Shown in pieces: positions 1 through 64,000 of a stretch of 64,000 nt of DNA. The stretch is from an uncultured Candidatus Saccharibacteria bacterium (GTDB lineage: Bacteria; Patescibacteriota; Minisyncoccia; Phycocordibacterales; UBA918). The DNA is taken from contig CAYGKO010000004.1 in the NCBI GenBank assembly GCA_964350735.1, forward strand, positions 19,583 through 83,582, in the 5' to 3' direction. Positions within the stretch are counted from its first letter, which is position 1. Every line of letters starts with the position of its first letter. A model generated the notes under the pieces. That model made no database searches and was not told where the DNA came from. It saw only the letters and a list, made by a program, of their open reading frames with translations. Both the position numbers and the translations under genes were made by a program.

Positions 1-131
1 GCACAGCGGAGCATGTAGACGTACCAAGACATGTTTATTCTTGAGTTACCTCCTCATCTCCAAATGCTTCGTCGAAATTCTCATAGGCAAATCCAATGAA
101 TAACAGAGCGGCCACTATACAAACGATCAGC

Positions 132-746
132 TTAAGCATATTTATGTCTTCGATATAACCACACTGCCGACAAAACCAGGAGTATAATTGGCAGATACAC
201 TTGCCATGTCACTATAGTCCCTAGGTATCCACTACCAAAGTAGCCATGCAGGGCAAAAATCTGGTCAAGGGATTGAAAATAGGAAATATCCGCAGTCTGA
301 TTGATATCAAGTCGATACTGACCTTCGTTTTTAGGAGAACTTACCTCGATGCGATATACACCAGGACTCAACTCAGCAACCAACTCATTGGAACGGGTGA
401 ATCTAAGTTCACTGACATCATCCTGGTACTCTTGCCAGGACTCATTCTTACCAGCTCTCCTTCCTACTTCACTGACACCTCGCTTCTCTTCTTTAATGAG
501 AATAAGTGAAGATCGCTGATTACCGTCGGGACGTACTGACAACTGGGCTTTGAAGAAGCTCTTTTCAGTCACGACAAACTCCCACGTGTGTGGAAAGTTA
601 GCTAATTCTCCGATAACCACTTGATTGCTTTCACTCGACTGAATAATCCCCAGCTCAAAAGAGTCCTTCGGTTCAAATTCCGCTACTGCCGCTAGTGCGA
701 ACTGCGGAAGCATCAGCAGGGTTAGAAATACCATTCTCATCTCCAC
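132..746 (-). CDS. Hypothetical protein with an N-terminal signal peptide and a C-terminal TM anchor
   Basis: 204 aa ORF. The N-terminus has a hydrophobic signal-like segment (LTLLMLPQFALAAVA) and the C-terminus a hydrophobic helix. No recognisable catalytic motif. Confidence 0.4.
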   Translation of the reverse strand: MEMRMVFLTLLMLPQFALAAVAEFEPKDSFELGIIQSSESNQVVIGELANFPHTWEFVVTEKSFFKAQLSVRPDGNQRSSLILIKEEKRGVSEVGRRAGKNESWQEYQDDVSELRFTRSNELVAELSPGVYRIEVSSPKNEGQYRLDINQTADISYFQSLDQIFALHGYFGSGYLGTIVTWQVYLPIILLVLSAVWLYRRHKYA

Positions 747-802
747 ATCATACCAAAGAGCGACCCCAAATGAGATCGCTCTTTGCGTACAATGTGTTTT
801 AT

Positions 803-1309
803 CTAGCTTCGGTCTCCACGCTCACCACGATCGTCGTGACCTCGCCCATGTTTCTTGTGGTCTGGCTTCTCGATACCTAACTCATCGAGTAAGGCTCGAG
901 CTTCAGCTTTGTTACCTGTTTTTCGCAATTCATGCGCCTCAACGAAGGTTTCGAAGTCTGATTCAGAAGTGATCTTATCCTCCAGCCGTGTCCCCGCTAT
1001 CGCTTGCTTGAATTCGCTATAGTCTTCAGCATCTACCGCTGCTTTCACATCTTCACGCCTATCTTCTCGCTCTGCTCGCATGGCATTTCGGACTTCTTCG
1101 AGAGTATCAAGGTCTACCCCAGCTTCGGCCAAGATATCGCGCGCTGCATCTCGATCTCCTTCTTTCTTCAGTTCATGTGCTACCTCAAAAGCAGATACTT
1201 GCTCATCTGAAAGTCCGGCATCACGCAAGACATTTGGATTGAAGGCACTGACGCTCGTCGCAGTCAGGGCAAAAGCAGCTACTGGAATGAGTAAATGTTT
1301 GGCTTTCAT
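803..1309 (-). CDS. Secreted protein with internal tandem sequence repeats
   Basis: 168 aa with a signal peptide MKAKHLLIPVAAFALTATSVSA. Two roughly 45 aa units are repeated (FEVAHELKKEGDRDAARDILAEAGVD and FVEAHELRKTGNKAEARALLDELGIE). The C-terminus is rich in Arg, Gly and Asp. Confidence 0.45.
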   Translation of the reverse strand: MKAKHLLIPVAAFALTATSVSAFNPNVLRDAGLSDEQVSAFEVAHELKKEGDRDAARDILAEAGVDLDTLEEVRNAMRAEREDRREDVKAAVDAEDYSEFKQAIAGTRLEDKITSESDFETFVEAHELRKTGNKAEARALLDELGIEKPDHKKHGRGHDDRGERGDRS

Positions 1310-1500
1310 ATTTTATTTTTTATTTGGTTACTTTGGTATAAGGATGATTTGTATAGATAACTGAATAAAATTCTTTCAGTACAAATGCAATATCATGAAG
1401 AGATCTTCTTAATCGTGCTCTTCACTAACTACTACGAACTCACTCGCTATAGTATTTCAAACGCCTCAAACTAGAATATAAAAAATAGAATCGTCAATAA

Positions 1501-2076
1501 TTATTTAAAAAGACTGGGGAATAAATACCCGATCACCCCAGCTTCTTGAAAATCTGTTGCGGAGTATGCGAACGCTTCTGGATCTGCCACGATAGAAAAG
1601 ATTTCGCGCAACACTGTCTGTAAGGCTGAGTTATTGCGTAACTGACTACGGCAAGTATCTAGCTCAAACACTTCACCATCTAACGTAATGGAATAACGAT
1701 AATCAATACCATCTATAAATGATGGGCACTGGGAAGCAGTGAACTCTTTAGTAAGGACACGCAAATCTGCTTGCAGGATATCAGACTTAAGCTCCTGGAA
1801 TTCACGGCGCGGATACGTACCACTCACAGGAGCATCTGCTCCAAGACTTCCTCCAGGCAGGTACTGGAACGAACGATCCGAGGTCAGGCGAAATGAATCG
1901 CAATTAGAGCGACAGCCCCCATACGCATCACCAATGATTTCAAAATTTTCAGAAGTAAAATTCTCTGGCTTATCATCAACATACACCGGGGCAAATACAG
2001 TGAGGTAGACATACACTCCACAAAAAAGTCCGACTAAAGCGGTCGATGCGAGCAAGAAAATATCACGAGCACTCAT
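1501..2076 (-). CDS. Membrane-anchored hypothetical protein
   Basis: 191 aa with an N-terminal TM helix (IFLLASTALVGLFCGVYVYLTVF). It is the last gene of the same-strand block starting with the FecR-domain paralogs at 6253 and the cyclase at 2095-4008. Confidence 0.4.
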   Translation of the reverse strand: MSARDIFLLASTALVGLFCGVYVYLTVFAPVYVDDKPENFTSENFEIIGDAYGGCRSNCDSFRLTSDRSFQYLPGGSLGADAPVSGTYPRREFQELKSDILQADLRVLTKEFTASQCPSFIDGIDYRYSITLDGEVFELDTCRSQLRNNSALQTVLREIFSIVADPEAFAYSATDFQEAGVIGYLFPSLFK

Positions 2077-2094
2077 AGCAATCAGTATACCAAT

Positions 2095-4008
2095 TTATTT
2101 AGTCGTAAATTCAAATACCCCACTCCAGTCGGTCGGTGGATTTTTCTGCAGATCAATCGCCCGTCCTAGGAACACTTTACTCGGACCATCCTCCGGATCA
2201 ATCTCTAATGCAGCTTTAAATGACTGCTCTGCTTTTAGAAAATCGCCGGCCAGGTACGAGACTCTGCCGGCAGCAAAATGCGCCAAGACTTTTTCTACTT
2301 CAGGAGTCAGGTCGGTAGTGATAAGTTCATAAATACGACGTGGTTCTTTTTTCCCTTTTACCATTACATCATCAAGTTCCCGCGTATGGAGATGTGAAAT
2401 ATCTTTAATCTCATAAAAGGTTTTTTCGCCAATCAAACAAAATACTCCGTATTGCTTGGTCAGTCCTTCGATTCGGGCTGAGAAGTTCACTTCGTCGCCA
2501 ATGATCGAATAATTAAACCGGCGTTTAGAACCCATGTTACCTACCACCACGTCACCCGTACTGACGCCAACACCAATGCCAAACGGTGGGCGGCCTTCGG
2601 CCGCCCACCGTACATTAAGCTTCTGTAGCGACTGCATCATCACCACCACACTCTCACACGCTAACTGCGCGTGGTTTTTCATCTGCAGTGGTGCTCCCCA
2701 AAACGCCATCACTGCATCTCCAATATATTTATCTACCAAACCCTGCTTTTGCATCACCGCCTCGGACATTTCTTCTAAATATTCATTAAGTTGTGTCATC
2801 AATTCTTGCGGCGTGAGCTGTTCTGACAGAGTAGTAAACCCCCGAATATCAGAAAACAAAATGGACAGCTCGCGCGTTTCCCCACCAAGCGCCAACTTAC
2901 CTGGATTCTTCTGTAATTCATCTACTACTTCACTAGCTACGTAATGTTCGAATCCTTTTCGAATGAATTCCTTCTCTTTGCTTTCATACACAAACTGCAG
3001 CAAGAGGAGTGCGCCTGTTAGCAACAAAAACAAAATCAACTCATATAAATGAGGTACTAAAATACCAAAAGAAAATGCGATGTAGGCATCTAAGATAATC
3101 CCGAAAAAGACTACTGCCAGCAAGATGTACAAATTGCGCGCTGTTTTGATTCTAGTAACAATAAGTAAAATCAAAAGCGCTAGAATGACAAACACCAGCA
3201 AGGAACCAGCTGGGTGTAATGGCTCAAGGTAATTCTCTGACCATATTGTATTGATGGCGTTAGCATGCACCTCAACTCCTGGCATTACTCCAAATGGCGT
3301 CTGGAAGGTGTCACCGAGTCCTGCCGCACTGGCTCCTACCAACACAGTTTTGTCTCTGAATAATTCTTTTGGTAGCGTGCCCTTAAGCACATCTACGTAT
3401 GAGAGTGTGGTATAGGTAGTGGCTGGACCTGCAAAGTAGATACGAGTATTTTGAGGGACTGATTCAGTAGATTGAACCGCCGCGACGGTACTCTCGAAGC
3501 TCAAGGTCCCGTCCCGATACAATTCAGCCCGGCGCACAACACCATCACGGTCAGTAGCCGTATTCACAAAACCAGTTTGAGCGGCCTGATCTAAAATCTG
3601 AATTGGTTGTATAACTGTATTGCTTTGTTCGTCGATGACACCTGCCAACACCACTTCACCATCAAACGCTACAATCGAACGCGCTAAATTATTATCGTCT
3701 TCGGCTCCTAAAGATGATGGTTCAGTAAAAAGCACATCGAAACCAACCATTCGGGCTGATCCAATCGCATCCAGCAGCTGGCCGTGAATACTGCGACTCC
3801 AGGGCCACTGACCGATCGCTGCAAGACTTACCTCGTCAATATCAATTATCACGATGTCACTTGAAGGCTCAGACGGCGCAAAGAATCGGTCAGTAAGCTG
3901 AGCTTCAAGTGTATCGAACACACCAAAGTAAAAACTCAGACCAACAACACTCGTCACAACTATCGTGACGAAATACAAAGCTCTAGTGCGAGTGAAGAAT
4001 GTAGACAT
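2095..4008 (-). CDS. CHASE2 sensor domain adenylate/guanylate cyclase (class III nucleotidyl cyclase) with a C-terminal TPR-like tail
   Basis: 637 aa. The N-terminal TM is followed by an extracytoplasmic CHASE2-like region (VIIDIDEVSL...GQWPWSRS) and a multi-TM block. The class III cyclase core is visible (FSDIRGFTTLSE, GIGVGVSTGDVVVGNMGS, NFSARIE). Confidence 0.8.
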   Translation of the reverse strand: MSTFFTRTRALYFVTIVVTSVVGLSFYFGVFDTLEAQLTDRFFAPSEPSSDIVIIDIDEVSLAAIGQWPWSRSIHGQLLDAIGSARMVGFDVLFTEPSSLGAEDDNNLARSIVAFDGEVVLAGVIDEQSNTVIQPIQILDQAAQTGFVNTATDRDGVVRRAELYRDGTLSFESTVAAVQSTESVPQNTRIYFAGPATTYTTLSYVDVLKGTLPKELFRDKTVLVGASAAGLGDTFQTPFGVMPGVEVHANAINTIWSENYLEPLHPAGSLLVFVILALLILLIVTRIKTARNLYILLAVVFFGIILDAYIAFSFGILVPHLYELILFLLLTGALLLLQFVYESKEKEFIRKGFEHYVASEVVDELQKNPGKLALGGETRELSILFSDIRGFTTLSEQLTPQELMTQLNEYLEEMSEAVMQKQGLVDKYIGDAVMAFWGAPLQMKNHAQLACESVVVMMQSLQKLNVRWAAEGRPPFGIGVGVSTGDVVVGNMGSKRRFNYSIIGDEVNFSARIEGLTKQYGVFCLIGEKTFYEIKDISHLHTRELDDVMVKGKKEPRRIYELITTDLTPEVEKVLAHFAAGRVSYLAGDFLKAEQSFKAALEIDPEDGPSKVFLGRAIDLQKNPPTDWSGVFEFTTK

Positions 4009-4010
4009 GC

Positions 4011-5333
4011 TTATGGTGTTGCAGTATCACTCTCTCCCGCTCCTGATACAGTTATAGTAAGTACCTCTTGCAAGAACGTATCGAAGATATGCAATTCAGT
4101 CGGACTAAAGAGTCCCCAGTCAAATGGCGGTTCGTTATCCACCAAAATTGTATCAACAATATCCATACCTGGGCCACGTACAATCACAAATTCCATACTA
4201 TCAGCAAAACCACTAGTGATCTCTTCAATCTTAAGTACTACCAACTCTTCCTCCTCTTCTAACACCACTTCAAACGCTCCCTTGAGTTCAAACGATTCAT
4301 CACCAGCAAAGAGCTCTATGTCATAGACCTCATCCTTTTCTGGTAGTTCATACGACCCAATAATCAAGATATCATCTCGCGTCACTTCGAACTCAACATC
4401 ACTACCATTAAGCGTTACCCGGTCTACCATTTCAAAGCCTGATCCACTGACTATCACCCTATCTTCAAGTCGAGGATCAAAGCGAACTGGATCAACTTCA
4501 TCGATACTAAGAACGAGCTCTTCGGGTTCTGGCTCAACTTCTGGAGTGGTCGTTGGAGTAATCTCTGGTTCTGGTTCTGGTTCCACCACAGGTACCACTA
4601 GGGCGGGTGGGATAACAACTGCTGGCGGATCGATCTCAATCATCTCAACCGGCTTCACTGTTGTTTCCGGATTATTTTCCACATACCAGTCATCCCGGTC
4701 TAACGGCTTTGTTTCCCTCACCGTAAAAACCTCTCCATTATCTTCAAGCGTACTCCCTGCCGATACAAACACTTCTGTCCCCGGCTTCGTTTCACCAGTA
4801 ACTGGATCGCGTTGCTGCGCTCGGACGGTTCCTTCGGTTACTACCAAGCTTTTAGTCGGATCGAGACTGACACCAAACGACGTCCCACGAACTGCCGCTA
4901 CCATGGTTGGCGTGTACACTTCGTAGACCTCGTCTTGTTCGAGTGCCCGTTCAATTTTGGTCCACGTCTTCCCCGCCGTGAGTTCAATCCTAGTCTGCTT
5001 TTTATCGGGACTAAGCGCTAGCTTGATTTCAGAGTTACTATCAAGTGATGTGATGATCTCCAGGTCGTTAGCAATCACTGCCCGCCCTTCAGTTGAGGTC
5101 CGTACCCCCGCTCCATCTTCCACTTCACTCACCGCACTGATCACCTTCCAAGCCTCGGGATCAAGCAAGCTCGTCATCTCAACGTCCGCAGACAGCGGAG
5201 TAAGAATCGCTCGCTCAGTCGCTTCAACCACTGTCGCTGGATCAGCTAGCTTTTCTTCTGACACGCCTTGATACCAGTACCCAGCCGCCGCTATCACCAC
5301 GAGAATCCCCCCAAGAATATATACGTTTTTCAT
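4011..5333 (-). CDS. FecR-domain secreted protein with a Pro/Glu-rich linker
   Basis: 440 aa with a signal or anchor at the N-terminus. It carries the FecR-like motif VYTPTMVAAVRGTSFGV and a PEPEPE-rich low-complexity linker. It is a paralog of the adjacent gene 5336-6253. Confidence 0.55.
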   Translation of the reverse strand: MKNVYILGGILVVIAAAGYWYQGVSEEKLADPATVVEATERAILTPLSADVEMTSLLDPEAWKVISAVSEVEDGAGVRTSTEGRAVIANDLEIITSLDSNSEIKLALSPDKKQTRIELTAGKTWTKIERALEQDEVYEVYTPTMVAAVRGTSFGVSLDPTKSLVVTEGTVRAQQRDPVTGETKPGTEVFVSAGSTLEDNGEVFTVRETKPLDRDDWYVENNPETTVKPVEMIEIDPPAVVIPPALVVPVVEPEPEPEITPTTTPEVEPEPEELVLSIDEVDPVRFDPRLEDRVIVSGSGFEMVDRVTLNGSDVEFEVTRDDILIIGSYELPEKDEVYDIELFAGDESFELKGAFEVVLEEEEELVVLKIEEITSGFADSMEFVIVRGPGMDIVDTILVDNEPPFDWGLFSPTELHIFDTFLQEVLTITVSGAGESDTATP

Positions 5334-5335
5334 AT

Positions 5336-6253
5336 CTAAAATAGCAAATTATCCATTACCGCTTGTCGATCACCAAAGAAAACTTCTTGCGGTAATACTG
5401 TTTTATCTCCTAAGTATATAACAACCTCACTATCTTCGCTGATCTTGGTAGCGATATACCACGGTACTCGCAGCTCAGTATCAGACACCGGTACAAATGG
5501 CATCAACTCACCATCAATTTCGACTTTTCTGAGCTGATTAAACCCTGTGCCAACCACGGTAAGTTGGCCAGGATTTTGAAACCAGAATCCTTCTCGGTGA
5601 GCGGTAATCAGCTCAAACTGTTCACTGCCACCATACTGCCAATCTGCAGCCATGTGCTCAGCGTACCAGACATCTTTTTCAGCTTCGGTAATTGGCCGCA
5701 CCAAGATACTCCCTTCGACCATCTCAGCTACCGCACCGGCTGCTACTGATATACCACTCTCTTCACCACGTATTCGAACCTCCACCACCCCCTCGCCCAC
5801 CACAAACTTCTCTTCCTCATCAGACACATACGTTCCAAAAGACGTCCCTCGCACCGCCGCTACCATGGTTGGAGTGTATACCTCATAGACTTCGTCTTGC
5901 TCGAGGGCGCGCTCGATCCGCGACCACACCTTTCCTGCTGTTACATCTAAAGCTGAAGTTTTCTCAGTATCAGTAAATGTAAGAGTGGTGTTTTCAGCAA
6001 TTGAGCTGATTAGCTGCTCACTACTCTTAATCAGCGCCCGTCCAGTAGCGTCAGTCCCCACCACGTCACCGTCCCCAACAGGAACTTCTCCCGTCACCGA
6101 ATCATTGTTTTTACTCACTATATTCCCAAGCGTCAACAACACAGCTGGTTCATAACGCACCGAATTCTCCAGCACTGTATCCGCATCAGCCACCAACCAG
6201 TAAAACCCCACTCCACTGACCAACACCACAGAGAAACCAAGAAGGTATTTCAT
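5336..6253 (-). CDS. FecR-domain secreted protein, tandem paralog of the neighbouring gene
   Basis: 305 aa. It shares the block KVWSRIERALEQDEVYEVYTPTMVAAVRGTSFG with the neighbouring gene, and about 90 bp are near-identical at nucleotide level (about 4870-4960 versus 5820-5910). Confidence 0.55.
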   Translation of the reverse strand: MKYLLGFSVVLVSGVGFYWLVADADTVLENSVRYEPAVLLTLGNIVSKNNDSVTGEVPVGDGDVVGTDATGRALIKSSEQLISSIAENTTLTFTDTEKTSALDVTAGKVWSRIERALEQDEVYEVYTPTMVAAVRGTSFGTYVSDEEEKFVVGEGVVEVRIRGEESGISVAAGAVAEMVEGSILVRPITEAEKDVWYAEHMAADWQYGGSEQFELITAHREGFWFQNPGQLTVVGTGFNQLRKVEIDGELMPFVPVSDTELRVPWYIATKISEDSEVVIYLGDKTVLPQEVFFGDRQAVMDNLLF

Positions 6254-6295
6254 ATACTAGTAATAGTGCCTGTAAATCATTATTTGCACAAGACA

Positions 6296-6326
6296 AATAC
6301 TACAAACCGCCAGCTGATGCTGGCGG
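6296..6326 (-). terminator. Rho-independent terminator for the acidic protein gene
   Basis: The hairpin aaaccgccag-ctgatg-ctggcggttt is followed by a T-rich run on the minus strand. Confidence 0.4.
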
Positions 6327-6357
6327 TTTGTGTACAATCAACTTATTCAGACCAACT

Positions 6358-7650
6358 CTAGATAGTTCGCATTTCTAGCATTAGAAGTAACGCCTTAATG
6401 AGTTCTATCAGCTGATTCCGCATTGCATCAGTATCACTTTCCACTTCTACGGCTGCAGGTTTGGTTTTTAAGTACTCGCTGTATGTAGGAACTGAGTCAG
6501 TAGCATACGTATTATCGAACTCAATCTCCTCTGCAATATCTTGATAGGTGATCACGCCAGTAATTCGCAGCTGAGTGCGGTTATTCAACTGATCAGTAAT
6601 TTCTTCGATCAAATACCCTTTCCAGAGGCCGCTATCAATTTTATATGCCGTAGTCTGGTATGAGTACTCACAGTCATCGAGATATTCTACAGTCACCAAA
6701 TCTTTTGAAAAAGCGCCATTAGATTTCACCTGCACACGAGTTATATCTCTAGAAGAAAATTCTTCACATCGTTCTAACTTATCGAGATCCGATATAATCT
6801 GTTCCAGCTCGCTGCCATAGTCTGTAAAATTTACATCTATATCTGCAATAGCTTCTATATCATCTTCGTTATATGAACCACCAATACCGTAAGTATCCTG
6901 CATTTCATCAAGTAACGCTTCTAGGTAATTATCAAGGTTTGAATTACCTTGATAACGAAGAGTTATGTAGACAGGGACACTCTCAACTCCAAAATCAATC
7001 AAAGTGGCGATATAGCCATCTTTATCACCAGCTTGGATGGTGATATCTTCAATCTTTGAAAATGTCAGACCGTCACGATCAGCTGCATATCCATCATTGG
7101 ATGGTGAGCCAATGGTACTAAAATCTACATCGACTTTCTCTCTTGCATCTTCTGCGTCTTCTCCAGTCCTGCGACCCAAATCTGCGTACACATCATCTTT
7201 GTCTGTAGTGTCCCAGATTTGGTAGTAACCCTCACGACCATCAGTGTATTCCAACTCCATATCAATCCGGTCTTCTGGGTAATTGATAGTAGCAAATGCT
7301 TCAGCAATAATTACAGAACGAAACTCTGTCACATCTTCAAGGTCATCACCGCCAAAATTACCACGCATCATATAGGCGCTTTGCAGGTGTTCAGCAATAT
7401 CATTGAGCACCTCATCTTCATCGTCTTCGTCGCCAACAAAACCGTCAAAATCTAACTCCTCATCTTCATCTTCAATTTTAACTTCCACCTCAATTTCATT
7501 ATTGTAACCGTACACAACGTTAATGTACTCAATATCATTTTCATCGTAATCTGAATAATCCTCGGCTGCTAAAGCTGGGCCTAAAGAAAATCCGAACATT
7601 AATAACGCTCCTAAAACTATAATCTGAAACTTTGAAATTATTGAACCCAT
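6358..7650 (-). CDS. Highly acidic (Asp/Glu-rich) secreted protein
   Basis: 430 aa with a signal peptide (IIVLGALLMFGFSLGPALAAED) and long runs of D and E (EDEDEELDFDGFVGDEDDEDE). No enzymatic motif was recognised. Confidence 0.45.
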   Translation of the reverse strand: MGSIISKFQIIVLGALLMFGFSLGPALAAEDYSDYDENDIEYINVVYGYNNEIEVEVKIEDEDEELDFDGFVGDEDDEDEVLNDIAEHLQSAYMMRGNFGGDDLEDVTEFRSVIIAEAFATINYPEDRIDMELEYTDGREGYYQIWDTTDKDDVYADLGRRTGEDAEDAREKVDVDFSTIGSPSNDGYAADRDGLTFSKIEDITIQAGDKDGYIATLIDFGVESVPVYITLRYQGNSNLDNYLEALLDEMQDTYGIGGSYNEDDIEAIADIDVNFTDYGSELEQIISDLDKLERCEEFSSRDITRVQVKSNGAFSKDLVTVEYLDDCEYSYQTTAYKIDSGLWKGYLIEEITDQLNNRTQLRITGVITYQDIAEEIEFDNTYATDSVPTYSEYLKTKPAAVEVESDTDAMRNQLIELIKALLLMLEMRTI

Positions 7651-7797
7651 ATTTTCTACTTAATGTATAAACTCACGCTAATGTTGTGTCCAAACGCACT
7701 ATTCCCTACCCATATCCTATTCACCATACATAACATCTTGATAAACTTCAAGATCAGTATTTGTATACCCCCATAGGTGCGGTATCATGACTGCCAC

Positions 7798-7882
7798 GGA
7801 GAGATGGCTGAGTGGTTTAAGGCGCACGCTTGGAAAGTGTGTAGGGAGCAATCCCTCGCAGGTTCGAATCCTGTTCTCTCCG
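7798..7882 (+). tRNA. tRNA-Ser (anticodon GGA), type II with a long variable arm
   Basis: A manual cloverleaf gives acceptor GGAGAGA/TCTCTCC, anticodon stem CACGC/GTGTG and loop TTGGAAA (anticodon GGA). The variable arm is 17 nt and the T-loop is GGTTCGAATCC. No CCA is encoded. Confidence 0.85.
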
Positions 7883-7893
7883 CAAAATTAAGT

Positions 7894-7917
7894 AACCGCT
7901 TCGGCGGTTTTTAATTT
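7894..7917 (+). terminator. Terminator hairpin downstream of tRNA-Ser
   Basis: The hairpin aaccgc-ttcg-gcggtt is followed by tttttaatttt. Confidence 0.5.
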
Positions 7918-7918
7918 T

Positions 7919-8057
7919 GTGGAGAGAACAGGTGCAGCGTTTTGAAAAAACGCGCTGTACGATTCGAAAAGCGGTTTGTGATAGTTTGTGAGCGTAGCGA
8001 AACAAAGTATCCAAACGCTGCACCGTTCATGTAATGAAAGAATCCTGTTCTCTCCGC
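7919..8057. repeat. Palindromic element of about 140 bp whose termini are copies of the tRNA-Ser 3' end
   Basis: The 18-mer gaatcctgttctctccgc (tRNA 7866-7883) recurs directly at 8040-8057. Its reverse complement (ggagagaacagg) lies at 7921-7932. A 12-bp inverted repeat ggtgcagcgttt/aaacgctgcacc (7931-7942 and 8013-8024) sits just inside these. Confidence 0.5.
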
Positions 8058-8088
8058 CGTTTAGAGCTAGCACGAGACACTATGTTTC

Positions 8089-8682
8089 GTGCTGGTTTTG
8101 TTACAATTAATCAATATGAGTGCTACGACTAAAAACAAACAAGACTTAATCAATAGTTTTAAGCTTCTTGAGACACATATTGCGACATATGAGACAGGTA
8201 ATTATATTGTGTACCAAGCTATGGCAGTTGAGTTAAGAAAATTATTGTGTGAAACAAATCCTTCACCTTTATTAACTCGAGTGATTACTGATTTTAAGTT
8301 ACATAAATTGCATTCAGCAAAACTATTTGAGAAAAATCCTTCCTTATTGGAGGGGTTGGTTAACTTCATGCCTGGCACATTAAGTACAATGAATAAAACA
8401 ATACCAATATTTAACCTAAGCTTTGCTGAAGGATGGGAGCAGATGAATGTGTCAGACTGGGCTGATCAAATATTTTTCAAAGAAAAAATTACAATCCGTG
8501 AACTAATAAAGTCTGTTGCCGACAAAGAGGGGGCTCATTCAGATGAGAATTACAATGATACTTTGATTCATTGCAAAAGTTGGTCTTTCAACAATACCGA
8601 AAGTCATATTCTGGGTATATATGCGATTTCAAAATATGTACTTGCTGTATTTAAAAATGAGTACGAACCAAATTTGGAGTAG
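8089..8682 (+). CDS. Hypothetical protein, AT-rich cassette ORF
   Basis: 197 aa. Its codon usage and GC content are visibly lower than in the flanks. It is flanked by the 11-bp direct repeat cgagacactat (8073-8083 and 8687-8697). No motif was recognised. Confidence 0.4.
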   Translation: MLVLLQLINMSATTKNKQDLINSFKLLETHIATYETGNYIVYQAMAVELRKLLCETNPSPLLTRVITDFKLHKLHSAKLFEKNPSLLEGLVNFMPGTLSTMNKTIPIFNLSFAEGWEQMNVSDWADQIFFKEKITIRELIKSVADKEGAHSDENYNDTLIHCKSWSFNNTESHILGIYAISKYVLAVFKNEYEPNLE

Positions 8683-8851
8683 GGCTCGAGACACTATCGG
8701 ATTAAAATCTGGGAATTAGTAAAACGGCCAAGGTGGTCTTGACCACCCACGGTTCTAACTCGAGACAGCCCGCCTCACCCGGCGCGCCTTTTTCTATTAT
8801 TGATCATCTTAGAATTACCCACACAGCACTAATACGCTATACTTTCACACA

Positions 8852-9682
8852 ATGACCCCACCAGACCTATCAAATTTCTCCATCACTGATCCACACTTCG
8901 CCCTTGCTGACGCCGGTGAGGTTCTTTGGCGTAATACGAGCCAAGAGTTGGAGCTTGCGGTTAAATTTACAGACACTACATTTGCCGGATACGATAAATC
9001 GCATAGAGAAGCTCTGGATAAATCTTGGGGTGCTCTAGCCGCTCGAGCAGAATCTAGTTTACCCCCAGGCGACAAATTTAAATTTTATAACAGCGAGATT
9101 TTGAAGTGGGCTGATTTTGATCCTGCTACCAATACCGTCAGTGTCGAGCGCGGGATGTTTTACAAAGACATTACTGCTGTACGGAGCAAACAGGAAGTCT
9201 ACGACAGCATTCCAGCCGCTGATCGGCCCCGGGCTTTTGTACTCATGAATATTCTGATTACGGCTGACAATAAAATTGTACTGGGTCGACGGCCGTACTT
9301 TGGGGACTGGCCGCATGACCGCTTTGAATGCCCGGGTTCGTTTCTGAAGGAGAAACACGTTGTTGAAAGCTCTTTAGCAGAAGTCGCCAAAAGTCGTGTG
9401 TATGATGACTATAAAAACCACCCTCCCCTACAGACCACACCGCTGCTTATCTGTGACCTGCCTCGTGTCATGGAGACTTTTGCGCTCTACGTAACCCACA
9501 CTAGCATCATTGCTGATCAGCTCGAATCAGACTGCTATACTGACATCCTCACCATTGAAAACTCCCCCGCCGGCTTCGAACAGCTGAAATCACTGCCAAT
9601 CGACCAATTCCACCCACCGTCTAGGACAATGCTGCAGGCGTATTTTGAATCAGAAATAACGCTGAGCGAAGTACGTAACTAA
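8852..9682 (+). CDS. Hypothetical protein
   Basis: 276 aa ORF with typical coding density and no recognisable domain. Confidence 0.4.
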   Translation: MTPPDLSNFSITDPHFALADAGEVLWRNTSQELELAVKFTDTTFAGYDKSHREALDKSWGALAARAESSLPPGDKFKFYNSEILKWADFDPATNTVSVERGMFYKDITAVRSKQEVYDSIPAADRPRAFVLMNILITADNKIVLGRRPYFGDWPHDRFECPGSFLKEKHVVESSLAEVAKSRVYDDYKNHPPLQTTPLLICDLPRVMETFALYVTHTSIIADQLESDCYTDILTIENSPAGFEQLKSLPIDQFHPPSRTMLQAYFESEITLSEVRN

Positions 9683-9725
9683 AGTAAGAGGCGCCCACGA
9701 ATTTAATCGCAGGCGCCCAAGTCTT

Positions 9726-10148
9726 TCATGAGTCAAATGACATAGTCAATGTGCCAGAGGCGCATTCTAATTGCAGCCTTGCAATCAGTTTCCAGCGGTC
9801 AGGTACAGCGTCAAAAAGATCCATCCCAAGTACAGCGTCACCATTCCAAATGATACCCCGCTTAGGATACCGCTGGCTCATTTTGCCAGTTTTAGTTCGC
9901 GCACCTGGATACTCGACGTACATTCGTCGCCCACGTTCTTCCCTGACTGGAGCACCAATAGCGCTGCAGCGCTCAAACGCCAGTCGGCCTTGTACCAAGT
10001 TTTCAACCGGGCCTGATTGTATCCCGACCAGCTTGAAAAAATTTCCTTTATTGTCGTTAATGACCTGATTCAACACAAGCCGTGCATCAGCTCTGCCTGC
10101 TCGACGAATTGTCACAGCCCCGATCATTCTTTTTGGATCATCTGTCAT
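9726..10148 (-). CDS. Hypothetical protein
   Basis: 140 aa ORF. It is basic and has no motif. Confidence 0.3.
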   Translation of the reverse strand: MTDDPKRMIGAVTIRRAGRADARLVLNQVINDNKGNFFKLVGIQSGPVENLVQGRLAFERCSAIGAPVREERGRRMYVEYPGARTKTGKMSQRYPKRGIIWNGDAVLGMDLFDAVPDRWKLIARLQLECASGTLTMSFDS

Positions 10149-10263
10149 TCCTTATTCCTTCCTTCAGCTGCAAACTAACTACTCATTTTATGACAAAAAA
10201 ATACACTCCTGTCAATCATCCCCGGGACAACATCTAAACTTACGCTAATCTTACTACCGATTA

Positions 10264-10764
10264 CTACTGGTACAAAAACATTGAATCTCCTACCCATACA
10301 TGGACAAAAAGAATTGCCAGAGCAACCAGCAAAGCTGGGAACAGTAATCGTGGTTCCCATTTGATAAGTAAGAATCCTAATACTACAGCAATCTGATCAG
10401 CTATCAGTCGATTCAGAAAGGTTTCTTCACCAGCAAACCAATTGGCTAAAAACGAAATGTCAGACAGCTCTATGTAATGTTCGATAATTTCCCAACCGAA
10501 AGAGACCAGTAGCAACAGCATGATGGGATGGTGAAAATTAACCGATCGCAAAGATATGGTGAAATACGCCAACACTGCACCAGTAGCAACGTGTGTAATA
10601 GTCCAGATATCAAAAATACTATCCTGCTTATGGCCAAACAGATTAATATCAGAAATAACCCAAGCAACTAAAGAAATCATTAACCCCATTAGAATTAAAT
10701 AGATTTCAGGTCGAAAAGAATAGTGATCCTTCTCTGAAAAAATAACCTCGCGCCAAGACTTCAT
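10264..10764 (-). CDS. Hypothetical integral membrane protein
   Basis: 166 aa with 4-5 hydrophobic helices. Confidence 0.4.
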   Translation of the reverse strand: MKSWREVIFSEKDHYSFRPEIYLILMGLMISLVAWVISDINLFGHKQDSIFDIWTITHVATGAVLAYFTISLRSVNFHHPIMLLLLVSFGWEIIEHYIELSDISFLANWFAGEETFLNRLIADQIAVVLGFLLIKWEPRLLFPALLVALAILFVHVWVGDSMFLYQ

Positions 10765-10773
10765 GAATCTGCA

Positions 10774-11667
10774 CTATGACATCGCACGTAATCGAGCAAT
10801 CCGGTCCTGTGCCGGTGGGTGGGTTTGGAAGAGACCACCAATTTTTTGCATAAAGCTACGCTTCTCGCCCTCAGCAAACGGATCTGAGATAAATAAGTGG
10901 GCCGTAGCGTGGCTACGCTTCTGCATTGGACGCGCTGCCCCAGAAATCTTTTCAAGCGCTGAAGCGAGTCCTTCCGGGTAGCGCGTTAGGAGCGCTCCCG
11001 TGGCATCAGCTAGATACTCCCGCTTACGGGAGATGGTCATCTGGATCATCTGAGCTGCCAGTGGCGCGAGGATAATCCCGACGATCCCCAAAACAAGAAA
11101 GGCTGGATGTCGATCACGTCCATCGCCACCAAACAAGAAGGCTCGGGATAAGAAGTCAGCCAGGATAGCCACGAAGCCTGCTAGCACTACGGCTACGGTC
11201 ATCACCAACATGTCGCGGTTGCCGACGTGCGCCAGCTCGTGCGCCATCACGCCTTCAATTTCATTACGGTCAAGCATCTCTAGTAGACCGGTAGTCGCTG
11301 CCACCACTGCGTGTTCGGGGTTTCTTCCGGTCGCAAACGCATTCGGCGCCGGGTCGTTTACCACGTACACCTTTGGCATGGGAAGGCCAGCAGTGATAGA
11401 CAGGTTCTCTACGATATTGATTAGCTCGCGGTGCTGGTTCAGATCAGCCTCTACGGCACCCGTCATCTTAAGTACCATCTTGTCAGAGTAATAATAACTA
11501 TAGAAATTCATCCCGAAGGCAAAGATCACCGCTCCATAGAGAATGATTGGATTTCCCATGTACCACGCTGCTGCGTAGCCAATTGCGATCACAAACGCCA
11601 AAAACCCACCCATCAAGAGATAGGTTTTGAAAATATTGCTACTTTGTTGAGTATATAACGTGGCCAT
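10774..11667 (-). CDS. htpX: Zinc metalloprotease HtpX (M48 family)
   Basis: 297 aa. Two N-terminal TM helices are followed by the HEXXH motif (HELAHVGNRD), with further TM helices and the conserved overall layout of HtpX. Confidence 0.85.
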   Translation of the reverse strand: MATLYTQQSSNIFKTYLLMGGFLAFVIAIGYAAAWYMGNPIILYGAVIFAFGMNFYSYYYSDKMVLKMTGAVEADLNQHRELINIVENLSITAGLPMPKVYVVNDPAPNAFATGRNPEHAVVAATTGLLEMLDRNEIEGVMAHELAHVGNRDMLVMTVAVVLAGFVAILADFLSRAFLFGGDGRDRHPAFLVLGIVGIILAPLAAQMIQMTISRKREYLADATGALLTRYPEGLASALEKISGAARPMQKRSHATAHLFISDPFAEGEKRSFMQKIGGLFQTHPPAQDRIARLRAMS

Positions 11668-11673
11668 ATTAAT

Positions 11674-12192
11674 TTATACGCTTTCTAATTGAGAATTATT
11701 TCCAATCTTAAAAAATCGGCCTAAATACCAGGCTACTATCACCAAAAATCCCGCACCATTAAATACATCGAGATATGTTACTTGATCAGACGCTATGTCA
11801 GGCATGAGAGCGGCATACACAATGATTGTGACCCCTATGTACGGTATTGCTATAAAAAACAGTACCCGAAACGTGGCAGCAACATAAATAACAACATATT
11901 TTTCGATAAATGATGTGTCTGTTGCGTGTAGATGATTGAAGTAGAAGATTGGCAAAATCATGCCAGCAATTCCTACGAGCGTTAGCAGTAGCTCAATACT
12001 CCACGGTTCAGCAAGTCCCATAAACCGAGATCCTTCATACCCGACCACCATAATGAGTGACCAGGCGACAAAATACGACAACCGCTCAGACTGGGACATG
12101 ACCCCTGTCTCAAGCCGGACCACTGCTTTAGTAGGACTCCAAAACGCCCTGTGCCAAAATTTTACTGTTTGTTCACTTTGTTGATCAAGCAT
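11674..12192 (-). CDS. Hypothetical membrane protein
   Basis: 172 aa and multi-TM. Confidence 0.4.
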   Translation of the reverse strand: MLDQQSEQTVKFWHRAFWSPTKAVVRLETGVMSQSERLSYFVAWSLIMVVGYEGSRFMGLAEPWSIELLLTLVGIAGMILPIFYFNHLHATDTSFIEKYVVIYVAATFRVLFFIAIPYIGVTIIVYAALMPDIASDQVTYLDVFNGAGFLVIVAWYLGRFFKIGNNSQLESV

Positions 12193-12196
12193 GTAT

Positions 12197-12571
12197 TTAG
12201 CCTTTTATCCCCTGTGGTGACTCGTTACTCTCGTACGTCTTATCATCAGACCAATGCAAGAAGCAGCGTTTTTCATAGGTACCTTTAGCTGCAATGTTTT
12301 TATCCATCGCTTGGCGGACATCTTCTTCGGTAAATTGCAGATATTCATTGAGGGTATCGAGTACCAACATCAAGTCAGAGAACTCTTCCAAGAAATCTTC
12401 TTTCGTCCGCACCATTGAAAGTGCTTTGGCCTCTTCTACCACTTTTTTCATAAGTTCTTGGTGGAACTCGTCATTATCAACGATTGGTCGAACATCACAC
12501 AGCTCACCTTTACCAAGAATAATATCTTGGATGTTATCTCGAATTAATTTATTGTAGTAGATTTTTGCCAT
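12197..12571 (-). CDS. MazG-like all-alpha nucleoside triphosphate pyrophosphohydrolase (COG4997-type)
   Basis: 124 aa. The N-terminal YNKLIRDNIQDII matches the YNKLVRDKIPEII signature of house-cleaning NTP-PPases, and the following helices are acidic. Confidence 0.5.
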   Translation of the reverse strand: MAKIYYNKLIRDNIQDIILGKGELCDVRPIVDNDEFHQELMKKVVEEAKALSMVRTKEDFLEEFSDLMLVLDTLNEYLQFTEEDVRQAMDKNIAAKGTYEKRCFLHWSDDKTYESNESPQGIKG

Positions 12572-12573
12572 AT

Positions 12574-13527
12574 TTATTGATTAGGCGGAGTAACGTTTGA
12601 AGTACTTGGGTCGGGACTAGCAGGAACGGTCGTGCTGACAGTAGACCCACCTGCACCAGGCTGGGTGTTTTTGCGAACGAGCATCTTTTCGAGCAGTTCT
12701 GGATTGAAGTTAGTTGGAACAGTTTGTTCGGTTGCGTAGATATACAAGAGCGTCCGCAGAATACCAGACATTGCCGACGCGATCAGTCCCATGACAAGGA
12801 ACCAAACCAGCAAAAATCCTAATGATACAAAGGCCAAAATCTCTATTCCGCTGGCAAAGAAAAAGAAGGCCAGACCACCGAGCGAGCAGATAGCGAGAAG
12901 ATGTAGCCCAAGAAAGACGAGTCCGTACGATATATTACTCACAAACGCTTCACCCCAAGTTTGTTTGAAAACCCGCGCTGAAGTACCGATTGACTGAAAG
13001 GCTGAATGATTGCTAATAACCATCGCTGGGACCACGAAGTACGTTAGTACTGCCCAGACTGCCCCAAAGATCATGGCGACAATCTTGCCGAGAATTTCAG
13101 ATCGTTCAGAGATAACGCGCAAGACAATCCCAACTGTACTGGTGATAAGTGACCATAAAAACAGTGATCCCCAGTGCGAAAAGGCCACCTTGAGTGATTC
13201 ACCAAGCGTAGCGTCTCCTCCGTGGGCTCTGGTGTATACCGTATGAGCCGTGGCTGCTTGCGCTAGCGCCAGCGTAAACGCTCCAATCACATAACATAAG
13301 AATAGGAAACCGATACTTACGAGGGAATTTTCTGAAGCCAGAATGTCGGTAGTGAGCACTATAAGAGTAATCAAAACTCCAAACAGCAACAAATTCAGCA
13401 CTCCGGTAACAATCGGGATTAAAAGTAGCTCTTTATCTAACATCAGAAACCGCCAGGTTTCTTTGAACAAAATCCACCCCGCCTTTATTCTTCCAACTGG
13501 TTCCCCTCCTAAGGTTACTTTTGCCAT
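12574..13527 (-). CDS. Hypothetical polytopic membrane protein with a Ser/Thr/Pro-rich C-terminal tail
   Basis: 317 aa with at least 6 TM helices. The tail reads GAGGSTVSTTVPASPDPSTSNVTPP. Confidence 0.45.
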   Translation of the reverse strand: MAKVTLGGEPVGRIKAGWILFKETWRFLMLDKELLLIPIVTGVLNLLLFGVLITLIVLTTDILASENSLVSIGFLFLCYVIGAFTLALAQAATAHTVYTRAHGGDATLGESLKVAFSHWGSLFLWSLITSTVGIVLRVISERSEILGKIVAMIFGAVWAVLTYFVVPAMVISNHSAFQSIGTSARVFKQTWGEAFVSNISYGLVFLGLHLLAICSLGGLAFFFFASGIEILAFVSLGFLLVWFLVMGLIASAMSGILRTLLYIYATEQTVPTNFNPELLEKMLVRKNTQPGAGGSTVSTTVPASPDPSTSNVTPPNQ

Positions 13528-13532
13528 AGCGT

Positions 13533-14108
13533 TTAGAAGTTTACTTTGACGTTTTCCCGTTCTTCACTCCCCTCTTCTAGCTCAAAGTAAGGCTCTTCCT
13601 TGAAGCCAAACATATTTCCAATAATATTGCTTGGGAATGACTGGAGGCCAATTACCAAGTCACGAACATTGGTGTTATAGAACCGTCGGGCTGCCTGGAT
13701 CTTGTTTTCTGTATCTGCGAGCTCAGTCTGTAGCTGGGCAAAGTTAGTATTTGCTTTCAGGTCTGGGTAGGCTTCAGCGATTGCCAAGAGACCCCCAAGT
13801 GCACCAGTCAAAGCAGACTCAGCACCAGCCATCGCAGTAATCTGCTCTGGAGTCACGTTAGACGGGTCGACGTTCGTCTGGGTTGCCTTCGCCCGAGCAT
13901 CAGTTACTGCTTGCAACGCTTCCCGTTCATGCGCTGCGTACCCTTTCACCGTCTCGATCAAGTTTGGGATGAGGTCATATCGACGCTTGAGTTGTACGTC
14001 AATATCCGCCCACGCCTCTTTCGTTCGTTGAGTAAGTTTTACAAAATTGTTGTACGCATAGATAACGTACAACACCACAACAGCAATAATTCCAATTCCA
14101 ATCCACAT
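13533..14108 (-). CDS. lemA: LemA family protein
   Basis: 191 aa with an N-terminal TM. It carries the LemA signature (AYNNFVKLTQRTKEAWADIDVQLKRRYDLIPNLIETVKGYAAHE). Confidence 0.85.
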   Translation of the reverse strand: MWIGIGIIAVVVLYVIYAYNNFVKLTQRTKEAWADIDVQLKRRYDLIPNLIETVKGYAAHEREALQAVTDARAKATQTNVDPSNVTPEQITAMAGAESALTGALGGLLAIAEAYPDLKANTNFAQLQTELADTENKIQAARRFYNTNVRDLVIGLQSFPSNIIGNMFGFKEEPYFELEEGSEERENVKVNF

Positions 14109-14186
14109 AAAATTCCAAGTTTAGTCGATAATACGTTTATTTTATCATAAAAAACTAATTACATTGTCACAGCCACATAATCTGGT

Positions 14187-15446
14187 ATGTTTATATTCAT
14201 GAAAAAAATAGCCATCATAGGTGCTGGTATCACAGGGATCAGTGCTCTACACTTATTAAAAAAGTACTCGGACTATGACGTTACTTTGTTTGAGAAGGAA
14301 GATCGTATTGGCGGACATGCAAACCCTGTGTGGGTAGGAAACCAGTATGTAGACACTGCATTCATGGTTTACAACCAAGAAATGTATCCAAATCTAATAC
14401 ATTTTTTTCATGAACTCGGAGTTGAAAAAATTAACAGCAATATGTCAATTGCTGCCGAAGATAAAAACACTGGTATATGCTATTCATCTGATGACGTGTG
14501 GTCAAAATTTTGGTATTCACCTAGTCATTTTAAAATCTTATTTAGTTCACTCCGGTTTTACCGAAAAGTTAAACATGATTTAGCTCAAAATATGATTGAT
14601 CCTGAGATTAGTATTCGGGAATATATAAATCAAAACAATTTTAACGACAATCCCGGAGTTAATCACATGATTTTGCCGCTAGTTGCAGCGATCTGGAGTC
14701 AGCTCGACAGTAAAATTTATGATGTTTCAGCAAAATCTATCTTTGACTTCTTCAACAATCATAAACTCATGAGTGCAAAACAACCTGTCTGGTTTACCCC
14801 TGCCAACAGATCAGATGCCTACCTCAAAGCCATTGAAGACCTCTATGCTGCAGATATTGTTACAAATGCCCAAGTAGAAAGTGTTTCTGGAGTTAACAGA
14901 AAAAAAGTTTCTTATCGGAAAAATCAAACCCTTACAGAGACTGAGTTTGACATCGTAATATTTTCCACCCACTCTGACCAAACACTCGCTGTCGCTAAAT
15001 CGCTTAACCCCACTATCTGTCGGACATTGGCCAATATTCCTTACACAAGCAACAGAACGGTTCTCCACACAGACGAAAAAATGATGCCCACAGACAAACA
15101 GAAATGGTCTGCCTGGAATGTTGTCGCGGAGGGAGAACAGTCGATGTGTAGTTACTGGTTAAATAAACTACAAGCCCTTGATTCTGGAACGGACTACATC
15201 GTCACCCTTAATCCCACAGTAGATTTAGACAAAGAAAAAGTGATCGCTGAATTTGACTTCGCCCATCCAAAATTTGGACCCAAAACAGCAGAATCACAAA
15301 AAAATGTCCACGACGCCCAAGGAAAAGACGGATATTATTTTGCTGGAGCCTGGTTACGTGACGGATTTCACGAAGATGGAATCTGGAGTGCAGTCACCTG
15401 TGTAAAAGCACTTGGCGTAAACTTACCAGAAGAATACAAGACATAG
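14187..15446 (+). CDS. NAD(P)/FAD-dependent oxidoreductase (amine-oxidase-like)
   Basis: 419 aa with the N-terminal Rossmann motif KKIAIIGAGITGISA...FEKEDRIGG. It lies immediately upstream of a CFA-synthase-like gene, which is a conserved pair in many bacteria. The region is AT-rich. Confidence 0.7.
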   Translation: MFIFMKKIAIIGAGITGISALHLLKKYSDYDVTLFEKEDRIGGHANPVWVGNQYVDTAFMVYNQEMYPNLIHFFHELGVEKINSNMSIAAEDKNTGICYSSDDVWSKFWYSPSHFKILFSSLRFYRKVKHDLAQNMIDPEISIREYINQNNFNDNPGVNHMILPLVAAIWSQLDSKIYDVSAKSIFDFFNNHKLMSAKQPVWFTPANRSDAYLKAIEDLYAADIVTNAQVESVSGVNRKKVSYRKNQTLTETEFDIVIFSTHSDQTLAVAKSLNPTICRTLANIPYTSNRTVLHTDEKMMPTDKQKWSAWNVVAEGEQSMCSYWLNKLQALDSGTDYIVTLNPTVDLDKEKVIAEFDFAHPKFGPKTAESQKNVHDAQGKDGYYFAGAWLRDGFHEDGIWSAVTCVKALGVNLPEEYKT

Positions 15447-15449
15447 TGT

Positions 15450-16562
15450 ATGCTAAACAAAATTGCCAAACAACACATCGAAAACCTCCTTGAGGAGGCG
15501 AACATCACAGTTGGTGGCTCATCACCTGGTGACATAGAAATACACGACGAATCAGTATACAAACGCATTCTGTTTGGTGGTCTTTTGGCTATCGGTGAAT
15601 CCTACACCGATAAGCAGTGGGACTCTAACGATCTGGTTGCTACCATTGAAAAACTAATAACGTCAGGGCTAGACGAGAGAAAGATTTCCCTAGATCCTTC
15701 CTTTTTTTTATGGAAATCTACTCTGATTAATCTTCAGAAGAAATCGCGTTCGTTTGAAGTTGGGACCGCTCATTACGATCTTGGCAATGAATTATACGAA
15801 CTCATGTTAGGAGGCACACATATGCAGTACACTTGCGGTATCTGGAATCATGGTGCCGCAGATCTAAACGAGGCTCAAATGGAAAAAATGGATCATGTCT
15901 GCAAAACTTTGGATCTCAAGCCTGGCAAGCGTTTACTCGATGTCGGTTGTGGCTGGGGTGGTCTAATGAAATTTGCGTCTGAAAATTATGGGATTGAATG
16001 TGTTGGTATTTCTGTATCAAAAGAGCAAACTAGTTGGGCTCGAGAGAGCTTTGGCGATTTGCCATGTGAAATTACTATCACAGACTACCGTGATTTTTAT
16101 GACGACGCTGGATTTGACTATGTCACTAGTATCGAAATGATAGAAGCTGTTGGACCAAAAAACTTCCACGTGTTCTTCAAAAAAATGCACAGTCTACTGA
16201 AAACAGACGGTAAATTTTTACTCCAAGCGATCGTAAGCGCCTATGATACACCCGAGACGAATCCTTGGTTTGATAAATACATATTTCCGAACGGCATCTT
16301 TCCTGCTGCTCACCAGCTACAGACGGCTAGTTACGGCTTATTTCACTGGGATAAAATGGAAGACTTCGGAACTGACTATGAAACCACCCTTAGAGCGTGG
16401 TGGTCAAATCTTGACAGTGGCTACGAAACTTTAAGAAAAATTGACCCAAAAAAGTACAACGACAATCTCTACCGGATTTTTAAGTTTTACTTACTTTCGA
16501 TGGCCGCAAACGCCAAAGTTCGTCGCATGTATGACTGGCAACTTCTAATGACCAAACGCTGA
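15450..16562 (+). CDS. Cyclopropane-fatty-acyl-phospholipid synthase family SAM-dependent methyltransferase
   Basis: 370 aa with SAM motif I (LLDVGCGWGGLMKFA). The CFA-synthase family length and the conserved C-terminal region match. Confidence 0.8.
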   Translation: MLNKIAKQHIENLLEEANITVGGSSPGDIEIHDESVYKRILFGGLLAIGESYTDKQWDSNDLVATIEKLITSGLDERKISLDPSFFLWKSTLINLQKKSRSFEVGTAHYDLGNELYELMLGGTHMQYTCGIWNHGAADLNEAQMEKMDHVCKTLDLKPGKRLLDVGCGWGGLMKFASENYGIECVGISVSKEQTSWARESFGDLPCEITITDYRDFYDDAGFDYVTSIEMIEAVGPKNFHVFFKKMHSLLKTDGKFLLQAIVSAYDTPETNPWFDKYIFPNGIFPAAHQLQTASYGLFHWDKMEDFGTDYETTLRAWWSNLDSGYETLRKIDPKKYNDNLYRIFKFYLLSMAANAKVRRMYDWQLLMTKR

Positions 16563-16590
16563 CCTAGCTAATAAAACAGTCATGATTAGA

Positions 16591-17358
16591 CTACTTGCAC
16601 ACCTTCGACTGTTCCCAAATGGTCATATACATCGCGCGCATCATGTTGGCGTGTTCGGCGGATTGGAAGATAGCGGCGTTATTCTTTTCTTTGGGGGCGA
16701 TATACATGACTGAGTCGTCGTAGATAAAAATGGTGGTTTGGAACTGCCCCATCATGGTTTTGGGTAAGATGCGGATCTCGGCGGTGTTTTGGTAGAACTT
16801 TTCAATAATCTCGGGCGCAATTGGCTCTTCCCAGAGGTGCTTGGAGGTAATCCCCCGCTTCTTGCGCTCGGCCACGTAGCGCGTGGCGAAGTCAAAGCCG
16901 GTTTGGAAAAAGAAGTTATTGATCGGGGCGATCGACATGATGTGCTTATCCTTGCAGTACAAACTATTAAAGACAATCCGTTCAATCGCTTGCTGATCTT
17001 CGAAGTACGTAATCCGCGGTCGATCCTCATCAATCATTTCATCTTCTGAATGCGCGATAAATTCTTCGAGCGCGGCTTCGGTTTCAAGCAGCGCCTTTCG
17101 TTCTTTGGCCAGAATGTCACGCAGACGACTGAGGTCAGTCACCTGCCAGCGGTTATACTCGCCCACCTGAATCCGACCCACCAAGCCACGCTGCTCGAGA
17201 CTGTTCATGGCGTGATAGACCGATGGTCGCTTCATGCCGGTTTGGACCATAATATCCTTCACCTTCACATTGCCATTAATCATCGTTAAAAAGACGGTGA
17301 TTTCGGAGTCTTTGAGGCCGAGCTGCTTAAGCAAAGCCTGGTATTCGAGGTTTTCCAT
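16591..17358 (-). CDS. TrmB-family transcriptional regulator
   Basis: The N-terminal wHTH (LGLKDSEITVFLTMINGNVKVKDIMVQTGMKRPSVYHAMNSLEQRGLV) is followed by a TrmB-like C-terminal domain. The start is taken at MENLEY because the upstream 26 codons of the ORF look non-coding, and a TATAAT-like box precedes it. Confidence 0.7.
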   Translation of the reverse strand: MENLEYQALLKQLGLKDSEITVFLTMINGNVKVKDIMVQTGMKRPSVYHAMNSLEQRGLVGRIQVGEYNRWQVTDLSRLRDILAKERKALLETEAALEEFIAHSEDEMIDEDRPRITYFEDQQAIERIVFNSLYCKDKHIMSIAPINNFFFQTGFDFATRYVAERKKRGITSKHLWEEPIAPEIIEKFYQNTAEIRILPKTMMGQFQTTIFIYDDSVMYIAPKEKNNAAIFQSAEHANMMRAMYMTIWEQSKVCK

Positions 17359-17458
17359 AATTGTATAATGAATATACAACAATATAGTACAAATTACTAT
17401 TCCCCCGTATCTTGGTACGTAGAAGAGAAAGTTCATTCACAAGAGAAGGAGACACGTT

Positions 17459-18124
17459 ATGCGTGACACTAATGAAATCGTCTTGAACGATGTTATGCGG
17501 TCCGTTGCCTTTATCAGCTCTAAGCTGCAGCAGCGTGTCCGTCATCCGAACCTCGTCGCCTCACTGCTTGAAAAGGTGGTTGGTGAATACGATGACTTGA
17601 CCCGTGACTACCACGGCGTTGGTCACCTGGACTACGGCTTTGAGTGGCTGCAGCGACTGGAGAAGTACCTTACCGATCCAGCCATGCTCAACCTCATCTG
17701 GCTGAACCATGATCGCTATTGGGCCTACGGTTGCTCTCAGAATGAATTCTGGAGTGGCAAGATGGCTGTCGTTGACGCGACGCAGTTTGGTATGAACGGA
17801 AAAGACCTGGCGGTCTTGGACGCTGGTATCAACGCTACGAAGCATCATCTGGTTCCGGGTGATTATCCCGGTCAGATCGAAGATCTGAAGATCTTGCTCG
17901 ACATTGACTTGTCAGGCCTCGGGGCACCGCTCGAAGACTTCATGCGGACCAATGCAGCCGTGCGAGCTGAAGCTGGCAACACCAGCGAAGCAGACATCGT
18001 CTCTGGTCAGCGGAAGTTTGCGCTCAGTATGCTTGAGCGCAATCAGATCTTCCAGACTCGTCACTTCGCCGACCGCGAAGCTCAGGCGCGCAGCAACTTG
18101 CAGCTGCTCGTTGACGCGGCATAA
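17459..18124 (+). CDS. Hypothetical protein
   Basis: 221 aa, soluble, with no clear motif. Confidence 0.4.
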   Translation: MRDTNEIVLNDVMRSVAFISSKLQQRVRHPNLVASLLEKVVGEYDDLTRDYHGVGHLDYGFEWLQRLEKYLTDPAMLNLIWLNHDRYWAYGCSQNEFWSGKMAVVDATQFGMNGKDLAVLDAGINATKHHLVPGDYPGQIEDLKILLDIDLSGLGAPLEDFMRTNAAVRAEAGNTSEADIVSGQRKFALSMLERNQIFQTRHFADREAQARSNLQLLVDAA

Positions 18125-18176
18125 CACCACCTTCACCAATGCGTGAGCCCTACTACTTTGGGCTCACGCTTTTCTT

Positions 18177-18809
18177 TTAATCTTTTATCAGTAGTGTCTT
18201 GGCGAATCGATACAAGACGTAGGCATTTATAATATGCCAAAAGATATGAAGGCCGTGACCGCCTGTAATTTCGCAGTACGCAAGATCAAGCTGTCGCATA
18301 GTCAGCGAGAATGCAAAGATGCATAAAGTAACAAAGAAATATCGGGCCTGCACTGGATTGGTTTTATATAAAAAGAAGCTAACCACCAGAGCAAACGCCA
18401 AGGCTGCGCCATAACCAGCACCGACCTGAATCACCACCGGGCCAAACACTGACGTCAGTACAAATACCATCATCACCAATAAACGCTGCCAGCGTGGGAC
18501 AATCATTTGCTGCAGCAAAAACCATAGAAACGTGAGTAAAAATAGTTGAATTGGAATCACATCAAGCGCCAAAGACCACGGCTCACGGAAGAAGTGCCAA
18601 AGTCCACTCCCTACTCCGACTGCTGCCAGGATACCGGCTAGTATCAGCACTTGCCGATGATGCTTGCCCTCGCCAACATCTCTAGTGAGACGCCAGATAT
18701 AATAGGCCCCTACAATAAAAGCCAAATTTGAAATCGTATTCAAAGGCTCAAAGACATTCCCCCAGATTGGTAACTCGCAGTAGAGTGGCATAATGCACAA
18801 GTATACCAA
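18177..18809 (-). CDS. Alkaline ceramidase-like (CREST superfamily) integral membrane hydrolase
   Basis: 210 aa with 7 predicted TM helices. The N-terminal CELPIWGNVFEPLNTISNLAFI resembles the ceramidase family (WCEENY...AEFWNTVSNL). Confidence 0.45.
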   Translation of the reverse strand: MVYLCIMPLYCELPIWGNVFEPLNTISNLAFIVGAYYIWRLTRDVGEGKHHRQVLILAGILAAVGVGSGLWHFFREPWSLALDVIPIQLFLLTFLWFLLQQMIVPRWQRLLVMMVFVLTSVFGPVVIQVGAGYGAALAFALVVSFFLYKTNPVQARYFFVTLCIFAFSLTMRQLDLAYCEITGGHGLHIFWHIINAYVLYRFAKTLLIKD

Positions 18810-19003
18810 AACAAAAAGCGCCTTAAGGGCGCTTTTTGTTTAATCTACCTTCTGCACTACATCCCCATCCCCAGCGTCAGATTTCTAAACTCGCTTCATT
18901 GGTTAAGAATCTTCTGCATGACCTCGTGGTTTTGCTATTAGAACAACCAAGGCATCACTCTCTGGCTCAATGGGAATGTAAAAATCTCTGCAGATACGCG
19001 GCA

Positions 19004-19053
19004 CACAAGAAAAAAGATCCGAGTGGGGCACGTGCCCAGCAAGGATCTTTTTT
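19004..19053 (-). terminator. Terminator downstream of groEL
   Basis: The stem aaaaagatcc...ggatctttttt encloses the palindrome gggcacgtgccc, with a T-run on the minus strand. Confidence 0.5.
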
Positions 19054-19082
19054 CGTAGTGCAACAAAGTAGCTGCTAGATTT

Positions 19083-21069
<1,987 letters not shown>

Positions 21070-21268
21070 CATACGTACAGTTACAAAGATTATTATGTAA
21101 TTAAATCTACTTTCCCTATCCATTGCCTCACGTCACCAAAACACGTCATCATTCCCGTGATGCGGCACTATTATACTGCAGCTGCGAGAGGTTGCAATTT
21201 TTGACTAAAAAACGTAGATTTGAATCAATGACCCCAGTGCTAATTTTGGCCAAACGCGGGAGGATGTC

Positions 21269-21625
21269 ATGGAAATCACATATAATGTTGATATGCCTTG
21301 GGAGCAGGGAGAAAAAACTGCACTGATGTATATTAACATGGCAATTACCGAAGCTTGCATGCTGTGGGGTATCACAATAGCAATTGGCTCGGCAGCCATA
21401 GGAATGATGGGTGATGTTCGAGTACTTACAATTACTCGCTGTCAAAGCGTAGCAGGAGGAGCTTCAGTTTCTTTCCTTGTCCGAATGGATACTGCCGAGA
21501 TCACCTCATGTGACCACAACCCTCAAATCATGAAAAATACTTTCGATGCAAAATGGGACAGCTGTGCGGGAAAAAATCTGATCGAATCAGCGATCGAAGA
21601 TATGGTCGAGAAAATGACTTCATGA
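21269..21625 (+). CDS. Hypothetical protein
   Basis: 118 aa ORF followed by an intrinsic terminator. No motif was recognised. Confidence 0.3.
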   Translation: MEITYNVDMPWEQGEKTALMYINMAITEACMLWGITIAIGSAAIGMMGDVRVLTITRCQSVAGGASVSFLVRMDTAEITSCDHNPQIMKNTFDAKWDSCAGKNLIESAIEDMVEKMTS

Positions 21626-21664
21626 TCTTTTGAACTATCGGGAGGCATCCTTAACAAGACCTTC

Positions 21665-21694
21665 GCCGGGGTGAGAAACCTCGGCTTTTCTTTT
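21665..21694 (+). terminator. Rho-independent terminator
   Basis: The hairpin GCCGGGG-tgagaaa-CCTCGGC is followed by TTTTCTTTT. Confidence 0.5.
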
Positions 21695-21702
21695 GTCTCT
21701 CT

Positions 21703-21880
21703 GCTAGGGCGGCGGCGAAGCCGCCGCCCGTCCAACCCCTCCCAGAGGCAAGTCAGTACTCCGGAATTTCTGAGTATCTGCAGGCCAAAAGCACGGTCTT
21801 TCGTCAGAAAGTTTTGGCCGAAGCCGCAGTAAAATTTCGCTGGAAATTTTACGATCAGAAATTCCGGAGTCCTCACTTGC
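21703..21880 (+). other. Highly structured intergenic element upstream of secG (candidate small RNA or palindromic repeat)
   Basis: A GC hairpin (gggcggcggcgaagccgccgccc) is followed by a long-range stem, gaggcaagt..actccggaatttctga pairing with tcagaaattccggagt..acttgcctc. This stem encloses two perfect hairpins (ggccaaaa..ttttggcc and gtaaaatttc-gctg-gaaattttac). Confidence 0.35.
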
Positions 21881-21913
21881 CTCCCCCCACCATTTCTGCT
21901 ATTATCGCTGCAC

Positions 21914-22156
21914 ATGGAATTCATCCGATCTACTGTTCTACCAGTACTACCGTACATCCAATTAATTATCTCAGTCCTTCTGATTGCAGCAATCTTATTG
22001 CAGCAGCGCGGATCGAGTCTCGGTGGTGCGTTTGGTGGAGATAACTTTAGTGCAGCATTTAATAAACGACGAGGCGGCGAACAGTTTTTGTTCCGTCTTT
22101 CAATTGGACTGGCCGTACTCTTTGTACTTTCAGCGTTGTTGAACTTGGCTCAATAG
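21914..22156 (+). CDS. secG: Preprotein translocase subunit SecG
   Basis: 80 aa with two TM helices. The central motif LLQQRGSSLGGAFGG matches the SecG LLQxGKG..G..FGG signature. Confidence 0.8.
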   Translation: MEFIRSTVLPVLPYIQLIISVLLIAAILLQQRGSSLGGAFGGDNFSAAFNKRRGGEQFLFRLSIGLAVLFVLSALLNLAQ

Positions 22157-22215
22157 CCATCGCTGTTTCTCTGGTTCAGAGATCGTAAACCCCATTTAGT
22201 TTAATCTGTGCATTC

Positions 22216-23922
22216 ATGGAAGATTCTTCTTCGCGTTCGCGTTTTGTATTTGATCGATTTTTTCGCTACCTAGACCGACGCCGACCAAGCGACCGTTTTA
22301 TCTTTGTAACCATCCTTTGGATCGGTGCTTTAGCCCTGGTCGCAGCTGCATTTTTATGGAATAACCAATACTCAAAATCATTCCCTAGCCAAGGCGGCAC
22401 CTTTATTGAAGGCGTGATTGGAACTCCACGATTTGTGAATCCAGTTCTGGCGGTGACCCGAGCTGACTATGACTTGGTAGAACTGGTATATAGCGGTCTA
22501 CTGACGCTAGAGACTGACGGCATGGTTCGTGAAGACCTGGCTGAATCAATCACCATTTCTGATGACGGCACGGTCTACAATGTAATCTTGCGCAACAACG
22601 CAACCTTCCACGATGGCGAAACTGTTGACACCGAAGATGTCGCCTACACCATTGGTTTGATCCAAACAGCTGAATTAAAAAGTCCGCTGCGCGGAAACTG
22701 GAATGGTGTTGTAGTTGAAGTTATAAGCGAGCGTGAAATCAACTTCGTTTTGGAAGAACCATACGTACCCTTTATTGAAAACCTCACTGTCGGTATCTTG
22801 CCCAAACACATCTGGGAAACACTCGCAATTGAAGAACTCCCATTTAGTCAACACAACACCGTGCCAATTGGATCTGGACCCTACAAAATTACAGAAGTCG
22901 GCCGAGATGCAGCAGGACTGATTGATGATTACACGCTCGAAGCGGTTTCTCCTGACGCTGCGAATATCAATACAGTGACTCTAAACTTCTATCAAAATGA
23001 AGTTGAGCTTTTAGAAGCGTTTGAGAAAGGAGACGTGCTAGCAAGCGCATCACTGAGTAACGGCGCAGTAGCTAATTTAGACATGGATACCTATAACGTA
23101 TACGAAGCATCTTTACCGCGCGTCTTTTCAGTTTTTATTAATCAAAATCGTACTGCAGCTCTCCGAGATAGTGCAGCCCGGGAAGCGTTGAGTGTAGCTA
23201 TCAACCGAGAAGCGTTAATTACTGAAACGTTAGCAGGTTATGGTACACCAACCAATTCACCATTACCTGGCCAAAAAAATCAAGAAACTAACACCAGTAG
23301 GAGTGGCATCGAAGCCGCCGCTGCTATACTTGAAGCAGCAGACTGGGAACGGAGTGCAAACGGACGTTGGGTGAAACAAATCTCAGAAATCGAAACCGAA
23401 TTAGCCATCACCATCACGACAGCAAATACACCAGTATTTGAACAAACAGCCGCTTACCTAGAGCGGGTGTGGACCGAACTTGGAGTATCAGTAAGTGTTG
23501 CGTTGTTTGAACAGTCAGACTTAGTCCAAGCTGTCATTCGACCGCGTGATTATCAAGCCTTGTTATTTGGAGCTGACATTGGTCGCAGCGCAGACCTATA
23601 TCCGTTCTGGCATTCATCGCAGCGGTCAGATCCTGGCCTCAATGTTGCGCTCTACGCCAATATCACTACCGATGCTCTGCTAGAAGAAGTGCGAATTACG
23701 CAAGATCCTGTCGCCCGAGCCGCTACGCTTGAACAAATCGCAAGTGAAATTACCACCGAACAACCTGCAATATTTTTATACAACCCATCCTTTGTCTACG
23801 TAGTCAAACAGAGCGTCGAGAATGTCTCTCTGACTGATATCAATAGACCAAGCGAACGGTTTACCAGCATTCAAGATTGGTACATGCAAGAAGAAAAATT
23901 ATGGCCCATTTTTTCAGATTGA
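22216..23922 (+). CDS. Family 5 extracellular solute-binding protein (OppA/DppA-like), membrane-anchored
   Basis: 568 aa with an N-terminal TM anchor. Its length and conserved blocks are typical of SBP_bac_5. No permease or ATPase genes are adjacent. Confidence 0.65.
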   Translation: MEDSSSRSRFVFDRFFRYLDRRRPSDRFIFVTILWIGALALVAAAFLWNNQYSKSFPSQGGTFIEGVIGTPRFVNPVLAVTRADYDLVELVYSGLLTLETDGMVREDLAESITISDDGTVYNVILRNNATFHDGETVDTEDVAYTIGLIQTAELKSPLRGNWNGVVVEVISEREINFVLEEPYVPFIENLTVGILPKHIWETLAIEELPFSQHNTVPIGSGPYKITEVGRDAAGLIDDYTLEAVSPDAANINTVTLNFYQNEVELLEAFEKGDVLASASLSNGAVANLDMDTYNVYEASLPRVFSVFINQNRTAALRDSAAREALSVAINREALITETLAGYGTPTNSPLPGQKNQETNTSRSGIEAAAAILEAADWERSANGRWVKQISEIETELAITITTANTPVFEQTAAYLERVWTELGVSVSVALFEQSDLVQAVIRPRDYQALLFGADIGRSADLYPFWHSSQRSDPGLNVALYANITTDALLEEVRITQDPVARAATLEQIASEITTEQPAIFLYNPSFVYVVKQSVENVSLTDINRPSERFTSIQDWYMQEEKLWPIFSD

Positions 23923-23969
23923 ACGAATTAACAGAACAGTATTACAAAATTAAACCTAACTAAATTATT

Positions 23970-25994
23970 ATGAACGAACGTACAACAAACAATGGAGCTG
24001 GACAGTCTACAAACCCAAGTGGACCAGCCCGACCACGAACTGGCGGACAACACCGAAGTCGCCCTGGTGGACGACCAAATAGTCGACCCGGTGGACGTCC
24101 TGGAGGGAGTGGACAAGGAGCCAACCGCCCACAAGGTGGCCGACCCAACCGCAATGGTGCCGGAGGAGGTGGTAACCGAAATGGCGGTGGCCGACCAGGT
24201 GGTGGTGGCAAACGTCGAGGTAACAATCAAAACCGGCGTCGCTCAATGACGAATCCGGCTCTTTCTCACCGCATGGCGGAACGTGATGAAAAATCTCCGG
24301 TACTGCCCGAAGTGACTGACGAAGATACCGTACGAGTGATCCCGATGTCTGGTGTGGAACAAATCGGACGAAATATGACGGTGGTTGAAACTAAAGACGA
24401 TATCATTATCTTTGATATTGGTTTTCAGTTTGTATCAGCTGACTCACACGCTCCTGGCGTAAACTACATTCTGCCAAACACGCAGTACCTAGAAGAACGA
24501 AAGCATAAGATTCGTGCGCTCGTGATCACTCATGGTCACCTCGACCACATTGGAGGTATTCCATTTGTTATGGAACGAATTGGCAATCCACCAATCTACA
24601 CGCAATACCTCACCTCTTTAATGGTGAAGAAACGACAAGAAGAGTTCCCTCATATGGACCCACTTGATATCAATGTGATCAAAGAGGGTGATTCTTTCAT
24701 GGTAAAGAATACCAAGATCAAGACTTTCCCCGTCACTCACTCTATTCCTGATGCAATGGGAGTGTGCGTCGAGACCAAGCATGGCGACGTAGTTATCACT
24801 GGAGACATCAAACTTACACACGAAGATGGTGAAGTAGTAAAAGAAGAACGTGAATCATGGGAAGGAGTTGGCAAGAACAACAACCTCGTCATGATGTGTG
24901 ACTCAACCAACGCCGACCGTGAAGGCTTCTCAGCGCCAGAAAGTACAGTATTCGAAAGCCTTGATAACATCATCAAAAATGCCACTGGCCGGATGATCAT
25001 TGGTACCTTTGCTTCACAGTTTGATCGACTAATTGCTATCATTGGATCTTGTGAAAAATATGGCAAAGTAGTCGTACCCGAAGGACGTAGTATTAAAGTA
25101 AGTATCGATATTGCAATAACAGCAAAGATGCTTGAAGTAAAACCTGGTGTGATTGTGTCTGCCCAAGAAGCCGACAACTATCCAGCTGATCGGGTAGTAA
25201 TTCTTTCAACTGGTGCTCAAGGTGAAGAGTTTGCCGCCTTGATGCGAATGGCGTGTGATAAACACAAGTTTATTACCCTCAGCGAACGAGACACACTCGT
25301 GCTCTCATCTTCAGTGATCCCGGGGAACGAGATCGCCGTGCAGAAATTAAAAGATAATATCTACCGGAAGAATGTACGAGTGATCAACTATCGATCTGCC
25401 TCAGTTCACTCTTCTGGACACGGAAACGCTGGTGAACTTAACTGGGTACGACAAACCGTCAAGCCTAAATTCCTTGTACCAGTACATGGTCATCACTACC
25501 ACCTCAAGAGTCACATGTATACAGCGGTAGAAAATGGCTTCCCTCGTGAAAACATTGCTATCCCTGACAATGGAACTTTAATCGACATCAAAAACGGAAC
25601 CGAAATGATTGTCCATAAACAAAAAGCTCCGACTGAGGAGATCTATGTCGATGGCTTCACTGTTGGCGCGCGACAAGAAGTAGTGCTTCGTGACCGCCTC
25701 TCACTTTCAAGTGACGGTATGTTTGTGATTATTGCGACCGTAAACACCAAGACCGGTAAGTTGCGTAAGTCACCAGACATCATCTCTCGTGGCTTTGTCT
25801 ACCTACGTGAAAATCAGCAACTACTCTCTGAAGCCCGCGTCCTCATCAAGAAAACGGTTGAAAAAAATACAGAGAATATGCACCCAATCGACCTCGACCT
25901 CGTGAAAGACGAACTGACAGATACAGTGAGCGGATTCCTGATGCAGAAGACCCAGAAAACACCAATGGTGATTCCAGTTTTGATTGGAATATAA
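23970..25994 (+). CDS. rnj: Ribonuclease J with an N-terminal Arg/Gly/Pro/Asn-rich disordered extension
   Basis: 674 aa. It has the metallo-beta-lactamase motif HGHLDHIGG and the beta-CASP and RNase J C-terminal regions. About the first 110 aa are low complexity (RPGGRPNSRPGGRPGGSGQG..). Confidence 0.9.
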   Translation: MNERTTNNGAGQSTNPSGPARPRTGGQHRSRPGGRPNSRPGGRPGGSGQGANRPQGGRPNRNGAGGGGNRNGGGRPGGGGKRRGNNQNRRRSMTNPALSHRMAERDEKSPVLPEVTDEDTVRVIPMSGVEQIGRNMTVVETKDDIIIFDIGFQFVSADSHAPGVNYILPNTQYLEERKHKIRALVITHGHLDHIGGIPFVMERIGNPPIYTQYLTSLMVKKRQEEFPHMDPLDINVIKEGDSFMVKNTKIKTFPVTHSIPDAMGVCVETKHGDVVITGDIKLTHEDGEVVKEERESWEGVGKNNNLVMMCDSTNADREGFSAPESTVFESLDNIIKNATGRMIIGTFASQFDRLIAIIGSCEKYGKVVVPEGRSIKVSIDIAITAKMLEVKPGVIVSAQEADNYPADRVVILSTGAQGEEFAALMRMACDKHKFITLSERDTLVLSSSVIPGNEIAVQKLKDNIYRKNVRVINYRSASVHSSGHGNAGELNWVRQTVKPKFLVPVHGHHYHLKSHMYTAVENGFPRENIAIPDNGTLIDIKNGTEMIVHKQKAPTEEIYVDGFTVGARQEVVLRDRLSLSSDGMFVIIATVNTKTGKLRKSPDIISRGFVYLRENQQLLSEARVLIKKTVEKNTENMHPIDLDLVKDELTDTVSGFLMQKTQKTPMVIPVLIGI

Positions 25995-26020
25995 AGTTAA
26001 AGCTTCTTAAGAAAAGAAAA

Positions 26021-26050
26021 GTCGCCAGTAGCAATGGCGGCTTTTCTTTT
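26021..26050 (+). terminator. Rho-independent terminator after rnj
   Basis: The hairpin GTCGCCA-gtagcaa-TGGCGGC is followed by TTTTCTTTT. Confidence 0.55.
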
Positions 26051-26100
26051 CCCCGTTACTACAAAATAATATTGCGGTAAGTTGGTACAATACACACACT

Positions 26101-27303
26101 ATGGCACACCACCGCAGACACTCGCTACATCGTGCTCACCCTGGAAAAGTTGGCTTTTGGGTTATCTATCTTCTTTCAGTACTCTTCAACTTCCACGGAC
26201 TTTTAGTAGCGTACAGTAACTCCACCTTCATGGAGCGCTTTGTGAGTCCTGAAACCATCGGTGGCCTGTACACTATCGGTTCGGCCTTAGCAGTCTTGGG
26301 CTTTTTGTTTATTTCCCGAGTGTTACGAAAAGTTGGTAACGTCCGCCTGACTATTTACTTGGCAATCGCTGAGATCATCGCCCTTATCACCCTTGCCCTC
26401 GCAGGCACGGCTGCAACGGCTCTAGTGGCCTTTGTGATCTTCCTCGTAATAAATCCAATGATTTTCCTGAGTATCGACATCTTCTCTGAAAGCCTCATCG
26501 GTAAAGACGAGAGTGGTACCGGCAGCAAACGCGGCCTGACACTCACCCTTATGAGCATTGCCGCTGTAATGGCTCCGCTAGCGATGGGGTTCATTGTAGG
26601 CGACAATGACGACAACCTTTTCCGCTCCTATTTAGTCTCGGCCGGGATATTTAGTATCTTTGTCTTAATAGTACTCCTTAAGTTCCGCGACTTTAAAGAT
26701 CCTGAGTACCGAGAGATTCAAGTACTCTCAGCCATTCAGTCTTTCTGGCATCAGCTTGATCTACGCAATGTCTTCTTGGCCCACTTTACCCTCCAACTCT
26801 TCTTCTCTTGGATGGTCATTTACGTACCCCTTTACCTAGCCACTGAGATCGGCTTCACCTGGGAACAAATCGGCTCGATTATTGCTGTTGGACTCTTTGC
26901 GTACGTTCTCTTTGAATACCCAATTGGTGTGCTGGCTGACAAATACATCGGCGAAAAAGAAATGATGGCGGTTGGGTTTGTCATTCTTGCCATCTCATCT
27001 TCCTGGATATCTTTCATGGCAGCTGCCCCAGTGCTTTCGTGGATGATCTTACTCTTTATTAGCCGTATCGGCGCTAGTCTAGTAGAAGCCACCACTGAAA
27101 GCTACTTCTTCAAACACACCAGTGGTGGGGACGCTAACATCATGAGCTTCTTCCGCCTCACGCGCCCACTCGCTATGCTCTTTGGAGCGCTCCTTGGTAG
27201 TGCCACGTTGCTGTACTTACCATTTGAACTCATGTTCGTCGTCCTTGGCTTTATGATGATTCCTGGTATATTCTTCACACTAGCCCTTAAAGATACAAAA
27301 TAG
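26101..27303 (+). CDS. MFS-type transporter
   Basis: 400 aa with about 12 TM helices arranged 6+6 around a central loop. Confidence 0.7.
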   Translation: MAHHRRHSLHRAHPGKVGFWVIYLLSVLFNFHGLLVAYSNSTFMERFVSPETIGGLYTIGSALAVLGFLFISRVLRKVGNVRLTIYLAIAEIIALITLALAGTAATALVAFVIFLVINPMIFLSIDIFSESLIGKDESGTGSKRGLTLTLMSIAAVMAPLAMGFIVGDNDDNLFRSYLVSAGIFSIFVLIVLLKFRDFKDPEYREIQVLSAIQSFWHQLDLRNVFLAHFTLQLFFSWMVIYVPLYLATEIGFTWEQIGSIIAVGLFAYVLFEYPIGVLADKYIGEKEMMAVGFVILAISSSWISFMAAAPVLSWMILLFISRIGASLVEATTESYFFKHTSGGDANIMSFFRLTRPLAMLFGALLGSATLLYLPFELMFVVLGFMMIPGIFFTLALKDTK

Positions 27304-27304
27304 C

Positions 27305-27682
27305 ATGATCGCAAAAACTCGTAATATACTAAATCGAACACCTGAAATGCGAGCAAAGTATGATGCTCATATGTCTGGAACAGAAATCATTCCTGACGAC
27401 CCTGATGAATTAATTAAAGACTTTGTTCATTGGAAAATTATCAAAAATAAATTTCCGTATGATGCTATTTTCTCAACACATCATATGATAGTTTCAAAAA
27501 GAATATTTAGTAGCACGGAGGAAGCTACGGCTGAAGAAACCGCGGAATATCTAGAGATAAAACAACAACTAAACAATGAAGGATTTTATGATCTTCTGCT
27601 AGAAAATTTTCACAAAAACCAATCTAAACCAAAACATTGTCATATTCATCTACTGGTTTGGAAAGTAGTTGAAACCAACTAA
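27305..27682 (+). CDS. Hypothetical protein with a HIT-like His triad near the C-terminus
   Basis: 125 aa. The C-terminal HCHIHLLVW fits the H-x-H-x-H-x-x HIT motif. The rest is not diagnostic. Confidence 0.3.
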   Translation: MIAKTRNILNRTPEMRAKYDAHMSGTEIIPDDPDELIKDFVHWKIIKNKFPYDAIFSTHHMIVSKRIFSSTEEATAEETAEYLEIKQQLNNEGFYDLLLENFHKNQSKPKHCHIHLLVWKVVETN

Positions 27683-28491
27683 GGCAATTGATATTTCCGT
27701 TCTTGTAATACAATCAAGTTCTCCGCCTCTAACTTCTGCATCTGCTCACAAAGCTTTATTTTTGGGAATGTGGCCAACTTCGCTTGTAACTGAGCTCTCG
27801 TATACGACTTGTCTGCAAGTGCTCTAATGATTGCACCGCGTACTTCCCTGTCACTACCCTTAAATTTTGATTGTTTGCTGTAGCTTTTAGCCTGCTTATT
27901 TAGATTCCCATGCAACTTCTTCAAGTGAGCGCCATAGTCCATTAGTGCCCAGTACCACTCACGCGGTTTTTCTTGATCTAAAGTTAGTTCGATATATCGT
28001 ACTATTTTTGCCTCAGAAACTGCTGACTGTTTACTGAAGAAATGATAGAGATACACCGTCCGAATATTAGTCTCAATGATCGGGACCGGTGTATCGAACG
28101 CAAACGCAAGCACCGCGCCAGCGGTGTAGGGGCCGATCCCTGGTAGTTTCTGTAACTCGTCATAGGTAGCTGGGAAAACACCACCATGTTCATTAACTAT
28201 TTCTCTGGCACACTGATGAAGCATTTTTGCTCGACGATTGTAGCCCAAACCTTGCCAGGCGCGTAGCACATCACCTAAAGAAGCTTTGGCTAATTTCTGA
28301 ACCGTGGGCCATTTCTCTAAAAAAGCTTCATATTTAGGAATCACCCGCTCCACCTGTGTCTGCTGTAACATGATCTCTGAGACCAAGACCTGATACGGAT
28401 CAGTCGTCTGTCGCCACGGCAGACCATGCCGTCCGTTTGTTTCATAAAAATCCCAGACAGTTTTCACCATCTGCTGCTCTTTTAGGGTCAT
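27679..28491 (-). CDS. MutY/EndoIII-like HhH-GPD DNA glycosylase lacking the Fe-S cluster motif
   Basis: 270 aa. The N-terminus matches MutY (LPWRQTTDPYQVLVSEIMLQQTQVERV...WQGLGYNRRAKMLH) and the HhH is LPGIGPYTAGAV. There is no Cx6Cx2Cx5C motif or NUDIX domain, and the catalytic position reads ETN rather than DGN. Confidence 0.65.
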   Translation of the reverse strand: MTLKEQQMVKTVWDFYETNGRHGLPWRQTTDPYQVLVSEIMLQQTQVERVIPKYEAFLEKWPTVQKLAKASLGDVLRAWQGLGYNRRAKMLHQCAREIVNEHGGVFPATYDELQKLPGIGPYTAGAVLAFAFDTPVPIIETNIRTVYLYHFFSKQSAVSEAKIVRYIELTLDQEKPREWYWALMDYGAHLKKLHGNLNKQAKSYSKQSKFKGSDREVRGAIIRALADKSYTRAQLQAKLATFPKIKLCEQMQKLEAENLIVLQERKYQLP

Positions 28492-28497
28492 ACTTAA

Positions 28498-28731
28498 CTA
28501 GTTGAATACTGTGTAATCAGTCTCATCTACTGGCTCGATACTCGGTCGCTCAATAACTACCACCCAGAAAATGAAGTAAATGAGTATGCCTGGCATAAAG
28601 CCAGTCAATAGTAAGAAAACAATAAAGCCTAGTCTCCAAATCAGCGGATCTTGATCATAATACTCAGCCAATCCTGCTAACACTCCGGCCACCACTTTAT
28701 TATCTGCTGATCGGTATAATTTCTTTTTCAT
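28498..28731 (-). CDS. PspC-domain protein
   Basis: 77 aa with the PspC signature KVVAGVLAGLAEYYDQDPLIWRLGFIVFLLLTG followed by a TM helix. Confidence 0.8.
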   Translation of the reverse strand: MKKKLYRSADNKVVAGVLAGLAEYYDQDPLIWRLGFIVFLLLTGFMPGILIYFIFWVVVIERPSIEPVDETDYTVFN

Positions 28732-28750
28732 TGCACTAGTATAGAGATTT

Positions 28751-29235
28751 ATACATCAAAAGGAAATGGCTGACTCGATCAGAGATCGTGTCAGCCATCG
28801 ACAGTTGCTATGTCGGATTAGCTAGTTCCGACACCTACGAGCAGTCAACCCGTAGTTCAGCCGTGCTCGGGCCGAATAAAATTAAGTACAGGCTTCTGTT
28901 GCCAGGCGCCTGCGGACCCCGCCTTAAGCTGCGAAGCCTAAGGACTTAAGGCATTACGCCCGACCAACGAGGCCGTGCGCTCCACCCAGATTGGCTGCCA
29001 TCCACGCGGGAACCGCGTCATGACCGCCATCGCTTTTAGCACGAGTGCCATTTGCGAAAAGTGAACCGATAACGGTGGTGTCTCACCGAACAAAAGCTAA
29101 CTCCTTTAGACGTCCGTCGATCCTATTTCGACCCCTGCATCCAAACGTTCGGGTGTTTGGTGGAGCCGCCGGGTACCGCCCCCGGGTCCGATCCGTTTAT
29201 TGCGAGCGCGTTTATTGCCATAGATCCCTAGAGAT
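28751..29235 (-). ncRNA. ssrA: Candidate circularly permuted (two-piece) tmRNA gene (ssrA) with its terminator
   Basis: Read 5'->3' on the minus strand, a T-arm-like CCGGG-GGCGGUA-CCCGG is followed by the acceptor 3' strand CGGCUCC-ACCA (+29158-29166). A 22-nt spacer follows, then GGGGUCG-AAAUA-GGAUCGACGG (+29135 downward), which resembles the tmRNA 5' end. GGGGUCG and CGGCUCC form 7 pairs including G3.U. An ORF-like frame starting GCA AAU lies 81 nt in. A terminator hairpin occupies 28768-28796. Confidence 0.5.
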
Positions 29236-29271
29236 CAGTTTCATCCTAGTATTAAAATAATTGAAAGTCAA
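29236..29271 (-). promoter_or_regulatory. Putative sigma70-like promoter for the tmRNA precursor
   Basis: On the minus strand, TTGACT is followed by a 17-nt spacer and TAGGAT, immediately after the stop of the HAD-hydrolase gene. The predicted start would give an acceptor piece of about 78 nt. Confidence 0.3.
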
Positions 29272-29955
29272 CTAAATATTGTAAATTACGTCTTTTCGCT
29301 CCACTACGACCTCCCAACCTCGTCGCTCTGCCTGCTCGTATAGCTTCTGATTTGGATTAAAACAAATCGCTCGTTCAACACTTTCAAACATTGGAATGTC
29401 ACCGTCAGTATCACCAACAGCAATCGAACCAGCAAAAGACACTGCTTCCCGATCTAGTACGCGCGCCACAATATTGGCCTTATTTTCGATCAAGTGCACA
29501 TCGGTCATTTCACCCGTAAAGCAATCCTGTGGTCCAATCTCATAGATGCGACCATACACTTTATCAAAACCTTGAGTTTTACAAAATTCGTCGAGGATAG
29601 TTTTTGGAGATTGTGAGATTGCTACTACAAAATAACCTTCTCTTTTTAATTCATGAATCAGATCCCGGGTATACCGATACACATGTTTGCTTTGCTCTCC
29701 CACAACCATTCTGCCCAGATCAGCCAATGTTCCGTAATGAACGCCTCTAATATGAGTAACGTAACAGTTAATTACTGCCCGTATGTACGCATCGTAAGTC
29801 CCCTCCCGATTCCGCCACGCATGATAGGCGTCGCTGTATTCAGCTCGTGACTGCTTTGCAAACACCCCCTCAGACACCAGTTTCTCCACCAGTTCAATTA
29901 ATAAACTGGAGCGAAATACTGTGCCGTCTATGTCAAAAAATGCTACCGGTTTCAT
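29272..29955 (-). CDS. HAD-superfamily subfamily IB hydrolase (phosphoserine-phosphatase-like)
   Basis: The start is taken at MKPVAFFDIDGT (HAD motif I). Motif IV is GDTDGD. Length is 227 aa. Confidence 0.7.
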   Translation of the reverse strand: MKPVAFFDIDGTVFRSSLLIELVEKLVSEGVFAKQSRAEYSDAYHAWRNREGTYDAYIRAVINCYVTHIRGVHYGTLADLGRMVVGEQSKHVYRYTRDLIHELKREGYFVVAISQSPKTILDEFCKTQGFDKVYGRIYEIGPQDCFTGEMTDVHLIENKANIVARVLDREAVSFAGSIAVGDTDGDIPMFESVERAICFNPNQKLYEQAERRGWEVVVERKDVIYNI

Positions 29956-29956
29956 A

Positions 29957-30772
29957 TTATGCAACAGAAATAAATACCGGCTGCAGCTCACGCCAGACTG
30001 CAAGTGGTAGCGTATCTTCAGTGAACATTCCGGGTTCTATCGTACCGACACGAGATATTTTTATAGACTGATCTGGATATACAGCATCCACATACGCCAC
30101 TTCACCAAGTCCATCCTCAGAGATAATTTCAAATATAGAATCGGTTTTTGGCATGACTCCCACATGAACACCCGGTCGACCTTTAAGTAGACGCTGCCAC
30201 GATCCTGCCACTCTGGGGCGTTGTGCTGTCCAAGGAATCTCTACTCCTCGGAGCCTGTGTCGATAGGTTACATATTCAACATCTTGTAGTTCTGTATTCA
30301 TAGCCACAGTATGAAATTCATCATCAATAACCGTCCTGATTGAGATCGTGTCTGAATGCACATCAGTATAGACATCACCAGATTTTAGATTTGGCATCAC
30401 TACACTTCTTTGAGTAACCAAGGCATTTTCATTAACCCAGCCAGTAAGATCACCAGCAGAAACTTTAGCGAACCTGCCTTTGTGTTCATGGTATATAACC
30501 TCAGCTGCATACTGAAATTCATGCTTTACTCCATCAATACTATAGGTGGGAAATAACAAAAGTGGTGTTTCTGGAACTGCGATGTACAGCTTGTCACTGC
30601 CAGCAAATGAAGTCGTAGCCAGAGGATCTTCTTCTAGAGGGATCTTTCGTGCTGCTGACGCAACCGCCGCTGTGTACTCTGTTACTGCTTTTTGACGCTG
30701 ATCTTGCAGTCCAAATTGTTCACTAAAAACAAAGTAGAAAAGATCCTTTCCAACTGCTACTAATGTCTGCAT
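29957..30772 (-). CDS. Hypothetical protein
   Basis: 271 aa ORF that abuts the HAD gene. No motif was recognised. Confidence 0.4.
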   Translation of the reverse strand: MQTLVAVGKDLFYFVFSEQFGLQDQRQKAVTEYTAAVASAARKIPLEEDPLATTSFAGSDKLYIAVPETPLLLFPTYSIDGVKHEFQYAAEVIYHEHKGRFAKVSAGDLTGWVNENALVTQRSVVMPNLKSGDVYTDVHSDTISIRTVIDDEFHTVAMNTELQDVEYVTYRHRLRGVEIPWTAQRPRVAGSWQRLLKGRPGVHVGVMPKTDSIFEIISEDGLGEVAYVDAVYPDQSIKISRVGTIEPGMFTEDTLPLAVWRELQPVFISVA

Positions 30773-30810
30773 AGATCCATAGTACCACTAGGAGCTGCAT
30801 CACGCATGTG

Positions 30811-31905
30811 TTACGACAGTGACTTAAAACCCGACATTACCAAACTTCCAAGTGCGATAGTGAACAGTGCGAGAATCGCCAGCGCTCCAAGAACTGGCAC
30901 ATAGACAAGAGCTTGGACTGCAATAGTTCCAATTATGATCCATACTAGATCAACTCTATACCCTTGCCCGAATACGCGAGCCAGCAATGCTCCAGCATAA
31001 ATATGCATCACCACAAATGCCACAACGTACAACAGTAACGTTCCCAACAAAACTACTAATCCTAGCCAGAATCCTAGCACCGTTAGCATTAGAAGAATGG
31101 TGAGCGGAAGAGAAAGTAATACTACGGCTAAACCAATCAGACCATTTCTTCCGACATGACCTACGGTAGACTGGACTAATGTGTGAAGACGAGCTCTAAA
31201 CAACAAGAACGCACATAATGTGCTAAATAATGCGATAAGAAGCGGGAGCAATACATCTTTAGGAGACATTGTAGGAAGCAGCTCTGGCTGTGTCCTGTTT
31301 ACATTCCCTTGCACGACTGCAGCTTGAGATCTTTGTATTTCACCTTGGCTTTTATACTGAACATTACCAATAATATTTGCTCGCTCTCCAAGTGTAAGCT
31401 GTTGAGTGGTTACATCAACTTCTCCATTCACCACACTATCAATTCGCACCCGTTCAGCAGTACCAACAACAGAACCGGCTACGTCACCAGAAATATCAGC
31501 TTCTCCACCGAAAAAATAGACGTCGCCACCAACGCTTGCAGTCGAGAGAATCTGTAGCGAACCGCCGATCACAAACACATCACCTCCAACAGACTCTGCC
31601 AATATCACTTCTCCGCCTAATACCCGGACGTCATCAGTGACTGAAGCGTGCACATGAGCAGTACCTGAAAAAAGAGTAAGGTCTTCAGTGACAATACCGT
31701 TTATAGTTACACTACCACCCACTGCGTACATATCACCGGCAATTGTACCTGACATTAAAACACTTTCACCAGCTGCATAAAAATCACTTTCAACAATCTG
31801 ATCCTCGGCCACTTGTACCGCATCACCCGTTCGAACAACTGTTTCGGCCTGTGAAAATACTGGCAGTACAATTAGTGCTACAACTAGAAAGATTTTAAAT
31901 TTCAT
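30811..31905 (-). CDS. Secreted/membrane protein with beta-helix-like imperfect repeats (bactofilin/DUF4097-like) and a C-terminal multi-TM region
   Basis: 364 aa with a signal peptide. Repeated short segments such as GDVxxxGGSVxIxG recur in the middle. The C-terminal third is strongly hydrophobic. Confidence 0.4.
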   Translation of the reverse strand: MKFKIFLVVALIVLPVFSQAETVVRTGDAVQVAEDQIVESDFYAAGESVLMSGTIAGDMYAVGGSVTINGIVTEDLTLFSGTAHVHASVTDDVRVLGGEVILAESVGGDVFVIGGSLQILSTASVGGDVYFFGGEADISGDVAGSVVGTAERVRIDSVVNGEVDVTTQQLTLGERANIIGNVQYKSQGEIQRSQAAVVQGNVNRTQPELLPTMSPKDVLLPLLIALFSTLCAFLLFRARLHTLVQSTVGHVGRNGLIGLAVVLLSLPLTILLMLTVLGFWLGLVVLLGTLLLYVVAFVVMHIYAGALLARVFGQGYRVDLVWIIIGTIAVQALVYVPVLGALAILALFTIALGSLVMSGFKSLS

Positions 31906-31907
31906 AT

Positions 31908-32654
31908 TTATACATTTTGATCTTTACGAATAATTGATTCATCTAATTCTGCAATAGTCTGTTTTTCTGCCTCTATCTTCTCTTCTTCTTTTTTGATAGT
32001 TGACTCAGCAATGTGCTGCTTCTCGTATAAATTCATAAGCGAGAACGTAATCATCGCAGCAAAGATAATCCCCGCCAAGTTCATTAGCAGCATCACTGTC
32101 GAGCCGGTAACAATCGCCAGGTTCCAGTCTGCAATTCCCACCCCGATTACCGCAAGCGGTGGAATAAGTGCGACTGAAATAGCAATCCCAGGTAATGTCT
32201 CACTCCACTCAGGCTGTCCAAGCGCAAACGACACTGCTGCACCTGCTGCTACAGCTACCAAAAAGTGCAACAACGATGGTTCGGTCCGACTTAGTACTTC
32301 AAATGTCTCAACCGATCCTTCACTAAAAAGCACCGTCGCAAGAGCTGCCAATCCAATTCCGATAGCAAATGACTTACCTAAAGTAAAGATCGAACGTCCA
32401 ATCACTTCTGGATTCGACATCACCAGCCCTAAAGCGACACCAAGAATCGGATACAGTACTGGAGCGATCAGCATACTTCCAATCACAATGGACGCACTAT
32501 CCAGCAGCAGACCGAGTGTGGCCATAAGTACTGCCAGACTAGTAATATAAAAGAAATCAAAGTTTGGAGTACTAGACTGCATTAGTTTACGCACTACAGC
32601 AGCCTTATCTTTATCTTCCATCGCACGAAAGTGGGCAAAAATCGACATATCCAA
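31908..32654 (-). CDS. DUF389/TIGR00341-like hydrophobic domain membrane protein
   Basis: 248 aa. The N-terminal TM block IVIGSMLIAPVLYPILGVALGLVM is typical of DUF389. The C-terminus has a charged coiled region. Confidence 0.5.
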   Translation of the reverse strand: MDMSIFAHFRAMEDKDKAAVVRKLMQSSTPNFDFFYITSLAVLMATLGLLLDSASIVIGSMLIAPVLYPILGVALGLVMSNPEVIGRSIFTLGKSFAIGIGLAALATVLFSEGSVETFEVLSRTEPSLLHFLVAVAAGAAVSFALGQPEWSETLPGIAISVALIPPLAVIGVGIADWNLAIVTGSTVMLLMNLAGIIFAAMITFSLMNLYEKQHIAESTIKKEEEKIEAEKQTIAELDESIIRKDQNV

Positions 32655-32704
32655 ATCTTATTAGTTAATAGGTACAGTATAACAAAATACTGCTATTTTT
32701 ATAG

Positions 32705-33172
32705 CTATTCTAAGCATCCAAACAGAGCGAGACCTTCGGCAAAGCCTGGCGTTGCACCATTTTTAAATTCAGTTAGCCGTTCGGTTCCCACTTGCTCCTC
32801 AGCGCACATAATCATAGTGGGCGTAATTTCAAAGGTATTTACATCAATACCAAAGGTCTCAGCTGCTCTAATTTGAGATTCGGAAAGCTGTAAATCTCGC
32901 AAAAATATACTTTGTGGTGCTGATTCAGTAAATATACGCTCATCTAGCGTATCTTGATTCTGCATTCGTGGCGCAGCCCCTGCTTCGGCGGAATTAGGTG
33001 TCGTCTCCTTCGGGACTGAATTAGTCTCTGGAAACGCTGTTGGAATTGCCACATTACTAGCTTTAGAAGCTTTTTTTTCTGCCAGCGCACCTTGGACTAA
33101 AAACCAAACTGCTAGGGTTACTAATATAGCCCCTAGCAACATTATGATTCCTACGATAACTTGTTTTTTCAT
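32705..33172 (-). CDS. Hypothetical secreted or anchored protein
   Basis: 155 aa with an N-terminal TM or signal segment (VIVGIIMLLGAILVTLAVWFLV). Confidence 0.35.
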   Translation of the reverse strand: MKKQVIVGIIMLLGAILVTLAVWFLVQGALAEKKASKASNVAIPTAFPETNSVPKETTPNSAEAGAAPRMQNQDTLDERIFTESAPQSIFLRDLQLSESQIRAAETFGIDVNTFEITPTMIMCAEEQVGTERLTEFKNGATPGFAEGLALFGCLE

Positions 33173-33352
33173 ATATCAATTTATATTTTATATGTTACGG
33201 GCGCTTGTAGAAAGCTGACAATCAGCAATCCTAATACGATCATAAAAAGACCAACCGCAAATACCGTAACTCGTGGGCGTGACAATTCTTGCTCACCAGT
33301 GTGCCAATCGCGAATGTATAAGAAACTAAAAATAAATCTAAATGGGTCCATA

Positions 33353-33655
33353 TTAACCAAGCTTTTTGTATAGTGTACCAGTGAGTACCAAAACACCAAG
33401 ACCAAGCAGTAAAATAAGTAGTGGATTTCTATCCAAAAAACTAACTTGTCCTATAATGCGTTCGAATCCAAAAAAGGTAGCGGCCACTCCAAACGTGACT
33501 GCTACTAAAAAAATACTAGGATACCGCTTAGAAAACGAAGCACGATATGGCCGTACAATCTGATCTGTAGTTTTTGCTACGGCGTCAGCAACTGACTCAA
33601 CTGTCTCGATTGTTTCTAGTACCGGGTCTTTAGGTATAGTGGACGGTTTTTTCAT
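33353..33655 (-). CDS. Small hypothetical membrane protein
   Basis: 100 aa with two hydrophobic helices. A second small ORF overlaps its 3' end at 33181-33405. Confidence 0.3.
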   Translation of the reverse strand: MKKPSTIPKDPVLETIETVESVADAVAKTTDQIVRPYRASFSKRYPSIFLVAVTFGVAATFFGFERIIGQVSFLDRNPLLILLLGLGVLVLTGTLYKKLG

Positions 33656-33658
33656 ATA

Positions 33659-34681
33659 CTATTCTGAAAATATTTCTAATCCCCGCTCCCACATTTCTGG
33701 ATGCCCCTTATCTTGCAACCAGTACCACCACTCTGCTCCCCAGAGATATTGTTTTTCGAAACGAGTTTTCTCAGCGTATTCTAAAATATCATTTAATTTA
33801 TCGATATCCATTCGTGAGTACTGAGTCTCAATATCTACATTAACAATTGGTTCTAACAACCAGGGTTCGGCTGATAACTCAATCAACATTGATTCCTGCT
33901 CTCCATACAAAAGACTCATGACACTTGTCTTCACTCGATAGAACCATGGCGGGAGAACTGTTCTGAACTGTCCTAGTTCTGGATTCCAGAAATGTACATA
34001 GACACTGGTTCCAAACGCGTCACCGTTTTTCCACGGACCAGCCCACAAGCCAAGGTTGCCGCTGTCTGTTACGAGAATTGGTCTTGTGGGGTCAAGCGAC
34101 TTCACTAACGCAACCTCTTCTTCTAGAAATACTTCGTCAAAATCTCCACAGTGTTCATATGCAAACACGGTAAGATACGGCTCATTTTCTACCTGCCAAT
34201 ACGTGATCGCGGGGCTATCTTTATAACGATTTACAATCAATTCAATGTACTCACGTACTTCTGCTTTTTGAGTTTCCCAAGAATCTTCTTTAGCCCACCC
34301 GGGCACGTGACATTCTGGCCACCGGGGTAAACGTCTACCGACAGCAAACACTACCTCAGCACCCACCTCTTCAGCTCGTTCAATTTGATAGTCTAATTCA
34401 CTGAAGTTGTAAGCGTCCCGTTTCGGTTCAACCATCGGCCAATGGGCTGCTAGGCGTAAATGGCGCACATTTAGTTCATCAAGAATAGCATCGTAGGTCT
34501 CCTTCCAATCTAACCCCAGCTCTCGGGCATAGGGTGTGTTAAATGACATGCCATATTGAATCTTTTCTGGTACCTCTCTATCAGCTAAAACACAAACAAC
34601 ACCGGCGAATACTGCAGATAGTAAGAAAACAACAAATGCTACTTTTTTCCACAGTGACTTTTTTAAAAGTGAGTGGATCAT
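33659..34681 (-). CDS. Glycoside hydrolase, clan GH-A (GH5/GH35/GH42-like)
   Basis: 340 aa with an N-terminal TM. It has WPMVEPKRDAYNFSELD and the acid/base motif WQVENEP characteristic of clan GH-A TIM-barrel glycosidases. Confidence 0.6.
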   Translation of the reverse strand: MIHSLLKKSLWKKVAFVVFLLSAVFAGVVCVLADREVPEKIQYGMSFNTPYARELGLDWKETYDAILDELNVRHLRLAAHWPMVEPKRDAYNFSELDYQIERAEEVGAEVVFAVGRRLPRWPECHVPGWAKEDSWETQKAEVREYIELIVNRYKDSPAITYWQVENEPYLTVFAYEHCGDFDEVFLEEEVALVKSLDPTRPILVTDSGNLGLWAGPWKNGDAFGTSVYVHFWNPELGQFRTVLPPWFYRVKTSVMSLLYGEQESMLIELSAEPWLLEPIVNVDIETQYSRMDIDKLNDILEYAEKTRFEKQYLWGAEWWYWLQDKGHPEMWERGLEIFSE

Positions 34682-35610
34682 GTAAATAAGACGAGGAAAC
34701 CTAATGAGATGATTGCTACATACGCCACCTTCCGCATAATTGTCTGGAAATCAAACTCATTTTCGCCAGCAGATTCTGGGATAAGACGGCCAATAACCAA
34801 ACTCAAGAGAATAATGAATACAAACTTTAACCCATCGAGCGCTTGAACCACCGCCACATCACCCCAGTCAGTTGCCTTGAGTAACATAAATGCAGCGACA
34901 CCAGCCAAGATTTTTGTTGCGAGTACAATAACGCCAGTTTTTTTGCTTGTGGTCTTGGTTTGAGCTCGGATCTTTTCTAAGTATGCCGGCACCAGAAGCA
35001 ACGAGAGTGCAAACAGCACAAATGCGACGCGCGACCAAAAGAAACCATCGTCAAAACTAGTTTCTTGAAACAACCCCTTCATCGCAATAAAGTGCAGGGC
35101 GAAGAAGAGACCAGCGTGTACCGCATGTAATGCTACGCTACCAGAAAAGCGCATCTGTGAAACTAACATGGTGCCAAAAGCTAGAATGAGAATCCCGGCA
35201 ATGAAATTATGGGTCAGCTGTGCATCTAAGAAAAGGTACGACATACCAAACGTAGAAATCGCTGAAACAGCTCCAATCACGGGAATAACATCTGAAGCAT
35301 CAGAATGCTTAAGACCATCATACATAGACACCAGAGCCATAAAGAACGTGTAAGCGGCCAAGAAAGACATACCTACGACTTGAATAGTTGGTACGGCAAC
35401 ATTGCTCAACTGAGGAAATCCAATTGAGGCCAGACCTGGAATAAATCCAACTGCATATACAGCAATCCAACCACCTGTCACCAGACATGAGTAAAAAGCA
35501 TACACGAAGGGTCGTGGCAATGCTTTCTCGTCCGTCACAATATATTTATCTAGAATCGCAACGATTGCATTCAAGAATTGTCCGGCCGTAGCCAGTAGAA
35601 TCCAGGCCAT
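34678..35610 (-). CDS. EamA/DMT-superfamily transporter
   Basis: 310 aa with about 10 TM helices in a duplicated 5+5 arrangement. It overlaps the start of the downstream GH gene by 4 bp. Confidence 0.55.
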   Translation of the reverse strand: MAWILLATAGQFLNAIVAILDKYIVTDEKALPRPFVYAFYSCLVTGGWIAVYAVGFIPGLASIGFPQLSNVAVPTIQVVGMSFLAAYTFFMALVSMYDGLKHSDASDVIPVIGAVSAISTFGMSYLFLDAQLTHNFIAGILILAFGTMLVSQMRFSGSVALHAVHAGLFFALHFIAMKGLFQETSFDDGFFWSRVAFVLFALSLLLVPAYLEKIRAQTKTTSKKTGVIVLATKILAGVAAFMLLKATDWGDVAVVQALDGLKFVFIILLSLVIGRLIPESAGENEFDFQTIMRKVAYVAIISLGFLVLFT

Positions 35611-35686
35611 AGATACGTTGTACGACGTATTACTTACAGTATGACACTAAATGAGCCTGAAAATAGACCCAGCTGTGAAAAACAAG

Positions 35687-36910
35687 CTAAATATCAATCT
35701 GATTATTTTGAATAATTTTTTTATATTCTAGAGCTGAAGAACGAACTTTGCGCTCTAAAGTGGCATAGTCAATTTTAATCAAGCCAAACCGCTTTGTTAC
35801 TCCCAAAGCCCATTCGTAGTTATCCATGAGTGACCAATACATATGCCCCCGCACATCAACTCCAGCCTCCATGGCACGAGCCATTCCCGTTACTTGCACC
35901 TGGATATATTGTGCGCGCAAATCATCATCCCAGTCAGCCAAACCAGCCTCAGAGACAAATATCGGCTTCTGATACTTCTTTAAGATCATAAGCGCCCCGT
36001 AGATACCGCTTGGATATACCTTCCAATCCATGTCGGTACGTAGATAATTTTTTTTATCACCGAATTTTGTATGCCGATAATAATTCAACCCAATCGAATC
36101 AAGATGATCATCAATCTTATTTAAAAACTGTATAGTCTGGAAGTACACCATCACACGGGCGTATAGTTTGTGGCGCCATTTTTGATCTGCTTCAAAAAAG
36201 TGCACATGCTTCACGATACTCACATCTACTTCAGGTTTTACCTGCTTAATACTTTCATACGCTGCGTTATGAGCAGTAGTCAAATGCTTCGCCACTGCAA
36301 AGTACGTGAAGAAATGCCAAAATCGAGCTTTTGCGCCAGTACGCTCAGAAGTTCCGTCTTCCTTGCCAATCTTTTTCCATCCAATCTTTGCTCGCTTAAA
36401 TGGTGGCCACGCCCCGTATAAATACCCGTGAGTTGCATACACATTTGGCTCGTTCATCGTAGTGTAGTCAACACACAAGTCACCGAACTCACCCACGACA
36501 AACGCGCAATAGCGCGCAAAAATATCAGCCGCGTCAGATCGCTCAAAACCACCTGACTCTGTAAACCAGATCGGGAGAGTGAAATGCCACAACGTCACAA
36601 ACGGACGAATGTTTCGCTTTTTTAATGCCCTAAGCACCTCACGATAGTGCTCAATTTCTGTTTGATTAAACTCCCCTTCTCGCGGCTCTATTCTAGACCA
36701 CTCAACTCCAAACCGGTGCGCATTATGTCCAAGTTCTTTCGCCAAATCAAAATCTTCCTCATACCGGTGATAATGGTCTGCTAATCGTCCTGCCGTGGGG
36801 ACTCTTCTCTCTTTTGCGGCCTTGGCCCAATCACAGTTCTCATTCCAGCCTTCAACCTGATATGAAGCTGTGGCGGCTCCCCAATAAAAATCTTCTGGAA
36901 ACTTGAACAT
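35687..36910 (-). CDS. Glycoside hydrolase family 1 (beta-glucosidase-like)
   Basis: 407 aa with the GH1 N-terminal signature FPEDFYWGAATASYQVEG, the acid/base TMNEP and a C-terminal region typical of GH1. Confidence 0.85.
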   Translation of the reverse strand: MFKFPEDFYWGAATASYQVEGWNENCDWAKAAKERRVPTAGRLADHYHRYEEDFDLAKELGHNAHRFGVEWSRIEPREGEFNQTEIEHYREVLRALKKRNIRPFVTLWHFTLPIWFTESGGFERSDAADIFARYCAFVVGEFGDLCVDYTTMNEPNVYATHGYLYGAWPPFKRAKIGWKKIGKEDGTSERTGAKARFWHFFTYFAVAKHLTTAHNAAYESIKQVKPEVDVSIVKHVHFFEADQKWRHKLYARVMVYFQTIQFLNKIDDHLDSIGLNYYRHTKFGDKKNYLRTDMDWKVYPSGIYGALMILKKYQKPIFVSEAGLADWDDDLRAQYIQVQVTGMARAMEAGVDVRGHMYWSLMDNYEWALGVTKRFGLIKIDYATLERKVRSSALEYKKIIQNNQIDI

Positions 36911-36913
36911 AGG

Positions 36914-38089
36914 TTAATCCAGTTTTGCGAGTTTAGTATCACTGATTCCGTATGTTTTACGAGATGCCCATAATTTCATTACTCTATTAACTCCATACCC
37001 AACACCCGCCAACAAAAAGAAGTATACGAAACCAAAGGCTGTGAATGATGGTAGAGAGTCCTCACCAAATAATCCGATCAGAGTTGCACCCACGCCCATT
37101 GAAGTTACGACCGTGAGGTTTTTAACTGAATTGCTAGTTGACTTGGCTTGTAGATCACCAAATAACTGTGCTGCAGATGAAACGTACTTCTGAGTAAGGT
37201 CCCAGATGTCTTGCATGTACGAAAGAGTATCTTCAAGCGTCTCATGCTTATATCCGAGTATTTTCTCAAAATCTTTTAGTCGTCTGTCTTTTTCTGCGAT
37301 CGAGCCGCGAGTACTTAAGTACGTACCCATCTGATTGATACGGGTTCCGATAAAATCAATGGTTTTAGCATACTCGTCAACCTGTTTTTTAAAATCAGGA
37401 ATCTCATTCCCCTTCATAGACCCTCGTTCTTTGACCTCAGCAATCTGTTCCCATATTGTCCGGTGCAAGTTGAGATAGCGGTGCATCTGTCCACGGAACT
37501 CACGCAAAAAGATCTGTTCTTCAATAAAGCGCTGTACCTGATCATCAGTCACCCCACGTTGATTGATAATATACAGTTTGTCACCCCTAAATATCTGATA
37601 GGCGTCATGCTCTACTGCAAAATATTGAGCTTGATCAAATTCACTGAAGAGCGTGTCAACCTCGGACTGATGGGCGTCACTCACCGACACAAAGTACGGA
37701 TACACTGTCTTGATATTTGCTAATTCTTTTGGTACTGGAGCTCCGAGACTAAAAATGTAGCTGAATGCTGGTGACAGCTTTTCTTCATAATATGAAGTTA
37801 ATTTTGAAATATCAGCCTGCAGGTCATGACTATGCTCTGTTGCCAATACAATCAGGCCATCTTCATACATCCGCACCGTAATACCATCTTCGGTCTGCAG
37901 TCTAATATATTCAAGTACATCAACCGTCAGATCCAGGTCTATGATATGTAAATCTGCACGCAGCGCAGTTAGTTTTCCCTGATCGAGTGGTAGTGGTGAT
38001 TCCGCCTCCCGCAAAAAATCATAAATTTCTCCCAAGTGAAGTCGAGTGCGTTGAAACCAACCTCCAACATGTACACGTTTAATTTCCAT
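36914..38089 (-). CDS. Hypothetical protein with two C-terminal TM helices
   Basis: 391 aa. The large N-terminal soluble domain and C-terminal TM pair give a CorA-like topology, but there is no GMN motif. Confidence 0.4.
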   Translation of the reverse strand: MEIKRVHVGGWFQRTRLHLGEIYDFLREAESPLPLDQGKLTALRADLHIIDLDLTVDVLEYIRLQTEDGITVRMYEDGLIVLATEHSHDLQADISKLTSYYEEKLSPAFSYIFSLGAPVPKELANIKTVYPYFVSVSDAHQSEVDTLFSEFDQAQYFAVEHDAYQIFRGDKLYIINQRGVTDDQVQRFIEEQIFLREFRGQMHRYLNLHRTIWEQIAEVKERGSMKGNEIPDFKKQVDEYAKTIDFIGTRINQMGTYLSTRGSIAEKDRRLKDFEKILGYKHETLEDTLSYMQDIWDLTQKYVSSAAQLFGDLQAKSTSNSVKNLTVVTSMGVGATLIGLFGEDSLPSFTAFGFVYFFLLAGVGYGVNRVMKLWASRKTYGISDTKLAKLD

Positions 38090-38139
38090 TACCGTTTATT
38101 GTAGCTAAATTATTAGGAAAAATGGTATAAGTAATACAC

Positions 38140-38916
38140 ATGAATAAAAACTGCCCAGACACAGCGATCGTTGTACGCTGCCGAAACGAAGAACGCTGGA
38201 TCGGTGAAACATTAGAGCGGCTGAAAAAACAAACGTATCAAAATTTTGAAATTATAGTTGTCGACTCAGGTTCAACAGACAAAACTTTGGAGATTGTAAA
38301 AGAATTCGACGTAACCCTTGTAGAAATAAAACCTGAAGAATTTACGTATCCCTACGCTATCAACGTTGGAATTACAGCTAGTACAGCCTCCGACTTCTAC
38401 GTCATTTTATCAGCCCACTCCTTACCAATTGGTGAAACGTGGCTCGCCAGTGCTATAAGAAATATTAAGCGGGATCCGCAAGCTCTTGGCGTATACGGGC
38501 CATTACTCGCTATGCCTGACGGCAGTCTAACTGACAAACTATTTCACAATACAGGCTACTGGCTCAGTAAGAAAAAAATGTTGCCCAGTACATCATGCAA
38601 AATCACTGTCATGAAAGGTGGCGTCATGGGCTTTACCAATGCCCTCATCCGAAAAGACCTTTATGAGCAGTACCCCATCGATGAAGCCTATGCGGGCGGT
38701 GGTGAAGATCATGTCTGGACTGAATACTGGATTAACCAAGGCTACCATGCCATCAAAGATCTCAACTTTGCAGTGCATCATTCACATTACCTAGGACCCA
38801 TCGGGTGGTATAAGCAGTGGCGGCATTGGAAATCTAACGCTACACCACAACCCTTTGTGCATATGCGGTACCGCAAGGATGCTGCTCACGCGCCCATCAA
38901 TACCCTCTCTCAGTAA
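38140..38916 (+). CDS. Glycosyltransferase family 2
   Basis: 258 aa with the GT2 N-terminal fold signature AIVVRCRNEERWIGETLERLKKQTYQNFEIIVVDSGSTD. Confidence 0.75.
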   Translation: MNKNCPDTAIVVRCRNEERWIGETLERLKKQTYQNFEIIVVDSGSTDKTLEIVKEFDVTLVEIKPEEFTYPYAINVGITASTASDFYVILSAHSLPIGETWLASAIRNIKRDPQALGVYGPLLAMPDGSLTDKLFHNTGYWLSKKKMLPSTSCKITVMKGGVMGFTNALIRKDLYEQYPIDEAYAGGGEDHVWTEYWINQGYHAIKDLNFAVHHSHYLGPIGWYKQWRHWKSNATPQPFVHMRYRKDAAHAPINTLSQ

Positions 38917-39625
38917 AGCTCTTCGGGGCTAAATACTTCAGCCACTTTTGATATAACTCGGTCGTTGCGATAACATCGCGCGCATTGTACGTAGCGATGT
39001 CGCGGAACTGTTTGCTTGCAAACAGTTCCGCGACATCATCCCCAGCCACACCGGCTGCTTTCGGACTCTCAATATCATACGCTCGACAAAACATATGTAA
39101 ATTTGGCCGTCGGTGCATCGCCCCATAAAACGTCAGCTGATCTTGAAGATCAATATGAAACGTCGTTTTTTGCTGATTGAGATATCGTCCTTCCATCAAG
39201 TCTTTAGTTGGGACAACGCCGCAGACCACTGAACGATGTAACAAGAATGGAACGTCAAAGCAGCGACCATTAAACGTCACAAAAGTGTCATAACTTTTTG
39301 CTCCTTCCCAGAAATCTCTCAACATCTCTGATTCACTGCGCTGCCTTAAAACATACCCATCAACTTCTTCGTCTGTCTCGTCACCGTTTCCTATGTAATA
39401 CACGGCACCCAGTCCCCGCTCTAGGTCGTACACTGCTATAGACACCACTGATCCTGTGAGTGGCGAGAAGCCTAGCCCATTTTGTAAATCTTCTAAAAGA
39501 ACAACGTGTTCCTCTTCGCTTTTAGCAGTTTTATCAATCCATCTGGTGAGAGAGTCTTGCGTCACTTCATCAAGTGCACCCCAGTCTTCACCTACTGTCT
39601 CAATATCAAAAATGAGGGTGGGCAT
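38897..39625 (-). CDS. RNase H-like DEDDy 3'-5' exonuclease (PolB-exonuclease-like/YprB-like)
   Basis: 242 aa. Exo I is LIFDIETVGEDW, Exo II is RCFDVPFL and Exo III is YNARDVIATTELY. Confidence 0.6.
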   Translation of the reverse strand: MPTLIFDIETVGEDWGALDEVTQDSLTRWIDKTAKSEEEHVVLLEDLQNGLGFSPLTGSVVSIAVYDLERGLGAVYYIGNGDETDEEVDGYVLRQRSESEMLRDFWEGAKSYDTFVTFNGRCFDVPFLLHRSVVCGVVPTKDLMEGRYLNQQKTTFHIDLQDQLTFYGAMHRRPNLHMFCRAYDIESPKAAGVAGDDVAELFASKQFRDIATYNARDVIATTELYQKWLKYLAPKSFTERGY

Positions 39626-39633
39626 ACTAGTGA

Positions 39634-40491
39634 TTATAAATCTACTGGAATACCGGCGAAGCAGCTGATGATATTTTCTGTATTCGAGACATGGTATTGA
39701 TACGTTCCATTAACATACTGCCCACCACAATCATCGAGTTCTTCCTTAGGAGTAATTGGTCCATATATCCCAAAACCATCACGGGCAAAACCAATTTTTA
39801 CACCACCTGGCACTGCTTGATACTGCCAAGCGTCGGTATTGAGCAGGGGCAGACCATTTGTAGTTACACCAATAGTGGTATCAGGTAAACAAGAATCAAA
39901 ATTTGAACGAATAGTCCGGATTGGAAGGGTTGTATATACATCTGTCACCAAAACTGACTGGGTTGATGATCCCACTTTTTGTATGAGCTGTGTATCAAAC
40001 TGTACTGACACATCTATAGCTACTGCCAACCGTGGCTGATTAGGCCAATCATTAGTTTTTATATGAGGTATTGCATTTCCACAATATTGGACCGGAGAAA
40101 TACTGGCAACAGTACCAGTAGAGACCACAGATTCATCAAACGAAACGGTGTCTGGCGAATCTACTGAAGTAAAAACTGGTGGCGCACTAATGAGTTGCCC
40201 CTCCCCAGCTGCAATCTTTTTTTGTAAGTCAGCCAAGCGATCCGCTCTGCTATCATTTTTTGGCACTCCAGAGATTGTAATATCCTGTACTTCAGCAGCA
40301 GAAAAATCTACCTCGTCACTAACGGAAAGTGCGCCCTGATCTTTTGTTTGCACTGTGTAAAAAACAACCATAATCAAAAACACTAACGCCGTTACAAACA
40401 ACAAAAAATCTCTCGTTCGTATCATATGCCCATGATACCAAAAGGCTTGCAGCGATGCTGCAAGCCTTTTGGTATAACCGTACGTACTCAT
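39634..40491 (-). CDS. Membrane-anchored YHYH-motif domain protein
   Basis: 285 aa with an N-terminal TM. The C-terminal DDCGGQYVNGTYQYHVS resembles the D.CGG...Y.YH signature of the YHYH family. It sits directly downstream of the QEGLA gene on the same strand. Confidence 0.4.
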   Translation of the reverse strand: MSTYGYTKRLAASLQAFWYHGHMIRTRDFLLFVTALVFLIMVVFYTVQTKDQGALSVSDEVDFSAAEVQDITISGVPKNDSRADRLADLQKKIAAGEGQLISAPPVFTSVDSPDTVSFDESVVSTGTVASISPVQYCGNAIPHIKTNDWPNQPRLAVAIDVSVQFDTQLIQKVGSSTQSVLVTDVYTTLPIRTIRSNFDSCLPDTTIGVTTNGLPLLNTDAWQYQAVPGGVKIGFARDGFGIYGPITPKEELDDCGGQYVNGTYQYHVSNTENIISCFAGIPVDL

Positions 40492-40500
40492 TCACCTTAC

Positions 40501-41778
40501 TCAAACAATCAGCTCTCGTAATAACTCCTGCTGTAGCTGATTGGTTGGATCATATTTGCCCAGCAATACAGATTCGAACAACTCAGGGCGCTCAGCCATG
40601 GCTGCCCACATACGTAAATTACCTTCGAGATATAACTTATCTTTTAAGAAGCAGAGTCCTGGCAATGCAGGATTACCGCCACGGAAGATTCGTACACATA
40701 AGCGCCACACATACTCTGTTGCTACAATATCAACATCATCTCGATTATGGCGACTGAAGCGATCGATGTAATACGGCTCCAAAAATGCAAAGGTCTCCTG
40801 GAAATCACGAGACTTCCCATCGAACAATCCTGTTGCTACCCCCAAGGCAAAGTATTTATCCCGGCCTGAAAATCGAAACTCACCAGCAACCAGTTGACTA
40901 CTCATAATGGCCAAACCTTCCTCTGCCGCCTGATACCCCGCCAACCCAATCGCCAAGAGCTGGAGAGGGCTTTTAAAGCCATTTTCGTACCGTCTAACGT
41001 GCACGCCAACCTCATGTGCATAGAGTTGATGTATTTTATCTGCGGAATATCGAGCTTTCTTGGGGATGAGGATTACCTGGCTTTTGTTCCGCACGTTGAT
41101 AGTATTTGTACGAGTACTCACCTTGCAGCGCCATTTTGGTGCAACTTTTTGTAGATTTTCGTTCCAAATTTCGACAACCTGATCCGCTGTATATGTGTCA
41201 TGACTCTGTTCCGTCAAGAACTGCAGCGGCTCCAGATACTTTTCTGCACTACTAATGGTGTCTGCTGTTGGCACAACAAACACATCACTATGTGAAGAAG
41301 GGTGTCTCTGAACACGTATTTGCAAATCTTTAATATACGGTGAGTGCCCGGCCATGTCAGATAAAACTGCATCAAAAATAGTCTTATCTAAAGACCCATA
41401 AAGCTTTTCTGTATACATACTGAACTGCGAATAATCCGCGGTTGCGGTTGCTGAGAGCATATCAAGGGAAAGTAGTAGTTCATCAACCTTTTGAAGATAG
41501 AGCGTTGATATTGACTTTTGGGCCTCTTCTTGTAGTATTTTACTTCGCAGGCTCAAAAGCTTGCCTTTCGCAACCGCATTCGCATTTTCATCTAGAAATA
41601 GATACTCGAATTGCGGATTAATTTTTTTACCTGAAGCCACAAAGGTATTAAAACAACTACGCATATTTACCGGCTTGATAGCATACGACCGCACTGCAGT
41701 TGGCAGAGAGAAAGAACGTAACGCCGTGAACCACTGCGCATCATTTTTCCTTAATTCTGGTTCAATCAATTTCATCAT
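40501..41778 (-). CDS. QEGLA-motif protein (DUF1704; MATCAP-like putative metallopeptidase)
   Basis: 425 aa. It has YQAAEEGLAIM (the QEGLA motif) and an HExxxH-like HEVGVH. Its length and C-terminal region match the flavohemoglobin expression-modulating QEGLA family, which is typically encoded next to RimK-like ATP-grasp ligases. Confidence 0.75.
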   Translation of the reverse strand: MMKLIEPELRKNDAQWFTALRSFSLPTAVRSYAIKPVNMRSCFNTFVASGKKINPQFEYLFLDENANAVAKGKLLSLRSKILQEEAQKSISTLYLQKVDELLLSLDMLSATATADYSQFSMYTEKLYGSLDKTIFDAVLSDMAGHSPYIKDLQIRVQRHPSSHSDVFVVPTADTISSAEKYLEPLQFLTEQSHDTYTADQVVEIWNENLQKVAPKWRCKVSTRTNTINVRNKSQVILIPKKARYSADKIHQLYAHEVGVHVRRYENGFKSPLQLLAIGLAGYQAAEEGLAIMSSQLVAGEFRFSGRDKYFALGVATGLFDGKSRDFQETFAFLEPYYIDRFSRHNRDDVDIVATEYVWRLCVRIFRGGNPALPGLCFLKDKLYLEGNLRMWAAMAERPELFESVLLGKYDPTNQLQQELLRELIV

Positions 41779-41795
41779 TATAATGACTATAAGTT

Positions 41796-42776
41796 ATGGC
41801 AGCTAAAGTTACAAATCTACAAATACTCAAACGGGCCGCAAAAAAGTTCGGATACAGCTACGGTCTCATTGATACCCCTTATTCAGAGGCTATTTATGTT
41901 ACTGATGGTGAGCGCCATTTTATCTCTCGTTCCAAAACAAAATATGGGATGTACCCAACTAACTATAAGTTCGGTGAGCACCTAGTCGATGACAAGGCAG
42001 TGACCAAACGAGTTCTAAAAAAATTTGGCTTTCGGGTTATTAAAGGCAAGGCTTTTCATATTGCCCCTCCCTACAAGCAGGCCATTACGATCAAACAAGC
42101 TGATCGGGTTCCAGCGGCGTATAAGTACGCAAAAAACATCACGTACCCTGTGTTTGTAAAACCAAACTCTGGGTCCCGCGGACTGCACGCAAGACTTATT
42201 TTCAATGAAAGTGCTTTCAAAAAACATGTTGCTACCATGAAAGCTGACAAGGTTAAATCATTTATCGTTGAGAAGTTCACTCAGAGACCAGAGTACCGCA
42301 TTTTTGTAGTAGGTGGTAAAGCTCAATTCATGTATCGCAAACAACGGGTTTCGATCACTGGTACCGGAACCCACACCATCGACGAACTCATTGAACTCTC
42401 TAACCATATCCCAGATGAAGAATTCCTCGGTCAACTACTACGAAATCAAAAGAAAACCCGTAATACAGTCCTCAGTTCAGACCATGAGCTTGTGCTGCAA
42501 GAAACAGCCAATATCAGTCTAGGTGCTGAAATTATTGATTACCGAGAAAAAATCCCTAAGTCTATCGACAAATGGACTAATCGACTCTACCAAACTGTTG
42601 GATTAGAAGTATTTGGCGTTGACGTATTCACTAAAGGTGAATGGGATGAACCAAATCAATATCTCATCATTGAAGTCAACTCTTCACCAGCCCTGTCTGG
42701 GATATACAACAAGGGACACCAAGAAAAGGTCTACAAGATCTGGCAAAGAATCATGACAAAATTCTTCGTTTCTTAA
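41796..42776 (+). CDS. RimK-like ATP-grasp ligase (alpha-L-glutamate ligase-related), paralog 1
   Basis: 326 aa with the ATP-grasp C-terminal signature LGVDVFTKGE...YLIIEVNSSPALSG and a central VFVKPNSGSRG. It is divergent from the QEGLA gene with only 17 bp between the ORF starts. Confidence 0.65.
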   Translation: MAAKVTNLQILKRAAKKFGYSYGLIDTPYSEAIYVTDGERHFISRSKTKYGMYPTNYKFGEHLVDDKAVTKRVLKKFGFRVIKGKAFHIAPPYKQAITIKQADRVPAAYKYAKNITYPVFVKPNSGSRGLHARLIFNESAFKKHVATMKADKVKSFIVEKFTQRPEYRIFVVGGKAQFMYRKQRVSITGTGTHTIDELIELSNHIPDEEFLGQLLRNQKKTRNTVLSSDHELVLQETANISLGAEIIDYREKIPKSIDKWTNRLYQTVGLEVFGVDVFTKGEWDEPNQYLIIEVNSSPALSGIYNKGHQEKVYKIWQRIMTKFFVS

Positions 42777-42989
42777 GACCTCAACGCAGCTAAACACTCC
42801 ATCAAGAAATCATAACTGTACAATACCTGCATTCAGCATGCAGGTGTCTCATCCGCTTTTATACATAATGTCATAATACAGAGCTTGGAATAGCCACCTC
42901 GTGGTATGCTCTACAAGCATAGATGCTCGTTATTTTTAGATTTCTGGCACCAGAAGATTACTAATCCCCCACCTAAAACCAAATTAACC

Positions 42990-43943
42990 ATGGCTCGCGT
43001 CTTACACATTGAACTACTACTCAAAGCTGCCCGGAAGATGAAACTGACTGCCATGGACGTCTCGGATGCCGGCGATAAGTCAAAGCTATTTATTAGCAAT
43101 GAATCTCTCTGCTATGTTGCTCATGATGACTATTTATATCCTGATGTCTCGATGTGGCAACGTCGCCTAATGGCAAACAAAATACTGACCCAACAAGTAC
43201 TGACCAAGTTAAAATACAAAACAATTAAGTCGTTTGATTTCAGCCCTCGAGACTACGACACTGCATCTGCTTTAGTAAAAGCGGTGAAGAAGTGCCCTGT
43301 AAAGTACCCTGCTATCACTAAGATAAACAGTGGTACGTACGGCTTAGGTATTGTTTTTCTTTCTAATGAAAAAGAACTAATTAAAAGCGTAACTGAATTA
43401 CATAGTGAGAAGAAACGCTTTATGATTCAGCCTGTACACTGGCATGATGAGTATCGAATTACCTTTATCGGAGGAAAACCTATTATGGTTCATAAAAAGC
43501 GTCTACCCCAAATTACCGGGGATGGTAGGTCAACTGTAGCAAGCCTACTGGAGAAACAACCTACAGAATTAAAGGACCAAAACTTCATTGCCTGGAACCT
43601 TGCCAAGCATAAACTTACCCCAAAAAGTATACTGGATGAAAATCAATTTTTAGCTACACACATCATCAAAAAACGGACCCCTGACTACTACAAAGTTACT
43701 AACTTCCCGACAGAGGTTGTGGCTTGGGGGAAGCAACTACTGACCGATCTCTCCATTAAAACCTGCGCCATTGATTTCATGGCTCCTAAAGGCCTCGAGC
43801 ATCCCGACCAGTTCATAATCTTCGAATTGAATTCCAATCCGCACTGGACGTATGTCATTGATGAACTCAACGACCGTGACACCCCTGTAAACATCTGCCA
43901 ACATATCTTAACTTCATATTTTGGAAGAAGTACAAAACGCTAA
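42990..43943 (+). CDS. RimK-like ATP-grasp ligase, paralog 2
   Basis: It carries AIDFMAPKGLEHPDQFIIFELNSNPHW and ITKINSGTYGLG. It is about 50% identical to paralog 3. The start is taken at MARVLH by alignment with paralog 3, although the ORF opens at 42906. Confidence 0.6.
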   Translation: MARVLHIELLLKAARKMKLTAMDVSDAGDKSKLFISNESLCYVAHDDYLYPDVSMWQRRLMANKILTQQVLTKLKYKTIKSFDFSPRDYDTASALVKAVKKCPVKYPAITKINSGTYGLGIVFLSNEKELIKSVTELHSEKKRFMIQPVHWHDEYRITFIGGKPIMVHKKRLPQITGDGRSTVASLLEKQPTELKDQNFIAWNLAKHKLTPKSILDENQFLATHIIKKRTPDYYKVTNFPTEVVAWGKQLLTDLSIKTCAIDFMAPKGLEHPDQFIIFELNSNPHWTYVIDELNDRDTPVNICQHILTSYFGRSTKR

Positions 43944-43984
43944 CCGACGAGAACTTATCTATACTAACCTAATCTAAATTACCC

Positions 43985-44929
43985 ATGGCTAACATTAAGC
44001 ACGCTGGTTTCATAGTGAAAGAAGCCCGGAAAATGGGTGTAACTGTGAGTGATATTTCTAACTTGAAAGATCAGACTAAAATTCTCCTTAGTAACGGCAA
44101 AAAACGCTTCATATTAAGTGATGAACATTTATACCCTGATGTTACTGTTTGGCAGCGTCGGATGATGTGCGACAAAATGTTGACGCAAAAGATTCTCACC
44201 AAACTCAAGTATAAAACCATTCATTCTTTTGATTTTAATAGTCGTAAATACAACAGCCAGAAAGAATTTCTGACAGCCATTAAGAAATGTCACCTGTCCT
44301 ACCCTGTCATTACGAAAGTAAACAAAGGAACCTACGGACTTGGTGTCACCTTCATTGCTAACGAAGCAGAACTTCTTCATAGCGCCAAAGAACTTTTTGT
44401 CGCCCGGCAACGCTTCATGATCCAGCCGATGCTCTGGCACACAGAATATCGCGTCACTTTTATTCACGGCGCACCAATCATGGTCTACAAAAAACTACTC
44501 CCCCAGGTAGTTGGTAACGGCGCAGCTACAATGGGGGAACTGCTGTCAAAACAAGCAGACGATCAAAAAGATGCGAACTTCATCAAATGGAATCTTTCAC
44601 GCCAAAAATTGGGACTTAAGAGTGTCTTAGCAGCTGGTGAAATATTTGAAACTCATATCGTTAAGAACGTCACTCACGAATACTACAAAGACGCTAAGTT
44701 TCCAAAAGAAGTACTTGGCTGGGGACAATCACTACTCCGCGACTTATCAATCAAAACAGTTGGAGTGGACTTCATGGCCCCAGCTGGACTTGATCACTCT
44801 GAACAGTTCATCATTTTTGAACTTAATTCCAATCCACACTGGACTCACGTAATCGAGGAGCTTAATGACTATGAAACCCCACGCAAAATCAGTCGCCATA
44901 TTCTGAAGTCTTATTTTGGAGCAAAATAA
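43985..44929 (+). CDS. RimK-like ATP-grasp ligase, paralog 3
   Basis: 314 aa with VGVDFMAPAGLDHSEQFIIFELNSNPHW. It is a tandem duplicate of paralog 2. Confidence 0.65.
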   Translation: MANIKHAGFIVKEARKMGVTVSDISNLKDQTKILLSNGKKRFILSDEHLYPDVTVWQRRMMCDKMLTQKILTKLKYKTIHSFDFNSRKYNSQKEFLTAIKKCHLSYPVITKVNKGTYGLGVTFIANEAELLHSAKELFVARQRFMIQPMLWHTEYRVTFIHGAPIMVYKKLLPQVVGNGAATMGELLSKQADDQKDANFIKWNLSRQKLGLKSVLAAGEIFETHIVKNVTHEYYKDAKFPKEVLGWGQSLLRDLSIKTVGVDFMAPAGLDHSEQFIIFELNSNPHWTHVIEELNDYETPRKISRHILKSYFGAK

Positions 44930-44969
44930 CTAAACCCTCCTACTGTGCCCTATTAGGGTAATGATGAGA

Positions 44970-45638
44970 TCAGATTCCAAACTCAACCGCAGGTTCTGTT
45001 ACTACTGTTTCCTCACTTTGGATACCAAGGGCAGCTTCAATAAGACTGATCAGGTCTGCATACGAAGCAAACTGAATTCGCTCCCCATTAAGCGTGAAAG
45101 TCGGAGTACCGGTGAAACCAAGCTGTTGAGCGGTACGGAACTCTTCCATAATTTTATCGTCAATGACTGATGCATTGAGGTGCCGCTTATACAGCCCCAT
45201 ATCAAGTCCGATCTCTTCTGCGTATTGCTCAAAATACACATTCGGTGAAGCAGCGTTGCTCCACACTCGTTGATTTTCAAAAATCTTGTCGTGCATCGCA
45301 AAGAACTTCCCTTGTTGTCCCGCGGCTTCAGCCGCACGAGCTGCGGTCACCGCTGAAGGATGGATAGTAATGAGCGGGAAATGATTGTATTCAAATCGAA
45401 TCTGTTCACCGTATTGACTCAAAATGTCATCCACAACTGGTGCAGCCTGGGCACAGGCTGGGCACTGAAAGTCACTGTATTTAGCCAATACTACTGCTGC
45501 CTCTGGATTCCCCTTTACATGCTCAGAAAAAACAATTCCTTCATTTGCCTCATTGGCAGCATTATTACTATATACAAACGACCCTACTAACAACAAAACA
45601 GCAACGACACCAAAAATTTTCCACATGTGATTTTTCAT
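44970..45638 (-). CDS. DsbA-family thiol:disulfide oxidoreductase, membrane-anchored
   Basis: 222 aa with an N-terminal TM. The thioredoxin-fold active site is CPAC (KYSDFQCPACAQAAP). Confidence 0.75.
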   Translation of the reverse strand: MKNHMWKIFGVVAVLLLVGSFVYSNNAANEANEGIVFSEHVKGNPEAAVVLAKYSDFQCPACAQAAPVVDDILSQYGEQIRFEYNHFPLITIHPSAVTAARAAEAAGQQGKFFAMHDKIFENQRVWSNAASPNVYFEQYAEEIGLDMGLYKRHLNASVIDDKIMEEFRTAQQLGFTGTPTFTLNGERIQFASYADLISLIEAALGIQSEETVVTEPAVEFGI

Positions 45639-45680
45639 ATACTTAGTACTATACCAAACTAGTACGAAGCGCCCAATATT

Positions 45681-46454
45681 TTATTTCAAAGCGGCTGGAT
45701 GTTGGGCGCTCCACGCCGCCGCCAACACTGCAGCAGACACTGAGGCGTTCAATGACTCAACCCGAGGATGGATTGCGATTGAAAGCAGCTCGTCGCACTC
45801 TTCACGTGTTTTCTCTCGAATCCCTTTCCCTTCATTCCCGACTACAAAGACTGTGGGATGATCAAATTGCATATCGGCCAAAGTGACGTCTCCTTCTCCA
45901 GCCAGGCCAAAACTTTTAAAGTTATGTTCTTTGAGTTTTTGGAGCGTACGGTTGATATTGGCTACTCGCACCAATGGTACTGAAAATGCCGCTCCGGCTG
46001 AAGTCTTAATAACCGTACCGGTTACAGGACAACCACGATGCTCTGGAATCAAAACTGCTGAAAAGCCGAAGGCAGCGGCTGAGCGAATAATCGCGCCTAC
46101 ATTATGCGGATCTTGTACCTCCCCCAAAATCATCAAGGCAGTATCTGGCGAAACATCCAATTCACGCAAGAATGGGGTGAATTCTTGTAGTAACTTACTC
46201 GTGTCAATCAGTGCCATCATTCCTTGATGTACCACCCGATCGTCTGCGTACTGTGCTGCACGCTTTGGGAAACCCTTTCGATCAAACAGCTCTACATCTG
46301 GTAGTCGACGCAACTTAGCTGCTAAAGCTTCGTCTTTCAATACATTCTGCTGCACAAAAACTGTCGCCAATGCATCTGGCCGTTTTTTTATCGCTTCAAT
46401 TACGGCGTTTTTGCCGTATATCAATACTAAGTCTTCATTCATGGCGGCTAGCAT
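45681..46454 (-). CDS. SpoU/TrmH-family RNA 2'-O-methyltransferase (RlmB-like)
   Basis: 257 aa with the SPOUT motifs DPHNVGAIIRSAAAFG and VFVVGNEGKGI, and an N-terminal substrate-binding domain. Confidence 0.8.
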   Translation of the reverse strand: MLAAMNEDLVLIYGKNAVIEAIKKRPDALATVFVQQNVLKDEALAAKLRRLPDVELFDRKGFPKRAAQYADDRVVHQGMMALIDTSKLLQEFTPFLRELDVSPDTALMILGEVQDPHNVGAIIRSAAAFGFSAVLIPEHRGCPVTGTVIKTSAGAAFSVPLVRVANINRTLQKLKEHNFKSFGLAGEGDVTLADMQFDHPTVFVVGNEGKGIREKTREECDELLSIAIHPRVESLNASVSAAVLAAAWSAQHPAALK

Positions 46455-46509
46455 AGCACGCTTGCACCAATATTGCTATTAAACCGAACTCGTGGTCTAA
46501 TACTGCCTT

Positions 46510-47241
46510 ATGGCCAAACGCCCTTTCATCCGCAAACAAAAACGTAAAAAACACGGTGCGACTTTTTGGGACCACGAATATACTGAAGGGGGCCACTTAA
46601 AACTCTCTGTGAACCCTAGTGAAGACTTGGAGAAATTCACCCGCTGGCTGACTCGACAAACTGGTAACGAACTACTCAATCCCACCAATTCAGCCATCGA
46701 CGTCGGTTGCGGGAATGGGCGTAACTTAGTCTTTTTGGCCCGTGAATTCGGCATGAGTGGCATCGGCTATGACATCTCTAACGCCGCCATTAAGCAAGCG
46801 GTCCAAGTCTCGACCGAATACAATATCCAATATGAATCCCGTTCCATCGCTGGACCGCTTAAGGTTCCTGCCGAATCACAAACCCTGGTCCTTGATATGA
46901 TGACCTCTCACTTCCTGAATGAGGCTGAACGCACCATGTTACGAGCCGAAGCTTTTGCAGCATTAAAACCGGGCGGGTATTTATTTATGAAAACCTTTCT
47001 CCGTGATGGCGATATGCACACCACCCGCCTGCTCCGTGAATTCGGCACTGACGAAGAAGGTACGTATATGCACCCCGTTATGGGTATGGCCGAACATGCC
47101 TACTATGAAGCTGAGCTACTTGAATTCCTGGGCGAACAATTTGAAGTCAGAAAACTGTACCGTTCACACAAACACGTCTCACACGGTCGAGCCCGCAAGC
47201 GCCGAACTATCTCTGTCTACGCCCAAAAACCGTTGTGGTAG
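46510..47241 (+). CDS. Class I SAM-dependent methyltransferase
   Basis: 243 aa with motif I IDVGCGNGRNLVFLA. Confidence 0.6.
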   Translation: MAKRPFIRKQKRKKHGATFWDHEYTEGGHLKLSVNPSEDLEKFTRWLTRQTGNELLNPTNSAIDVGCGNGRNLVFLAREFGMSGIGYDISNAAIKQAVQVSTEYNIQYESRSIAGPLKVPAESQTLVLDMMTSHFLNEAERTMLRAEAFAALKPGGYLFMKTFLRDGDMHTTRLLREFGTDEEGTYMHPVMGMAEHAYYEAELLEFLGEQFEVRKLYRSHKHVSHGRARKRRTISVYAQKPLW

Positions 47242-47242
47242 C

Positions 47243-47656
47243 TTACATTGCTGTTTTAAACCAGTCTTCAGGAAATTCTTCAATCGTCACATCGATCTTC
47301 TCTGCTAAGAGCCGCTCTTTTACTGCTCCCCCCGACTCTTTCCACCGGGGCAAAAAGAATGCTGCTGCCAGCTTTCCAGACTCCATAATTGGTTGATGAA
47401 AGTAGTTGATAATATCATCATGGTCAAAATTTCGGCCTTGGATATATTTTTCTGAATCACCAAATTTCCACACCGTGTATCCACGCTGCTCTAATATCTC
47501 TTCTGCTGCTTCCAGGCGATCAGCATTACGCTGGTAACCAGCTTCCCCATCACAGGTAAGCGGACCACAGACACGCACTACTGGAGATTGCATCGTCGAA
47601 ATACGCTCAATCTCGAACTGGGCTAGATGTAATAAAAATTTCTGATCTTCAGTCAT
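47243..47656 (-). CDS. Hypothetical protein (DUF4406/nucleoside 2-deoxyribosyltransferase-like?)
   Basis: 137 aa. The pattern VRVCGPLT...WKESGGAVKERLLA is loosely reminiscent of DUF4406. Confidence 0.3.
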   Translation of the reverse strand: MTEDQKFLLHLAQFEIERISTMQSPVVRVCGPLTCDGEAGYQRNADRLEAAEEILEQRGYTVWKFGDSEKYIQGRNFDHDDIINYFHQPIMESGKLAAAFFLPRWKESGGAVKERLLAEKIDVTIEEFPEDWFKTAM

Positions 47657-47680
47657 TTAATCCCATGCTATCATATTTCC

Positions 47681-48055
47681 ATGAACTTCATCATCAGAAA
47701 TAGTAAGCGCCTCGGCTTTGGATTTACCGGTATTTTTTACGCATTGCGGACTGATTTTAGTTACCGCACCATGTTTTATGGTGGCGGAGCTTTTATTACT
47801 GTAGTGTGTTTTTTCTTATGGCCCCTTACCGACAGCGAATTACTGTTTATTACACTGTCCTGGGTGCTCGTTATCATCACTGAACTCCAAAATTCATCAT
47901 TTGAAGCTGCACTAGACCGCATCCATCCTGAAATGCACGACTCAATTGGTAAAAGCAAAGACATGGCGGCTGGAGCAGTACTAACCGCTAGCGCTTTTAT
48001 GTTGTTTGTACTTGGCGTAATCACCTACAGTAGACTTGAATATCTATTTTACTAG
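47681..48055 (+). CDS. dgkA: Diacylglycerol kinase / undecaprenol kinase (prokaryotic DgkA family)
   Basis: 124 aa with 3 TM helices. The conserved ELQNSSFEAALDRI...KDMAAGAVL matches the DAGK_prokar signature. Confidence 0.7.
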   Translation: MNFIIRNSKRLGFGFTGIFYALRTDFSYRTMFYGGGAFITVVCFFLWPLTDSELLFITLSWVLVIITELQNSSFEAALDRIHPEMHDSIGKSKDMAAGAVLTASAFMLFVLGVITYSRLEYLFY

Positions 48056-48090
48056 CTGTATCTAATCCAAAACTAGAAAATTACTATTAT

Positions 48091-48849
48091 TTAGTCTGCA
48101 AACTCAACTCGTTTTACCTCAACTCCCGCTTCAGTCAATTGACCGAACACCTGTACTACGGCGGTCTCGTTAAATTCATCCGGGACACATACTCGATCAG
48201 CGGCACCCGGTACTACACACGTACTGCCTTCGTCAAAAAACAACGGCGCGGTCTGTCCGAACACGTTATTTTCCTCATAGACTAAATGCCAGTATTGCGG
48301 ATCTAGTGGTGGCGGTACACTCTTGAGCAAATTTCCTTTACGCTCGAAACTAAATTCTCCCACCGGAGCTGATTCCCCGCTGGTGCAGACAATATCGGTA
48401 ATCTGCCATTGTCCATCGACTGCCACTAACGAGACTTCTGCTCGTAGTGGTGAGATTTCACCTTTAGGAATTATCAAATATTGCGCTTTCAGCTCTTCTT
48501 CAAAAATCACTTTGATTCCGATTCTATTTGGAGCAGCGAGTTGACACAAAACTGGGTCTACCTGATCCTCACTAACTTCAGTTTGACTGGCACGCAACCT
48601 GGTTGCCAAATCTAGTCCCAGATGAGGTGACGAAATTAAATCAGACTGATATGGGTCAGTCGAAGTCGATTGTACTGCTGCCAACCACGTATCATAGAAC
48701 TCCAGCACTATATCAACCCGATCTTCAGTCGGAATCGCTACATCTGTTGCCGCCTCCTCATTCTGACTAGAAGTTCCGAACAAACTCCATCCAGCTACTA
48801 CTAGTAATACCAACCCTACTAAGCCGCCAATGATGTATTTTTTATTCAT
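48091..48849 (-). CDS. Hypothetical secreted protein
   Basis: 252 aa with an N-terminal TM or signal (IIGGLVGLVLLVVAGWSLF). Confidence 0.4.
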   Translation of the reverse strand: MNKKYIIGGLVGLVLLVVAGWSLFGTSSQNEEAATDVAIPTEDRVDIVLEFYDTWLAAVQSTSTDPYQSDLISSPHLGLDLATRLRASQTEVSEDQVDPVLCQLAAPNRIGIKVIFEEELKAQYLIIPKGEISPLRAEVSLVAVDGQWQITDIVCTSGESAPVGEFSFERKGNLLKSVPPPLDPQYWHLVYEENNVFGQTAPLFFDEGSTCVVPGAADRVCVPDEFNETAVVQVFGQLTEAGVEVKRVEFAD

Positions 48850-48909
48850 AGTATTTCATTAAGTACAAATTATAACACTCACCCGATTCAGCCAGCAGTT
48901 GGGTGACTA

Positions 48910-49611
48910 TTAATTCTCTGGCAATCTATCTTCTTTTGAACCATAGAGATCAGCAATGATCGCAGCGCGTTTTTTGAAATTACGTACAGAGAACAGAAGT
49001 GCACCTAGAGTGAATAGTCCTTGCCCAACAGCGATTGGCACATGCCAAGACGCTTCCAGGCTCACTCCTGGATATAAATACAAAAAGAGTAGAGCCGCTA
49101 CATTAAAGAGAACCGTCAGTGGTATCAGCACATACAATCCCAACTTTTGCTCACGCAGTAGCACTTCGTAAAAATCAGCTCCGGCTGGAGTTGCAGCAAT
49201 TTCTACCCTCTGCTCCTTTACAATGGACAGGTCTACGAGGTACAGCAAGCCTCCGAAAATCGATATTAGTAAGAACACCCAGAACCACACCAAAGTATCC
49301 GTCACGTTTGAAAACGCCACCACCTGGAAGAACCCAATCACAAAGTATAAAAAGGTGTGCTGCAAGCGAATTGGCCAATCAATAAAACTAAGAGTGTGAC
49401 TGATCGCTTCAGACCAGAAAAACAAAGCAAATAAAAAACCAGTCAAAATATACGGCCAGTATTCCAGATACTCCAGATCTACAACTGAAGCTGCCGATAC
49501 TGCTAATGCACTAAGTGCTACCCCTTGCACCACACTCACCAAGACCAGCTCAATAGTGACAACCAACTCCCCTAATGTTCCTCGTTCGGTAAAGATTTTT
49601 GCTTTGGACAT
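48910..49611 (-). CDS. Hypothetical polytopic membrane protein
   Basis: 233 aa with about 6 TM helices. Confidence 0.4.
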   Translation of the reverse strand: MSKAKIFTERGTLGELVVTIELVLVSVVQGVALSALAVSAASVVDLEYLEYWPYILTGFLFALFFWSEAISHTLSFIDWPIRLQHTFLYFVIGFFQVVAFSNVTDTLVWFWVFLLISIFGGLLYLVDLSIVKEQRVEIAATPAGADFYEVLLREQKLGLYVLIPLTVLFNVAALLFLYLYPGVSLEASWHVPIAVGQGLFTLGALLFSVRNFKKRAAIIADLYGSKEDRLPEN

Positions 49612-49614
49612 ACT

Positions 49615-50403
49615 TTAGAAGTGTGCGACTGCTAACGTCGTATGTTTTATCGCTTCATCAACCACCTTCCGCATCACTGCCACCGTAGCTACCGGGTTGG
49701 CTCCAACTGCAGTTTCATTCGAAAGCATCGTCGCACTCGCACCATCAAGCACAGCATGGGCAATATCTGAAATATCGGCCCGTGATGGATCAGCATCATC
49801 AATCATTGATGTTAGCATTTCAGTTGCCACAATAGCCGGCTTTCCGACAGCATTACAACGTCGTAAAATATCTTTTTTTACAAACGGTAGGGTCTCAATC
49901 GGAATTGCATCCCCCAAGTCACCCCGAGCAATCATAATACCGTCGGCAGCTGTGATAATCTCATCCAGATTATTGAGTGCTTCCGAACGTTCAATTTTGG
50001 CAATTACTTTAGTCGACACTCGGTGATCTTGCAGCAACGCTTTCAATTCCAAAATATCAGTCGCATCTTTTACAAACGACAAGGCAACGTACTCTAAATC
50101 ATGCTTAACCATAGCAGCTAAATCAGAGCGGTCTTTGTCAGTAATAACCGATGCCGATTGGTCAAAAGTATGGACCACACCTTGCTGCACCCTAGGACCA
50201 GACAAATCTTGAATAATTGGCACCTGTAACCCAAGCCTGACAGCTGCTTGACGCACATCATGCACAAACCGCTGATGTTCTTCGTGTGTACCCCACGAGA
50301 AATTAAGTCGCGCTATCGATAAACCAGCTTCCATCATATTGGTGATGATGGCGCTATCTTTTGAAGCCGGACCAATCGTGGCCACAATTTGAGTAGTAGA
50401 CAT
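49615..50403 (-). CDS. pyk: Minimal pyruvate kinase (A/TIM-barrel domain only; B and C domains absent)
   Basis: 262 aa. It has the PK N-terminus (QIVATIGPAS...ARLNFSWGTHEEH) and PK signature (VIAKIERSEALNNLDEI, MIARGDLGDAIPIE). There is no lid domain insertion after GPRVQ and no C-terminal allosteric domain. Confidence 0.7.
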   Translation of the reverse strand: MSTTQIVATIGPASKDSAIITNMMEAGLSIARLNFSWGTHEEHQRFVHDVRQAAVRLGLQVPIIQDLSGPRVQQGVVHTFDQSASVITDKDRSDLAAMVKHDLEYVALSFVKDATDILELKALLQDHRVSTKVIAKIERSEALNNLDEIITAADGIMIARGDLGDAIPIETLPFVKKDILRRCNAVGKPAIVATEMLTSMIDDADPSRADISDIAHAVLDGASATMLSNETAVGANPVATVAVMRKVVDEAIKHTTLAVAHF

Positions 50404-50406
50404 ACG

Positions 50407-52881
50407 TTAAGAGTAGATAGTAATAAGTCTATTATACTTCACCGCTCGTTCTGACTGACTCGGTGCACCTGCCTTTAAACCAAATGCTTTTGTGCCAAAT
50501 GCTAAATCAGCAATAAAATTATCATCCGTCTCACCACTACGGTGGCTCACAATGCACCAAATTTTATTTTCATAGGCAAGTTGCATGGTGGCCAGTGTAT
50601 CGCTCAGCGTCCCGATCTGATTAGGCTTAATAATCAACGCATTCACTGCATTACAGTCGATCGCTTTTTGTAACTGCTCAACATTTGTAGTGGTCAAATC
50701 ATCACCGATGGTCAGCACCCCTGGGTGCGCCTCGTGATAGGAGGCAAAAGCCTTCATATCATGCTCTTGATATGGATCTTCGACCATTTGTAGCATTGGG
50801 AATTTTTTATGGAGTTCAGTATAAAAATCAAGCATACCTTCGACACTAAGGATTTCTCCTCCTAGTGCATATGCTTCCTTTTTATAAAACGAACTAGCGG
50901 CCACATCAGTTCCAATCAAAATTGGAACTTCACACTGAGCTCGTTTAATCGCTGTGGCAATATGCGCAAACGGTTCGAATACATCATGACTCGGAATCAC
51001 AAAGCCACCTTCATCACCGACAGTGATCTCTTTGTGTTTGTAAGTCTCATGCAATACCTCCCGCAGCTCTCGCTGCACTTGTTTTACAGCCGCTAGTGCT
51101 GCCTGTACATCATCAGTGTCTGGAATAATTTGATGTTCTTGAATTGCACTACCCACCTTGGCGTGTTGACCACCATTAATGAGATTGACGAATAATCGCG
51201 GTGCAACTGACTGCTCTCGATATGAAAAGAGTTCTGCGATATGCTGCCAGGTTTCGACTCCCTTCACTGCTGCAGCCGCTTTACACGCAGCCACACTAAT
51301 ACCAAGTGCAAGATTCCCGCCAATAGCAGCGAAGTTTTTAGTCCCATCAATTGTATGCAACGCGGCATCAAGCGCAGCCTGGTCGGTCACGTCCATACCC
51401 AGCAGCACTGACTGCACTTTCTTTTGTAGTATCTGTACTGCTTTGTGGGCAGGAAGCACCGCCACTTCATACTCACCAGTACTGGCCCCACTTGGTACGC
51501 TGAACGTACCAGTTTCGCCACCAGCTATGACACTCACTTGAACAGTTGGCTTCCCTCGGGAGTCTTGTATCACTCGTGCTTCTACGTCAGTGATTGCTGT
51601 ATCGGTCAATTCCGACTGCGCAGTAATGAGGAGCATCAAGTCTGACACATTTGACTCCAGCAATCCGGTTTTAATATGCCCTCCAGTTGTATTGAAAAAC
51701 GGGAAGGAATCAAAGCGCTCTAAATGATCAGCAATTGACAAGGCTCGCTCTGCTGCGCGGATAACAATTTCTTCATCAGCAATCGCTCCAGCCATGTCAG
51801 TATTATCACGTCCATCAGACGCTAGCGAAACAAAGGCTTGATTAGGCTCAAGTGCTGACAACATACTGAGCGCTAAATAACTATTGCGACCACCAGTCCC
51901 ATCCGCTGCTTCAGTCACCATTACTTTTGTTTCTCCACCCATACAGCGCGCTACACCGCTACCCGCTTCTTCTAAGAGTAATTCTTTAGTTTCAGGCGCT
52001 GTGGTGTACTGAGTAGCGGACACCAGGTCAGCTCGATATGATAATGCTTCGGCTTTTTCCTGCATTGCATTCAAGGCTGTGACATTCGAAGCAATCGTGA
52101 AGTTATGCACTCGCTCAAAATACTTTGGCTCCTTTGGGGTCTCCACTAGTCGAAATGAACCCAGCGCATATTTCTCAATCAGCGCTTGGGCGTCATGAAT
52201 CGTGGTGGTGTCAAAACAGGTCGGACCAGAGGCTACAGCTGCTATATCACCACCTGGCACATCAGAAAAAACTAACCCTGCGACCGTTGCTGGGTAGAGA
52301 GCTTTAGCTAGTCCTCCACCTTTAAGGTGTGAGATATGCTTGCGGACAATATTCAATTCTTCAATCGTGCCGCCGCTTTGTAGGAATGATTCAAACAACT
52401 GAATCCCTTGAGTGCACTCCCCCATCGATGAGCACAACAGCGCGGAACCTCCTCCAGACACAACTACTAGTACCAAGTCTCGCTCTTTAGCAGTGCGTGC
52501 CACTTCTTCAATGTGTTTGGTGGCAGTATAGTTTTGTTGCGATGGTAATGGATGCGTACCGGCATACGTATCAACTACCTGACAAACTTTTTCGGCCACG
52601 CCAATCACTGCACCATTTTTTACTCGGCCATTTAAAATCTGCTCCAGAGTGTGCGCAGCAGTACAAGCCACCTTGCCAAACCCGATGACGTACACATGTT
52701 CGTGCTCACGTAGGTCAAATTGATGCCCTTGAATCTGTAACACATCATCACAGAGAGTAATATTGTTGTTAAGAACTGTCTTTGTATCAATCGCTTGCAG
52801 GCCTGCTTCTGCAATCAATAAAGCATCCCGCCGCAGGGGTGAAGTTGCTAGTTCGTCAAAATTTTTAATAATCTGCCTCAT
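50407..52881 (-). CDS. Fusion protein: glycerate 2-kinase (MOFRL/GckA family) fused to enolase
   Basis: 824 aa. Roughly the first 400 aa carry DUF4147/MOFRL features (VVVSGGGSALL, C-terminal TG..SNVSDLMLLI). The enolase part follows (IQDSRGKPTVQVSV...SVPSGASTGEYE and C-terminal SHRSGETDDNFIADLAFG...PSQSERAVKYNRL). It is one uninterrupted frame whose start overlaps the upstream dehydrogenase stop by 4 bp. Confidence 0.8.
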   Translation of the reverse strand: MRQIIKNFDELATSPLRRDALLIAEAGLQAIDTKTVLNNNITLCDDVLQIQGHQFDLREHEHVYVIGFGKVACTAAHTLEQILNGRVKNGAVIGVAEKVCQVVDTYAGTHPLPSQQNYTATKHIEEVARTAKERDLVLVVVSGGGSALLCSSMGECTQGIQLFESFLQSGGTIEELNIVRKHISHLKGGGLAKALYPATVAGLVFSDVPGGDIAAVASGPTCFDTTTIHDAQALIEKYALGSFRLVETPKEPKYFERVHNFTIASNVTALNAMQEKAEALSYRADLVSATQYTTAPETKELLLEEAGSGVARCMGGETKVMVTEAADGTGGRNSYLALSMLSALEPNQAFVSLASDGRDNTDMAGAIADEEIVIRAAERALSIADHLERFDSFPFFNTTGGHIKTGLLESNVSDLMLLITAQSELTDTAITDVEARVIQDSRGKPTVQVSVIAGGETGTFSVPSGASTGEYEVAVLPAHKAVQILQKKVQSVLLGMDVTDQAALDAALHTIDGTKNFAAIGGNLALGISVAACKAAAAVKGVETWQHIAELFSYREQSVAPRLFVNLINGGQHAKVGSAIQEHQIIPDTDDVQAALAAVKQVQRELREVLHETYKHKEITVGDEGGFVIPSHDVFEPFAHIATAIKRAQCEVPILIGTDVAASSFYKKEAYALGGEILSVEGMLDFYTELHKKFPMLQMVEDPYQEHDMKAFASYHEAHPGVLTIGDDLTTTNVEQLQKAIDCNAVNALIIKPNQIGTLSDTLATMQLAYENKIWCIVSHRSGETDDNFIADLAFGTKAFGLKAGAPSQSERAVKYNRLITIYS

Positions 52882-53885
52882 ACTGATACCTGATTTGCCG
52901 CTACTCCAGCTGCAAATGACTGGATGTTACTCACCGTAATATCAGTGATTTCCCGCTTGGCTTCAGCGGTGTTAAAAGCAATATGTGGTGTCACGATCAC
53001 ATTCGACATATCAATGAGCGCATGATCGGCCACTAGGGTTTCCCATAGTGTAGCGTCGACATTTTGTGCGACCAGTAACTCAGCCTCCTCGCGTAATTCG
53101 TGCTCTCCTTCAAGCACATCAAGTCCGGCTCCAGCTATATGTCCGGACTGCAGTGCCTCTACCAAAGCTTTGGTGTCGACCACTTCGCCACGAGCGGTAT
53201 TTATTAAATAGCTACCCGACTTCATCAAAGCTAGTTTTTCTGCATTTAGTAGATGGTGTGTAGCGGGAATAGCAGGTACGTGCAACGTCACGATATCAGC
53301 CTGAATCAATACTTCATCAAGCGACTGATATTGCAGCGCCTGCTCATTTGCGAACCCCTCATCTGGCTGTACGTCATAGGCGACTACATTCATACCGATC
53401 CCTCTTGCGATCTCACATACACTGCGTCCGATCGCGCCGGTACCCACCACCCCTAAAGTCTTTCCGTACAGATCAAACCCTTCATACGTTGCAAAATTTG
53501 TTACCCCTGCATCTTTCTGCATATCAGTATACGAACGAAAGGCGTTCCGCGACAACGCAAACATGAGCGCAATCGCATATTCAGCGACCGTACGCGTGCC
53601 ATAGTGCGGGACGCGGCACACTACCATCCCTCGTTCAGCTGCCGCCGCAACATCAATATGATCATATCCAGCCGAACGCGCGGCAATCAATTTTAAATTT
53701 GGAAATAAACTAAGTGTTTCAGTAGTAACTGGAGAGTCAACAAATACACTTAAAACCTCCATCGCTTCACGATCGGCAACAGATAATTCCTCGACACTTT
53801 CAACCACCACCCACTCATGAGCAGGCGCTGTTGCTGCCAAAATATCGATCTCGCCTGGATACGGTCGAACATAGCCTATTTTCAT
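52878..53885 (-). CDS. D-isomer-specific 2-hydroxyacid dehydrogenase (glycerate dehydrogenase/hydroxypyruvate reductase-like)
   Basis: 335 aa with NAD-binding GKTLGVVGTGAIGRSV and the catalytic His region in PHIAFNT. Confidence 0.8.
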   Translation of the reverse strand: MKIGYVRPYPGEIDILAATAPAHEWVVVESVEELSVADREAMEVLSVFVDSPVTTETLSLFPNLKLIAARSAGYDHIDVAAAAERGMVVCRVPHYGTRTVAEYAIALMFALSRNAFRSYTDMQKDAGVTNFATYEGFDLYGKTLGVVGTGAIGRSVCEIARGIGMNVVAYDVQPDEGFANEQALQYQSLDEVLIQADIVTLHVPAIPATHHLLNAEKLALMKSGSYLINTARGEVVDTKALVEALQSGHIAGAGLDVLEGEHELREEAELLVAQNVDATLWETLVADHALIDMSNVIVTPHIAFNTAEAKREITDITVSNIQSFAAGVAANQVSV

Positions 53886-54040
53886 AGCTGTATTCTACCT
53901 TGATTTAAACACCAGCAATGAAGCCTATCAACATTTTGTGTTGCCGGACAAGGATTCGAATCTTACAGATTCTGTGCAGCGTTTGGATATTTATATTCGC
54001 TTCGCTCTATAAATATCTCAAACCGCTTTTCGAATCCCTC

Positions 54041-54063
54041 GTAACAGTCCCCCGGACTGTTAC
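54041..54063. repeat. Perfect 10-bp-stem hairpin near tRNA-like fragments
   Basis: The hairpin is gtaacagtcc-ccc-ggactgttac. Degenerate GATTCGAATCC (T-loop-like) fragments flank it at about 53950-53965 and 54030-54040. Confidence 0.35.
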
Positions 54064-54075
54064 TTATCGCGCTGC

Positions 54076-54107
54076 TGTAAAAACAAAAATCTCCTAACGG
54101 AGATTTT
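54076..54107 (-). terminator. Terminator downstream of tRNA-Gln
   Basis: On the minus strand AAAATCTCC-gtta-GGAGATTTT is followed by TGTTTTT. Confidence 0.45.
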
Positions 54108-54117
54108 ATGCTAACAG

Positions 54118-54188
54118 CTGCCCGACAGGGATTCGAACCCCAGTTGACGGTACCAGAAACCGCAGTCCTACCACTAGACGATCGGGCA
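54118..54188 (-). tRNA. tRNA-Gln (anticodon CUG), 71 nt
   Basis: A manual fold gives acceptor TGCCCGA/TCGGGCA, D-arm GTCT-AGTGGTA-GGAC, anticodon stem GCGGT/ACCGT with loop TTCTGGT, and T-arm TGGGG-TTCGAAT-CCCTG. G37 is unusual and there are two G.U pairs in the T-stem. Confidence 0.6.
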
Positions 54189-54249
54189 ATATACTTCTGA
54201 CGAAGTGAGTTATATACTGCCAGAATTTGCGTAAGATTCAAGCTTGATG

Positions 54250-54891
54250 TTACCGCTTGCTGACATCTATCTTTTCGATCAATTCCCAGGCGCAGGTATG
54301 CGACGCTGCGTTCTCATTAAAATGTAGATGAAACACTTCAGTATTTTTAGTCCGGAGAGTATTCAAAATACCTTTGGCATACTGATAAAACGACAAATCA
54401 ATCTCGTTACAGATCAACTCTACAAACAAATTCATAAAGATGGCGTGTGACACTACCACCACCCGATCCCCTTTACTCTCTCCGATCGCATCTTTGGCAT
54501 CGTGAATCCGATTACGAATATCAAACATGTTCTCAGCGCCTTCGTGTTGCCAATCGTTATTATCTCGCTGCCAGAAAAAGTCTTTCAGATATCTAAATGA
54601 TGCCAGCGAAGCATGTTTCTTGCCATACAAACTATCGGGTCGACGGAACTCAGCTACACTTGGTAGCGGCATGATCGGTACATTGACATGCGACTCGATA
54701 ATCTCAGCTGTCTCACGGGCGCGAACCAACGGACTGGCAAAGAGCGTATCAATCGACTGGCTCACCAAATACTGCCCCACCGTGTGCGCCTGCTGCCTCC
54801 CCTTCTCATTAAGGGGTGATTCGGGCAGTTGATGCACGTGCTTGGCATTGAAGGCCGTCTGACCATGTCGTACAAAAAAGATCTCCATCAA
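54250..54891 (-). CDS. Histidine phosphatase superfamily protein (phosphoglycerate mutase-like), paralog A
   Basis: 213 aa with the N-terminal catalytic RHG motif (IFFVRHGQTAFN). Confidence 0.7.
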   Translation of the reverse strand: MMEIFFVRHGQTAFNAKHVHQLPESPLNEKGRQQAHTVGQYLVSQSIDTLFASPLVRARETAEIIESHVNVPIMPLPSVAEFRRPDSLYGKKHASLASFRYLKDFFWQRDNNDWQHEGAENMFDIRNRIHDAKDAIGESKGDRVVVVSHAIFMNLFVELICNEIDLSFYQYAKGILNTLRTKNTEVFHLHFNENAASHTCAWELIEKIDVSKR

Positions 54892-54960
54892 AAAACTTAT
54901 TAGATACTAGTATGGTAGCACTCTCACCGAGTGATTTTGACTGTGTACTAACAAAAAACT

Positions 54961-55587
54961 TTATTCAGCGAAGTGCGCGTGGTCGTTCCAAGTCAAAAGC
55001 TGCCAATTTGTTTCAGGACTATACTGAAAAACAGTTATACCCGTATTCGACAGTCGCAATGCTTTATACATCTGGGCCCACAGCTCTGGGGTTGGAACGC
55101 CAGAACTTAATACATACGTGGCAAAAAACTTTGCAATATACTCATGGGAAACCACCATAGTATCTCCAGATTTTTCTTGTAGCAGATCAAATGCTGTTTT
55201 GGTGCGATCGGTTAATTCTGTAAAGCTTTCTGAATCTTCAAACTTCCAATCAGCTTCATGCAGATTTGCCACTTCTGCTTCTCTATACATGACATACTCG
55301 GGAAGAGTTTTATCCCAACCATCAAAACGAGAAGGACGCTTACGCTCGGCAAACAAATCACTTACTTCAACGCTGTGTGAAGTAATCGATGCGACAGCTG
55401 CTGCCGTGTCAGAAGCCCGAGCTGCTGGACTTGAATAGAGTGTCTCAAACTGCAAACTGCCGGCTCGTGCCGCAAGCAAGGACGCCTCCTTTACTCCCAA
55501 ATCATTCAACGGTGTCTGGGCTGATTGCTGAATATTACCTACTGAACCGTCAGTCGCTCCATGACGGACAAAATACACTCGTTTCAT
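54961..55587 (-). CDS. Histidine phosphatase superfamily protein (phosphoglycerate mutase-like), paralog B
   Basis: 208 aa with the RHG motif (VYFVRHGATDGS). It is a tandem paralog of the preceding gene. Confidence 0.7.
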   Translation of the reverse strand: MKRVYFVRHGATDGSVGNIQQSAQTPLNDLGVKEASLLAARAGSLQFETLYSSPAARASDTAAAVASITSHSVEVSDLFAERKRPSRFDGWDKTLPEYVMYREAEVANLHEADWKFEDSESFTELTDRTKTAFDLLQEKSGDTMVVSHEYIAKFFATYVLSSGVPTPELWAQMYKALRLSNTGITVFQYSPETNWQLLTWNDHAHFAE

Positions 55588-55589
55588 GG

Positions 55590-56648
55590 CTAGTTTTTTT
55601 CAGCTTGTTCTAATAAGACAATTTCAAGTGGCAACTGTGTCAGTGCGGTGTGTTGAATCTGGGCTGAAGCTTCCAGCAAACGAACCAGCAGGTGCGAGTT
55701 GATAGCGGAAGTACTGGCGGTAGCGATCGACTTGACGAGCTCTCGATCTCCTTCGCCAAAAGGGGCCAGGAGTTCTGCTTCTCTCGCTGGCACATTCCGC
55801 AACATCATGACGGCCCGCACCCGCTCGAGTAGCAGTCTGGTGAACAACTTCATATCAACATGATCTCCTTTGGCCGCAGCAATCGCTGCCGTTCCTTTCT
55901 CAACGTCTTTTTCATGCAGTGCCGACAGCACATCACCCACCAAAGCAGTCCTAGGAGCACCAATGATAGTCGCCACTTCATCAGCGTCACCAATAGTGTC
56001 GCCTGAGGCCAAGATGACTTTCTGAGTCACTCCTAAAGCATCTCGAAACGACCCATCAGCTGCGATTGCAATCAAGTCTGCCGCCTCTGGCTTGAGTGAG
56101 AAACCTTCTTTCTTAGCCACATCTGTAACTGTTGCCGCCAAAACTTCCCGCGACGGAGAACGCATGGTGAACACCTGACACCGCGAGAGGATGGTATCGA
56201 GCAACTTCTCTACTTCAGTCGTAGCTAAGATAAATATCACGTGCGCTGGCGGCTCTTCCAGCGTCTTCAAAAGTGCATTGAACGCTTCTTTGGTGAGCAT
56301 GTGTACCTCATCGATGATGTAGACCTTGCGTTCACTTTCGTACGGCAGTGTATGCACTGCTTCACGCAGCTCACGGATGTCGTCAATCCCCCGATTACTC
56401 GCCGCATCAATCTCATACAAATCTACATCGCTCGTACCAATCTCACGCGCAAAAATACGCGCCAAAGTAGTCTTCCCCGTCCCTCGTCCGCCGCAAAATA
56501 ATAAAGCATGTGGAATAGCCTTTTTCTTGATCGCTCCTTCGAGCACCGTCACAATATGGTCTTGATCGCGCACTTCTGCGAATGTCTGCGGCCGGTACTT
56601 ACGGTACAGCGCTCCCGTGGTTTCTGTCATATATGAGTAGTATACCAT
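55590..56648 (-). CDS. dnaX: DNA polymerase III subunit gamma/tau (short form)
   Basis: 352 aa with KYRPQTFAEV, Walker A GGRGTGKTT, EIDAASNRGIDDIRE, DEVHMLTKEAFNALLKTLEEPP and the SRC motif. The start may be at the internal MTETTG. Confidence 0.8.
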   Translation of the reverse strand: MVYYSYMTETTGALYRKYRPQTFAEVRDQDHIVTVLEGAIKKKAIPHALLFCGGRGTGKTTLARIFAREIGTSDVDLYEIDAASNRGIDDIRELREAVHTLPYESERKVYIIDEVHMLTKEAFNALLKTLEEPPAHVIFILATTEVEKLLDTILSRCQVFTMRSPSREVLAATVTDVAKKEGFSLKPEAADLIAIAADGSFRDALGVTQKVILASGDTIGDADEVATIIGAPRTALVGDVLSALHEKDVEKGTAAIAAAKGDHVDMKLFTRLLLERVRAVMMLRNVPAREAELLAPFGEGDRELVKSIATASTSAINSHLLVRLLEASAQIQHTALTQLPLEIVLLEQAEKN

Positions 56649-56692
56649 TTAGAAAAATCGGCCGCCCCGTGGGGCGGCCGATTTTTCTAAGT

Positions 56693-57205
56693 TTACTTAG
56701 CAGCTTTTTTCACAACCTTCTTAACTGCCTTCTTTGGTACCTTCTTAGGTGTTTTTATAACTTTCTTCACTGTCTTCTTTGGGGCTTTTTTGACTGTCTT
56801 CTTAGCGGTTTTCGCTGTCTTTTTTGCCACTACTCCAGAGACTTCTTTGATCAACTTCCCGGCGTCTTCGATGCCTGGCCAATGATCTTTCATTTCTCGT
56901 TTGAAGGTCGCAATGTCAGCCTTACTCGCAGTCTTAAGTCGTGAGTACGAAGATGAGACAGTGTCTACCAATTTTTCATATTCTGCCTGTGACATTTGTT
57001 CAACATCCTCGAGTGTCTCGAGCACTTCCGCCTTTGCTTTAAGCATCCAACTTTTTACTTTTGTTCGATTCTTCTGTGCATCAGAACTCACCCCCAAGAA
57101 ATAGGCTCCGGCCGCTGCCACCGCTGCTGCAGTCAAACCAACACCAATCCCAACTTTCTGCTGGGTAGACATACTTGCTTTCTTAGCTGTTTTTTTCGTT
57201 GCCAT
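56693..57205 (-). CDS. Membrane-anchored protein with a lysine-rich histone-H1-like C-terminal tail
   Basis: The start is taken at MATKKTAKKAS. There is one TM helix (VGIGVGLTAAAVAAAGAYFLGV). The tail reads AKKTAKTAKKTVKKAPKKTVKKVIKTPKKVPKKAVKKVVKKAAK. Confidence 0.4.
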   Translation of the reverse strand: MATKKTAKKASMSTQQKVGIGVGLTAAAVAAAGAYFLGVSSDAQKNRTKVKSWMLKAKAEVLETLEDVEQMSQAEYEKLVDTVSSSYSRLKTASKADIATFKREMKDHWPGIEDAGKLIKEVSGVVAKKTAKTAKKTVKKAPKKTVKKVIKTPKKVPKKAVKKVVKKAAK

Positions 57206-57212
57206 AAATGAT

Positions 57213-57497
57213 TTACTCTTCAGAAGATTTAGTTCGTCTCCGACGTTTGGGAGCAGCGGCACCAGGCACAAAACTCATCACAAAAGAAATGAGTCGAGCG
57301 GGATTGAGGTTAGCGCGAATACTTTCTATATCATCTGCCAACACCTCACTTCCCATCTCTACCCGCTCTACAATCCGTCTGATCGATCGAACAATTTTAA
57401 TAAGCTGGTAAAGCAATACACACACTAAAATTGTCAGTGCTACCACTCCAAGTGAGGCGATAACAAAAAATATATTTGCGTGCAGTACTTCATCCAT
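57213..57497 (-). CDS. Small hypothetical membrane protein
   Basis: 94 aa with one TM and a basic C-terminus. Confidence 0.3.
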   Translation of the reverse strand: MDEVLHANIFFVIASLGVVALTILVCVLLYQLIKIVRSIRRIVERVEMGSEVLADDIESIRANLNPARLISFVMSFVPGAAAPKRRRRTKSSEE

Positions 57498-57515
57498 GTC
57501 ACTAGTGTATCAGAT

Positions 57516-58610
57516 CTACTGAATAGTTCGTAAAAAATCGTGGACAATTCGTTCCACTTCCGCCGGTGAATTTGATTCCATCAGCGCTGAGCGCAGCGGC
57601 GCTGCACCCGGGAAACCGTTCACGTACGCTTTGTAGTGCTTCTTCATGACTGAAAAATTCTTTGCCGGCAACAACTCTACAAACAACTTGCTGTGTTCCA
57701 CGAGCACCAGTAATCGCTCTTCCAGAGTCACATACTCCATGGTTGCATCTGATGTATCGTTCGTCACGATCTCTTCTCGATTCACACCATGAGTTGGGAG
57801 CGCTGTAAGTCGCAGTGGCAGCGACCTAGTTGGATGGAAAAACCACGGGTTACCAAAGAGCGCGCGACCAATCATGGCTCCATCAGATCCGGTCTCGGCG
57901 ATCTTCTGATGCGCATCTTCGAGACTCAATACATCGCCATTACCAAGGATTCTAGTTGCTGCCGAAATTTCATTTCGTAATTCAACCGCGCGCGTCAGTC
58001 GCTCCCACCGGGCTGGCACCTTACTCAAGTCTTTGCGGGTACGACAATGCAGCGACAGTGCCGCTGGCTTCTCTTCGAGCAAGGCCGGGAGCCAGGTCTC
58101 GACTTCGTCTTCGTTGTAGCCGAGGCGAGTTTTCACTGAGACCGGAATCCCGTCAGCTTCACCATGACGCGCACCACGCATCGCGGCCTTTACTACCTCT
58201 TTAGCATTCGCGGGATCCTGGATCATCGCTGCTCCAGCACCTTGCTTACCAATCACCTGCACCGGGCAGCCCATATTGATATCCACCCCATCAAACCCCA
58301 GCTCAAGACAAAGGCGCGCCGCCCCTTCCATATGCTCTGGCTGTGAGGTAAATAACTGCGCCACGATCGGCCGCTCTTCTTCGCTATAGATCAGATCAAC
58401 CATCAATTTCGCTCGCCCTTCTGGTGGTGCCAACATCAACCCATCAGCCGCGACAAACTCAGTCCACATCACATCAGGACCACCGACAGAACCATCAGCC
58501 CGGGTGTGAGCTGAGTATTTAGTGAGCATGCGCCGAAACGGCGCGTCAGTGACGTCAGCCATCGGCGCTACGGCCATTATTGGGCTTGGTAAGTCTTGCC
58601 AGAAGTTCAT
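57516..58610 (-). CDS. dus: tRNA-dihydrouridine synthase
   Basis: 364 aa with the Dus TIM-barrel motifs (AVAPMADVTDAPFR, GVDINMGCPVQ, VSVKTRLG) and a C-terminal helical domain. Confidence 0.85.
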   Translation of the reverse strand: MNFWQDLPSPIMAVAPMADVTDAPFRRMLTKYSAHTRADGSVGGPDVMWTEFVAADGLMLAPPEGRAKLMVDLIYSEEERPIVAQLFTSQPEHMEGAARLCLELGFDGVDINMGCPVQVIGKQGAGAAMIQDPANAKEVVKAAMRGARHGEADGIPVSVKTRLGYNEDEVETWLPALLEEKPAALSLHCRTRKDLSKVPARWERLTRAVELRNEISAATRILGNGDVLSLEDAHQKIAETGSDGAMIGRALFGNPWFFHPTRSLPLRLTALPTHGVNREEIVTNDTSDATMEYVTLEERLLVLVEHSKLFVELLPAKNFSVMKKHYKAYVNGFPGAAPLRSALMESNSPAEVERIVHDFLRTIQ

Positions 58611-58896
58611 AAGCTTGGATTATAGTTGACGATGCATATTTTGCAATGTATTAATAGTAAGGAAGCAAGCTAACGGAATAGGAAATAGGGAGATGTATGA
58701 TGAGTTTCTATGTTGCTATTCAGTTCTTTTTTGGCTGCTTAGTCTTGTCGGTGTATAGCGCAAGATTCTATCCAAGAATCTTCTACGGCATTTTCTATTT
58801 CGGTGATCAACGACCGAGCCCCTTCGAAGACGAAGATAGGTGAGAAAAGCCGTCACATCGTAAAATATACTGCTGCCCTTTGAGGCAGCCTTTTCT

Positions 58897-59784
58897 TTAC
58901 AAAGTCGAAGTTGCAGACGAGCTGGCAACATTCTGTTCATCTAAAGTTACCTCCTCTTTTACATACACCTTATTCCCAAACCGCAGATCAATGTATTGAA
59001 AATTACCCGGCTCGAGGTGGGTAAACTGGGCTGACTCTAGTACGGTCAGTAAATTGTCGAAGGTATCTTGGGCCGTAATGTCCCGTGACGTTTTAATAAC
59101 CCCACCACCAGCAATATGGTATTCAATTTCTGTTTCTGATTTTTGAATGACCCCAATAATATTTATATCAAGCTGGTTTTTGGCCACATCTATCAGCTCT
59201 GTCGTCTGATCAAGCACCTCTCGTTCAAACACCTGCTTCTGTATCCCCATTTCTTCATCCAGCTGCACGTACCGGATAAAAGCAGCGCCAGTAAGCTCCG
59301 GAGCAATAGTAAAGGCATAACCGCTTCGATCTAGAAACGCACAAGCAGCGCTCTCTAAACCCTCACACCAGAGTGCAAACGGGACATATTCTTCAAAAAC
59401 TATTTGTATAGTTGTGCCGTCAGTTCGATCTACAGCCACGTTCTTGATTCGTTCGAGTCGTAAAATTCGATCAGTAATGGTCTGCCGGGGATAGGTCCAA
59501 GCGAACTGCTTGGGGACGAGTCTGTAATAGGAACCAACCAAAAGCTCATCGGCCAGACGTCGCACTTCATCATGTGCGATTGTCTCACCGCCTACCACTT
59601 CAACTTGTGTAATAGTGAGCGCCTCAATCCGAGAGCCATACCAGACACCAGTCACTATAAGTCCGATCAAACACGTCAAAATCACTCCAATCCCCACCTG
59701 CCGCTTCCAGGTACTCTGAAAAACTTTTTGGGACCGGCGGACAGGCTTTCGCTTGGATTTGAAAAGTCGTGACAAGATTTTCAT
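58897..59784 (-). CDS. ftsQ: Cell division protein FtsQ/DivIB-like (POTRA domain)
   Basis: A short basic cytoplasmic N-terminus (start taken at MKILSRLFKSKRK) is followed by one TM, a POTRA-like region (ITQVEVVGGETIAHDEVRRL) and a beta-rich C-terminal domain. The longer ORF opens at 59916. Confidence 0.5.
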   Translation of the reverse strand: MKILSRLFKSKRKPVRRSQKVFQSTWKRQVGIGVILTCLIGLIVTGVWYGSRIEALTITQVEVVGGETIAHDEVRRLADELLVGSYYRLVPKQFAWTYPRQTITDRILRLERIKNVAVDRTDGTTIQIVFEEYVPFALWCEGLESAACAFLDRSGYAFTIAPELTGAAFIRYVQLDEEMGIQKQVFEREVLDQTTELIDVAKNQLDINIIGVIQKSETEIEYHIAGGGVIKTSRDITAQDTFDNLLTVLESAQFTHLEPGNFQYIDLRFGNKVYVKEEVTLDEQNVASSSATSTL

Positions 59785-59980
59785 GGAAGTATGGTACCAC
59801 GCAAATAGGTGGCGAACTTTGCTCGCCGGCCAGCAGGCACCAATAATTTTAATCCTCCGGAAAATCAACCCTGCCAAACCAAAAGCTACCAAAATATATA
59901 CAAAAAAACCTTTCAATCGATTGAAAGGTTTTTTGGAGTCTTCGAGGTTTGGCGGTTTTTGGCTCGCTGCTACAAATCTC

Positions 59981-61270
59981 TTACTGCGCAGAGATCGTTT
60001 CCTTGTTCATGTACTTTTGCAGCGGCTCTGGCACCTTCACTGTCCCATCAGCTTGCTGGAAGTTCTCTATCAGTGACACCAAAATGCGTGGCGTCGGGAT
60101 AGCTGTACAGTTCAGCGAGTGGGCGTACTTCAGCTTCCCTTCACTATCTCGATAGCGGATGTTGAACCGGCGAGTTTGGAAGTCATGGAAGTAGCTGGCT
60201 GAGCTGATCTCGCGGTACTTCTTCTCAAGTGGTACCCACAGCTCAATATCGTACTTTTTCACCTGTCCTTGACCAAGATCGCCGCCACAGTTCAACACGG
60301 TGTGGTACGGAATCCCTAAACTCTCAATAAAATCTTCCGTATTGCGGTTGATCTCCTCGTGCCACTTCACACTTTCTTCGTGTGACGCTTCGCACAATAC
60401 CACTTGCTCTACTTTATAAAATTCATGTACTCGAATCAGCCCTTTCGTATCCTTGCCATGGCTACCTGCTTCGCGCCGGTAGCACGGTGAGAATGAAAGA
60501 TGCTTCTTTGGAAACTCCGACTCTTCAAGCACTTCATCGGCGTAGTACCCCATGGTCGACACTTCACTGGTGCCAATTAAATAATCTTCGTCTTGCGTGT
60601 GGTACACATCTTCCGCTTCGTTTGGTAAGTGGCCGGTGCCGTAGAGATTGGCCTTGCGCACAATCGTCGGTGGCAACATCGGGTCAAAGCCCTTGGCCAT
60701 AAAGAATTCCTGCGCGTAGTTCCAGATCGCCCAACTCAGTCGCGCACCATCTCCCATTAAGTAATACCCGCGAAAGCCATGTACTTTCGTCCCTCGCTCG
60801 AAATCAGCCATACCAAGCTTGGTCATAATCTCAATGTGGTCTTTGGGGGTGAAATCAAAGTGCGCATCGTGACCTTTGTAGCCCTCTGGTTCCCAAGTCT
60901 TGATCTCCACGTTATCAGCATCGCTATCACCATCAGGCACTGACATATCCGGCACGTTGGGCACTTGTAGCATCAGGGCGTGCCACTCTTCCATCACTGG
61001 TTTAACCTTCTCTTCATCAGCCTGGATCTCAGCTTTAAGGTCCTGCATCTCGGTAATGAGCTGCTGCTTCCGGACCGGATCTTGCGCAGCGCTCACAATA
61101 TCGGCTGACACCCGGTTTTGCTCAGCTTTCTTCGTCTCCACGACAGACATCAGCTCGCGGCGCGAATCATCCACCGCCATTAAGCGATCGAGGTCAATCT
61201 CGATTTTCTTTTTAGTCGCCGCCATCTTTACAATGTCGAGATTCTCACGGATGAATTTGATGTCTAACAC
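59981..61270 (-). CDS. serS: Seryl-tRNA synthetase
   Basis: 429 aa with the N-terminal coiled-coil (MLDIKFIRENLDIVK) and class II motifs (FRREAGSHGKDTKGLIRVHEF, YHDFQTRRFNIRYRD). Confidence 0.95.
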   Translation of the reverse strand: MLDIKFIRENLDIVKMAATKKKIEIDLDRLMAVDDSRRELMSVVETKKAEQNRVSADIVSAAQDPVRKQQLITEMQDLKAEIQADEEKVKPVMEEWHALMLQVPNVPDMSVPDGDSDADNVEIKTWEPEGYKGHDAHFDFTPKDHIEIMTKLGMADFERGTKVHGFRGYYLMGDGARLSWAIWNYAQEFFMAKGFDPMLPPTIVRKANLYGTGHLPNEAEDVYHTQDEDYLIGTSEVSTMGYYADEVLEESEFPKKHLSFSPCYRREAGSHGKDTKGLIRVHEFYKVEQVVLCEASHEESVKWHEEINRNTEDFIESLGIPYHTVLNCGGDLGQGQVKKYDIELWVPLEKKYREISSASYFHDFQTRRFNIRYRDSEGKLKYAHSLNCTAIPTPRILVSLIENFQQADGTVKVPEPLQKYMNKETISAQ

Positions 61271-61410
61271 AAGTCAGTATCGGTTATATAGATAATAGTA
61301 GATTATACCTTACCTGGTTTTTGAGAAAAGGAAAACCGTCGCGGATAGGCGGCGAGGTTTCCTCCGGACTTTCGTCCGAACCTCGCCGCCTCCTACGACG
61401 GAATTTTCAT

Positions 61411-61830
61411 CTACACCAACACAACGGCCTTAGGCGGATACACAGACGTCCACAGTGCCGTCATTTGCGATAAAGCTTGCCGGAAATCAGCCAGTTTGGC
61501 AGCATAGCCGAGGCCAGGTATTCCCAACTGATCACTGGCAACCAACCTCATTATGGCCGTTAGAAATGGCAAATCTTCACGCCGGTCACCGATGTCTGTT
61601 GGGCAATGCAGAGGATTCCACCCCATAGTGAGACCAATTTTACTTCTTAGATCTCTGTTGTTGAGGCTGATATAAACCGTCTCATGGGGACTCTGAAACT
61701 CCATGATCGCCTGAATCGCCTGAGAAACAAGCCTTTCAAAACGATCTTCGGCTTCACGCCGAAGTCGCTCGCTTCGTTCCCACGGATATTCGTCTCCATC
61801 GTAATTTGACATCTCGCCTCCGTTTCTCAC
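61411..61830 (-). CDS. Hypothetical protein
   Basis: 139 aa with no motif. Confidence 0.3.
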   Translation of the reverse strand: MRNGGEMSNYDGDEYPWERSERLRREAEDRFERLVSQAIQAIMEFQSPHETVYISLNNRDLRSKIGLTMGWNPLHCPTDIGDRREDLPFLTAIMRLVASDQLGIPGLGYAAKLADFRQALSQMTALWTSVYPPKAVVLV

Positions 61831-61904
61831 CCAAGATGTAGGGCACTTTGAACAATAGCTCTCTCTCTGTTATTTTGCATGCAGCAACATGCTAAAATTT
61901 TTAT

Positions 61905-62768
61905 ATGCCCTTTCCCATTCGAGAACTACCAGCTGCGAAGCACTCTCCGCTCTTGCGGGAAATTCCGCAGCCGCCTACTGCACTCAATTATCGTGGTGCC
62001 CTACCTGATCCAGACCTTAAACTTCTCGCCGTCGTCGGTAGTCGCAAATACACCAGCTACGGTAAAGACGCCGTGCAACATCTGATCGGTGGCCTCAAAG
62101 GCTACCCGGTTGGGATTGTCTCTGGCCTGGCGCTCGGGATCGACAGCTTGGCGCACCAGACGGCGCTCGACAATAATCTCTATACCCTCGCCATTCCGGG
62201 CGGTGGGCTCGACGACTCAGTCATCTACCCCGCCACGCACAAACGCCTAGCCCAAAATATTCTCGACGCTGGTGGCGGGCTACTGTCAGAATTCGCCCCT
62301 GACTTTCGTGCTACCAAGTGGTCGTTCACCCAACGCAACCGCCTCGTCTGCGGTATGTGTCACGCCACGCTATTAATAGAAGCCGCCGAGAAATCCGGCA
62401 CCCTCATCACCGCGCGCTTGGCCACTGACTACAATCGAGAAGTACTGGTCGTCCCCGGCAGTATCTTCTCGAAGAATTCTGCCGGCACCCATCAGTTCCT
62501 CAAGCTCGGCGCGACACCCGTCACTGATGCGAGCGACATCCTCGCTGCTTTACAGATCAGTGACGCCGAACCAGTCACTAAGCCTCTCCTGCCTGACCTC
62601 ACCCCTGAAGAAGCACGTGTACTCACCATTCTCCACGAACCCACGCCGCGTGACGAACTCATCCGCCAGCTTGAGCTCCCTACTCCAGAAGCTGCAGCTC
62701 TTTTAATGCAGATGGAAATAAAAGACCTAATAGTAGAGAGCGGAAATAGCTACCGAATCAAAACATAG
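61905..62768 (+). CDS. dprA: DNA processing protein DprA (Smf)
   Basis: 287 aa with the Rossmann-like DprA core (LLAVVGSRKYTSYGKD, GIVSGLALGIDSLAHQTAL, SGTLITARLA) and a C-terminal winged-helix-like region. Confidence 0.85.
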   Translation: MPFPIRELPAAKHSPLLREIPQPPTALNYRGALPDPDLKLLAVVGSRKYTSYGKDAVQHLIGGLKGYPVGIVSGLALGIDSLAHQTALDNNLYTLAIPGGGLDDSVIYPATHKRLAQNILDAGGGLLSEFAPDFRATKWSFTQRNRLVCGMCHATLLIEAAEKSGTLITARLATDYNREVLVVPGSIFSKNSAGTHQFLKLGATPVTDASDILAALQISDAEPVTKPLLPDLTPEEARVLTILHEPTPRDELIRQLELPTPEAAALLMQMEIKDLIVESGNSYRIKT

Positions 62769-62823
62769 TCAACAAAAAACCACATCCAACCAAACAGTGG
62801 TCGCGCATTCATGTCAGTACGTT

Positions 62824-62855
62824 ATAATTTAGTACTGTTAACAGTACTAAATTAT
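62824..62855. promoter_or_regulatory. 32-bp perfect palindrome (putative operator) overlapping the -10 box and start codon of the YerC-like gene
   Basis: The sequence ataatttagtactgttaacagtactaaattat is its own reverse complement. TATAAT lies at 62823-62828 and the ATG at 62854. Confidence 0.5.
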
Positions 62856-63252
62856 GACAAACACCACTCGAAAAAAAATTCACTCCGCTGAATTCAAAAC
62901 TGCGGAGCAGCTCTTGAGTAAGCTAATTAGTGCGAACCAAACGAGCGCACAATACTTTTTAAATGATTTCTTAACTGATGCAGAAAAAATCATGCTGATA
63001 AAACGCTTTGCTTCTGTATGGATGTTTGCAGAAGGATATTCTCAATACGATGTTTGGAATACGTTATTCATTAGCCCAACTACTGCTCAGCGTATCTATC
63101 GGGACTGGAGCAGTGGCCGATACCAGGCCTTTGTAAAAAATACTCAATCAAAAAATCGAGATTCCATCTTGGCACTTATCCAGGACTTCATTACCGCTCA
63201 AGCCGACTCGAAAGCTCGAGCCCGCCTATTGGCACGAGCTATAGGAAATTAG
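62854..63252 (+). CDS. TrpR/YerC/YecD-like helix-turn-helix regulator
   Basis: 132 aa. The region FLTDAEKIMLIKRFASVWMFAEGYSQYDVWNTLFISPTTAQRI resembles the Trp-repressor-like YerC family. Confidence 0.55.
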   Translation: MTNTTRKKIHSAEFKTAEQLLSKLISANQTSAQYFLNDFLTDAEKIMLIKRFASVWMFAEGYSQYDVWNTLFISPTTAQRIYRDWSSGRYQAFVKNTQSKNRDSILALIQDFITAQADSKARARLLARAIGN

Positions 63253-63273
63253 TACTGTTAACAGTACTAATTT
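63246..63273. promoter_or_regulatory. 28-bp perfect palindrome (second copy of the same operator-like site) overlapping the regulator stop codon and the topA -35 region
   Basis: The sequence aaattagtactgttaacagtactaattt shares the core tagtactgttaacagtacta with the upstream copy. TTGACA lies at 63272-63277, 17 bp before a TATTAG-like -10. Confidence 0.5.
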
Positions 63274-63326
63274 GACAAGTTTTTAGTTTCCTAGTATTAG
63301 TGTGTGCTACATTTATAGAAATTCAT

Positions 63327-64000
63327 GGCAAAAACAGCAATCAAAAATACGCTCGTGATCGTAGAGTCACCGGCCAAAGCAAAAACAATCGAAAAATACC
63401 TCGGCCCCGGCTATAAGGTAAAATCTTCGGTTGGTCATGTCCGAGACTTACCTAAAACCAATAAAGACGCCGTCGATATCGACGGCGGCTTTGTGCCGCG
63501 GTATATCGTCTCTCCCGGGAAAGAAGCCGTCATCAAAGATCTCCAGATTGCAGCTGCCAAAGCTGATCAGATCCTACTCGCATCTGACCCCGACCGAGAA
63601 GGCGAAGCGATTGCTTGGCACGTAGCCGAACTGCTAAAAGACGTCAACAAGAACCAAAAACGGATCGTTTTTCATGAAATCACTGAGCCAGCCGTCAAAG
63701 CCGCGATCGAAAAACCCCGCAAGATCAATATGCACCTCAAAGAAGCACAGGAAGCCAGGCGCGTACTCGACCGTCTCGTCGGTTACGATCTCTCTGGCTT
63801 GATCTGGAAAAAAGTCCGTTATGGTCTGTCAGCTGGTCGCGTACAATCTCCAGCCCTGCGTATCATTATGGAGCGAGAACGAGAAATTCGCGCCTTTATC
63901 CCTGATGACTACTTTGTTCTCACAGCACATAGTACTATCAGCAAAGCTGCCGTGCCATTTACCTGTACTGAAGAACCGGGAGAAGAAAAAGAAGCGATGC
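63327..64000 (+). CDS. topA: DNA topoisomerase I, N-terminal part (continues beyond the window)
   Basis: The open frame from the ATG at 63327 runs to the window end. It has the Toprim N-terminus (LVIVESPAKAKTIEKYLG, SVGHVRDLPK, LLASDPDREGEAIAWH). Confidence 0.8.

What the first reader, a model, noticed from the sequence alone, without database searches (positions are those of the whole stretch)
49615..50403. Pyruvate kinase reduced to the catalytic TIM barrel (no B lid domain, no C-terminal allosteric domain)
The 262-aa protein has the PK N-terminal motif and the PK active-site signature, and both align without gaps to canonical enzymes.

It lacks the roughly 100-aa B-domain, which is normally inserted after the GP(E)IR segment. 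It stops right after the A-domain, so the effector-binding C-domain is also missing. Canonical bacterial PKs are about 470 aa.

A minimal PK would be unregulated. It might need a partner, or it might act as a different PEP-utilising enzyme.
Basis: partly seen in the sequence, partly recalled or inferred. Interest (0 to 1): 0.55.

Follow-up and report, generated by a model that had tools for sequence, protein, structure and literature searches.

The report
Natural lidless, single-domain pyruvate kinase
This 262-residue gene is an intact, conserved pyruvate kinase that keeps only the catalytic barrel; it belongs to a large, apparently undescribed family in Parcubacteria (candidate-phyla-radiation bacteria) that always sits beside or is fused to the preceding glycolytic enzymes, which is unexpected because the missing lid domain normally helps bind the nucleotide.

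Summary
Window 49615-50403 (- strand) encodes a complete 262-aa protein that is the pyruvate kinase (PK) A-domain barrel only. A 12-residue stub replaces the ~98-residue B/lid domain, and there is no C domain.

It is not a fragment or pseudogene.
- At least 115 stand-alone homologues of 255-277 aa exist, plus at least 120 versions fused to a phosphoglycerate mutase (dPGM). All named sources are Parcubacteria/Paceibacterota lineages.
- They share the same short stub and keep every A-domain catalytic and ligand residue.
- AlphaFold gives an intact (beta/alpha)8 barrel (pLDDT 93) that superposes on solved PK A domains (TM about 0.9).

The gene is last in a tightly packed unit: D-2-hydroxyacid dehydrogenase, then a glycerate-2-kinase::enolase fusion, then the mini-PK. 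That neighbourhood recurs in 12-13 independent loci.

Best reading (confidence 0.62): a functional, unregulated, K+-independent PK making pyruvate and ATP from PEP at the end of a compact lower-glycolysis module. Family-specific substitutions (Arg at position 117, His77 to Trp, an invariant His in the stub) plausibly compensate for the lost lid contacts.

I found no description of natural lidless PKs in the searchable literature. The closest precedent is an engineered lidless E. coli PykF. Activity is untested. I rate it a new variant of a known kind, interest about 0.6.

The parts
49615..50403 (-). Complete mini pyruvate kinase gene (262 aa plus stop): A-domain barrel only
   Evidence: ORF. 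Pfam PK barrel E=1e-73. TIGR01064 293 bits, just under its 306.4 cut-off. AF2 pLDDT 93.3, pTM 0.91, eight barrel strands. Foldseek TMq 0.87-0.93 to PK A domains.
50185..50403 (-). Residues 1-73: barrel strands 1-3. Carries T9-G11-P12 (TIGP), R32/N34/S36/W37 (= rabbit R72/N74/S76/H77) and D66-L67-S68-G69-P70-R71-V72-Q73 (= D112...E117, R119).
   Evidence: Alignment to 2e28 residues 4-71. Invariant or near-invariant columns. Codon positions checked.
50149..50184 (-). Residues 74-85: the short stub that replaces the ~98-aa B/lid domain. It contains the family-invariant His78 (codon 50170-50172). AF2 models residues 72-79 as a low-confidence beta-hairpin.
   Evidence: Stub length is 17-21 residues (P70 to T88) in all lidless homologues against 86-116 in canonical PKs. 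H78 is invariant in 115/115 stand-alone and 120/120 fused members. pLDDT is about 49 for residues 71-80.
49618..50148 (-). Residues 86-262: barrel strands 4-8. Carries K136, E138, D162, T194, S228, E230 (= rabbit K269, E271, D295, T327, S361, E363). Ends 8 residues after the last A-domain helix, with no C domain.
   Evidence: Alignment to 2e28 residues 170-342. Invariant columns. No PF02887 hit.
50407..52881 (-). Upstream gene in the same unit: 824-aa fusion of glycerate 2-kinase (DUF4147 + MOFRL) and enolase. Its stop TAA is 3 nt before, and in frame with, the mini-PK ATG.
   Evidence: Pfam and NCBIfam hits; eno TIGR01060 322.8 bits, above its 300 cut-off. Junction sequence. The same gene order recurs in related loci.
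52878..53885 (-). First gene of the unit: D-isomer-specific 2-hydroxyacid dehydrogenase. It overlaps the next gene by 4 nt. Substrate not assignable; D-lactate dehydrogenase or glycerate/hydroxypyruvate reductase are the candidates.
   Evidence: Pfam 2-Hacid_dh_C E=1e-57. All NCBIfam hits are below their cut-offs. Adjacent to the mini-PK on the same strand in 12 of 13 independent loci.
48910..49611 (-). Downstream 233-aa hydrophobic protein, 3 nt after the mini-PK stop. No family hit. Probably co-transcribed here but not a conserved partner.
   Evidence: No Pfam or NCBIfam hit. The gene downstream of the mini-PK differs or lies on the other strand in L005-L008.

Best explanation
The gene encodes a functional but minimal pyruvate kinase from a Parcubacteria/Paceibacterota (candidate phyla radiation) bacterium. 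It consists only of the (beta/alpha)8 A domain.

It descends from the K+-independent branch of bacterial PKs. It has lost both the B/lid domain, now replaced by a ~12-residue stub, and the C-terminal effector domain.

Proposed mechanism (inferred):
- PEP and Mg2+ bind as in any PK, through R32, K136, E138, D162, T194, S228 and E230.
- The invariant Arg71, at the position of rabbit Glu117 (Lys117 in K+-independent PKs), supplies the positive charge that K+ provides in K+-dependent enzymes.
- ADP binds on the A-domain half of the nucleotide pocket (P12, N34, W37 in place of His77).
- The invariant His78 of the stub, and/or Arg71, stands in for the lost lid contacts R119 and K206.
- With no C domain the enzyme is not allosterically regulated. 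At most it could dimerise through the A-A interface.

It performs the last step of a co-transcribed module: glycerate to 2-phosphoglycerate (glycerate 2-kinase), to PEP (enolase), to pyruvate plus ATP (mini-PK). The adjacent D-2-hydroxyacid dehydrogenase most simply reduces pyruvate to D-lactate.

Shown here: the architecture, the conservation, the fold, the synteny and the fusions. Inferred: catalytic activity, the phosphoryl acceptor, the compensating roles of R71/W37/H78, and the dehydrogenase substrate.
For: - Homology and fold: Pfam PK barrel E=1e-73. PDB PKs score E=1e-62 and downwards. The AF2 barrel has pLDDT 93.3 and pTM 0.91. Foldseek returns only PKs, with TMq 0.87-0.93 and rmsd 1.2-2 A.
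- Purifying selection on the active site: R32, N34, D66, K136, E138, D162, T194, S228 and E230 are invariant across 115 stand-alone homologues at 50-72% identity. They are also invariant across 120 fused homologues at 37-51% identity.
- A real family, not a truncation: the top 120 database clusters are nearly all 255-277 aa (seven shorter). 19 of the 151 sequences compared (this protein plus the 150 best 50%-identity representatives) are lidless.
- Pathway context: the order 2-Hacid_dh, glycerate kinase, enolase, mini-PK is conserved in L001, L005-L008, L012 and L015. Enolase is adjacent in 11 of 13 independent loci and the dehydrogenase in 12 of 13.
- Fusions with the preceding enzymes: GK-enolase-miniPK (P0130), GK-miniPK (P0131), miniPK-enolase (P0156), and at least 120 clusters of dPGM/miniPK fusions in both orders.
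- K+-independent ancestry: the DLxGP[KR] motif (L113, positive residue at 117) is shared with the nearest canonical PKs. The signature is described in PMC4284704 and PMC8835810. Aeropyrum pernix PK has Arg at position 117 and is K+-independent (PMC4374775). In the K+-independent M. tuberculosis PK, ligands induce no B-domain movement (PMC8835810).
- Precedent for lidless catalysis: an engineered E. coli PykF without its lid is reported by its title as retaining catalysis (Sugrue et al. 2020, PMID 32978636, listed). The paper could not be read here; the detail is from my memory of the abstract.
Against: - The lid residues that contact the nucleotide in rabbit PK are missing. R119 bonds the beta-phosphate, K206 the ribose, and D177 a water on Mg-ATP (PMC8835810). 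Here R119 is Gln73 (near-invariant), and K206 and D177 are deleted.
- From memory, the engineered lidless E. coli enzyme had only low activity.
- No enzymatic data exist for any family member.
- The proposed compensating residues are inferred from conservation only. The stub is modelled at low confidence (pLDDT about 49), and I could not inspect coordinates.
- TIGR01064 scores 293, just under its 306.4 equivalog cut-off.
- Starting from glycerate, the module is ATP-neutral (one ATP spent, one made), so its physiological role is unclear.
- Whether the same genome also has a canonical PK, PPDK or PEP synthase could not be checked beyond the 64-kb window.
Confidence: 0.62

Rival explanations
1. 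It is a PK catalytic subunit that works only within a complex. The neighbouring or fused enzyme (the GK-enolase fusion here, dPGM elsewhere) docks over the open active site, acts as a surrogate lid, and channels PEP.
For: The mini-PK is invariably adjacent to or fused with enolase, GK or dPGM. The tight 3-nt in-frame junction with the enolase gene suggests coupled translation. An exposed active site would benefit from shielding.
Against: Fusion partners differ (dPGM, enolase, GK) and occur on either end of the barrel (97 dPGM-first, 23 PK-first). That is hard to reconcile with one specific lid-like docking geometry. AF2 of a dPGM-miniPK fusion gives confident domains but pTM 0.59 and a disordered linker, so no defined inter-domain packing. 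No conserved small extra ORF is present in the operons.
Confidence: 0.15
2. It is no longer an ADP-dependent kinase. It is a PEP-utilising barrel with another phosphoryl acceptor. It could pass phosphate through the invariant stub His78, or to a protein histidine such as the catalytic His of dPGM, as the lidless PEP-binding barrels of Enzyme I and PPDK do. Or it could simply hydrolyse PEP.
For: Loss or replacement of three nucleotide-contacting lid residues. An absolutely invariant His on a flexible hairpin next to the active site. Very frequent covalent fusion to a histidine-phosphatase-superfamily dPGM, whose mechanism uses a phospho-histidine.
Against: The A-domain half of the nucleotide pocket is conserved or strengthened (P12 and N34 kept, His77 to Trp). 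There is no detectable similarity to the PEP-utilisers family. Fusions to enolase and GK are explained just as well by ordinary pathway clustering. ATP yield at the PK step should be under strong selection in fermentative CPR bacteria (inference).
Confidence: 0.1
3. It has been repurposed to a nucleotide-independent side reaction of the PK barrel, such as oxaloacetate decarboxylation or pyruvate enolisation, or an aldolase/lyase-type reaction like its HpcH/HpaI relatives.
For: There is a weak HpcH/HpaI match (21.7 bits). Canonical PKs are known to decarboxylate oxaloacetate without nucleotide (established knowledge, not tested here).
Against: The HpcH match is below its cut-off of 25. All PEP phosphate-binding and proton-donor residues (R32, K136, T194, S228) stay invariant, which a decarboxylase would not need. 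The context is enolase plus a 2-PG-forming enzyme, which makes PEP the substrate.
Confidence: 0.05
4. It is a decaying remnant or an annotation/assembly artefact of a canonical pyk gene.
For: None beyond the short length.
Against: The ORF is uninterrupted and packed between neighbours. An identical protein occurs in an independent Logan assembly. Hundreds of homologues from many samples have the same length and an invariant active site.
Confidence: 0.01

Closest known systems
Canonical K+-independent bacterial pyruvate kinases (e.g. Mycobacterium tuberculosis PykA, PDB 5ws8/5wrp; Pseudomonas aeruginosa PykA, PDB 6qxl)
   Same: The A-domain barrel is the same (TMq 0.91-0.93, 30-40% identity). 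All A-domain catalytic and metal ligands are shared. Both have the DLxGP[K/R] motif with Leu113 and a positive residue at 117 (PMC4284704, PMC8835810).
   Different: There is no B/lid domain: R119 becomes Gln, and D177 and K206 are deleted. There is no C effector domain. His77 is replaced by Trp. Total length is 262 aa against about 470 aa.
Engineered lidless E. coli PykF (PK TIM+Reg; Sugrue et al. 2020, Eur Biophys J 49:761, PMID 32978636)
   Same: A PK barrel with the B domain excised. It is reported to keep some catalytic activity. The title was verified in the reference lists seen; the details are from memory.
   Different: It is a laboratory construct that keeps the C domain, the tetramer and allostery, and has no compensating substitutions. 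The protein here is a naturally evolved, conserved family. It also lacks the C domain and carries family-specific changes (R71, W37, Q73, H78).
C-domain-less PKs (A+B only, about 337-355 aa; e.g. NCBIfam NF005234 / PRK06739, 352-aa model)
   Same: They have lost the allosteric C domain. Several are among the nearest relatives of the mini-PK (P0142, P0168, P0173, P0209, P0253). Absence of the C domain in some PKs is noted in a family review (PMC10176505).
   Different: They retain a full B/lid domain of about 99 residues, including R119.
PEP-binding TIM-barrel domains of Enzyme I and pyruvate phosphate dikinase, and HpcH/HpaI aldolases (other PEP/pyruvate-binding TIM barrels)
   Same: They are lidless (beta/alpha)8 barrels that bind PEP or pyruvate with Mg2+. 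In Enzyme I and PPDK the open barrel is approached by a mobile phospho-histidine domain (established knowledge).
   Different: There is no significant sequence match: no PEP-utilisers hit, and the HpcH hit is below its cut-off. The sequence and the predicted fold of the mini-PK match PKs specifically.

Membership tests
Pyruvate kinase (EC 2.7.1.40; Pfam PF00224, TIGR01064) | Significant match to the PK barrel (A-domain) model | tested here: met
   PF00224 scores 248.8 bits against a cut-off of 30, E=9.7e-74, in two stretches flanking the missing B domain.
Pyruvate kinase (EC 2.7.1.40; Pfam PF00224, TIGR01064) | Full-length equivalog score (TIGR01064 trusted cut-off) | tested here: not met
   293.0 bits against a cut-off of 306.4. 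All other NCBIfam PK models are also below their cut-offs, because about 200 residues of each model are unmatched.
Pyruvate kinase (EC 2.7.1.40; Pfam PF00224, TIGR01064) | A-domain substrate, metal and catalytic residues (rabbit R72, N74, S76, D112, K269, E271, D295, T327, S361, E363) | tested here: met
   The equivalents are R32, N34, S36, D66, K136, E138, D162, T194, S228 and E230. They were mapped through the motif alignment to 2e28 and to 150 representatives. They are invariant or near-invariant in 115 + 120 homologues. The rabbit numbering of K269, E271, D295 and T327 is from established knowledge. The numbering of positions 74, 76, 77, 112, 113, 117 and 119 is confirmed in PMC4374775 and PMC8835810.
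Pyruvate kinase (EC 2.7.1.40; Pfam PF00224, TIGR01064) | B/lid domain inserted after beta-strand 3, supplying nucleotide contacts R119, D177 and K206 | tested here: not met
   There are 18 residues between P70 and T88, against 86-116 in canonical PKs. Position 119 is Gln. D177 and K206 have no equivalents.
Pyruvate kinase (EC 2.7.1.40; Pfam PF00224, TIGR01064) | C-terminal alpha/beta effector domain (PF02887) | tested here: not met
   There is no PF02887 hit. The protein ends 8 residues after alignment position 255. This domain is not universal in the family (PMC10176505).
Pyruvate kinase (EC 2.7.1.40; Pfam PF00224, TIGR01064) | Intact (beta/alpha)8 barrel fold superposable on solved PKs | tested here: met
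   AF2 gives pLDDT 93.3 and pTM 0.91, with eight strand-helix units. All 50 Foldseek matches listed are PKs, with TMq 0.86-0.93.
Pyruvate kinase (EC 2.7.1.40; Pfam PF00224, TIGR01064) | Catalyses PEP + ADP to pyruvate + ATP | not testable with these tools
   This needs an enzyme assay or complementation. The only support here is context: enolase is adjacent or fused in 11 of 13 independent loci.
K+-independent PK branch (Leu113 / Lys117 signature) | Leu at position 113 and a positively charged residue at position 117, instead of Thr113 / Glu117 | tested here: met
   L67 and R71 in D66-L-S-G-P-R71. In the lidless family Arg is invariant at this position in the 115 stand-alone and all lidless representative sequences, and 119/120 in the fused forms. 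The nearest canonical PKs have K or R. The signature is defined in PMC4284704 and PMC8835810. Arg at 117 occurs in the K+-independent A. pernix PK (PMC4374775).
HpcH/HpaI aldolase / citrate-lyase family (PF03328) | Match above the Pfam gathering threshold | tested here: not met
   21.7 bits against a cut-off of 25, over residues 93-159 only. The RipC model gives E=0.001, 18.6 bits against a cut-off of 375.

The most novel reading that the evidence does not exclude
The lidless barrel may not hand phosphate directly to ADP. The absolutely invariant His78, on the flexible stub that replaces the lid, could act as a phospho-histidine relay. Alternatively, the open active site could phosphorylate a protein histidine such as the catalytic His of the dPGM so often fused to it. 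Either would make this an Enzyme I / PPDK-like ping-pong PEP-utilising enzyme that evolved from a pyruvate kinase.
Probability: 0.07. Interest if true: 0.9.

Novelty: new variant of a known kind. Interest (0 to 1): 0.6.

Why it matters
- For enzymology. The B/lid domain is regarded as part of the PK catalytic apparatus, because it closes over the substrates and contributes R119, D177 and K206 to nucleotide binding. A large, conserved natural family that dispenses with it would show what the minimal PK catalytic unit is. It also offers natural compensating substitutions (Arg117, Trp77, the stub His) to test.
- For the metabolism of candidate-phyla-radiation bacteria. PK was reported in only about a third of CPR genomes, and the authors allowed that divergent enzymes may escape HMM thresholds (PMC7304191). 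These 262-aa proteins fall just under the TIGR01064 cut-off. NCBI names them inconsistently as 'hypothetical protein' or 'pyruvate kinase'. Part of the apparent gap in ATP-yielding lower glycolysis may therefore be an annotation artefact.
- For pathway organisation. The compact, often fused module (a 2-PG-forming enzyme, enolase, mini-PK, a 2-hydroxyacid dehydrogenase) is a neat example of genome streamlining. It suggests unregulated, possibly channelled, flux from 2-PG to a fermentation product.

Tried and rejected
- Pseudogene or truncated fragment: rejected. The ORF is continuous, the neighbours are tightly packed, an identical protein occurs in an independent assembly, and length is conserved across the family.
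- Lid or C domain encoded separately nearby: rejected. The downstream 233-aa and 252-aa proteins have no family hit and are not conserved next to the gene in other loci. No conserved small ORF occurs in the operons. The 118-aa ORF in L006 lies between GK and a shortened enolase call and is unique to that locus.
- dPGM as a rigid surrogate lid: not supported. AF2 of a fusion (P0297) gave pTM 0.59 and a disordered linker. This is weak evidence, since no PAE or coordinates were available.
- Second PK, PPDK or PEP synthase in the window: none found by tblastn or by Pfam scans of 44 ORFs.
- Single origin of the lidless clade: a neighbour-joining tree puts all 19 lidless representatives in one group together with one canonical PK (Jaccard 0.95). 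Bootstrap support is poor (exact monophyly in 1 of 30, mean Jaccard 0.85). The shared W37/R71/Q73/H78 signature argues for one origin, but the tree does not prove it.
- Substrate of the 2-hydroxyacid dehydrogenase: NCBIfam cannot discriminate PGDH, glyoxylate reductase and D-LDH; all are below their cut-offs.
- The genome-contig scan with the single protein returned only 3 loci.
- The metagenome scan with the alignment mostly returned canonical PKs, because the chosen pattern (MIARGDL) is shared. Only 5 of its 80 loci were lidless.
- The afdb50 fold library was unavailable.
- Literature searches for natural lidless PKs and for PK, GK or PGM fusions in Parcubacteria or CPR found nothing. Sugrue 2020 and Schormann 2019 are not held.
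- Taxon names for the nearest canonical and A+B-only relatives were not available.
Full report
**1. The observation**

The window has a 262-codon ORF at 49615-50403 on the minus strand (ATG start, stop at 49615-49617).
- It matches the Pfam PK barrel domain at E=9.7e-74, but in two stretches.
- It matches TIGR01064 'pyruvate kinase' at 293 bits, just under the 306.4 equivalog cut-off.
- Against solved PKs, residues 3-73 align with residues 4-~71 of Geobacillus stearothermophilus PK (2e28), and residues 86-254 align with residues 170-342.
- So about 98 residues, the B or lid domain, are replaced by 12. The chain ends just after the A domain, and there is no PK_C hit.
- In an alignment with the 150 best representatives of a 1.84-billion-protein library, this protein has 18 residues between P70 and T88. 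Canonical PKs have 86-116 there. It has 8 residues after position 255, where canonical PKs have about 100-230.

**2. It is a real protein family**

- The 120 best 90%-identity clusters are nearly all 255-277 aa (seven shorter) and 50-72% identical.
- The named ones come from Candidatus Kaiserbacteria, Parcubacteria and Paceibacterota MAGs.
- The identical protein, with the same neighbours, is present in an independent Logan assembly.
- In the alignment of 115 of these homologues (A1), the following are invariant: T9, G11, P12, R32, N34, D66, G69, P70, R71, H78, K136, E138, R139, D162, T194, S228 and E230.
- AlphaFold2 run on this alignment gives pLDDT 93.3 and pTM 0.91, with eight strand-helix units. 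Only the stub (residues about 71-80) has low confidence.
- Foldseek against the PDB returns only pyruvate kinases, superposing on their A domains at TMq 0.87-0.93 and rmsd 1.2-2 A.

**3. Active site**

K+-site residues:
- Rabbit muscle K+ ligands are Asn74, Ser76, Asp112 and the Thr113 carbonyl, with Glu117 nearby (PMC4374775).
- The window protein has N34, S36, D66, L67 and R71 at these positions.
- Leu113 with a positive residue at 117 is the published signature of K+-independent PKs (PMC4284704 and PMC8835810). Arg at 117 occurs in the K+-independent Aeropyrum pernix PK.
- The nearest canonical PKs in the library all carry DLxGP[K/R][I/L/V]R. The mini-PK therefore derives from the K+-independent branch.

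Catalytic and Mg2+ residues:
- The catalytic Lys, the Mg2+ ligands and the proton-donor Thr (rabbit K269, E271, D295, T327; established knowledge) are K136, E138, D162 and T194.

Lost lid contacts:
- R119 hydrogen-bonds the nucleotide beta-phosphate, K206 the ribose, and D177 a Mg-ATP water. His77 lines the adenine pocket (PMC8835810).
- In the lidless family, position 119 is Gln (near-invariant) and positions 177 and 206 do not exist.
- His77 is Trp in most members.
- A His in the stub (H78 here) is invariant in 115/115 stand-alone and 120/120 fused members.
- I infer, without a structural test, that R71, W37 and H78 compensate for the lost lid contacts.
- In the K+-independent M. tuberculosis enzyme, substrates and effector induce no B-domain movement (PMC8835810). 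That makes lid loss less implausible in this branch.

**4. Context**

On the minus strand the order is as follows.

| Coordinates | Gene |
|---|---|
| 52878-53885 | D-2-hydroxyacid dehydrogenase; 4-nt overlap with the next gene |
| 50407-52881 | 824-aa glycerate-2-kinase (DUF4147 + MOFRL)::enolase fusion; stop TAA, then CGT, then the ATG of the mini-PK |
| 49615-50403 | mini-PK; 3-nt gap to the next gene |
| 48910-49611 | 233-aa hydrophobic protein with no family hit |

A terminator-like hairpin follows the upstream tRNA-Gln.

In 13 independent related loci:
- the dehydrogenase is adjacent on the same strand in 12; the 13th contig is truncated;
- enolase is adjacent in 11;
- glycerate kinase is present in 8;
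- in 3 others a dPGM is fused to the mini-PK.

Glycerate 2-kinase and dPGM therefore look like alternative suppliers of 2-phosphoglycerate to the same enolase, mini-PK, dehydrogenase module. Because the dehydrogenase accompanies the mini-PK whichever supplier is present, D-lactate dehydrogenase acting on the product is the simplest reading. NCBIfam cannot decide between the candidate substrates.

**5. Fusions**

Pfam domain scans of the library representatives show these architectures.

| Protein | Length | Architecture |
|---|---|---|
| P0130 | 1092 aa | GK-enolase-miniPK |
| P0131 | 690 aa | GK-miniPK |
| P0156 | 679 aa | miniPK-enolase |
| P0140 | 483 aa | dPGM-miniPK |
| P0149 | 482 aa | miniPK-dPGM |

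- A search with P0149 shows at least 120 clusters of dPGM/miniPK fusions (97 dPGM-first, 23 PK-first). They come from Zambryskibacteria, Nomurabacteria, Paceibacterota, Minisyncoccia and 'Patescibacteria group' MAGs.
- All are lidless with a 17-21-residue stub and carry the same W37/R71/Q73/H78 signature.
- The fused domain has classic dPGM motifs: RHxESEWN, NERxYG, HGNS.
- Caveat: P0130 and P0131 are singletons from short Logan contigs. In the window, the enolase stop and the PK start are in frame, so a stop-codon error could create such a fusion. The dPGM and enolase fusions are too numerous, or have the opposite domain order, to be artefacts of that kind.

**6. Interpretation**

The evidence converges on a functional PK that uses PEP made by the adjacent enolase. 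Having no C domain, it is unregulated, and it is K+-independent.

The open question is how ADP is held and the active site shielded without a lid. I examined three ideas.
- Compensation within the barrel and stub. This is favoured, given the family-specific invariant residues.
- A neighbouring or fused enzyme serving as a lid. This is weakened by the variable fusion partners and orders, and by AF2 of a dPGM-miniPK fusion giving pTM 0.59 with a disordered linker.
- A change of acceptor or a phospho-histidine relay. This is speculative. It is suggested only by the invariant stub His and the frequent dPGM fusion.

An engineered lidless E. coli PykF is reported to retain some catalysis (Sugrue et al. 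2020; title seen; details from memory). So lidless turnover is chemically possible.

**7. Comparison with what is known and novelty**

[quoted passage not shown] The passages I read mention no natural loss of B (PMC10176505).
- Six full-text searches for lidless or truncated PKs, or for PK fusions, in Parcubacteria, Patescibacteria or CPR found no description.
- A survey of about 1000 CPR genomes found PK in only about a third. Its authors explicitly allowed for divergent enzymes missed by HMM thresholds (PMC7304191).
- The sequences themselves are in public databases, named variously 'pyruvate kinase', 'hypothetical protein', 'histidine phosphatase family protein' or 'phosphoglycerate mutase'.
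- I therefore rate this a new variant of a known kind. It is homologous to and most likely works as a PK. It fails two architectural features of the canonical family (lid and C domain) and narrowly fails the TIGR01064 cut-off.

**8. Limits**

- There are no activity data.
- I had no access to model coordinates, so the position of H78 relative to the active site is unknown.
- The rest of the genome could not be searched for a canonical pyk, ppdK or ppsA.
- The single origin of the lidless clade is suggested by the shared signature and a neighbour-joining grouping (Jaccard 0.95), but bootstrap support is weak.
- The library does not hold most subscription-journal papers, so a prior description cannot be excluded.

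Noticed in passing
window 50407-52881 (-): An 824-aa single polypeptide fuses an archaeal-type glycerate 2-kinase (DUF4147 + MOFRL) to a full enolase (TIGR01060 322.8 bits, above cut-off). The same fusion is called in L005 (828 aa). The two genes are separate in L006-L008. I found no literature on this fusion.
   Followed up: partly
P0140, P0149, P0282-P0399; loci L009-L011: In other Parcubacteria (Zambryskibacteria, Nomurabacteria, Minisyncoccia and others) the lidless PK is covalently fused to a bona fide dPGM, in either order (97 dPGM-first, 23 PK-first; at least 120 clusters). Sources annotate these as either 'pyruvate kinase' or 'phosphoglycerate mutase'.
   Followed up: yes
window 54250-54891 (-) and 54961-55587 (-): Two tandem histidine-phosphatase-superfamily genes lie just upstream of the operon, beyond tRNA-Gln 54117-54188. 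They are only distantly related to the dPGM domain fused to mini-PKs elsewhere (at most 31% identity over short stretches, or no hit). Whether they are mutases or phosphatases is open.
   Followed up: partly
window 28885-29275 (-): There is a strong match to the permuted (two-piece) tmRNA models: alpha_tmRNA RF01849 at 223.9 bits and tmRNA_permuted RF04321 at 107.8 bits. This is in what appears to be a Parcubacteria genome. ARAGORN did not report a tmRNA here.
   Followed up: no
window 40501-44929: A MATCAP-like (microtubule-associated tyrosine carboxypeptidase family) protein at 40501-41778 (-) sits next to two or three ATP-grasp/RimK-like ORFs (41796-42776, 42906-43943, 43985-44929, + strand). 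This may be a peptide-tail ligation and trimming system.
   Followed up: no
window 2095-6253 (-): A CHASE2-sensor adenylate/guanylate cyclase (637 aa) is followed by two FecR-domain proteins. That is a signalling module in an otherwise reduced genome.
   Followed up: no
P0133 (1051 aa, library representative): A canonical PK is fused to an adenylate kinase domain (PF00406). It was seen among the top library hits and is unrelated to the window.
   Followed up: no
P0142, P0168, P0173, P0180, P0182, P0209, P0233, P0239, P0253: Many A+B-only PKs of 337-355 aa (no C domain, full lid) are among the closest canonical relatives of the lidless family. They may represent an intermediate stage of domain loss. 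No taxon names were available for them.
   Followed up: partly

Follow-up and report, generated by a model that had tools for sequence, protein, structure and literature searches.

An 824-codon open reading frame encodes a protein in which a MOFRL-family glycerate 2-kinase (GK) runs directly into an enolase; the active sites of both halves are intact and conserved, the gene lies in an operon, and both split ancestors of the cassette and repeated fusions are found in other CPR genomes. The gene lies in the window, i.e., the whole 64-kb stretch of DNA that was analysed. It likely encodes a bifunctional GK-enolase that acts within a coupled operon leading toward pyruvate and that was derived by loss of a stop codon from a split cassette. 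The N-terminal half, a class II (MOFRL) kinase, is predicted to convert D-glycerate and ATP to 2-phosphoglycerate (2-PG), and the C-terminal half, a canonical enolase, would dehydrate 2-PG to PEP. The fusion would stand second in a translationally coupled operon of four genes, whose products may convert a C3 hydroxy-acid, along with 2-PG from glycolysis, to pyruvate. Such a glycerate/2-PG-to-pyruvate step would be placed at the end of the fermentative carbon metabolism of a CPR/Paceibacteria-type bacterium. The GroEL sequence assigns the organism to CPR (Kaiserbacteria/Nomurabacteria/Paceibacteria-like). The features of the locus are as follows.

50407..52881, minus strand: GK-enolase fusion ORF, 824 aa, ATG start, no internal stops
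51619..52881, minus strand: kinase half (residues 1–421 of the fusion), a predicted glycerate 2-kinase with DUF4147 and MOFRL (Pfam)
51595..51618, minus strand: inter-domain linker of the fusion, residues 422–429, QSELTDTA
50407..51594, minus strand: predicted enolase half of the fusion, residues 430–824, plus the TAA stop at 50407–50409
52878..53885, minus strand: 335-aa D-isomer-specific 2-hydroxyacid dehydrogenase that opens the operon; Pfam 2-Hacid_dh and 2-Hacid_dh_C
49615..50403, minus strand: mini pyruvate kinase of 262 aa, two stretches of which match the Pfam PK barrel
48910..49611, minus strand: multi-pass membrane-like hydrophobic protein, 233 aa; ORF with no Pfam or NCBIfam hits
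54250–54891 and 54961–55587, minus strand: tandem pair of His_Phos_1 (Pfam) genes, just upstream of the cassette

The initial annotation, made from the DNA alone, had described one 824-codon frame that joins a complete kinase to a complete enolase, and this description holds: the ORF is the only one at 50407..52881 and contains no stop, and profile searches with each half recover DUF4147 (PF13660, residues 21–241, E 5e-57) and MOFRL (PF05161, 313–414, 2e-22) in the kinase half and Enolase_N (PF03952, 430–548, 2e-31) and Enolase_C (PF00113, 560–822, 9e-63) in the enolase half. Recurrence of the architecture and the split-gene relatives described below also support the completeness of both enzymes, and all the motifs quoted at the time (GGGSAL, SNVSDLMLLI, DSRGKPTVQV, SVPSGASTGEYE, SHRSGETDD and KYNRL) are found in the fusion. 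Two details have to be corrected. The halves had been said to be joined without a linker, whereas about eight residues (QSELTDTA, 422–429) separate the last strand of GK from the enolase, and the enolase, said to start at DSRG, begins about 10 residues earlier: I430 (ITDVEARVIQDSRG) pairs with residue 3 of the human enzyme, ENO1, and with residue 1 of the yeast one. Across the 35 fusions compared, the linker spans 7–14 aa, is variable in sequence, and is the counterpart of the C-terminal tail of the split-gene GK together with the N-terminal extension of the enolase. In the AlphaFold model of the fusion, both halves are well folded (pLDDT 90.5; pTM 0.62), and the block that includes the linker (421–430) is among the lower-confidence 10-residue blocks (mean pLDDT 79). 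Neither this pTM value nor the unconserved linker points to a fixed interface or tunnel between the domains, so that channelling of glycerate to PEP, as originally envisaged, might at most be surmised. The fusion would be expected to provide 1:1 stoichiometry and co-localisation of two consecutive steps. MOFRL kinases, like enolases, are dimeric, and the fusion might thus assemble into closed tetramers or filaments.

The same architecture is present in about 45 independent full-length clusters (at 90% identity) from NCBI, JGI, ENA and Logan, with identities of 44–100%, and a library of 1.84 billion representative proteins includes the fused representatives P0034, P0038 and P0047. The cassette consisting of 2-Hacid_dh, the fusion and a PK of 262–263 aa is conserved at 59–63% identity. 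The comparison of orthologous loci that the initial annotation had called for yields both states: other relatives carry the fusion, whereas in sister CPR lineages GK and enolase have a gene each, the stop of one overlapping the start of the other by 4–14 nt (L019; L020, GCA_041158645.1; the JGI contig of P0122; and L006). L006 was considered as a potential frameshifted fusion and rejected, the DNA containing a clean ATGA stop/start overlap, i.e., it is a true split pair. Because the sister lineages possess the same cassette with separate, overlapping GK and enolase genes, the fusion is the derived state. Neighbor-joining trees constructed for each half recover a monophyletic main fused clade, whose respective sisters are the nearest stand-alone GK (P0121) and the split-cassette enolase (P0122), and show P0046 and P0048 to be fused independently. 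These topologies indicate at least three independent GK-enolase fusion events in CPR. Other types of fusions were identified as well, namely GK-enolase-PK, GK-PK (twice) and GK-PEPS (PEP-synthase-type). Two distant fusions (P0168 and P0179), in whose enolase-like halves the general acid Glu and the His of SHRS are missing, were for this reason left out as evidence of the same function.

By this scenario, the ancestral cassette would have contained gck and eno as separate genes, the stop of the first overlapping the start of the second (ATGA, or an overlap of 8–14 nt), and a small indel would have removed the stop, joining the GK tail to the N-terminus of the enolase. The boundaries within the cassettes all fall between -14 and +3 nt, so that single small mutations make fusions, and to regenerate the GK-eno-PK triple fusion, a single change of a stop to a sense codon would be enough. 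The ease of this transition underlies the view that the fusion is real yet selectively neutral, a by-product of stop loss between overlapping, co-translated genes of a compact genome that brings no kinetic or channelling gain beyond that of the operon itself. We assign this view substantial, albeit minority, weight: it accommodates the unconserved linker and the pTM of 0.62, the coexistence of split relatives with fused ones, and the fusion of partners that do not catalyse consecutive steps (GK-PK and GK-PEPS), but the main fused clade has kept the fusion down to about 52–55% identity, with no reversion observed, and the independent GK-enolase fusions, at least three in number, all have the same N-to-C order. 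Long retention and repeated fusion of GK and enolase are also compatible with a neutral ratchet.

The proposed operon consists, in order, of the 2-hydroxyacid dehydrogenase, the GK-enolase, the mini pyruvate kinase and the membrane protein, with spacings of -4, +3 and +3 nt. The stop codon of the dehydrogenase overlaps the start codon of the fusion (ATGA), the stop of the fusion is followed by an in-frame 3-nt spacer before the start of the mini-PK (TAA-CGT-ATG), and the mini-PK is translationally coupled to the 233-aa membrane-like gene in the same manner (TAA-AGT-ATG). The latter probably closes the operon and is not conserved in the related cassettes; a scan for promoters and terminators yielded counts at chance level. 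The dehydrogenase is orthologous in all CPR cassettes (43–68% identity). Its best matches in PDB are D-LDH 3kb6 (193 bits), PGDH 1wwk (191) and D-LDH 5z20, followed by glyoxylate reductase 2dbq (157), and an LdhA-type insert precedes the TPHIAFNT motif, so that it looks closer to D-LDH than to a classical hydroxypyruvate reductase. Judging from its similarities in PDB and NCBIfam, which are divided among D-LDH, PGDH and glyoxylate/hydroxypyruvate reductase, the enzyme could be either a hydroxypyruvate reductase/glycerate dehydrogenase that feeds the kinase or a D-lactate dehydrogenase that removes pyruvate. The route from glycerate to pyruvate is ATP-neutral. Upstream of the cassette, beyond a tRNA-Gln gene, the His_Phos_1 pair belongs to the phosphoglycerate mutase superfamily and shows weak, sub-threshold matches to dPGM/GpmB (NCBIfam); in L014, a His_Phos_1 gene is located two genes downstream of a GK-PK fusion. 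We tentatively propose these proteins as candidate divergent PGMs that could link 3-PG to 2-PG.

The mini-PK retains only the A-domain barrel: about 12 residues stand in place of the B (lid) domain, and there is no C (regulatory, allosteric) domain. It aligns only with residues 4–74 and 170–342 of 2e28 and scores 293 against TIGR01064, under the cutoff of 306.4. The catalytic motifs AKIE, ARGDLG, ATEML and RLNFSWG are present, relatives of 255–270 aa form more than 120 clusters, and the AF2 model (pLDDT 92.9, pTM 0.90) matches PK A-domains with a TMq of 0.87–0.93. No description of a lidless PK was found in literature searches. It could be speculated that GK, enolase and the lidless mini-PK form one physical glycerate-to-pyruvate "metabolon" in which PK requires contact with GK-enolase for a closed, competent active site; we regard this as doubtful. 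If true, the repeated fusions would reflect selection for passing 2-PG and PEP directly from enzyme to enzyme in CPR, and the patchy distribution reported for enolase and PK in these bacteria would be partly an annotation artefact caused by atypical forms.

The kinase half aligns end to end with PH0495 (1x3l, residues 11–434 of 440) and over the full length with TM1585 (2b8n, residues 50–425 of 429). In all 35 fusions (44–100% identity), K70, GGGS143–146, K187-GGG, D207, ASGPT217–221, G316-E317, GGRN330–333, D356/G357/D359 and N411 are invariant, and the Lys of GxGK as well as GGGS, KGG, ASGP, GGET and DGxD are identical in the alignments with 1x3l and 2b8n. The scores against the archaeal glycerate-2-kinase equivalogs NF041176 (187 vs 550) and NF040791 (167 vs 670) are below the cutoffs, which, these models being clade-specific, signifies a different orthologous group rather than the lack of a glycerate kinase. 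Since the scores are that far under the equivalog cutoffs, D-glycerate is assigned as the substrate from family membership only. According to Kehrer et al. (2007, PMC2063504), 2-phosphoglycerate is the product of every MOFRL kinase characterised, in line with the product-to-substrate logic of the initial annotation, and the association of this family with genes for 2-hydroxyacid dehydrogenase and pyruvate kinase was already known (PMC2063504). An MOFRL half that acts on a substrate other than glycerate, or has a regulatory role, while the enolase half just serves glycolysis, would be in keeping with the low equivalog scores, with the LdhA-like rather than typical hydroxypyruvate reductase-like dehydrogenase upstream, and with the fact that no source of glycerate was found within the 64-kb window. 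Nevertheless, this is improbable given that the characterised MOFRL proteins are exclusively glycerate kinases (PMC2063504), that the alignment and motif conservation with two solved glycerate kinases extend over the full length, and that repeated joining to an enzyme that uses 2-PG itself points to 2-PG as the product. Thus, the recurrent fusion to enolase provides indirect support for 2-PG, not 3-PG, as the probable product of the MOFRL half.

The enolase half scores 322.8 bits against the NCBIfam model TIGR01060 "eno" (cutoff 300), aligns over its whole length with over 60 enolases of known structure (2pa6 being the best match, 1e-74), and its model superposes on solved enolases with TM 0.85–0.90 and rmsd 1.6–2.0 Å. 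The match to TIGR01060 extends only to position 406 of 425, and hence the C-terminal tail is truncated. The general base K752 and general acid E624, the Mg2+ ligand positions S467, D659, E701 and D727, and the substrate/phosphate binder positions H573, E582, H780-R781-S782 and K803 are invariant in 35 of 35 fusions. Via the 2psn alignment, these map, in human ENO1, to the general base K343 and general acid E210, the Mg2+ ligands S40, D245, E293 and D318, and the binders H158, E167, H371-R372-S373 and K394. With all catalytic and metal residues present in the alignment, the enolase is complete, as had been claimed. By their conserved motifs, both halves are predicted to be active enzymes. A tblastn search of the 64-kb window detected no second enolase, GK or PK, and the enolase of the fusion presumably serves also as the housekeeping enolase of the cell, a role that fits the presence of GAPDH as a divergent neighbour of the related split cassettes. 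A free enolase could, in principle, be produced beside the fusion from an internal start (M416 or a nearby GTG/TTG), given an in-frame ATG 14 codons ahead of the enolase domain, where the ancestral enolase gene began. We consider this unlikely: Met occupies position 416 in just 19 of the 35 family members, the linker contains no other conserved Met, and the nearest GGAG is 18 nt 5' of the M416 ATG, beyond the typical Shine-Dalgarno distance. A conserved internal start at M416 is thus unsupported.

The DNA of the junction is unbroken, and the encoded peptide reads ...LLITAQSELTDTAITDVEAR and, likewise, ...SNVSDLMLLITAQSELTDTAITDVEAR. Although related genomes carry gck and eno as separate overlapping genes, an assembly or sequencing artefact, with a missed stop or frameshift merging two genes, has a negligible probability and is rejected, because the identical 824-aa product is called in a separate Logan assembly of run ERR3534985, the approximately 45 further clusters from four sources, at 44–74% identity, have the same uninterrupted architecture, and the junction contains no homopolymer run.

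In CPR bacteria, lower glycolysis is regarded as patchy (Jaffe et al., 2020, PMC7304191). The fusion is named "DUF4147 domain-containing protein" (NCBI) or "phosphopyruvate hydratase" in databases, and the neighbouring mini-PK, with its sub-cutoff TIGR01064 score, is a "hypothetical protein" in NCBI; hence reconstructions that depend on names or thresholds can call enolase or PK absent when they are present. The proposition of the initial annotation that the fusion had not been described is consistent with our literature searches, which found no description, the sequences being public under these uninformative names. The fusion is a natural "Rosetta-stone" link and provides independent support for the view that MOFRL kinases hand 2-PG straight to enolase; with its cassette, a compact module leading from glycerate/2-PG to pyruvate is defined for CPR bacteria, and the fused, split and triple-fused forms are a natural series for testing the kinetic benefit of joining consecutive enzymes.

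Compared with known systems, the GK half has the same two-domain DUF4147+MOFRL fold as T. maritima TM1585, P. horikoshii PH0495 and Thermoproteus tenax GarK. Stand-alone MOFRL kinases likewise carry GxGK, GGGS, KGG, GGET and DGxD but are single-function proteins of 400–440 aa, whereas here the kinase continues, without a stop, into the enolase. The enolase half shares both domains and the catalytic, Mg and phosphate-binding residues with canonical enolases (TIGR01060) and differs from them in the kinase joined at its N-terminus; its short length (about 395 aa) is seen also in stand-alone CPR enolases (385–412 aa). The split cassettes have the same gene order as the fused one (2-Hacid_dh, GK, enolase, mini-PK), and their GK and enolase, the nearest stand-alone forms, are orthologous to the fusion halves at 53–54% identity; there the two enzymes are separate genes, and the window represents the derived, fused state. 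Other glycolytic enzymes are fused as well, as in the PGK-TIM fusion of Thermotoga maritima and the TPI-GAPDH fusions of stramenopiles. These are different enzyme pairs, the GK-enolase pair not having been found in literature searches. Both enzymes of the GK-enolase fusion are known, and what is new is their combination in one domain architecture; the interest is only moderate, and nothing is overturned. The joining of neighbouring pathway enzymes is well known in evolution: in PGK-TIM, TPI-GAPDH and GK-enolase alike, functionally adjacent enzymes of central carbon metabolism, encoded by neighbouring genes, have become one polypeptide.

The gene at 50407..52881 (minus strand) is a single unbroken ORF of 824 codons with an ATG start. 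It stands second in a compact cassette of genes that all lie on the same strand:

52878-53885, minus strand: 2-hydroxyacid dehydrogenase, the stop of which overlaps the start of the fusion (ATGA)
50407-52881, minus strand: fusion of a MOFRL/DUF4147 glycerate 2-kinase (GK) with enolase; boundary with the next gene TAA-CGT-ATG
49615-50403, minus strand: 262-aa pyruvate kinase (PK); boundary with the membrane protein gene TAA-AGT-ATG
48910-49611, minus strand: 233-aa membrane protein, end of the cassette

In agreement with the initial annotation, this frame combines a GK with an enolase: the Pfam searches that it had called for on both halves yield DUF4147 (residues 21-241), MOFRL (313-414), Enolase_N (430-548) and Enolase_C (560-822), in this order, and the cutoff of the NCBIfam enolase equivalog TIGR01060 is exceeded (322.8 bits vs. 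300). The GK half aligns nearly end to end with the solved MOFRL glycerate kinases PH0495 of P. horikoshii (1x3l, residues 11-434 of 440) and TM1585 of T. maritima (2b8n, residues 50-425 of 429), and the enolase half (I430-I822) aligns with more than 60 solved enolases from their residues 1-3 onward. The enolase begins at ITDVEARVIQDSRG, ~10 residues ahead of the DSRG motif quoted as its start, and the two halves, described as lacking a linker, are separated by a short one of ~8 residues (QSELTDTA).

Alignment onto human alpha-enolase ENO1 (2psn) identifies S467, D659, E701 and D727 as the counterparts of S40, D245, E293 and D318, which we take to be the Mg ligands; H573, E582 and K803 as those of the presumed substrate-binding H158, E167 and K394; E624 and K752 as those of E210 and K343, presumably the general acid and general base, respectively; and H780-R781-S782 as that of the presumed phosphate-binding H371-R372-S373. 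All these residues, the loss of which had been named as grounds for rejecting the enolase assignment, are present and do not vary among 35 aligned fusion proteins (44-100% identity), and neither do the GK motifs common to both solved kinases (GxGK70, GGGS143-146, K187GGG, D207, ASGPT, G316-E317, GGRN330-333 and D356-G-x-D359). Judging from these motifs, both halves look catalytically competent. The AlphaFold model built from the same alignment has a mean pLDDT of 90.5, and its enolase half matches crystal structures with TM 0.85-0.90 and rmsd 1.6-2.0 A; in a structure search, TMq did not exceed 0.47, and each solved chain covered half of the model or less.

The junction DNA is in frame, with neither a stop nor a homopolymer tract. 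The identical protein is encoded by a 165,809-nt NCBI contig and by an independent Logan assembly of ERR3534985, and all four domains recur in ~45 other full-length clusters (clustered at 90% identity; 822-838 aa; 44-74% identity; JGI, ENA, Logan and NCBI). This rules out an assembly or frameshift artefact and shows that the fusion is not unique to the window. When 1.84 billion representatives at 50% identity were scanned exhaustively with HMMER, the fused representatives P0034, P0038 and P0047 were retrieved along with two remote fusions, P0168 and P0179 (33-34% identity). The database names reveal little: NCBI uses 'DUF4147 domain-containing protein [Candidatus Kaiserbacteria / Saccharibacteria bacterium]' and JGI 'phosphopyruvate hydratase'.

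The GroEL of the window shares 83-86% identity with GroELs labeled Candidatus Kaiserbacteria, Nomurabacteria or Paceibacterota, which lie on contigs of up to ~1.09 Mb; this places the host among the small-genome CPR (Patescibacteria) bacteria of the Paceibacteria (Parcubacteria) type. The window also encodes a permuted two-piece tmRNA (28885..29275, minus strand; Rfam alpha_tmRNA RF01849, 223.9 bits; tmRNA_permuted RF04321, 107.8 bits), the host of this alpha_tmRNA match being CPR/Paceibacteria by GroEL, not an alphaproteobacterium. Two other loci stand out: a divergent pair, also found in contig L001 and unexpected in a CPR bacterium, of a MATCAP homologue (microtubule-associated tyrosine carboxypeptidase family, PF08014; 40501..41778, minus strand) and a weak RimK-like ATP-grasp protein (41796..42776, plus strand); and, at 2095..5333 (minus strand), genes for a 637-aa CHASE2-sensor adenylate/guanylate cyclase and, after it, a 440-aa FecR-domain protein, which make up a signalling module, the genome being reduced in other respects.

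The orthologous loci, a comparison proposed in the initial annotation, include both fused and split forms. Of all stand-alone enolases in the representative library, P0122 is the closest (53% identity); it belongs to an unfused cassette of dehydrogenase, GK (429 aa), enolase (403 aa) and PK (265 aa), in which the enolase start overlaps the GK stop by 4 nt; another split pair, in locus L006, has a textbook ATGA overlap. Two more split cassettes, L019 and L020 (NCBI GCA_041158645.1), reached via distant PKs of the 262-aa type, have GAPDH as the divergent upstream neighbor and a TPP-enzyme and aldehyde dehydrogenase pair downstream. The fusion linkers are 7-14 aa long and variable in sequence; a linker of such length results when, in the split genes, the GK tail past the last strand (5-8 aa) is joined to the N-terminal extension of the enolase (3-5 aa). 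The overlapping split relatives and this sum of lengths show the fusion to be the derived state, which arose by a small indel removing the stop between two translationally coupled genes.

Rough neighbor-joining distance trees of the GK half and of the enolase half are congruent. The window protein and P0002-P0044, with the triple fusion P0038 among them, form a monophyletic main fused clade, to which stand-alone P0121 and P0122 are sisters. P0046 and, likewise, P0048 fall with other stand-alone GKs and enolases, whichever half is used. This placement implies at least three independent GK-enolase fusions within CPR, always in the same order. The module is also found in other fusions:

P0038: GK-enolase-PK, 1092 aa
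P0054 and P0124: GK-PK, 703 and 690 aa, in two places in the tree and of two independent origins
P0064, P0068 and P0095: GK-PEP-synthase/PPDK-type, ~1250 aa

Loci of these fusions on other CPR contigs include L013 2279-5557 and L014 6001-8112 (GK-PK), and P0230 is an odd glycosyltransferase-2-enolase fusion (668 aa). In the window, the enolase stop is separated from the PK start by an in-frame 3-nt spacer, so that one stop-to-sense substitution would produce the triple fusion. The remote fusions P0168 (L016 5001-7727) and P0179 (L017/L018 2309-4993) are surrounded by genes that do not look CPR-like: peptide ABC transporter, 2-Hacid_dh and Aldedh for one, AraC and ornithine cyclodeaminase for the other. 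In their enolase-like halves, the general-acid Glu is replaced by I or Y and the SHRS His by L or G, and they probably catalyze a reaction other than that of enolase.

Every characterized MOFRL kinase yields 2-phosphoglycerate, and GK-II genes cluster with pyruvate kinase (Kehrer et al., 2007, PMC2063504). By this precedent, the fusion would use ATP to take D-glycerate to PEP in two steps, and the product of the next gene, the predicted PK, would convert PEP to pyruvate. The enolase half would also handle 2-phosphoglycerate from glycolysis; a housekeeping role is plausible given the tandem His_Phos_1 (PGM-superfamily) genes just upstream of the cassette (54250..54891 and 54961..55587, minus strand) and the GAPDH beside split cassettes. 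No second enolase is encoded within the 64-kb window. The His_Phos_1 pair shows just weak sub-threshold dPGM/GpmB matches and may represent, in divergent form, the PGM recorded as missing in surveys of CPR. In L014, too, the GK-PK fusion has a His_Phos_1 gene nearby. In the window, a tRNA-Gln gene (54117-54188) separates the pair from the cassette.

The support for substrate channeling is the fusion itself and nothing further: for all its high pLDDT, the model has an overall pTM of 0.62, the block with the linker (421-430; mean pLDDT 79) ranks among those of lower confidence, and the linker sequence is not conserved across fusions. A neutral origin of the fusion, by easy loss of the stop, is a serious rival, to which we assign a substantial but clearly less than even chance.

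The cassette dehydrogenases of CPR are mutually orthologous (43-68% identity). Their long insert and TPHIAF.T motif, which we take to be of the LdhA/HicDH type, and their best full-length PDB matches, D-lactate dehydrogenases, suggest that the enzyme acts last in the pathway and reduces pyruvate to D-lactate. In locus L002, however, the dehydrogenase gene remains beside a GK that has no adjacent enolase or PK gene, which suggests conversion of hydroxypyruvate to D-glycerate as the first step; the two lines of evidence point different ways. Under either role, converting glycerate to pyruvate neither costs nor yields net ATP. No glycerate source was identified in the window.

The order of dehydrogenase, fusion and 262-263-aa PK is also found around fusions just 59-63% identical to that of the window; next to P0046, the most divergent CPR fusion, an 804-aa PEP-synthase/PPDK-type enzyme occupies the PK position. 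The 233-aa hydrophobic protein (48910..49611, minus strand), translationally coupled to the PK gene, has no family match in the Pfam search and is not conserved in the related cassettes examined; it could be a transporter of the pathway substrate or product. The 262-aa PK (49615..50403, minus strand) consists of the catalytic A-domain barrel alone, with the catalytic motifs retained, ~12 residues in place of the ~95-aa B (lid) domain, and no C (allosteric) domain. It scores below the TIGR01064 cutoff and is named 'hypothetical protein' at NCBI. Its family is large and conserved (>120 clusters of 255-270 aa) and, in the contexts examined, is always within the GK/enolase cassette.

A full-text literature search found no description of a GK-enolase fusion or a lidless PK, and the patchy distribution of enolase and PK in CPR has been discussed with no mention of a fusion (Jaffe et al., 2020, PMC7304191). 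The initial annotation, which knew of no description of the fusion, is in line with the literature searched, although the proteins are already in public databases. The fusion is Rosetta-stone evidence connecting MOFRL kinases with enolase and calls for caution in annotation-based metabolic reconstruction of CPR, and the split, fused and triple-fused forms make up a natural series in which the benefit of fusing enzymes could be tested. The fusing of neighboring pathway enzymes is a well-known kind of event, and the PK next to the fusion may be the more surprising object: the sole lidless PK among the PDB matches listed, 7qdn, is human liver PK from which the B domain was deleted by engineering.

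Follow-up and report, generated by a model that had tools for sequence, protein, structure and literature searches.

Twin perfect palindromes around a TrpR-like gene of Patescibacteria: a predicted autoregulatory operator module

Described systems and the locus of gene X

The Patescibacteria (CPR) have tiny genomes with very few recognizable regulators, and their gene control is nearly uncharted. In described systems, TrpR and HisR (YerC) bind 20-bp palindromes, autoregulation via a site upstream of the own gene is frequent, and about half of the hisR genes have such a site of their own (PMC9413887). The DNA analyzed here is a stretch of 64 kb (the window). It contains a gene, called X in the following, that encodes a protein with a small helical helix-turn-helix (HTH) fold, and the palindromic site of about 20 bp predicted for it (core TAGTACTGTTAACAGTACTA) is found twice at the locus. 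The core has the GTnnAC center and the GTACT arm in common with the TrpR motif TGTAcTnGTnnACnAgTACA (PMC9413887), the arm being shifted by 1 bp towards the center in the X core. In other respects the systems differ. X is about 130 aa long with two extra C-terminal helices, whereas TrpR and HisR have <110 aa, and the X sites are perfect, often 28–46 bp long and situated on both sides of the gene. As to an amino-acid regulon, no trp or his genes lie by X or by any palindrome copy; the neighbors are dprA, topA, recJ, rnhA, aminoacyl-tRNA synthetase genes and others.

Another system for comparison is that of REPIN and RAYT, in which a single-copy, vertically inherited gene is flanked by lineage-specific palindromic repeats (PMC3116915; PMC3337134; bioRxiv 10.1101/2022.05.22.493013). 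X is likewise flanked by its palindromic repeats, with further genomic copies in three related MAGs, but its fold is TrpR-like and it is not a HUH/Y1 (IS200/IS605-like) transposase. The extra copies number 2–6 per MAG and 0 in the 64-kb window, against tens to hundreds of extragenic copies in the REPIN/RAYT system; the X palindromes are perfect, without the REP doublet structure, and some copies lie inside ORFs. In-frame copies in truB, murD, leuS and rsmI of relatives, with none in the window, also recall the Rickettsia palindromic elements (RPE). The RPE are about 100–150 bp long, whereas the X element has 18–28 bp, a very low copy number and a cognate protein gene attached. Two or more identical sites separated by a few hundred bp, with one on a promoter and one downstream, are familiar from lac O1/O2, gal OE/OI and lambda OL/OR. 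Unlike these, the X sites enclose precisely the ORF of the regulator itself, throughout the protein family, and no helical phasing is evident. A literature search for Patescibacteria or Saccharibacteria together with palindrome returned nothing relevant.

Gene X and its two palindromes in the window

The gene X is an ORF of 132 codons' worth of protein (132 aa; 62854-63252, + strand) and single-copy in the window. The Pfam profile Trp_repressor (PF01371) gives 19.2 bits (E = 0.0013) against a cut-off of 27 bits, and this position of the window X below the gathering threshold counts against the module proposed below. The same profile is matched by 29 of the 38 aligned relatives at E ≤ 0.01, the best at 8.2e-11. 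The AlphaFold2 model (pLDDT 86.2, pTM 0.74) has an all-helical TrpR-like fold with a helix-turn-helix. Among the top 10 Foldseek matches in the PDB, the YerC/HisR-like structures 3frw, 3g1c and 3kor come first (target-normalized TM 0.66–0.74, probability 0.98–1.0, with weak E-values of at least 0.07), followed by Escherichia coli TrpR (1trr, 1tro). X is therefore best explained, from profile and model, as a member of the TrpR/HisR(YerC) superfamily, in a branch of about 130 aa from Patescibacteria-type genomes. A conserved N-terminus MTN(I/V)SK is a further feature of the branch, and some relatives carry the JGI name YerC. The family is uncharacterized and has at least 301 cluster representatives in an exhaustive protein search, of which a word-indexed search gave 2.

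Searches with Pfam, NCBIfam and PHROGs and the fold comparison gave no match of X to a HUH, DDE, recombinase or other transposase domain, and no catalytic domain was detectable. A phage or defense origin was dropped, with no significant match in PHROGs and housekeeping genes as neighbors. A restriction-modification C protein with its C-box was likewise rejected, as no restriction or methylase genes adjoin X in the window or in about 55 relatives.

The first palindrome (62824-62855, no strand) is perfect over 32 bp, ATAATTTAGTACTGTTAACAGTACTAAATTAT, with the core at 62830-62849, and overlaps both a TATAAT hexamer (62823-62828, + strand) and the X ATG (62854-62856). The second (63246-63273, no strand) is perfect over 28 bp, AAATTAGTACTGTTAACAGTACTAATTT, with the same core at 63250-63269; it includes the X stop TAG (63250-63252) and overlaps by 2 nt the TTGACA (63272-63277) before topA. 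The preliminary description had reported both in this form, had considered them too long for chance and had called the gene TrpR/YerC-like; the direct reading of the sites, the counts that follow and the profile and structure matches given above bear it out. The core occurs exactly twice in 64 kb, even with ≤3 mismatches, and 100 shuffles yielded 0 matches; for the 24-mer, the next-best match in the window already differs at 8 positions, as expected by chance. In a window scan for perfect palindromes, the arm length is 16 for the first site and 14 for the second. One other arm-16 palindrome (59903-59934), with A6/T6 flanks, is terminator-like and stands after serS.

Upstream of X lies dprA (DNA-processing protein A; 61905-62768, + strand), an ORF whose identical protein at the related locus L096 has PF02481 and PF17782. 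The TATAAT at the left arm of the first palindrome is a -10-like hexamer, from which we infer a start of transcription about 7 nt further on, near 62835. No good -35 element lies near it, and a sigma-70 consensus scan called no promoter at either palindrome, an observation that also speaks against the module. The same design, (TGn)TATAAT immediately left of the palindrome, is found in the window and at L006, L084 and L090. In 35 of 55 loci, by contrast, a -10-like hexamer ends 4–9 nt (mostly 6 nt) before the X start codon, against 14% at random positions, which implies leaderless X mRNAs with the first palindrome over the -35/spacer region. In the relatives, too, the upstream copy overlaps either X's core promoter or its start codon.

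The reading that we favor, with some reserve, is a predicted operator module in which X binds both palindromes and represses its own gene. It draws on co-evolution, family precedent, fold, promoter overlap, varying neighbors and an X context that does not change from sample to sample. X would be a dimeric HTH DNA-binding protein and the two palindromes its cognate sites. When abundant, it would occupy the upstream site, which covers the putative core promoter, transcription start and start codon, and block RNA polymerase, resulting in negative autoregulation; the autorepression predicted earlier would place the upstream copy on X's own core promoter and start, and this is where it lies. The downstream site, fixed to the X stop codon, would be a part of the X gene unit and probably a second operator, with cooperative binding or looping across about 420 bp. 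It may also serve as a protein roadblock or a 3' hairpin, insulating the X unit from neighboring transcription. Such a module lends itself to direct study with EMSA, DAP-seq or genetically tractable Saccharibacteria.

Conservation across relatives and the relation to topA

The twin sites are conserved together with the gene. Of 54 complete loci in a non-redundant set, 49 have a 20-mer (≤3 mismatches) that is present on both sides of X, within the 130 nt that precede its ATG and again within the 130 nt past its stop; for a control region 1 kb away the count is 0 of 37. The arms vary by lineage, and the two copies of one locus agree. With the center GTTAAC, arms such as TAGTACT-, TAGTACA-, TATGTCT-, TACTCCA- and TACCT- occur; TAGTTCG-ATATAT and TAGTGCG-ATGCAT are examples with other centers, and further ones exist. 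The window and L076 have the same 20-bp core and L001 nearly the same, although the proteins are only 46–56% identical and the flanks cannot be aligned. The palindromes belong with the small HTH gene, for in about 50 lineages palindrome and protein are found side by side and change in concert. Positions of the predicted recognition helix (S/T-T-A/V-x-R/K, residues about 75–81) vary along with the palindrome. The result defines a widespread TrpR-like family with predicted DNA sites by lineage, and the roughly 50 naturally co-varying predicted protein-operator pairs are a resource for HTH specificity.

The geometry of the pair varies within limits. In relatives the second palindrome has a position of -9 to +81 nt relative to the X stop, mostly -9 to +17, and the center-to-center spacing is 416–590 bp. 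These distances show no preferred helical phase and thus give looping no specific support. Some lineages have arrays of the palindrome, with three copies upstream and one downstream in L058 and one upstream and four downstream in L034.

The perfect symmetry reaches up to 46 bp, well past a 20-bp HTH footprint, and its outer parts are not the same in the upstream and the downstream copy of a locus. L017, for example, has TAC...GTA versus AGAGTCCT...AGGACTCT, and the latter pairs with the 3' end of the X coding sequence. Many relatives have A-run/T-run flanks at the downstream copy, as in L004 (AAAATAGTACAGTTAACTGTACTATTTT), L061 (AAAACCTTACG...CGTAAGGTTTT), L011 and L020; others have GC-rich outer stems there, paired with the coding end. 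Symmetry of this length counts against the module, and something besides recognition by X, for example hairpin formation or arm-to-arm homogenization, also shapes the palindromes. Another reading is that they work purely as hairpins of RNA or DNA, as intrinsic terminators or mRNA-end stabilizers, which would insulate the X transcript without any part played by the X protein. The predicted RNA folds of -21 kcal/mol (palindrome 1) and -15 kcal/mol (palindrome 2), the flanks and outer stems just described and a symmetry longer than any plausible protein footprint agree with it. However, it gives no reason why two terminators should be identical within a genome yet wholly different between genomes. 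Moreover, the upstream copy lies over the -10 element, transcription start or ATG and would often not be fully transcribed. In the window the stems consist mainly of A+T, their tails are AAAUUAUGAC and AAUUUGACAAG with no adjacent U-run, and a consensus terminator scan called nothing at 62824-62855 or 63246-63273. A hairpin-only role is accordingly quite improbable in our estimate. The plain intrinsic terminator was dropped as well, the scan being negative and a G+C-rich stem with a direct U-run being absent from the window sites. A gathering-threshold Rfam search of the locus found no known RNA family.

The downstream neighbor in the window is topA (topoisomerase I), of which the 5' part is present (ATG at 63325; 63325-64000, + strand, running off the window); the full-length topA of L003 has the domains Toprim, Topoisom_bac and Zn_ribbon_Top1. 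Before it stands a promoter-like element (63272-63297, + strand), consisting of TTGACA (63272-63277), 14 nt and TAGTAT (63292-63297). The 8 loci that were aligned, among them one without X in the MAG H41-bin057_1, show no variation in either hexamer or in the spacing of 14 nt; the sigma-70 scan did not call the element. The center of the downstream palindrome is about 47 bp before the likely topA start (about 63307) and the site abuts the -35-like hexamer, and occupancy by X may therefore affect topA. The preliminary description had gone further and proposed a dedicated regulator of topoisomerase I, with the downstream palindrome placed there to occlude the topA -35. Besides the 2-nt overlap, the gene order dprA-X-topA, which is kept in the clade nearest to the window (L001, L004, L005, L013, L076), fits this proposal, and topA is the most frequent downstream neighbor.

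The comparative data disfavor it. Only 10 of 50 loci have topA downstream; the other 40, which include FBP aldolase, RNase H, aminoacyl-tRNA synthetases, SecA and CTP synthase, retain the twin palindromes as well, even though many of these genes are convergent. Among topA-linked relatives, the gap between the second palindrome and the promoter-like element varies from 0 to about 110 bp, with 25 to about 110 bp also given for its placement upstream of TTGACA-N14-TAGTAT, so that the overlap with the -35 in the window is an exception. In H41-bin057_1 the topA promoter is intact and a solo palindrome is kept, yet X is absent. The downstream copy is tied to the X stop codon and not to the next gene, and the twin arrangement is a self-contained X module, whatever the neighboring genes. 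A dedicated topA regulator is thus improbable, and the attractive inference of a topA-specific role is probably wrong; any coupling between X and topA in the source genome is most likely incidental, a local side effect rather than the purpose of the system.

Palindrome copies away from X

The exact 18-mer was searched in 185,579 species genomes. There were six single matches in unrelated taxa, with about nine expected by chance on our own estimate, and 12 sites in just three Patescibacteria MAGs. Of these, two are the pair around X in D2.bin.5 and 10 are away from it, unlike the operators of an ordinary regulon, which counts against the module. H41-bin057_1 has six off-X copies, most of them sharing TAT/ATA flanks: inside truB, murD and leuS, before def, between pfkB and cutA, and the solo copy between dprA and topA. 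The D2.bin.5 MAG has two, after greA and after rpoC, and all four of its copies read TTTTT-core-AAAAA. This polarity, with T5 before and A5 after, is reversed for a terminator and, together with the copies inside ORFs, is a further point against palindromes that act as hairpins only. SRP093185 has two, inside rsmI and before pnp.

The four intragenic copies (truB, murD, leuS, rsmI) are in frame in housekeeping genes and are read as STVNST. They coincide with 5–6 extra residues relative to homologues, that is, with a short hydrophilic peptide in variable regions, and the rsmI site is present in one MAG and absent from the other. These sites look like recent insertions rather than conserved positions. 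Extra copies are absent from the 64-kb window and 6.7 kb beyond it, from the flanks of related loci and from 20-kb stretches of two other lineages. An alternative raised earlier, a dispersed palindromic repeat, finds no trace in the window or the 6.7 kb beyond it and holds in part for three related MAGs with their 10 extra exact copies; the copies are a handful, not the dozens that would indicate a scattered repeat family.

Could the palindrome be a replicator? It may be a low-copy mobile or copy-homogenized element with X as its vertically inherited, single-copy partner, similar to REPIN/RAYT with an HTH protein in place of the transposase; new copies would be seeded elsewhere, also in frame, and the flanking pair could recombine and delete the X cassette. 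The confinement of the 12 exact sites to three MAGs, the STVNST insertions and the lineage-specific palindromes around a RAYT-like single-copy gene agree with this. Against it, X has no detectable catalytic domain, the copy numbers are single-digit instead of tens to hundreds, the stretches named above are free of copies, X keeps its context from one sample to another, no target-site duplication is evident, and the solo site in H41-bin057_1 can be explained by simple slippage between direct repeats of 24–28 bp. We regard such an element as rather unlikely. Somewhat more broadly, a Patescibacteria-wide TrpR-like gene and a lineage-specific palindrome may form an undescribed partnership, REPIN/RAYT-like and without a HUH transposase, in which the palindrome is copied or homogenized, enters essential genes and can excise X, leaving a solo copy; this is put forward as a tentative possibility. 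If confirmed, the odd behavior of the sites (long perfect symmetry, identical copies in essential genes, the solo-site scar) would represent a new kind of low-copy genomic replicator.

Few identical sites per genome, some of them intragenic, also resemble parS or Ter sets. The rtp and tus genes adjoin their own sites and are autoregulated by them. X could accordingly be a site-specific protein of chromosome architecture or replication (parS/ParB-, matS/MatP- or Ter/RTP-like), with few sites per chromosome and two by its own gene. Its neighbors are often genes of DNA metabolism (dprA, topA, recJ, rnhA, comEC, fpg, uvrD), and parB lies 4 kb downstream. However, perfect symmetry provides no polarity for fork arrest, the intragenic sites look recent (rsmI in one MAG and not in the other), and a partner NTPase is absent. 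GC skew is uniformly negative over the window without a switch at X, and no DnaA boxes lie within 6 kb of X. Such a role is very improbable, and on the last two observations a replication origin or terminus was rejected for the window. A dif/Xer site and an integron attC were rejected on anatomy, as partner genes are absent, each locus has at least two copies and the centers are fully symmetric.

Compared with these alternatives, the autoregulatory module remains the favored reading of the twin sites. Near-matches to the cores of other lineages occur at window position 27986 and at L079:4102, with about 0.03 expected; they are judged as probably chance. The window site is not insertion-like. 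Furthermore, Logan contigs of the same organism end exactly at the first palindrome. Perfect palindromes split short-read assemblies at the site, and such loci are therefore systematically fragmented in MAGs.

The twin palindromes and their recurrence around X

Direct reading of the window sequence confirms both palindromes of the preliminary description. Palindrome 1 (62824-62855, ATAATTTAGTACTGTTAACAGTACTAAATTAT) is perfect over 32 bp and palindrome 2 (63246-63273, AAATTAGTACTGTTAACAGTACTAATTT) over 28 bp, and the 20-bp core TAGTACTGTTAACAGTACTA is common to the two. They flank gene X (62854-63252), a TrpR/HisR (YerC)-like ORF of 132 aa that is present once in the window. Palindrome 1 starts one base inside a TATAAT hexamer (62823-62828) and has its other end in the ATG of X (62854), as had been proposed. 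The stop codon of X (TAG, 63250-63252) lies inside palindrome 2, which also shares the claimed overlap, 2 nt long, with a TTGACA (63272-63277) upstream of topA (ATG at 63325). The view that such palindromes are unlikely by chance was upheld. The core occurs exactly twice in 64 kb with up to 3 mismatches permitted and not once in 100 shuffles. At 8 mismatches, the next-best window match to the 24-mer is at chance level.

The loci of X relatives were collected by exact-protein look-up and by a metagenome scan (60 loci), and the 130 nt before the ATG were compared with the 130 nt after the stop codon for a 20-mer in common (at most 3 mismatches). Of 54 complete non-redundant loci, 49 have such a 20-mer on both flanks, identical in most, compared with 0 of 37 in the control against the region 1 kb downstream. 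The common element is a palindrome with arms that vary by lineage, its core being TAGTACT-GTTAAC-AGTACTA in the window, TAGTACA-GTTAAC-TGTACTA in L004, TATGTCT-GTTAAC-AGACATA in L005, TACTCCA-GTTAAC-TGGAGTA in L006, TAGTTCG-ATATAT-CGAACTA in L020, TAGTGCG-ATGCAT-CGCACTA in L023, CGCGATTAATCGCG in L032 and GTAGCGGTTAACCGCTAC in L084. The longest perfect palindrome reaches 46 bp (L017), and even a clade scored palindrome-free by the strict finder has one motif of imperfect symmetry on either side of X. Despite X identity of only 46-56% and unalignable spacers, essentially one 20-bp core is kept by the window, L076 and L001, the mark of a selected site that co-evolves with X. Arrays rather than one palindrome per side surround X in L058, L066, L034, L041 and L063. 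The L058 array has three upstream palindromes (spacings of 81 and 84 bp) and one downstream; that of L034 has one upstream and four downstream, which take up the spacer as far as the following gene (a 513-aa ORF, probably CTP synthase). A third copy follows immediately past the dprA stop in L001 and L076.

A TrpR/HisR-type protein and its predicted sites

The X protein scores 19.2 bits against Pfam Trp_repressor (cut-off 27). A word-indexed search found two relatives and an exhaustive HMMER search 301 cluster representatives (E <=1e-3), almost all of 126-145 aa, with a conserved MTN(I/V)SK N-terminus, an LLTExExIMLxKR stretch and the helix-turn-helix G.S.Y.V...L..S.ST..R. PF01371 is matched by 29 of 38 relatives at E <=0.01 (best 8e-11), and some carry the JGI name YerC. 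The AlphaFold model of X (pLDDT 86) has eight helices, with helices 7-8 (residues 102-131) being additional; among solved structures it best matches the YerC/HisR-like 3frw, 3g1c and 3kor, with E. coli TrpR next. In L001, the database gene call for the X protein (P0002, 144 aa, L001:6001-6435) begins 15 codons too early, and the conserved MTNV... start is at 6046, immediately after the upstream palindrome.

The YerC protein has been renamed HisR, a repressor dependent on histidine; HisR and TrpR target 20-bp palindromes, and about half of hisR genes have their own site upstream (PMC9413887). The TrpR motif TGTAcTnGTnnACnAgTACA (PMC9413887) has a GTnnAC centre and a GTACT arm in common with the window core, with a 1-bp shift. 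The reading we favor, with modest confidence, is that X is a TrpR/HisR-type dimer that would occupy both palindromes and use the upstream one to repress its own promoter, the downstream one being a second operator, a roadblock or a 3' hairpin of the X unit. Binding, transcription starts and ligand we infer throughout.

The end of the upstream palindrome lies at -2 to +30 nt relative to the X ATG. A -10-like hexamer (TATACT, TATAGT, TAGTAT, TAAAAT and others) precedes the start codon by 4-9 nt, mostly 6 nt, in 35 of 55 loci (14% at random positions), which suggests that X mRNAs are probably leaderless, with the palindrome over the -35/spacer region. In the window, L006, L084 and L090, (TGn)TATAAT adjoins the left palindrome arm instead, and the palindrome would span the putative transcription start and a short leader. 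In either layout, a protein on the upstream palindrome would obstruct RNA polymerase. In the clade of L019, L022 and L028, a DnaA box of consensus or near-consensus sequence (TTATCCACA or CTATCCACA) lies directly 5' of the upstream X motif, 25-35 nt before the X start; none was found near X in the window.

The downstream palindrome starts -9 to +81 nt from the X stop, mostly -9 to +17 and often with the stop inside, and it is kept where the next gene is convergent (L011, L032, L037, L043, L046, L058, L061, L063, L066). Predicted RNA folding gives -21 and -15 kcal/mol for palindromes 1 and 2. In several relatives, the last X codons pair with a GC-richer outer stretch that the downstream palindrome has and the upstream one lacks (in L017, AGAGTCCTC-TAA-...GAGGACTCT), and many relatives have A-run/T-run flanks. 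Outer pairing and flanks together imply that symmetry itself is maintained, beyond recognition by X alone, which could reflect a terminator or roadblock role of the downstream copy or arm-to-arm homogenisation. A hairpin role is not the whole story, because copies match within a locus and differ between genomes, and the window palindromes have no U-runs. The window has two further perfect palindromes. One of 32 bp (AAAAAACCTTTCAATCGATTGAAAGGTTTTTT, 59903-59934), directly downstream of serS (- strand), with A6/T6 flanks and -13.9 kcal/mol, looks like an ordinary bidirectional terminator with no relation to those of X. The other, of 20 bp (CGCCGTCGATATCGACGGCG, 63468-63487), within the topA coding sequence (..AVDIDGG..) and also flagged by the terminator scan (- strand), is probably chance or coding, since shuffles attain arm 12.

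Relation to topA and other neighbors

The preliminary description had made X a dedicated topA regulator. In a census of the downstream gene in 50 loci, X is followed by topA in 10, FBP aldolase in 4, RNase H in 4, class-II aminoacyl-tRNA synthetases in 3, SecA, CTP synthase and Nramp in 2 each, and other genes in the remainder. Upstream of X (47 loci) are DprA (7), M50 protease (6), RecJ (4), L7/L12 (3), GroEL (2) and others. The order dprA-X-topA is found only in the GTTAAC clade nearest the window.

The promoter-like element TTGACA-N14-TAGTAT before topA (window 63272-63297) is invariant in sequence and spacing in eight aligned Patescibacteria loci (window, L001, L004, L005, L009, L013, L070, L076); with TAGTAT as the topA -10 element, the spacer would be unusually short at 14 nt. 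In L023, L029 and L041, TAGTAT-N6-ATG recurs before X. The distance from palindrome to topA element is 0 in the window, ~25 in L005 and L009, 38 in L004, 48 in L001, ~70 in L076 and ~110 in L013, and the dprA/topA spacer of the related MAG H41-bin057_1 has the same topA promoter and a solo palindrome with no X gene. The -35 overlap in the window is therefore a local spacing accident. It may still matter locally: the likely topA start follows the palindrome centre by ~47 bp. Given the census and these distances, topA regulation finds no support as the general role of X and is improbable; within the favored autoregulatory reading, and with the same modest confidence, topA control would not be the purpose of the X system and any influence in the window genome would be incidental.

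Copies away from X

The exact 18-mer AGTACTGTTAACAGTACT was scanned in one genome per species (185,579 species) and found at 17 loci, of which six are single in unrelated taxa (~9 chance hits expected by our estimate) and eleven (12 sites) belong to three Patescibacteria MAGs; the genome of the window is not one of those hit. H41-bin057_1 has six copies, most as TAT-core-ATA, in the dprA/topA spacer, inside truB, murD and leuS, upstream of def, and between pfkB and cutA. Minisyncoccia D2.bin.5 has four, all TTTTT-core-AAAAA, two flanking X and the others after greA and after rpoC. Saccharibacteria SRP093185 (the assembly of L002) has two, inside rsmI and 43 nt upstream of pnp. Each of the four intragenic copies reads STVNST in translation and coincides with 5-6 extra residues relative to the orthologue (rsmI) or solved homologues (LeuRS, MurD); the rsmI site is in one MAG and absent from the other. 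The leuS gene of H41-bin057_1 (L080:5745-7997) also has a ~160-aa insertion that separates the editing domain from the remaining catalytic body and includes a NUDIX domain (residues 395-512).

The same flanks within a genome, the non-orthologous positions and the X-less solo site, which is where X would be expected, suggest occasional copying of the palindrome and an ability of the two flanking copies to recombine. These features would also fit a partnership like that of REPIN/RAYT systems (PMC3116915, PMC3337134), which have a transposase, whereas this one would be without. We consider it unlikely. A true dispersed family is hard to match with copy numbers in single digits, with no extra copies in the window and 6.7 kb beyond, in related-locus flanks or over 20-kb stretches from two further lineages, with surroundings of X that are stable across independent samples, and with the lack of a detectable catalytic domain in X. 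The dispersed repeat raised earlier as an alternative survives only as the few extra copies in three MAGs. No published description of this twin-palindrome module was found in the searchable literature. Independent Logan contigs of the source organism end (L096:2920-2949) or begin (L003:1-31) exactly in palindrome 1. A perfect palindrome whose length is close to the k-mer interrupts a de Bruijn assembly, so such sites should often lie at MAG contig ends and dispersed copies are probably under-counted.

Another window site, TAGTTCGATATATCGTACTA (27985-28004), lies in a 270-aa ORF (- strand). Its core is 1 mismatch away from the one that brackets X in the lineages of L020 and L024, and it shares the outer TAGT...ACTA of the X-flanking site in the window (~0.03 such chance matches expected). 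The ORF is, by its sequence, presumably a MutY/EndoIII-like glycosylase, and against the E. coli enzyme the site has no insertion-like appearance. Elsewhere in the window, Rfam detects a full-length permuted (two-piece) tmRNA (28885-29275, - strand; alpha_tmRNA 223.9 bits, tmRNA_permuted 107.8 bits) where ARAGORN called no tmRNA. For a Patescibacteria-type genome, a tmRNA of the permuted kind may deserve attention.
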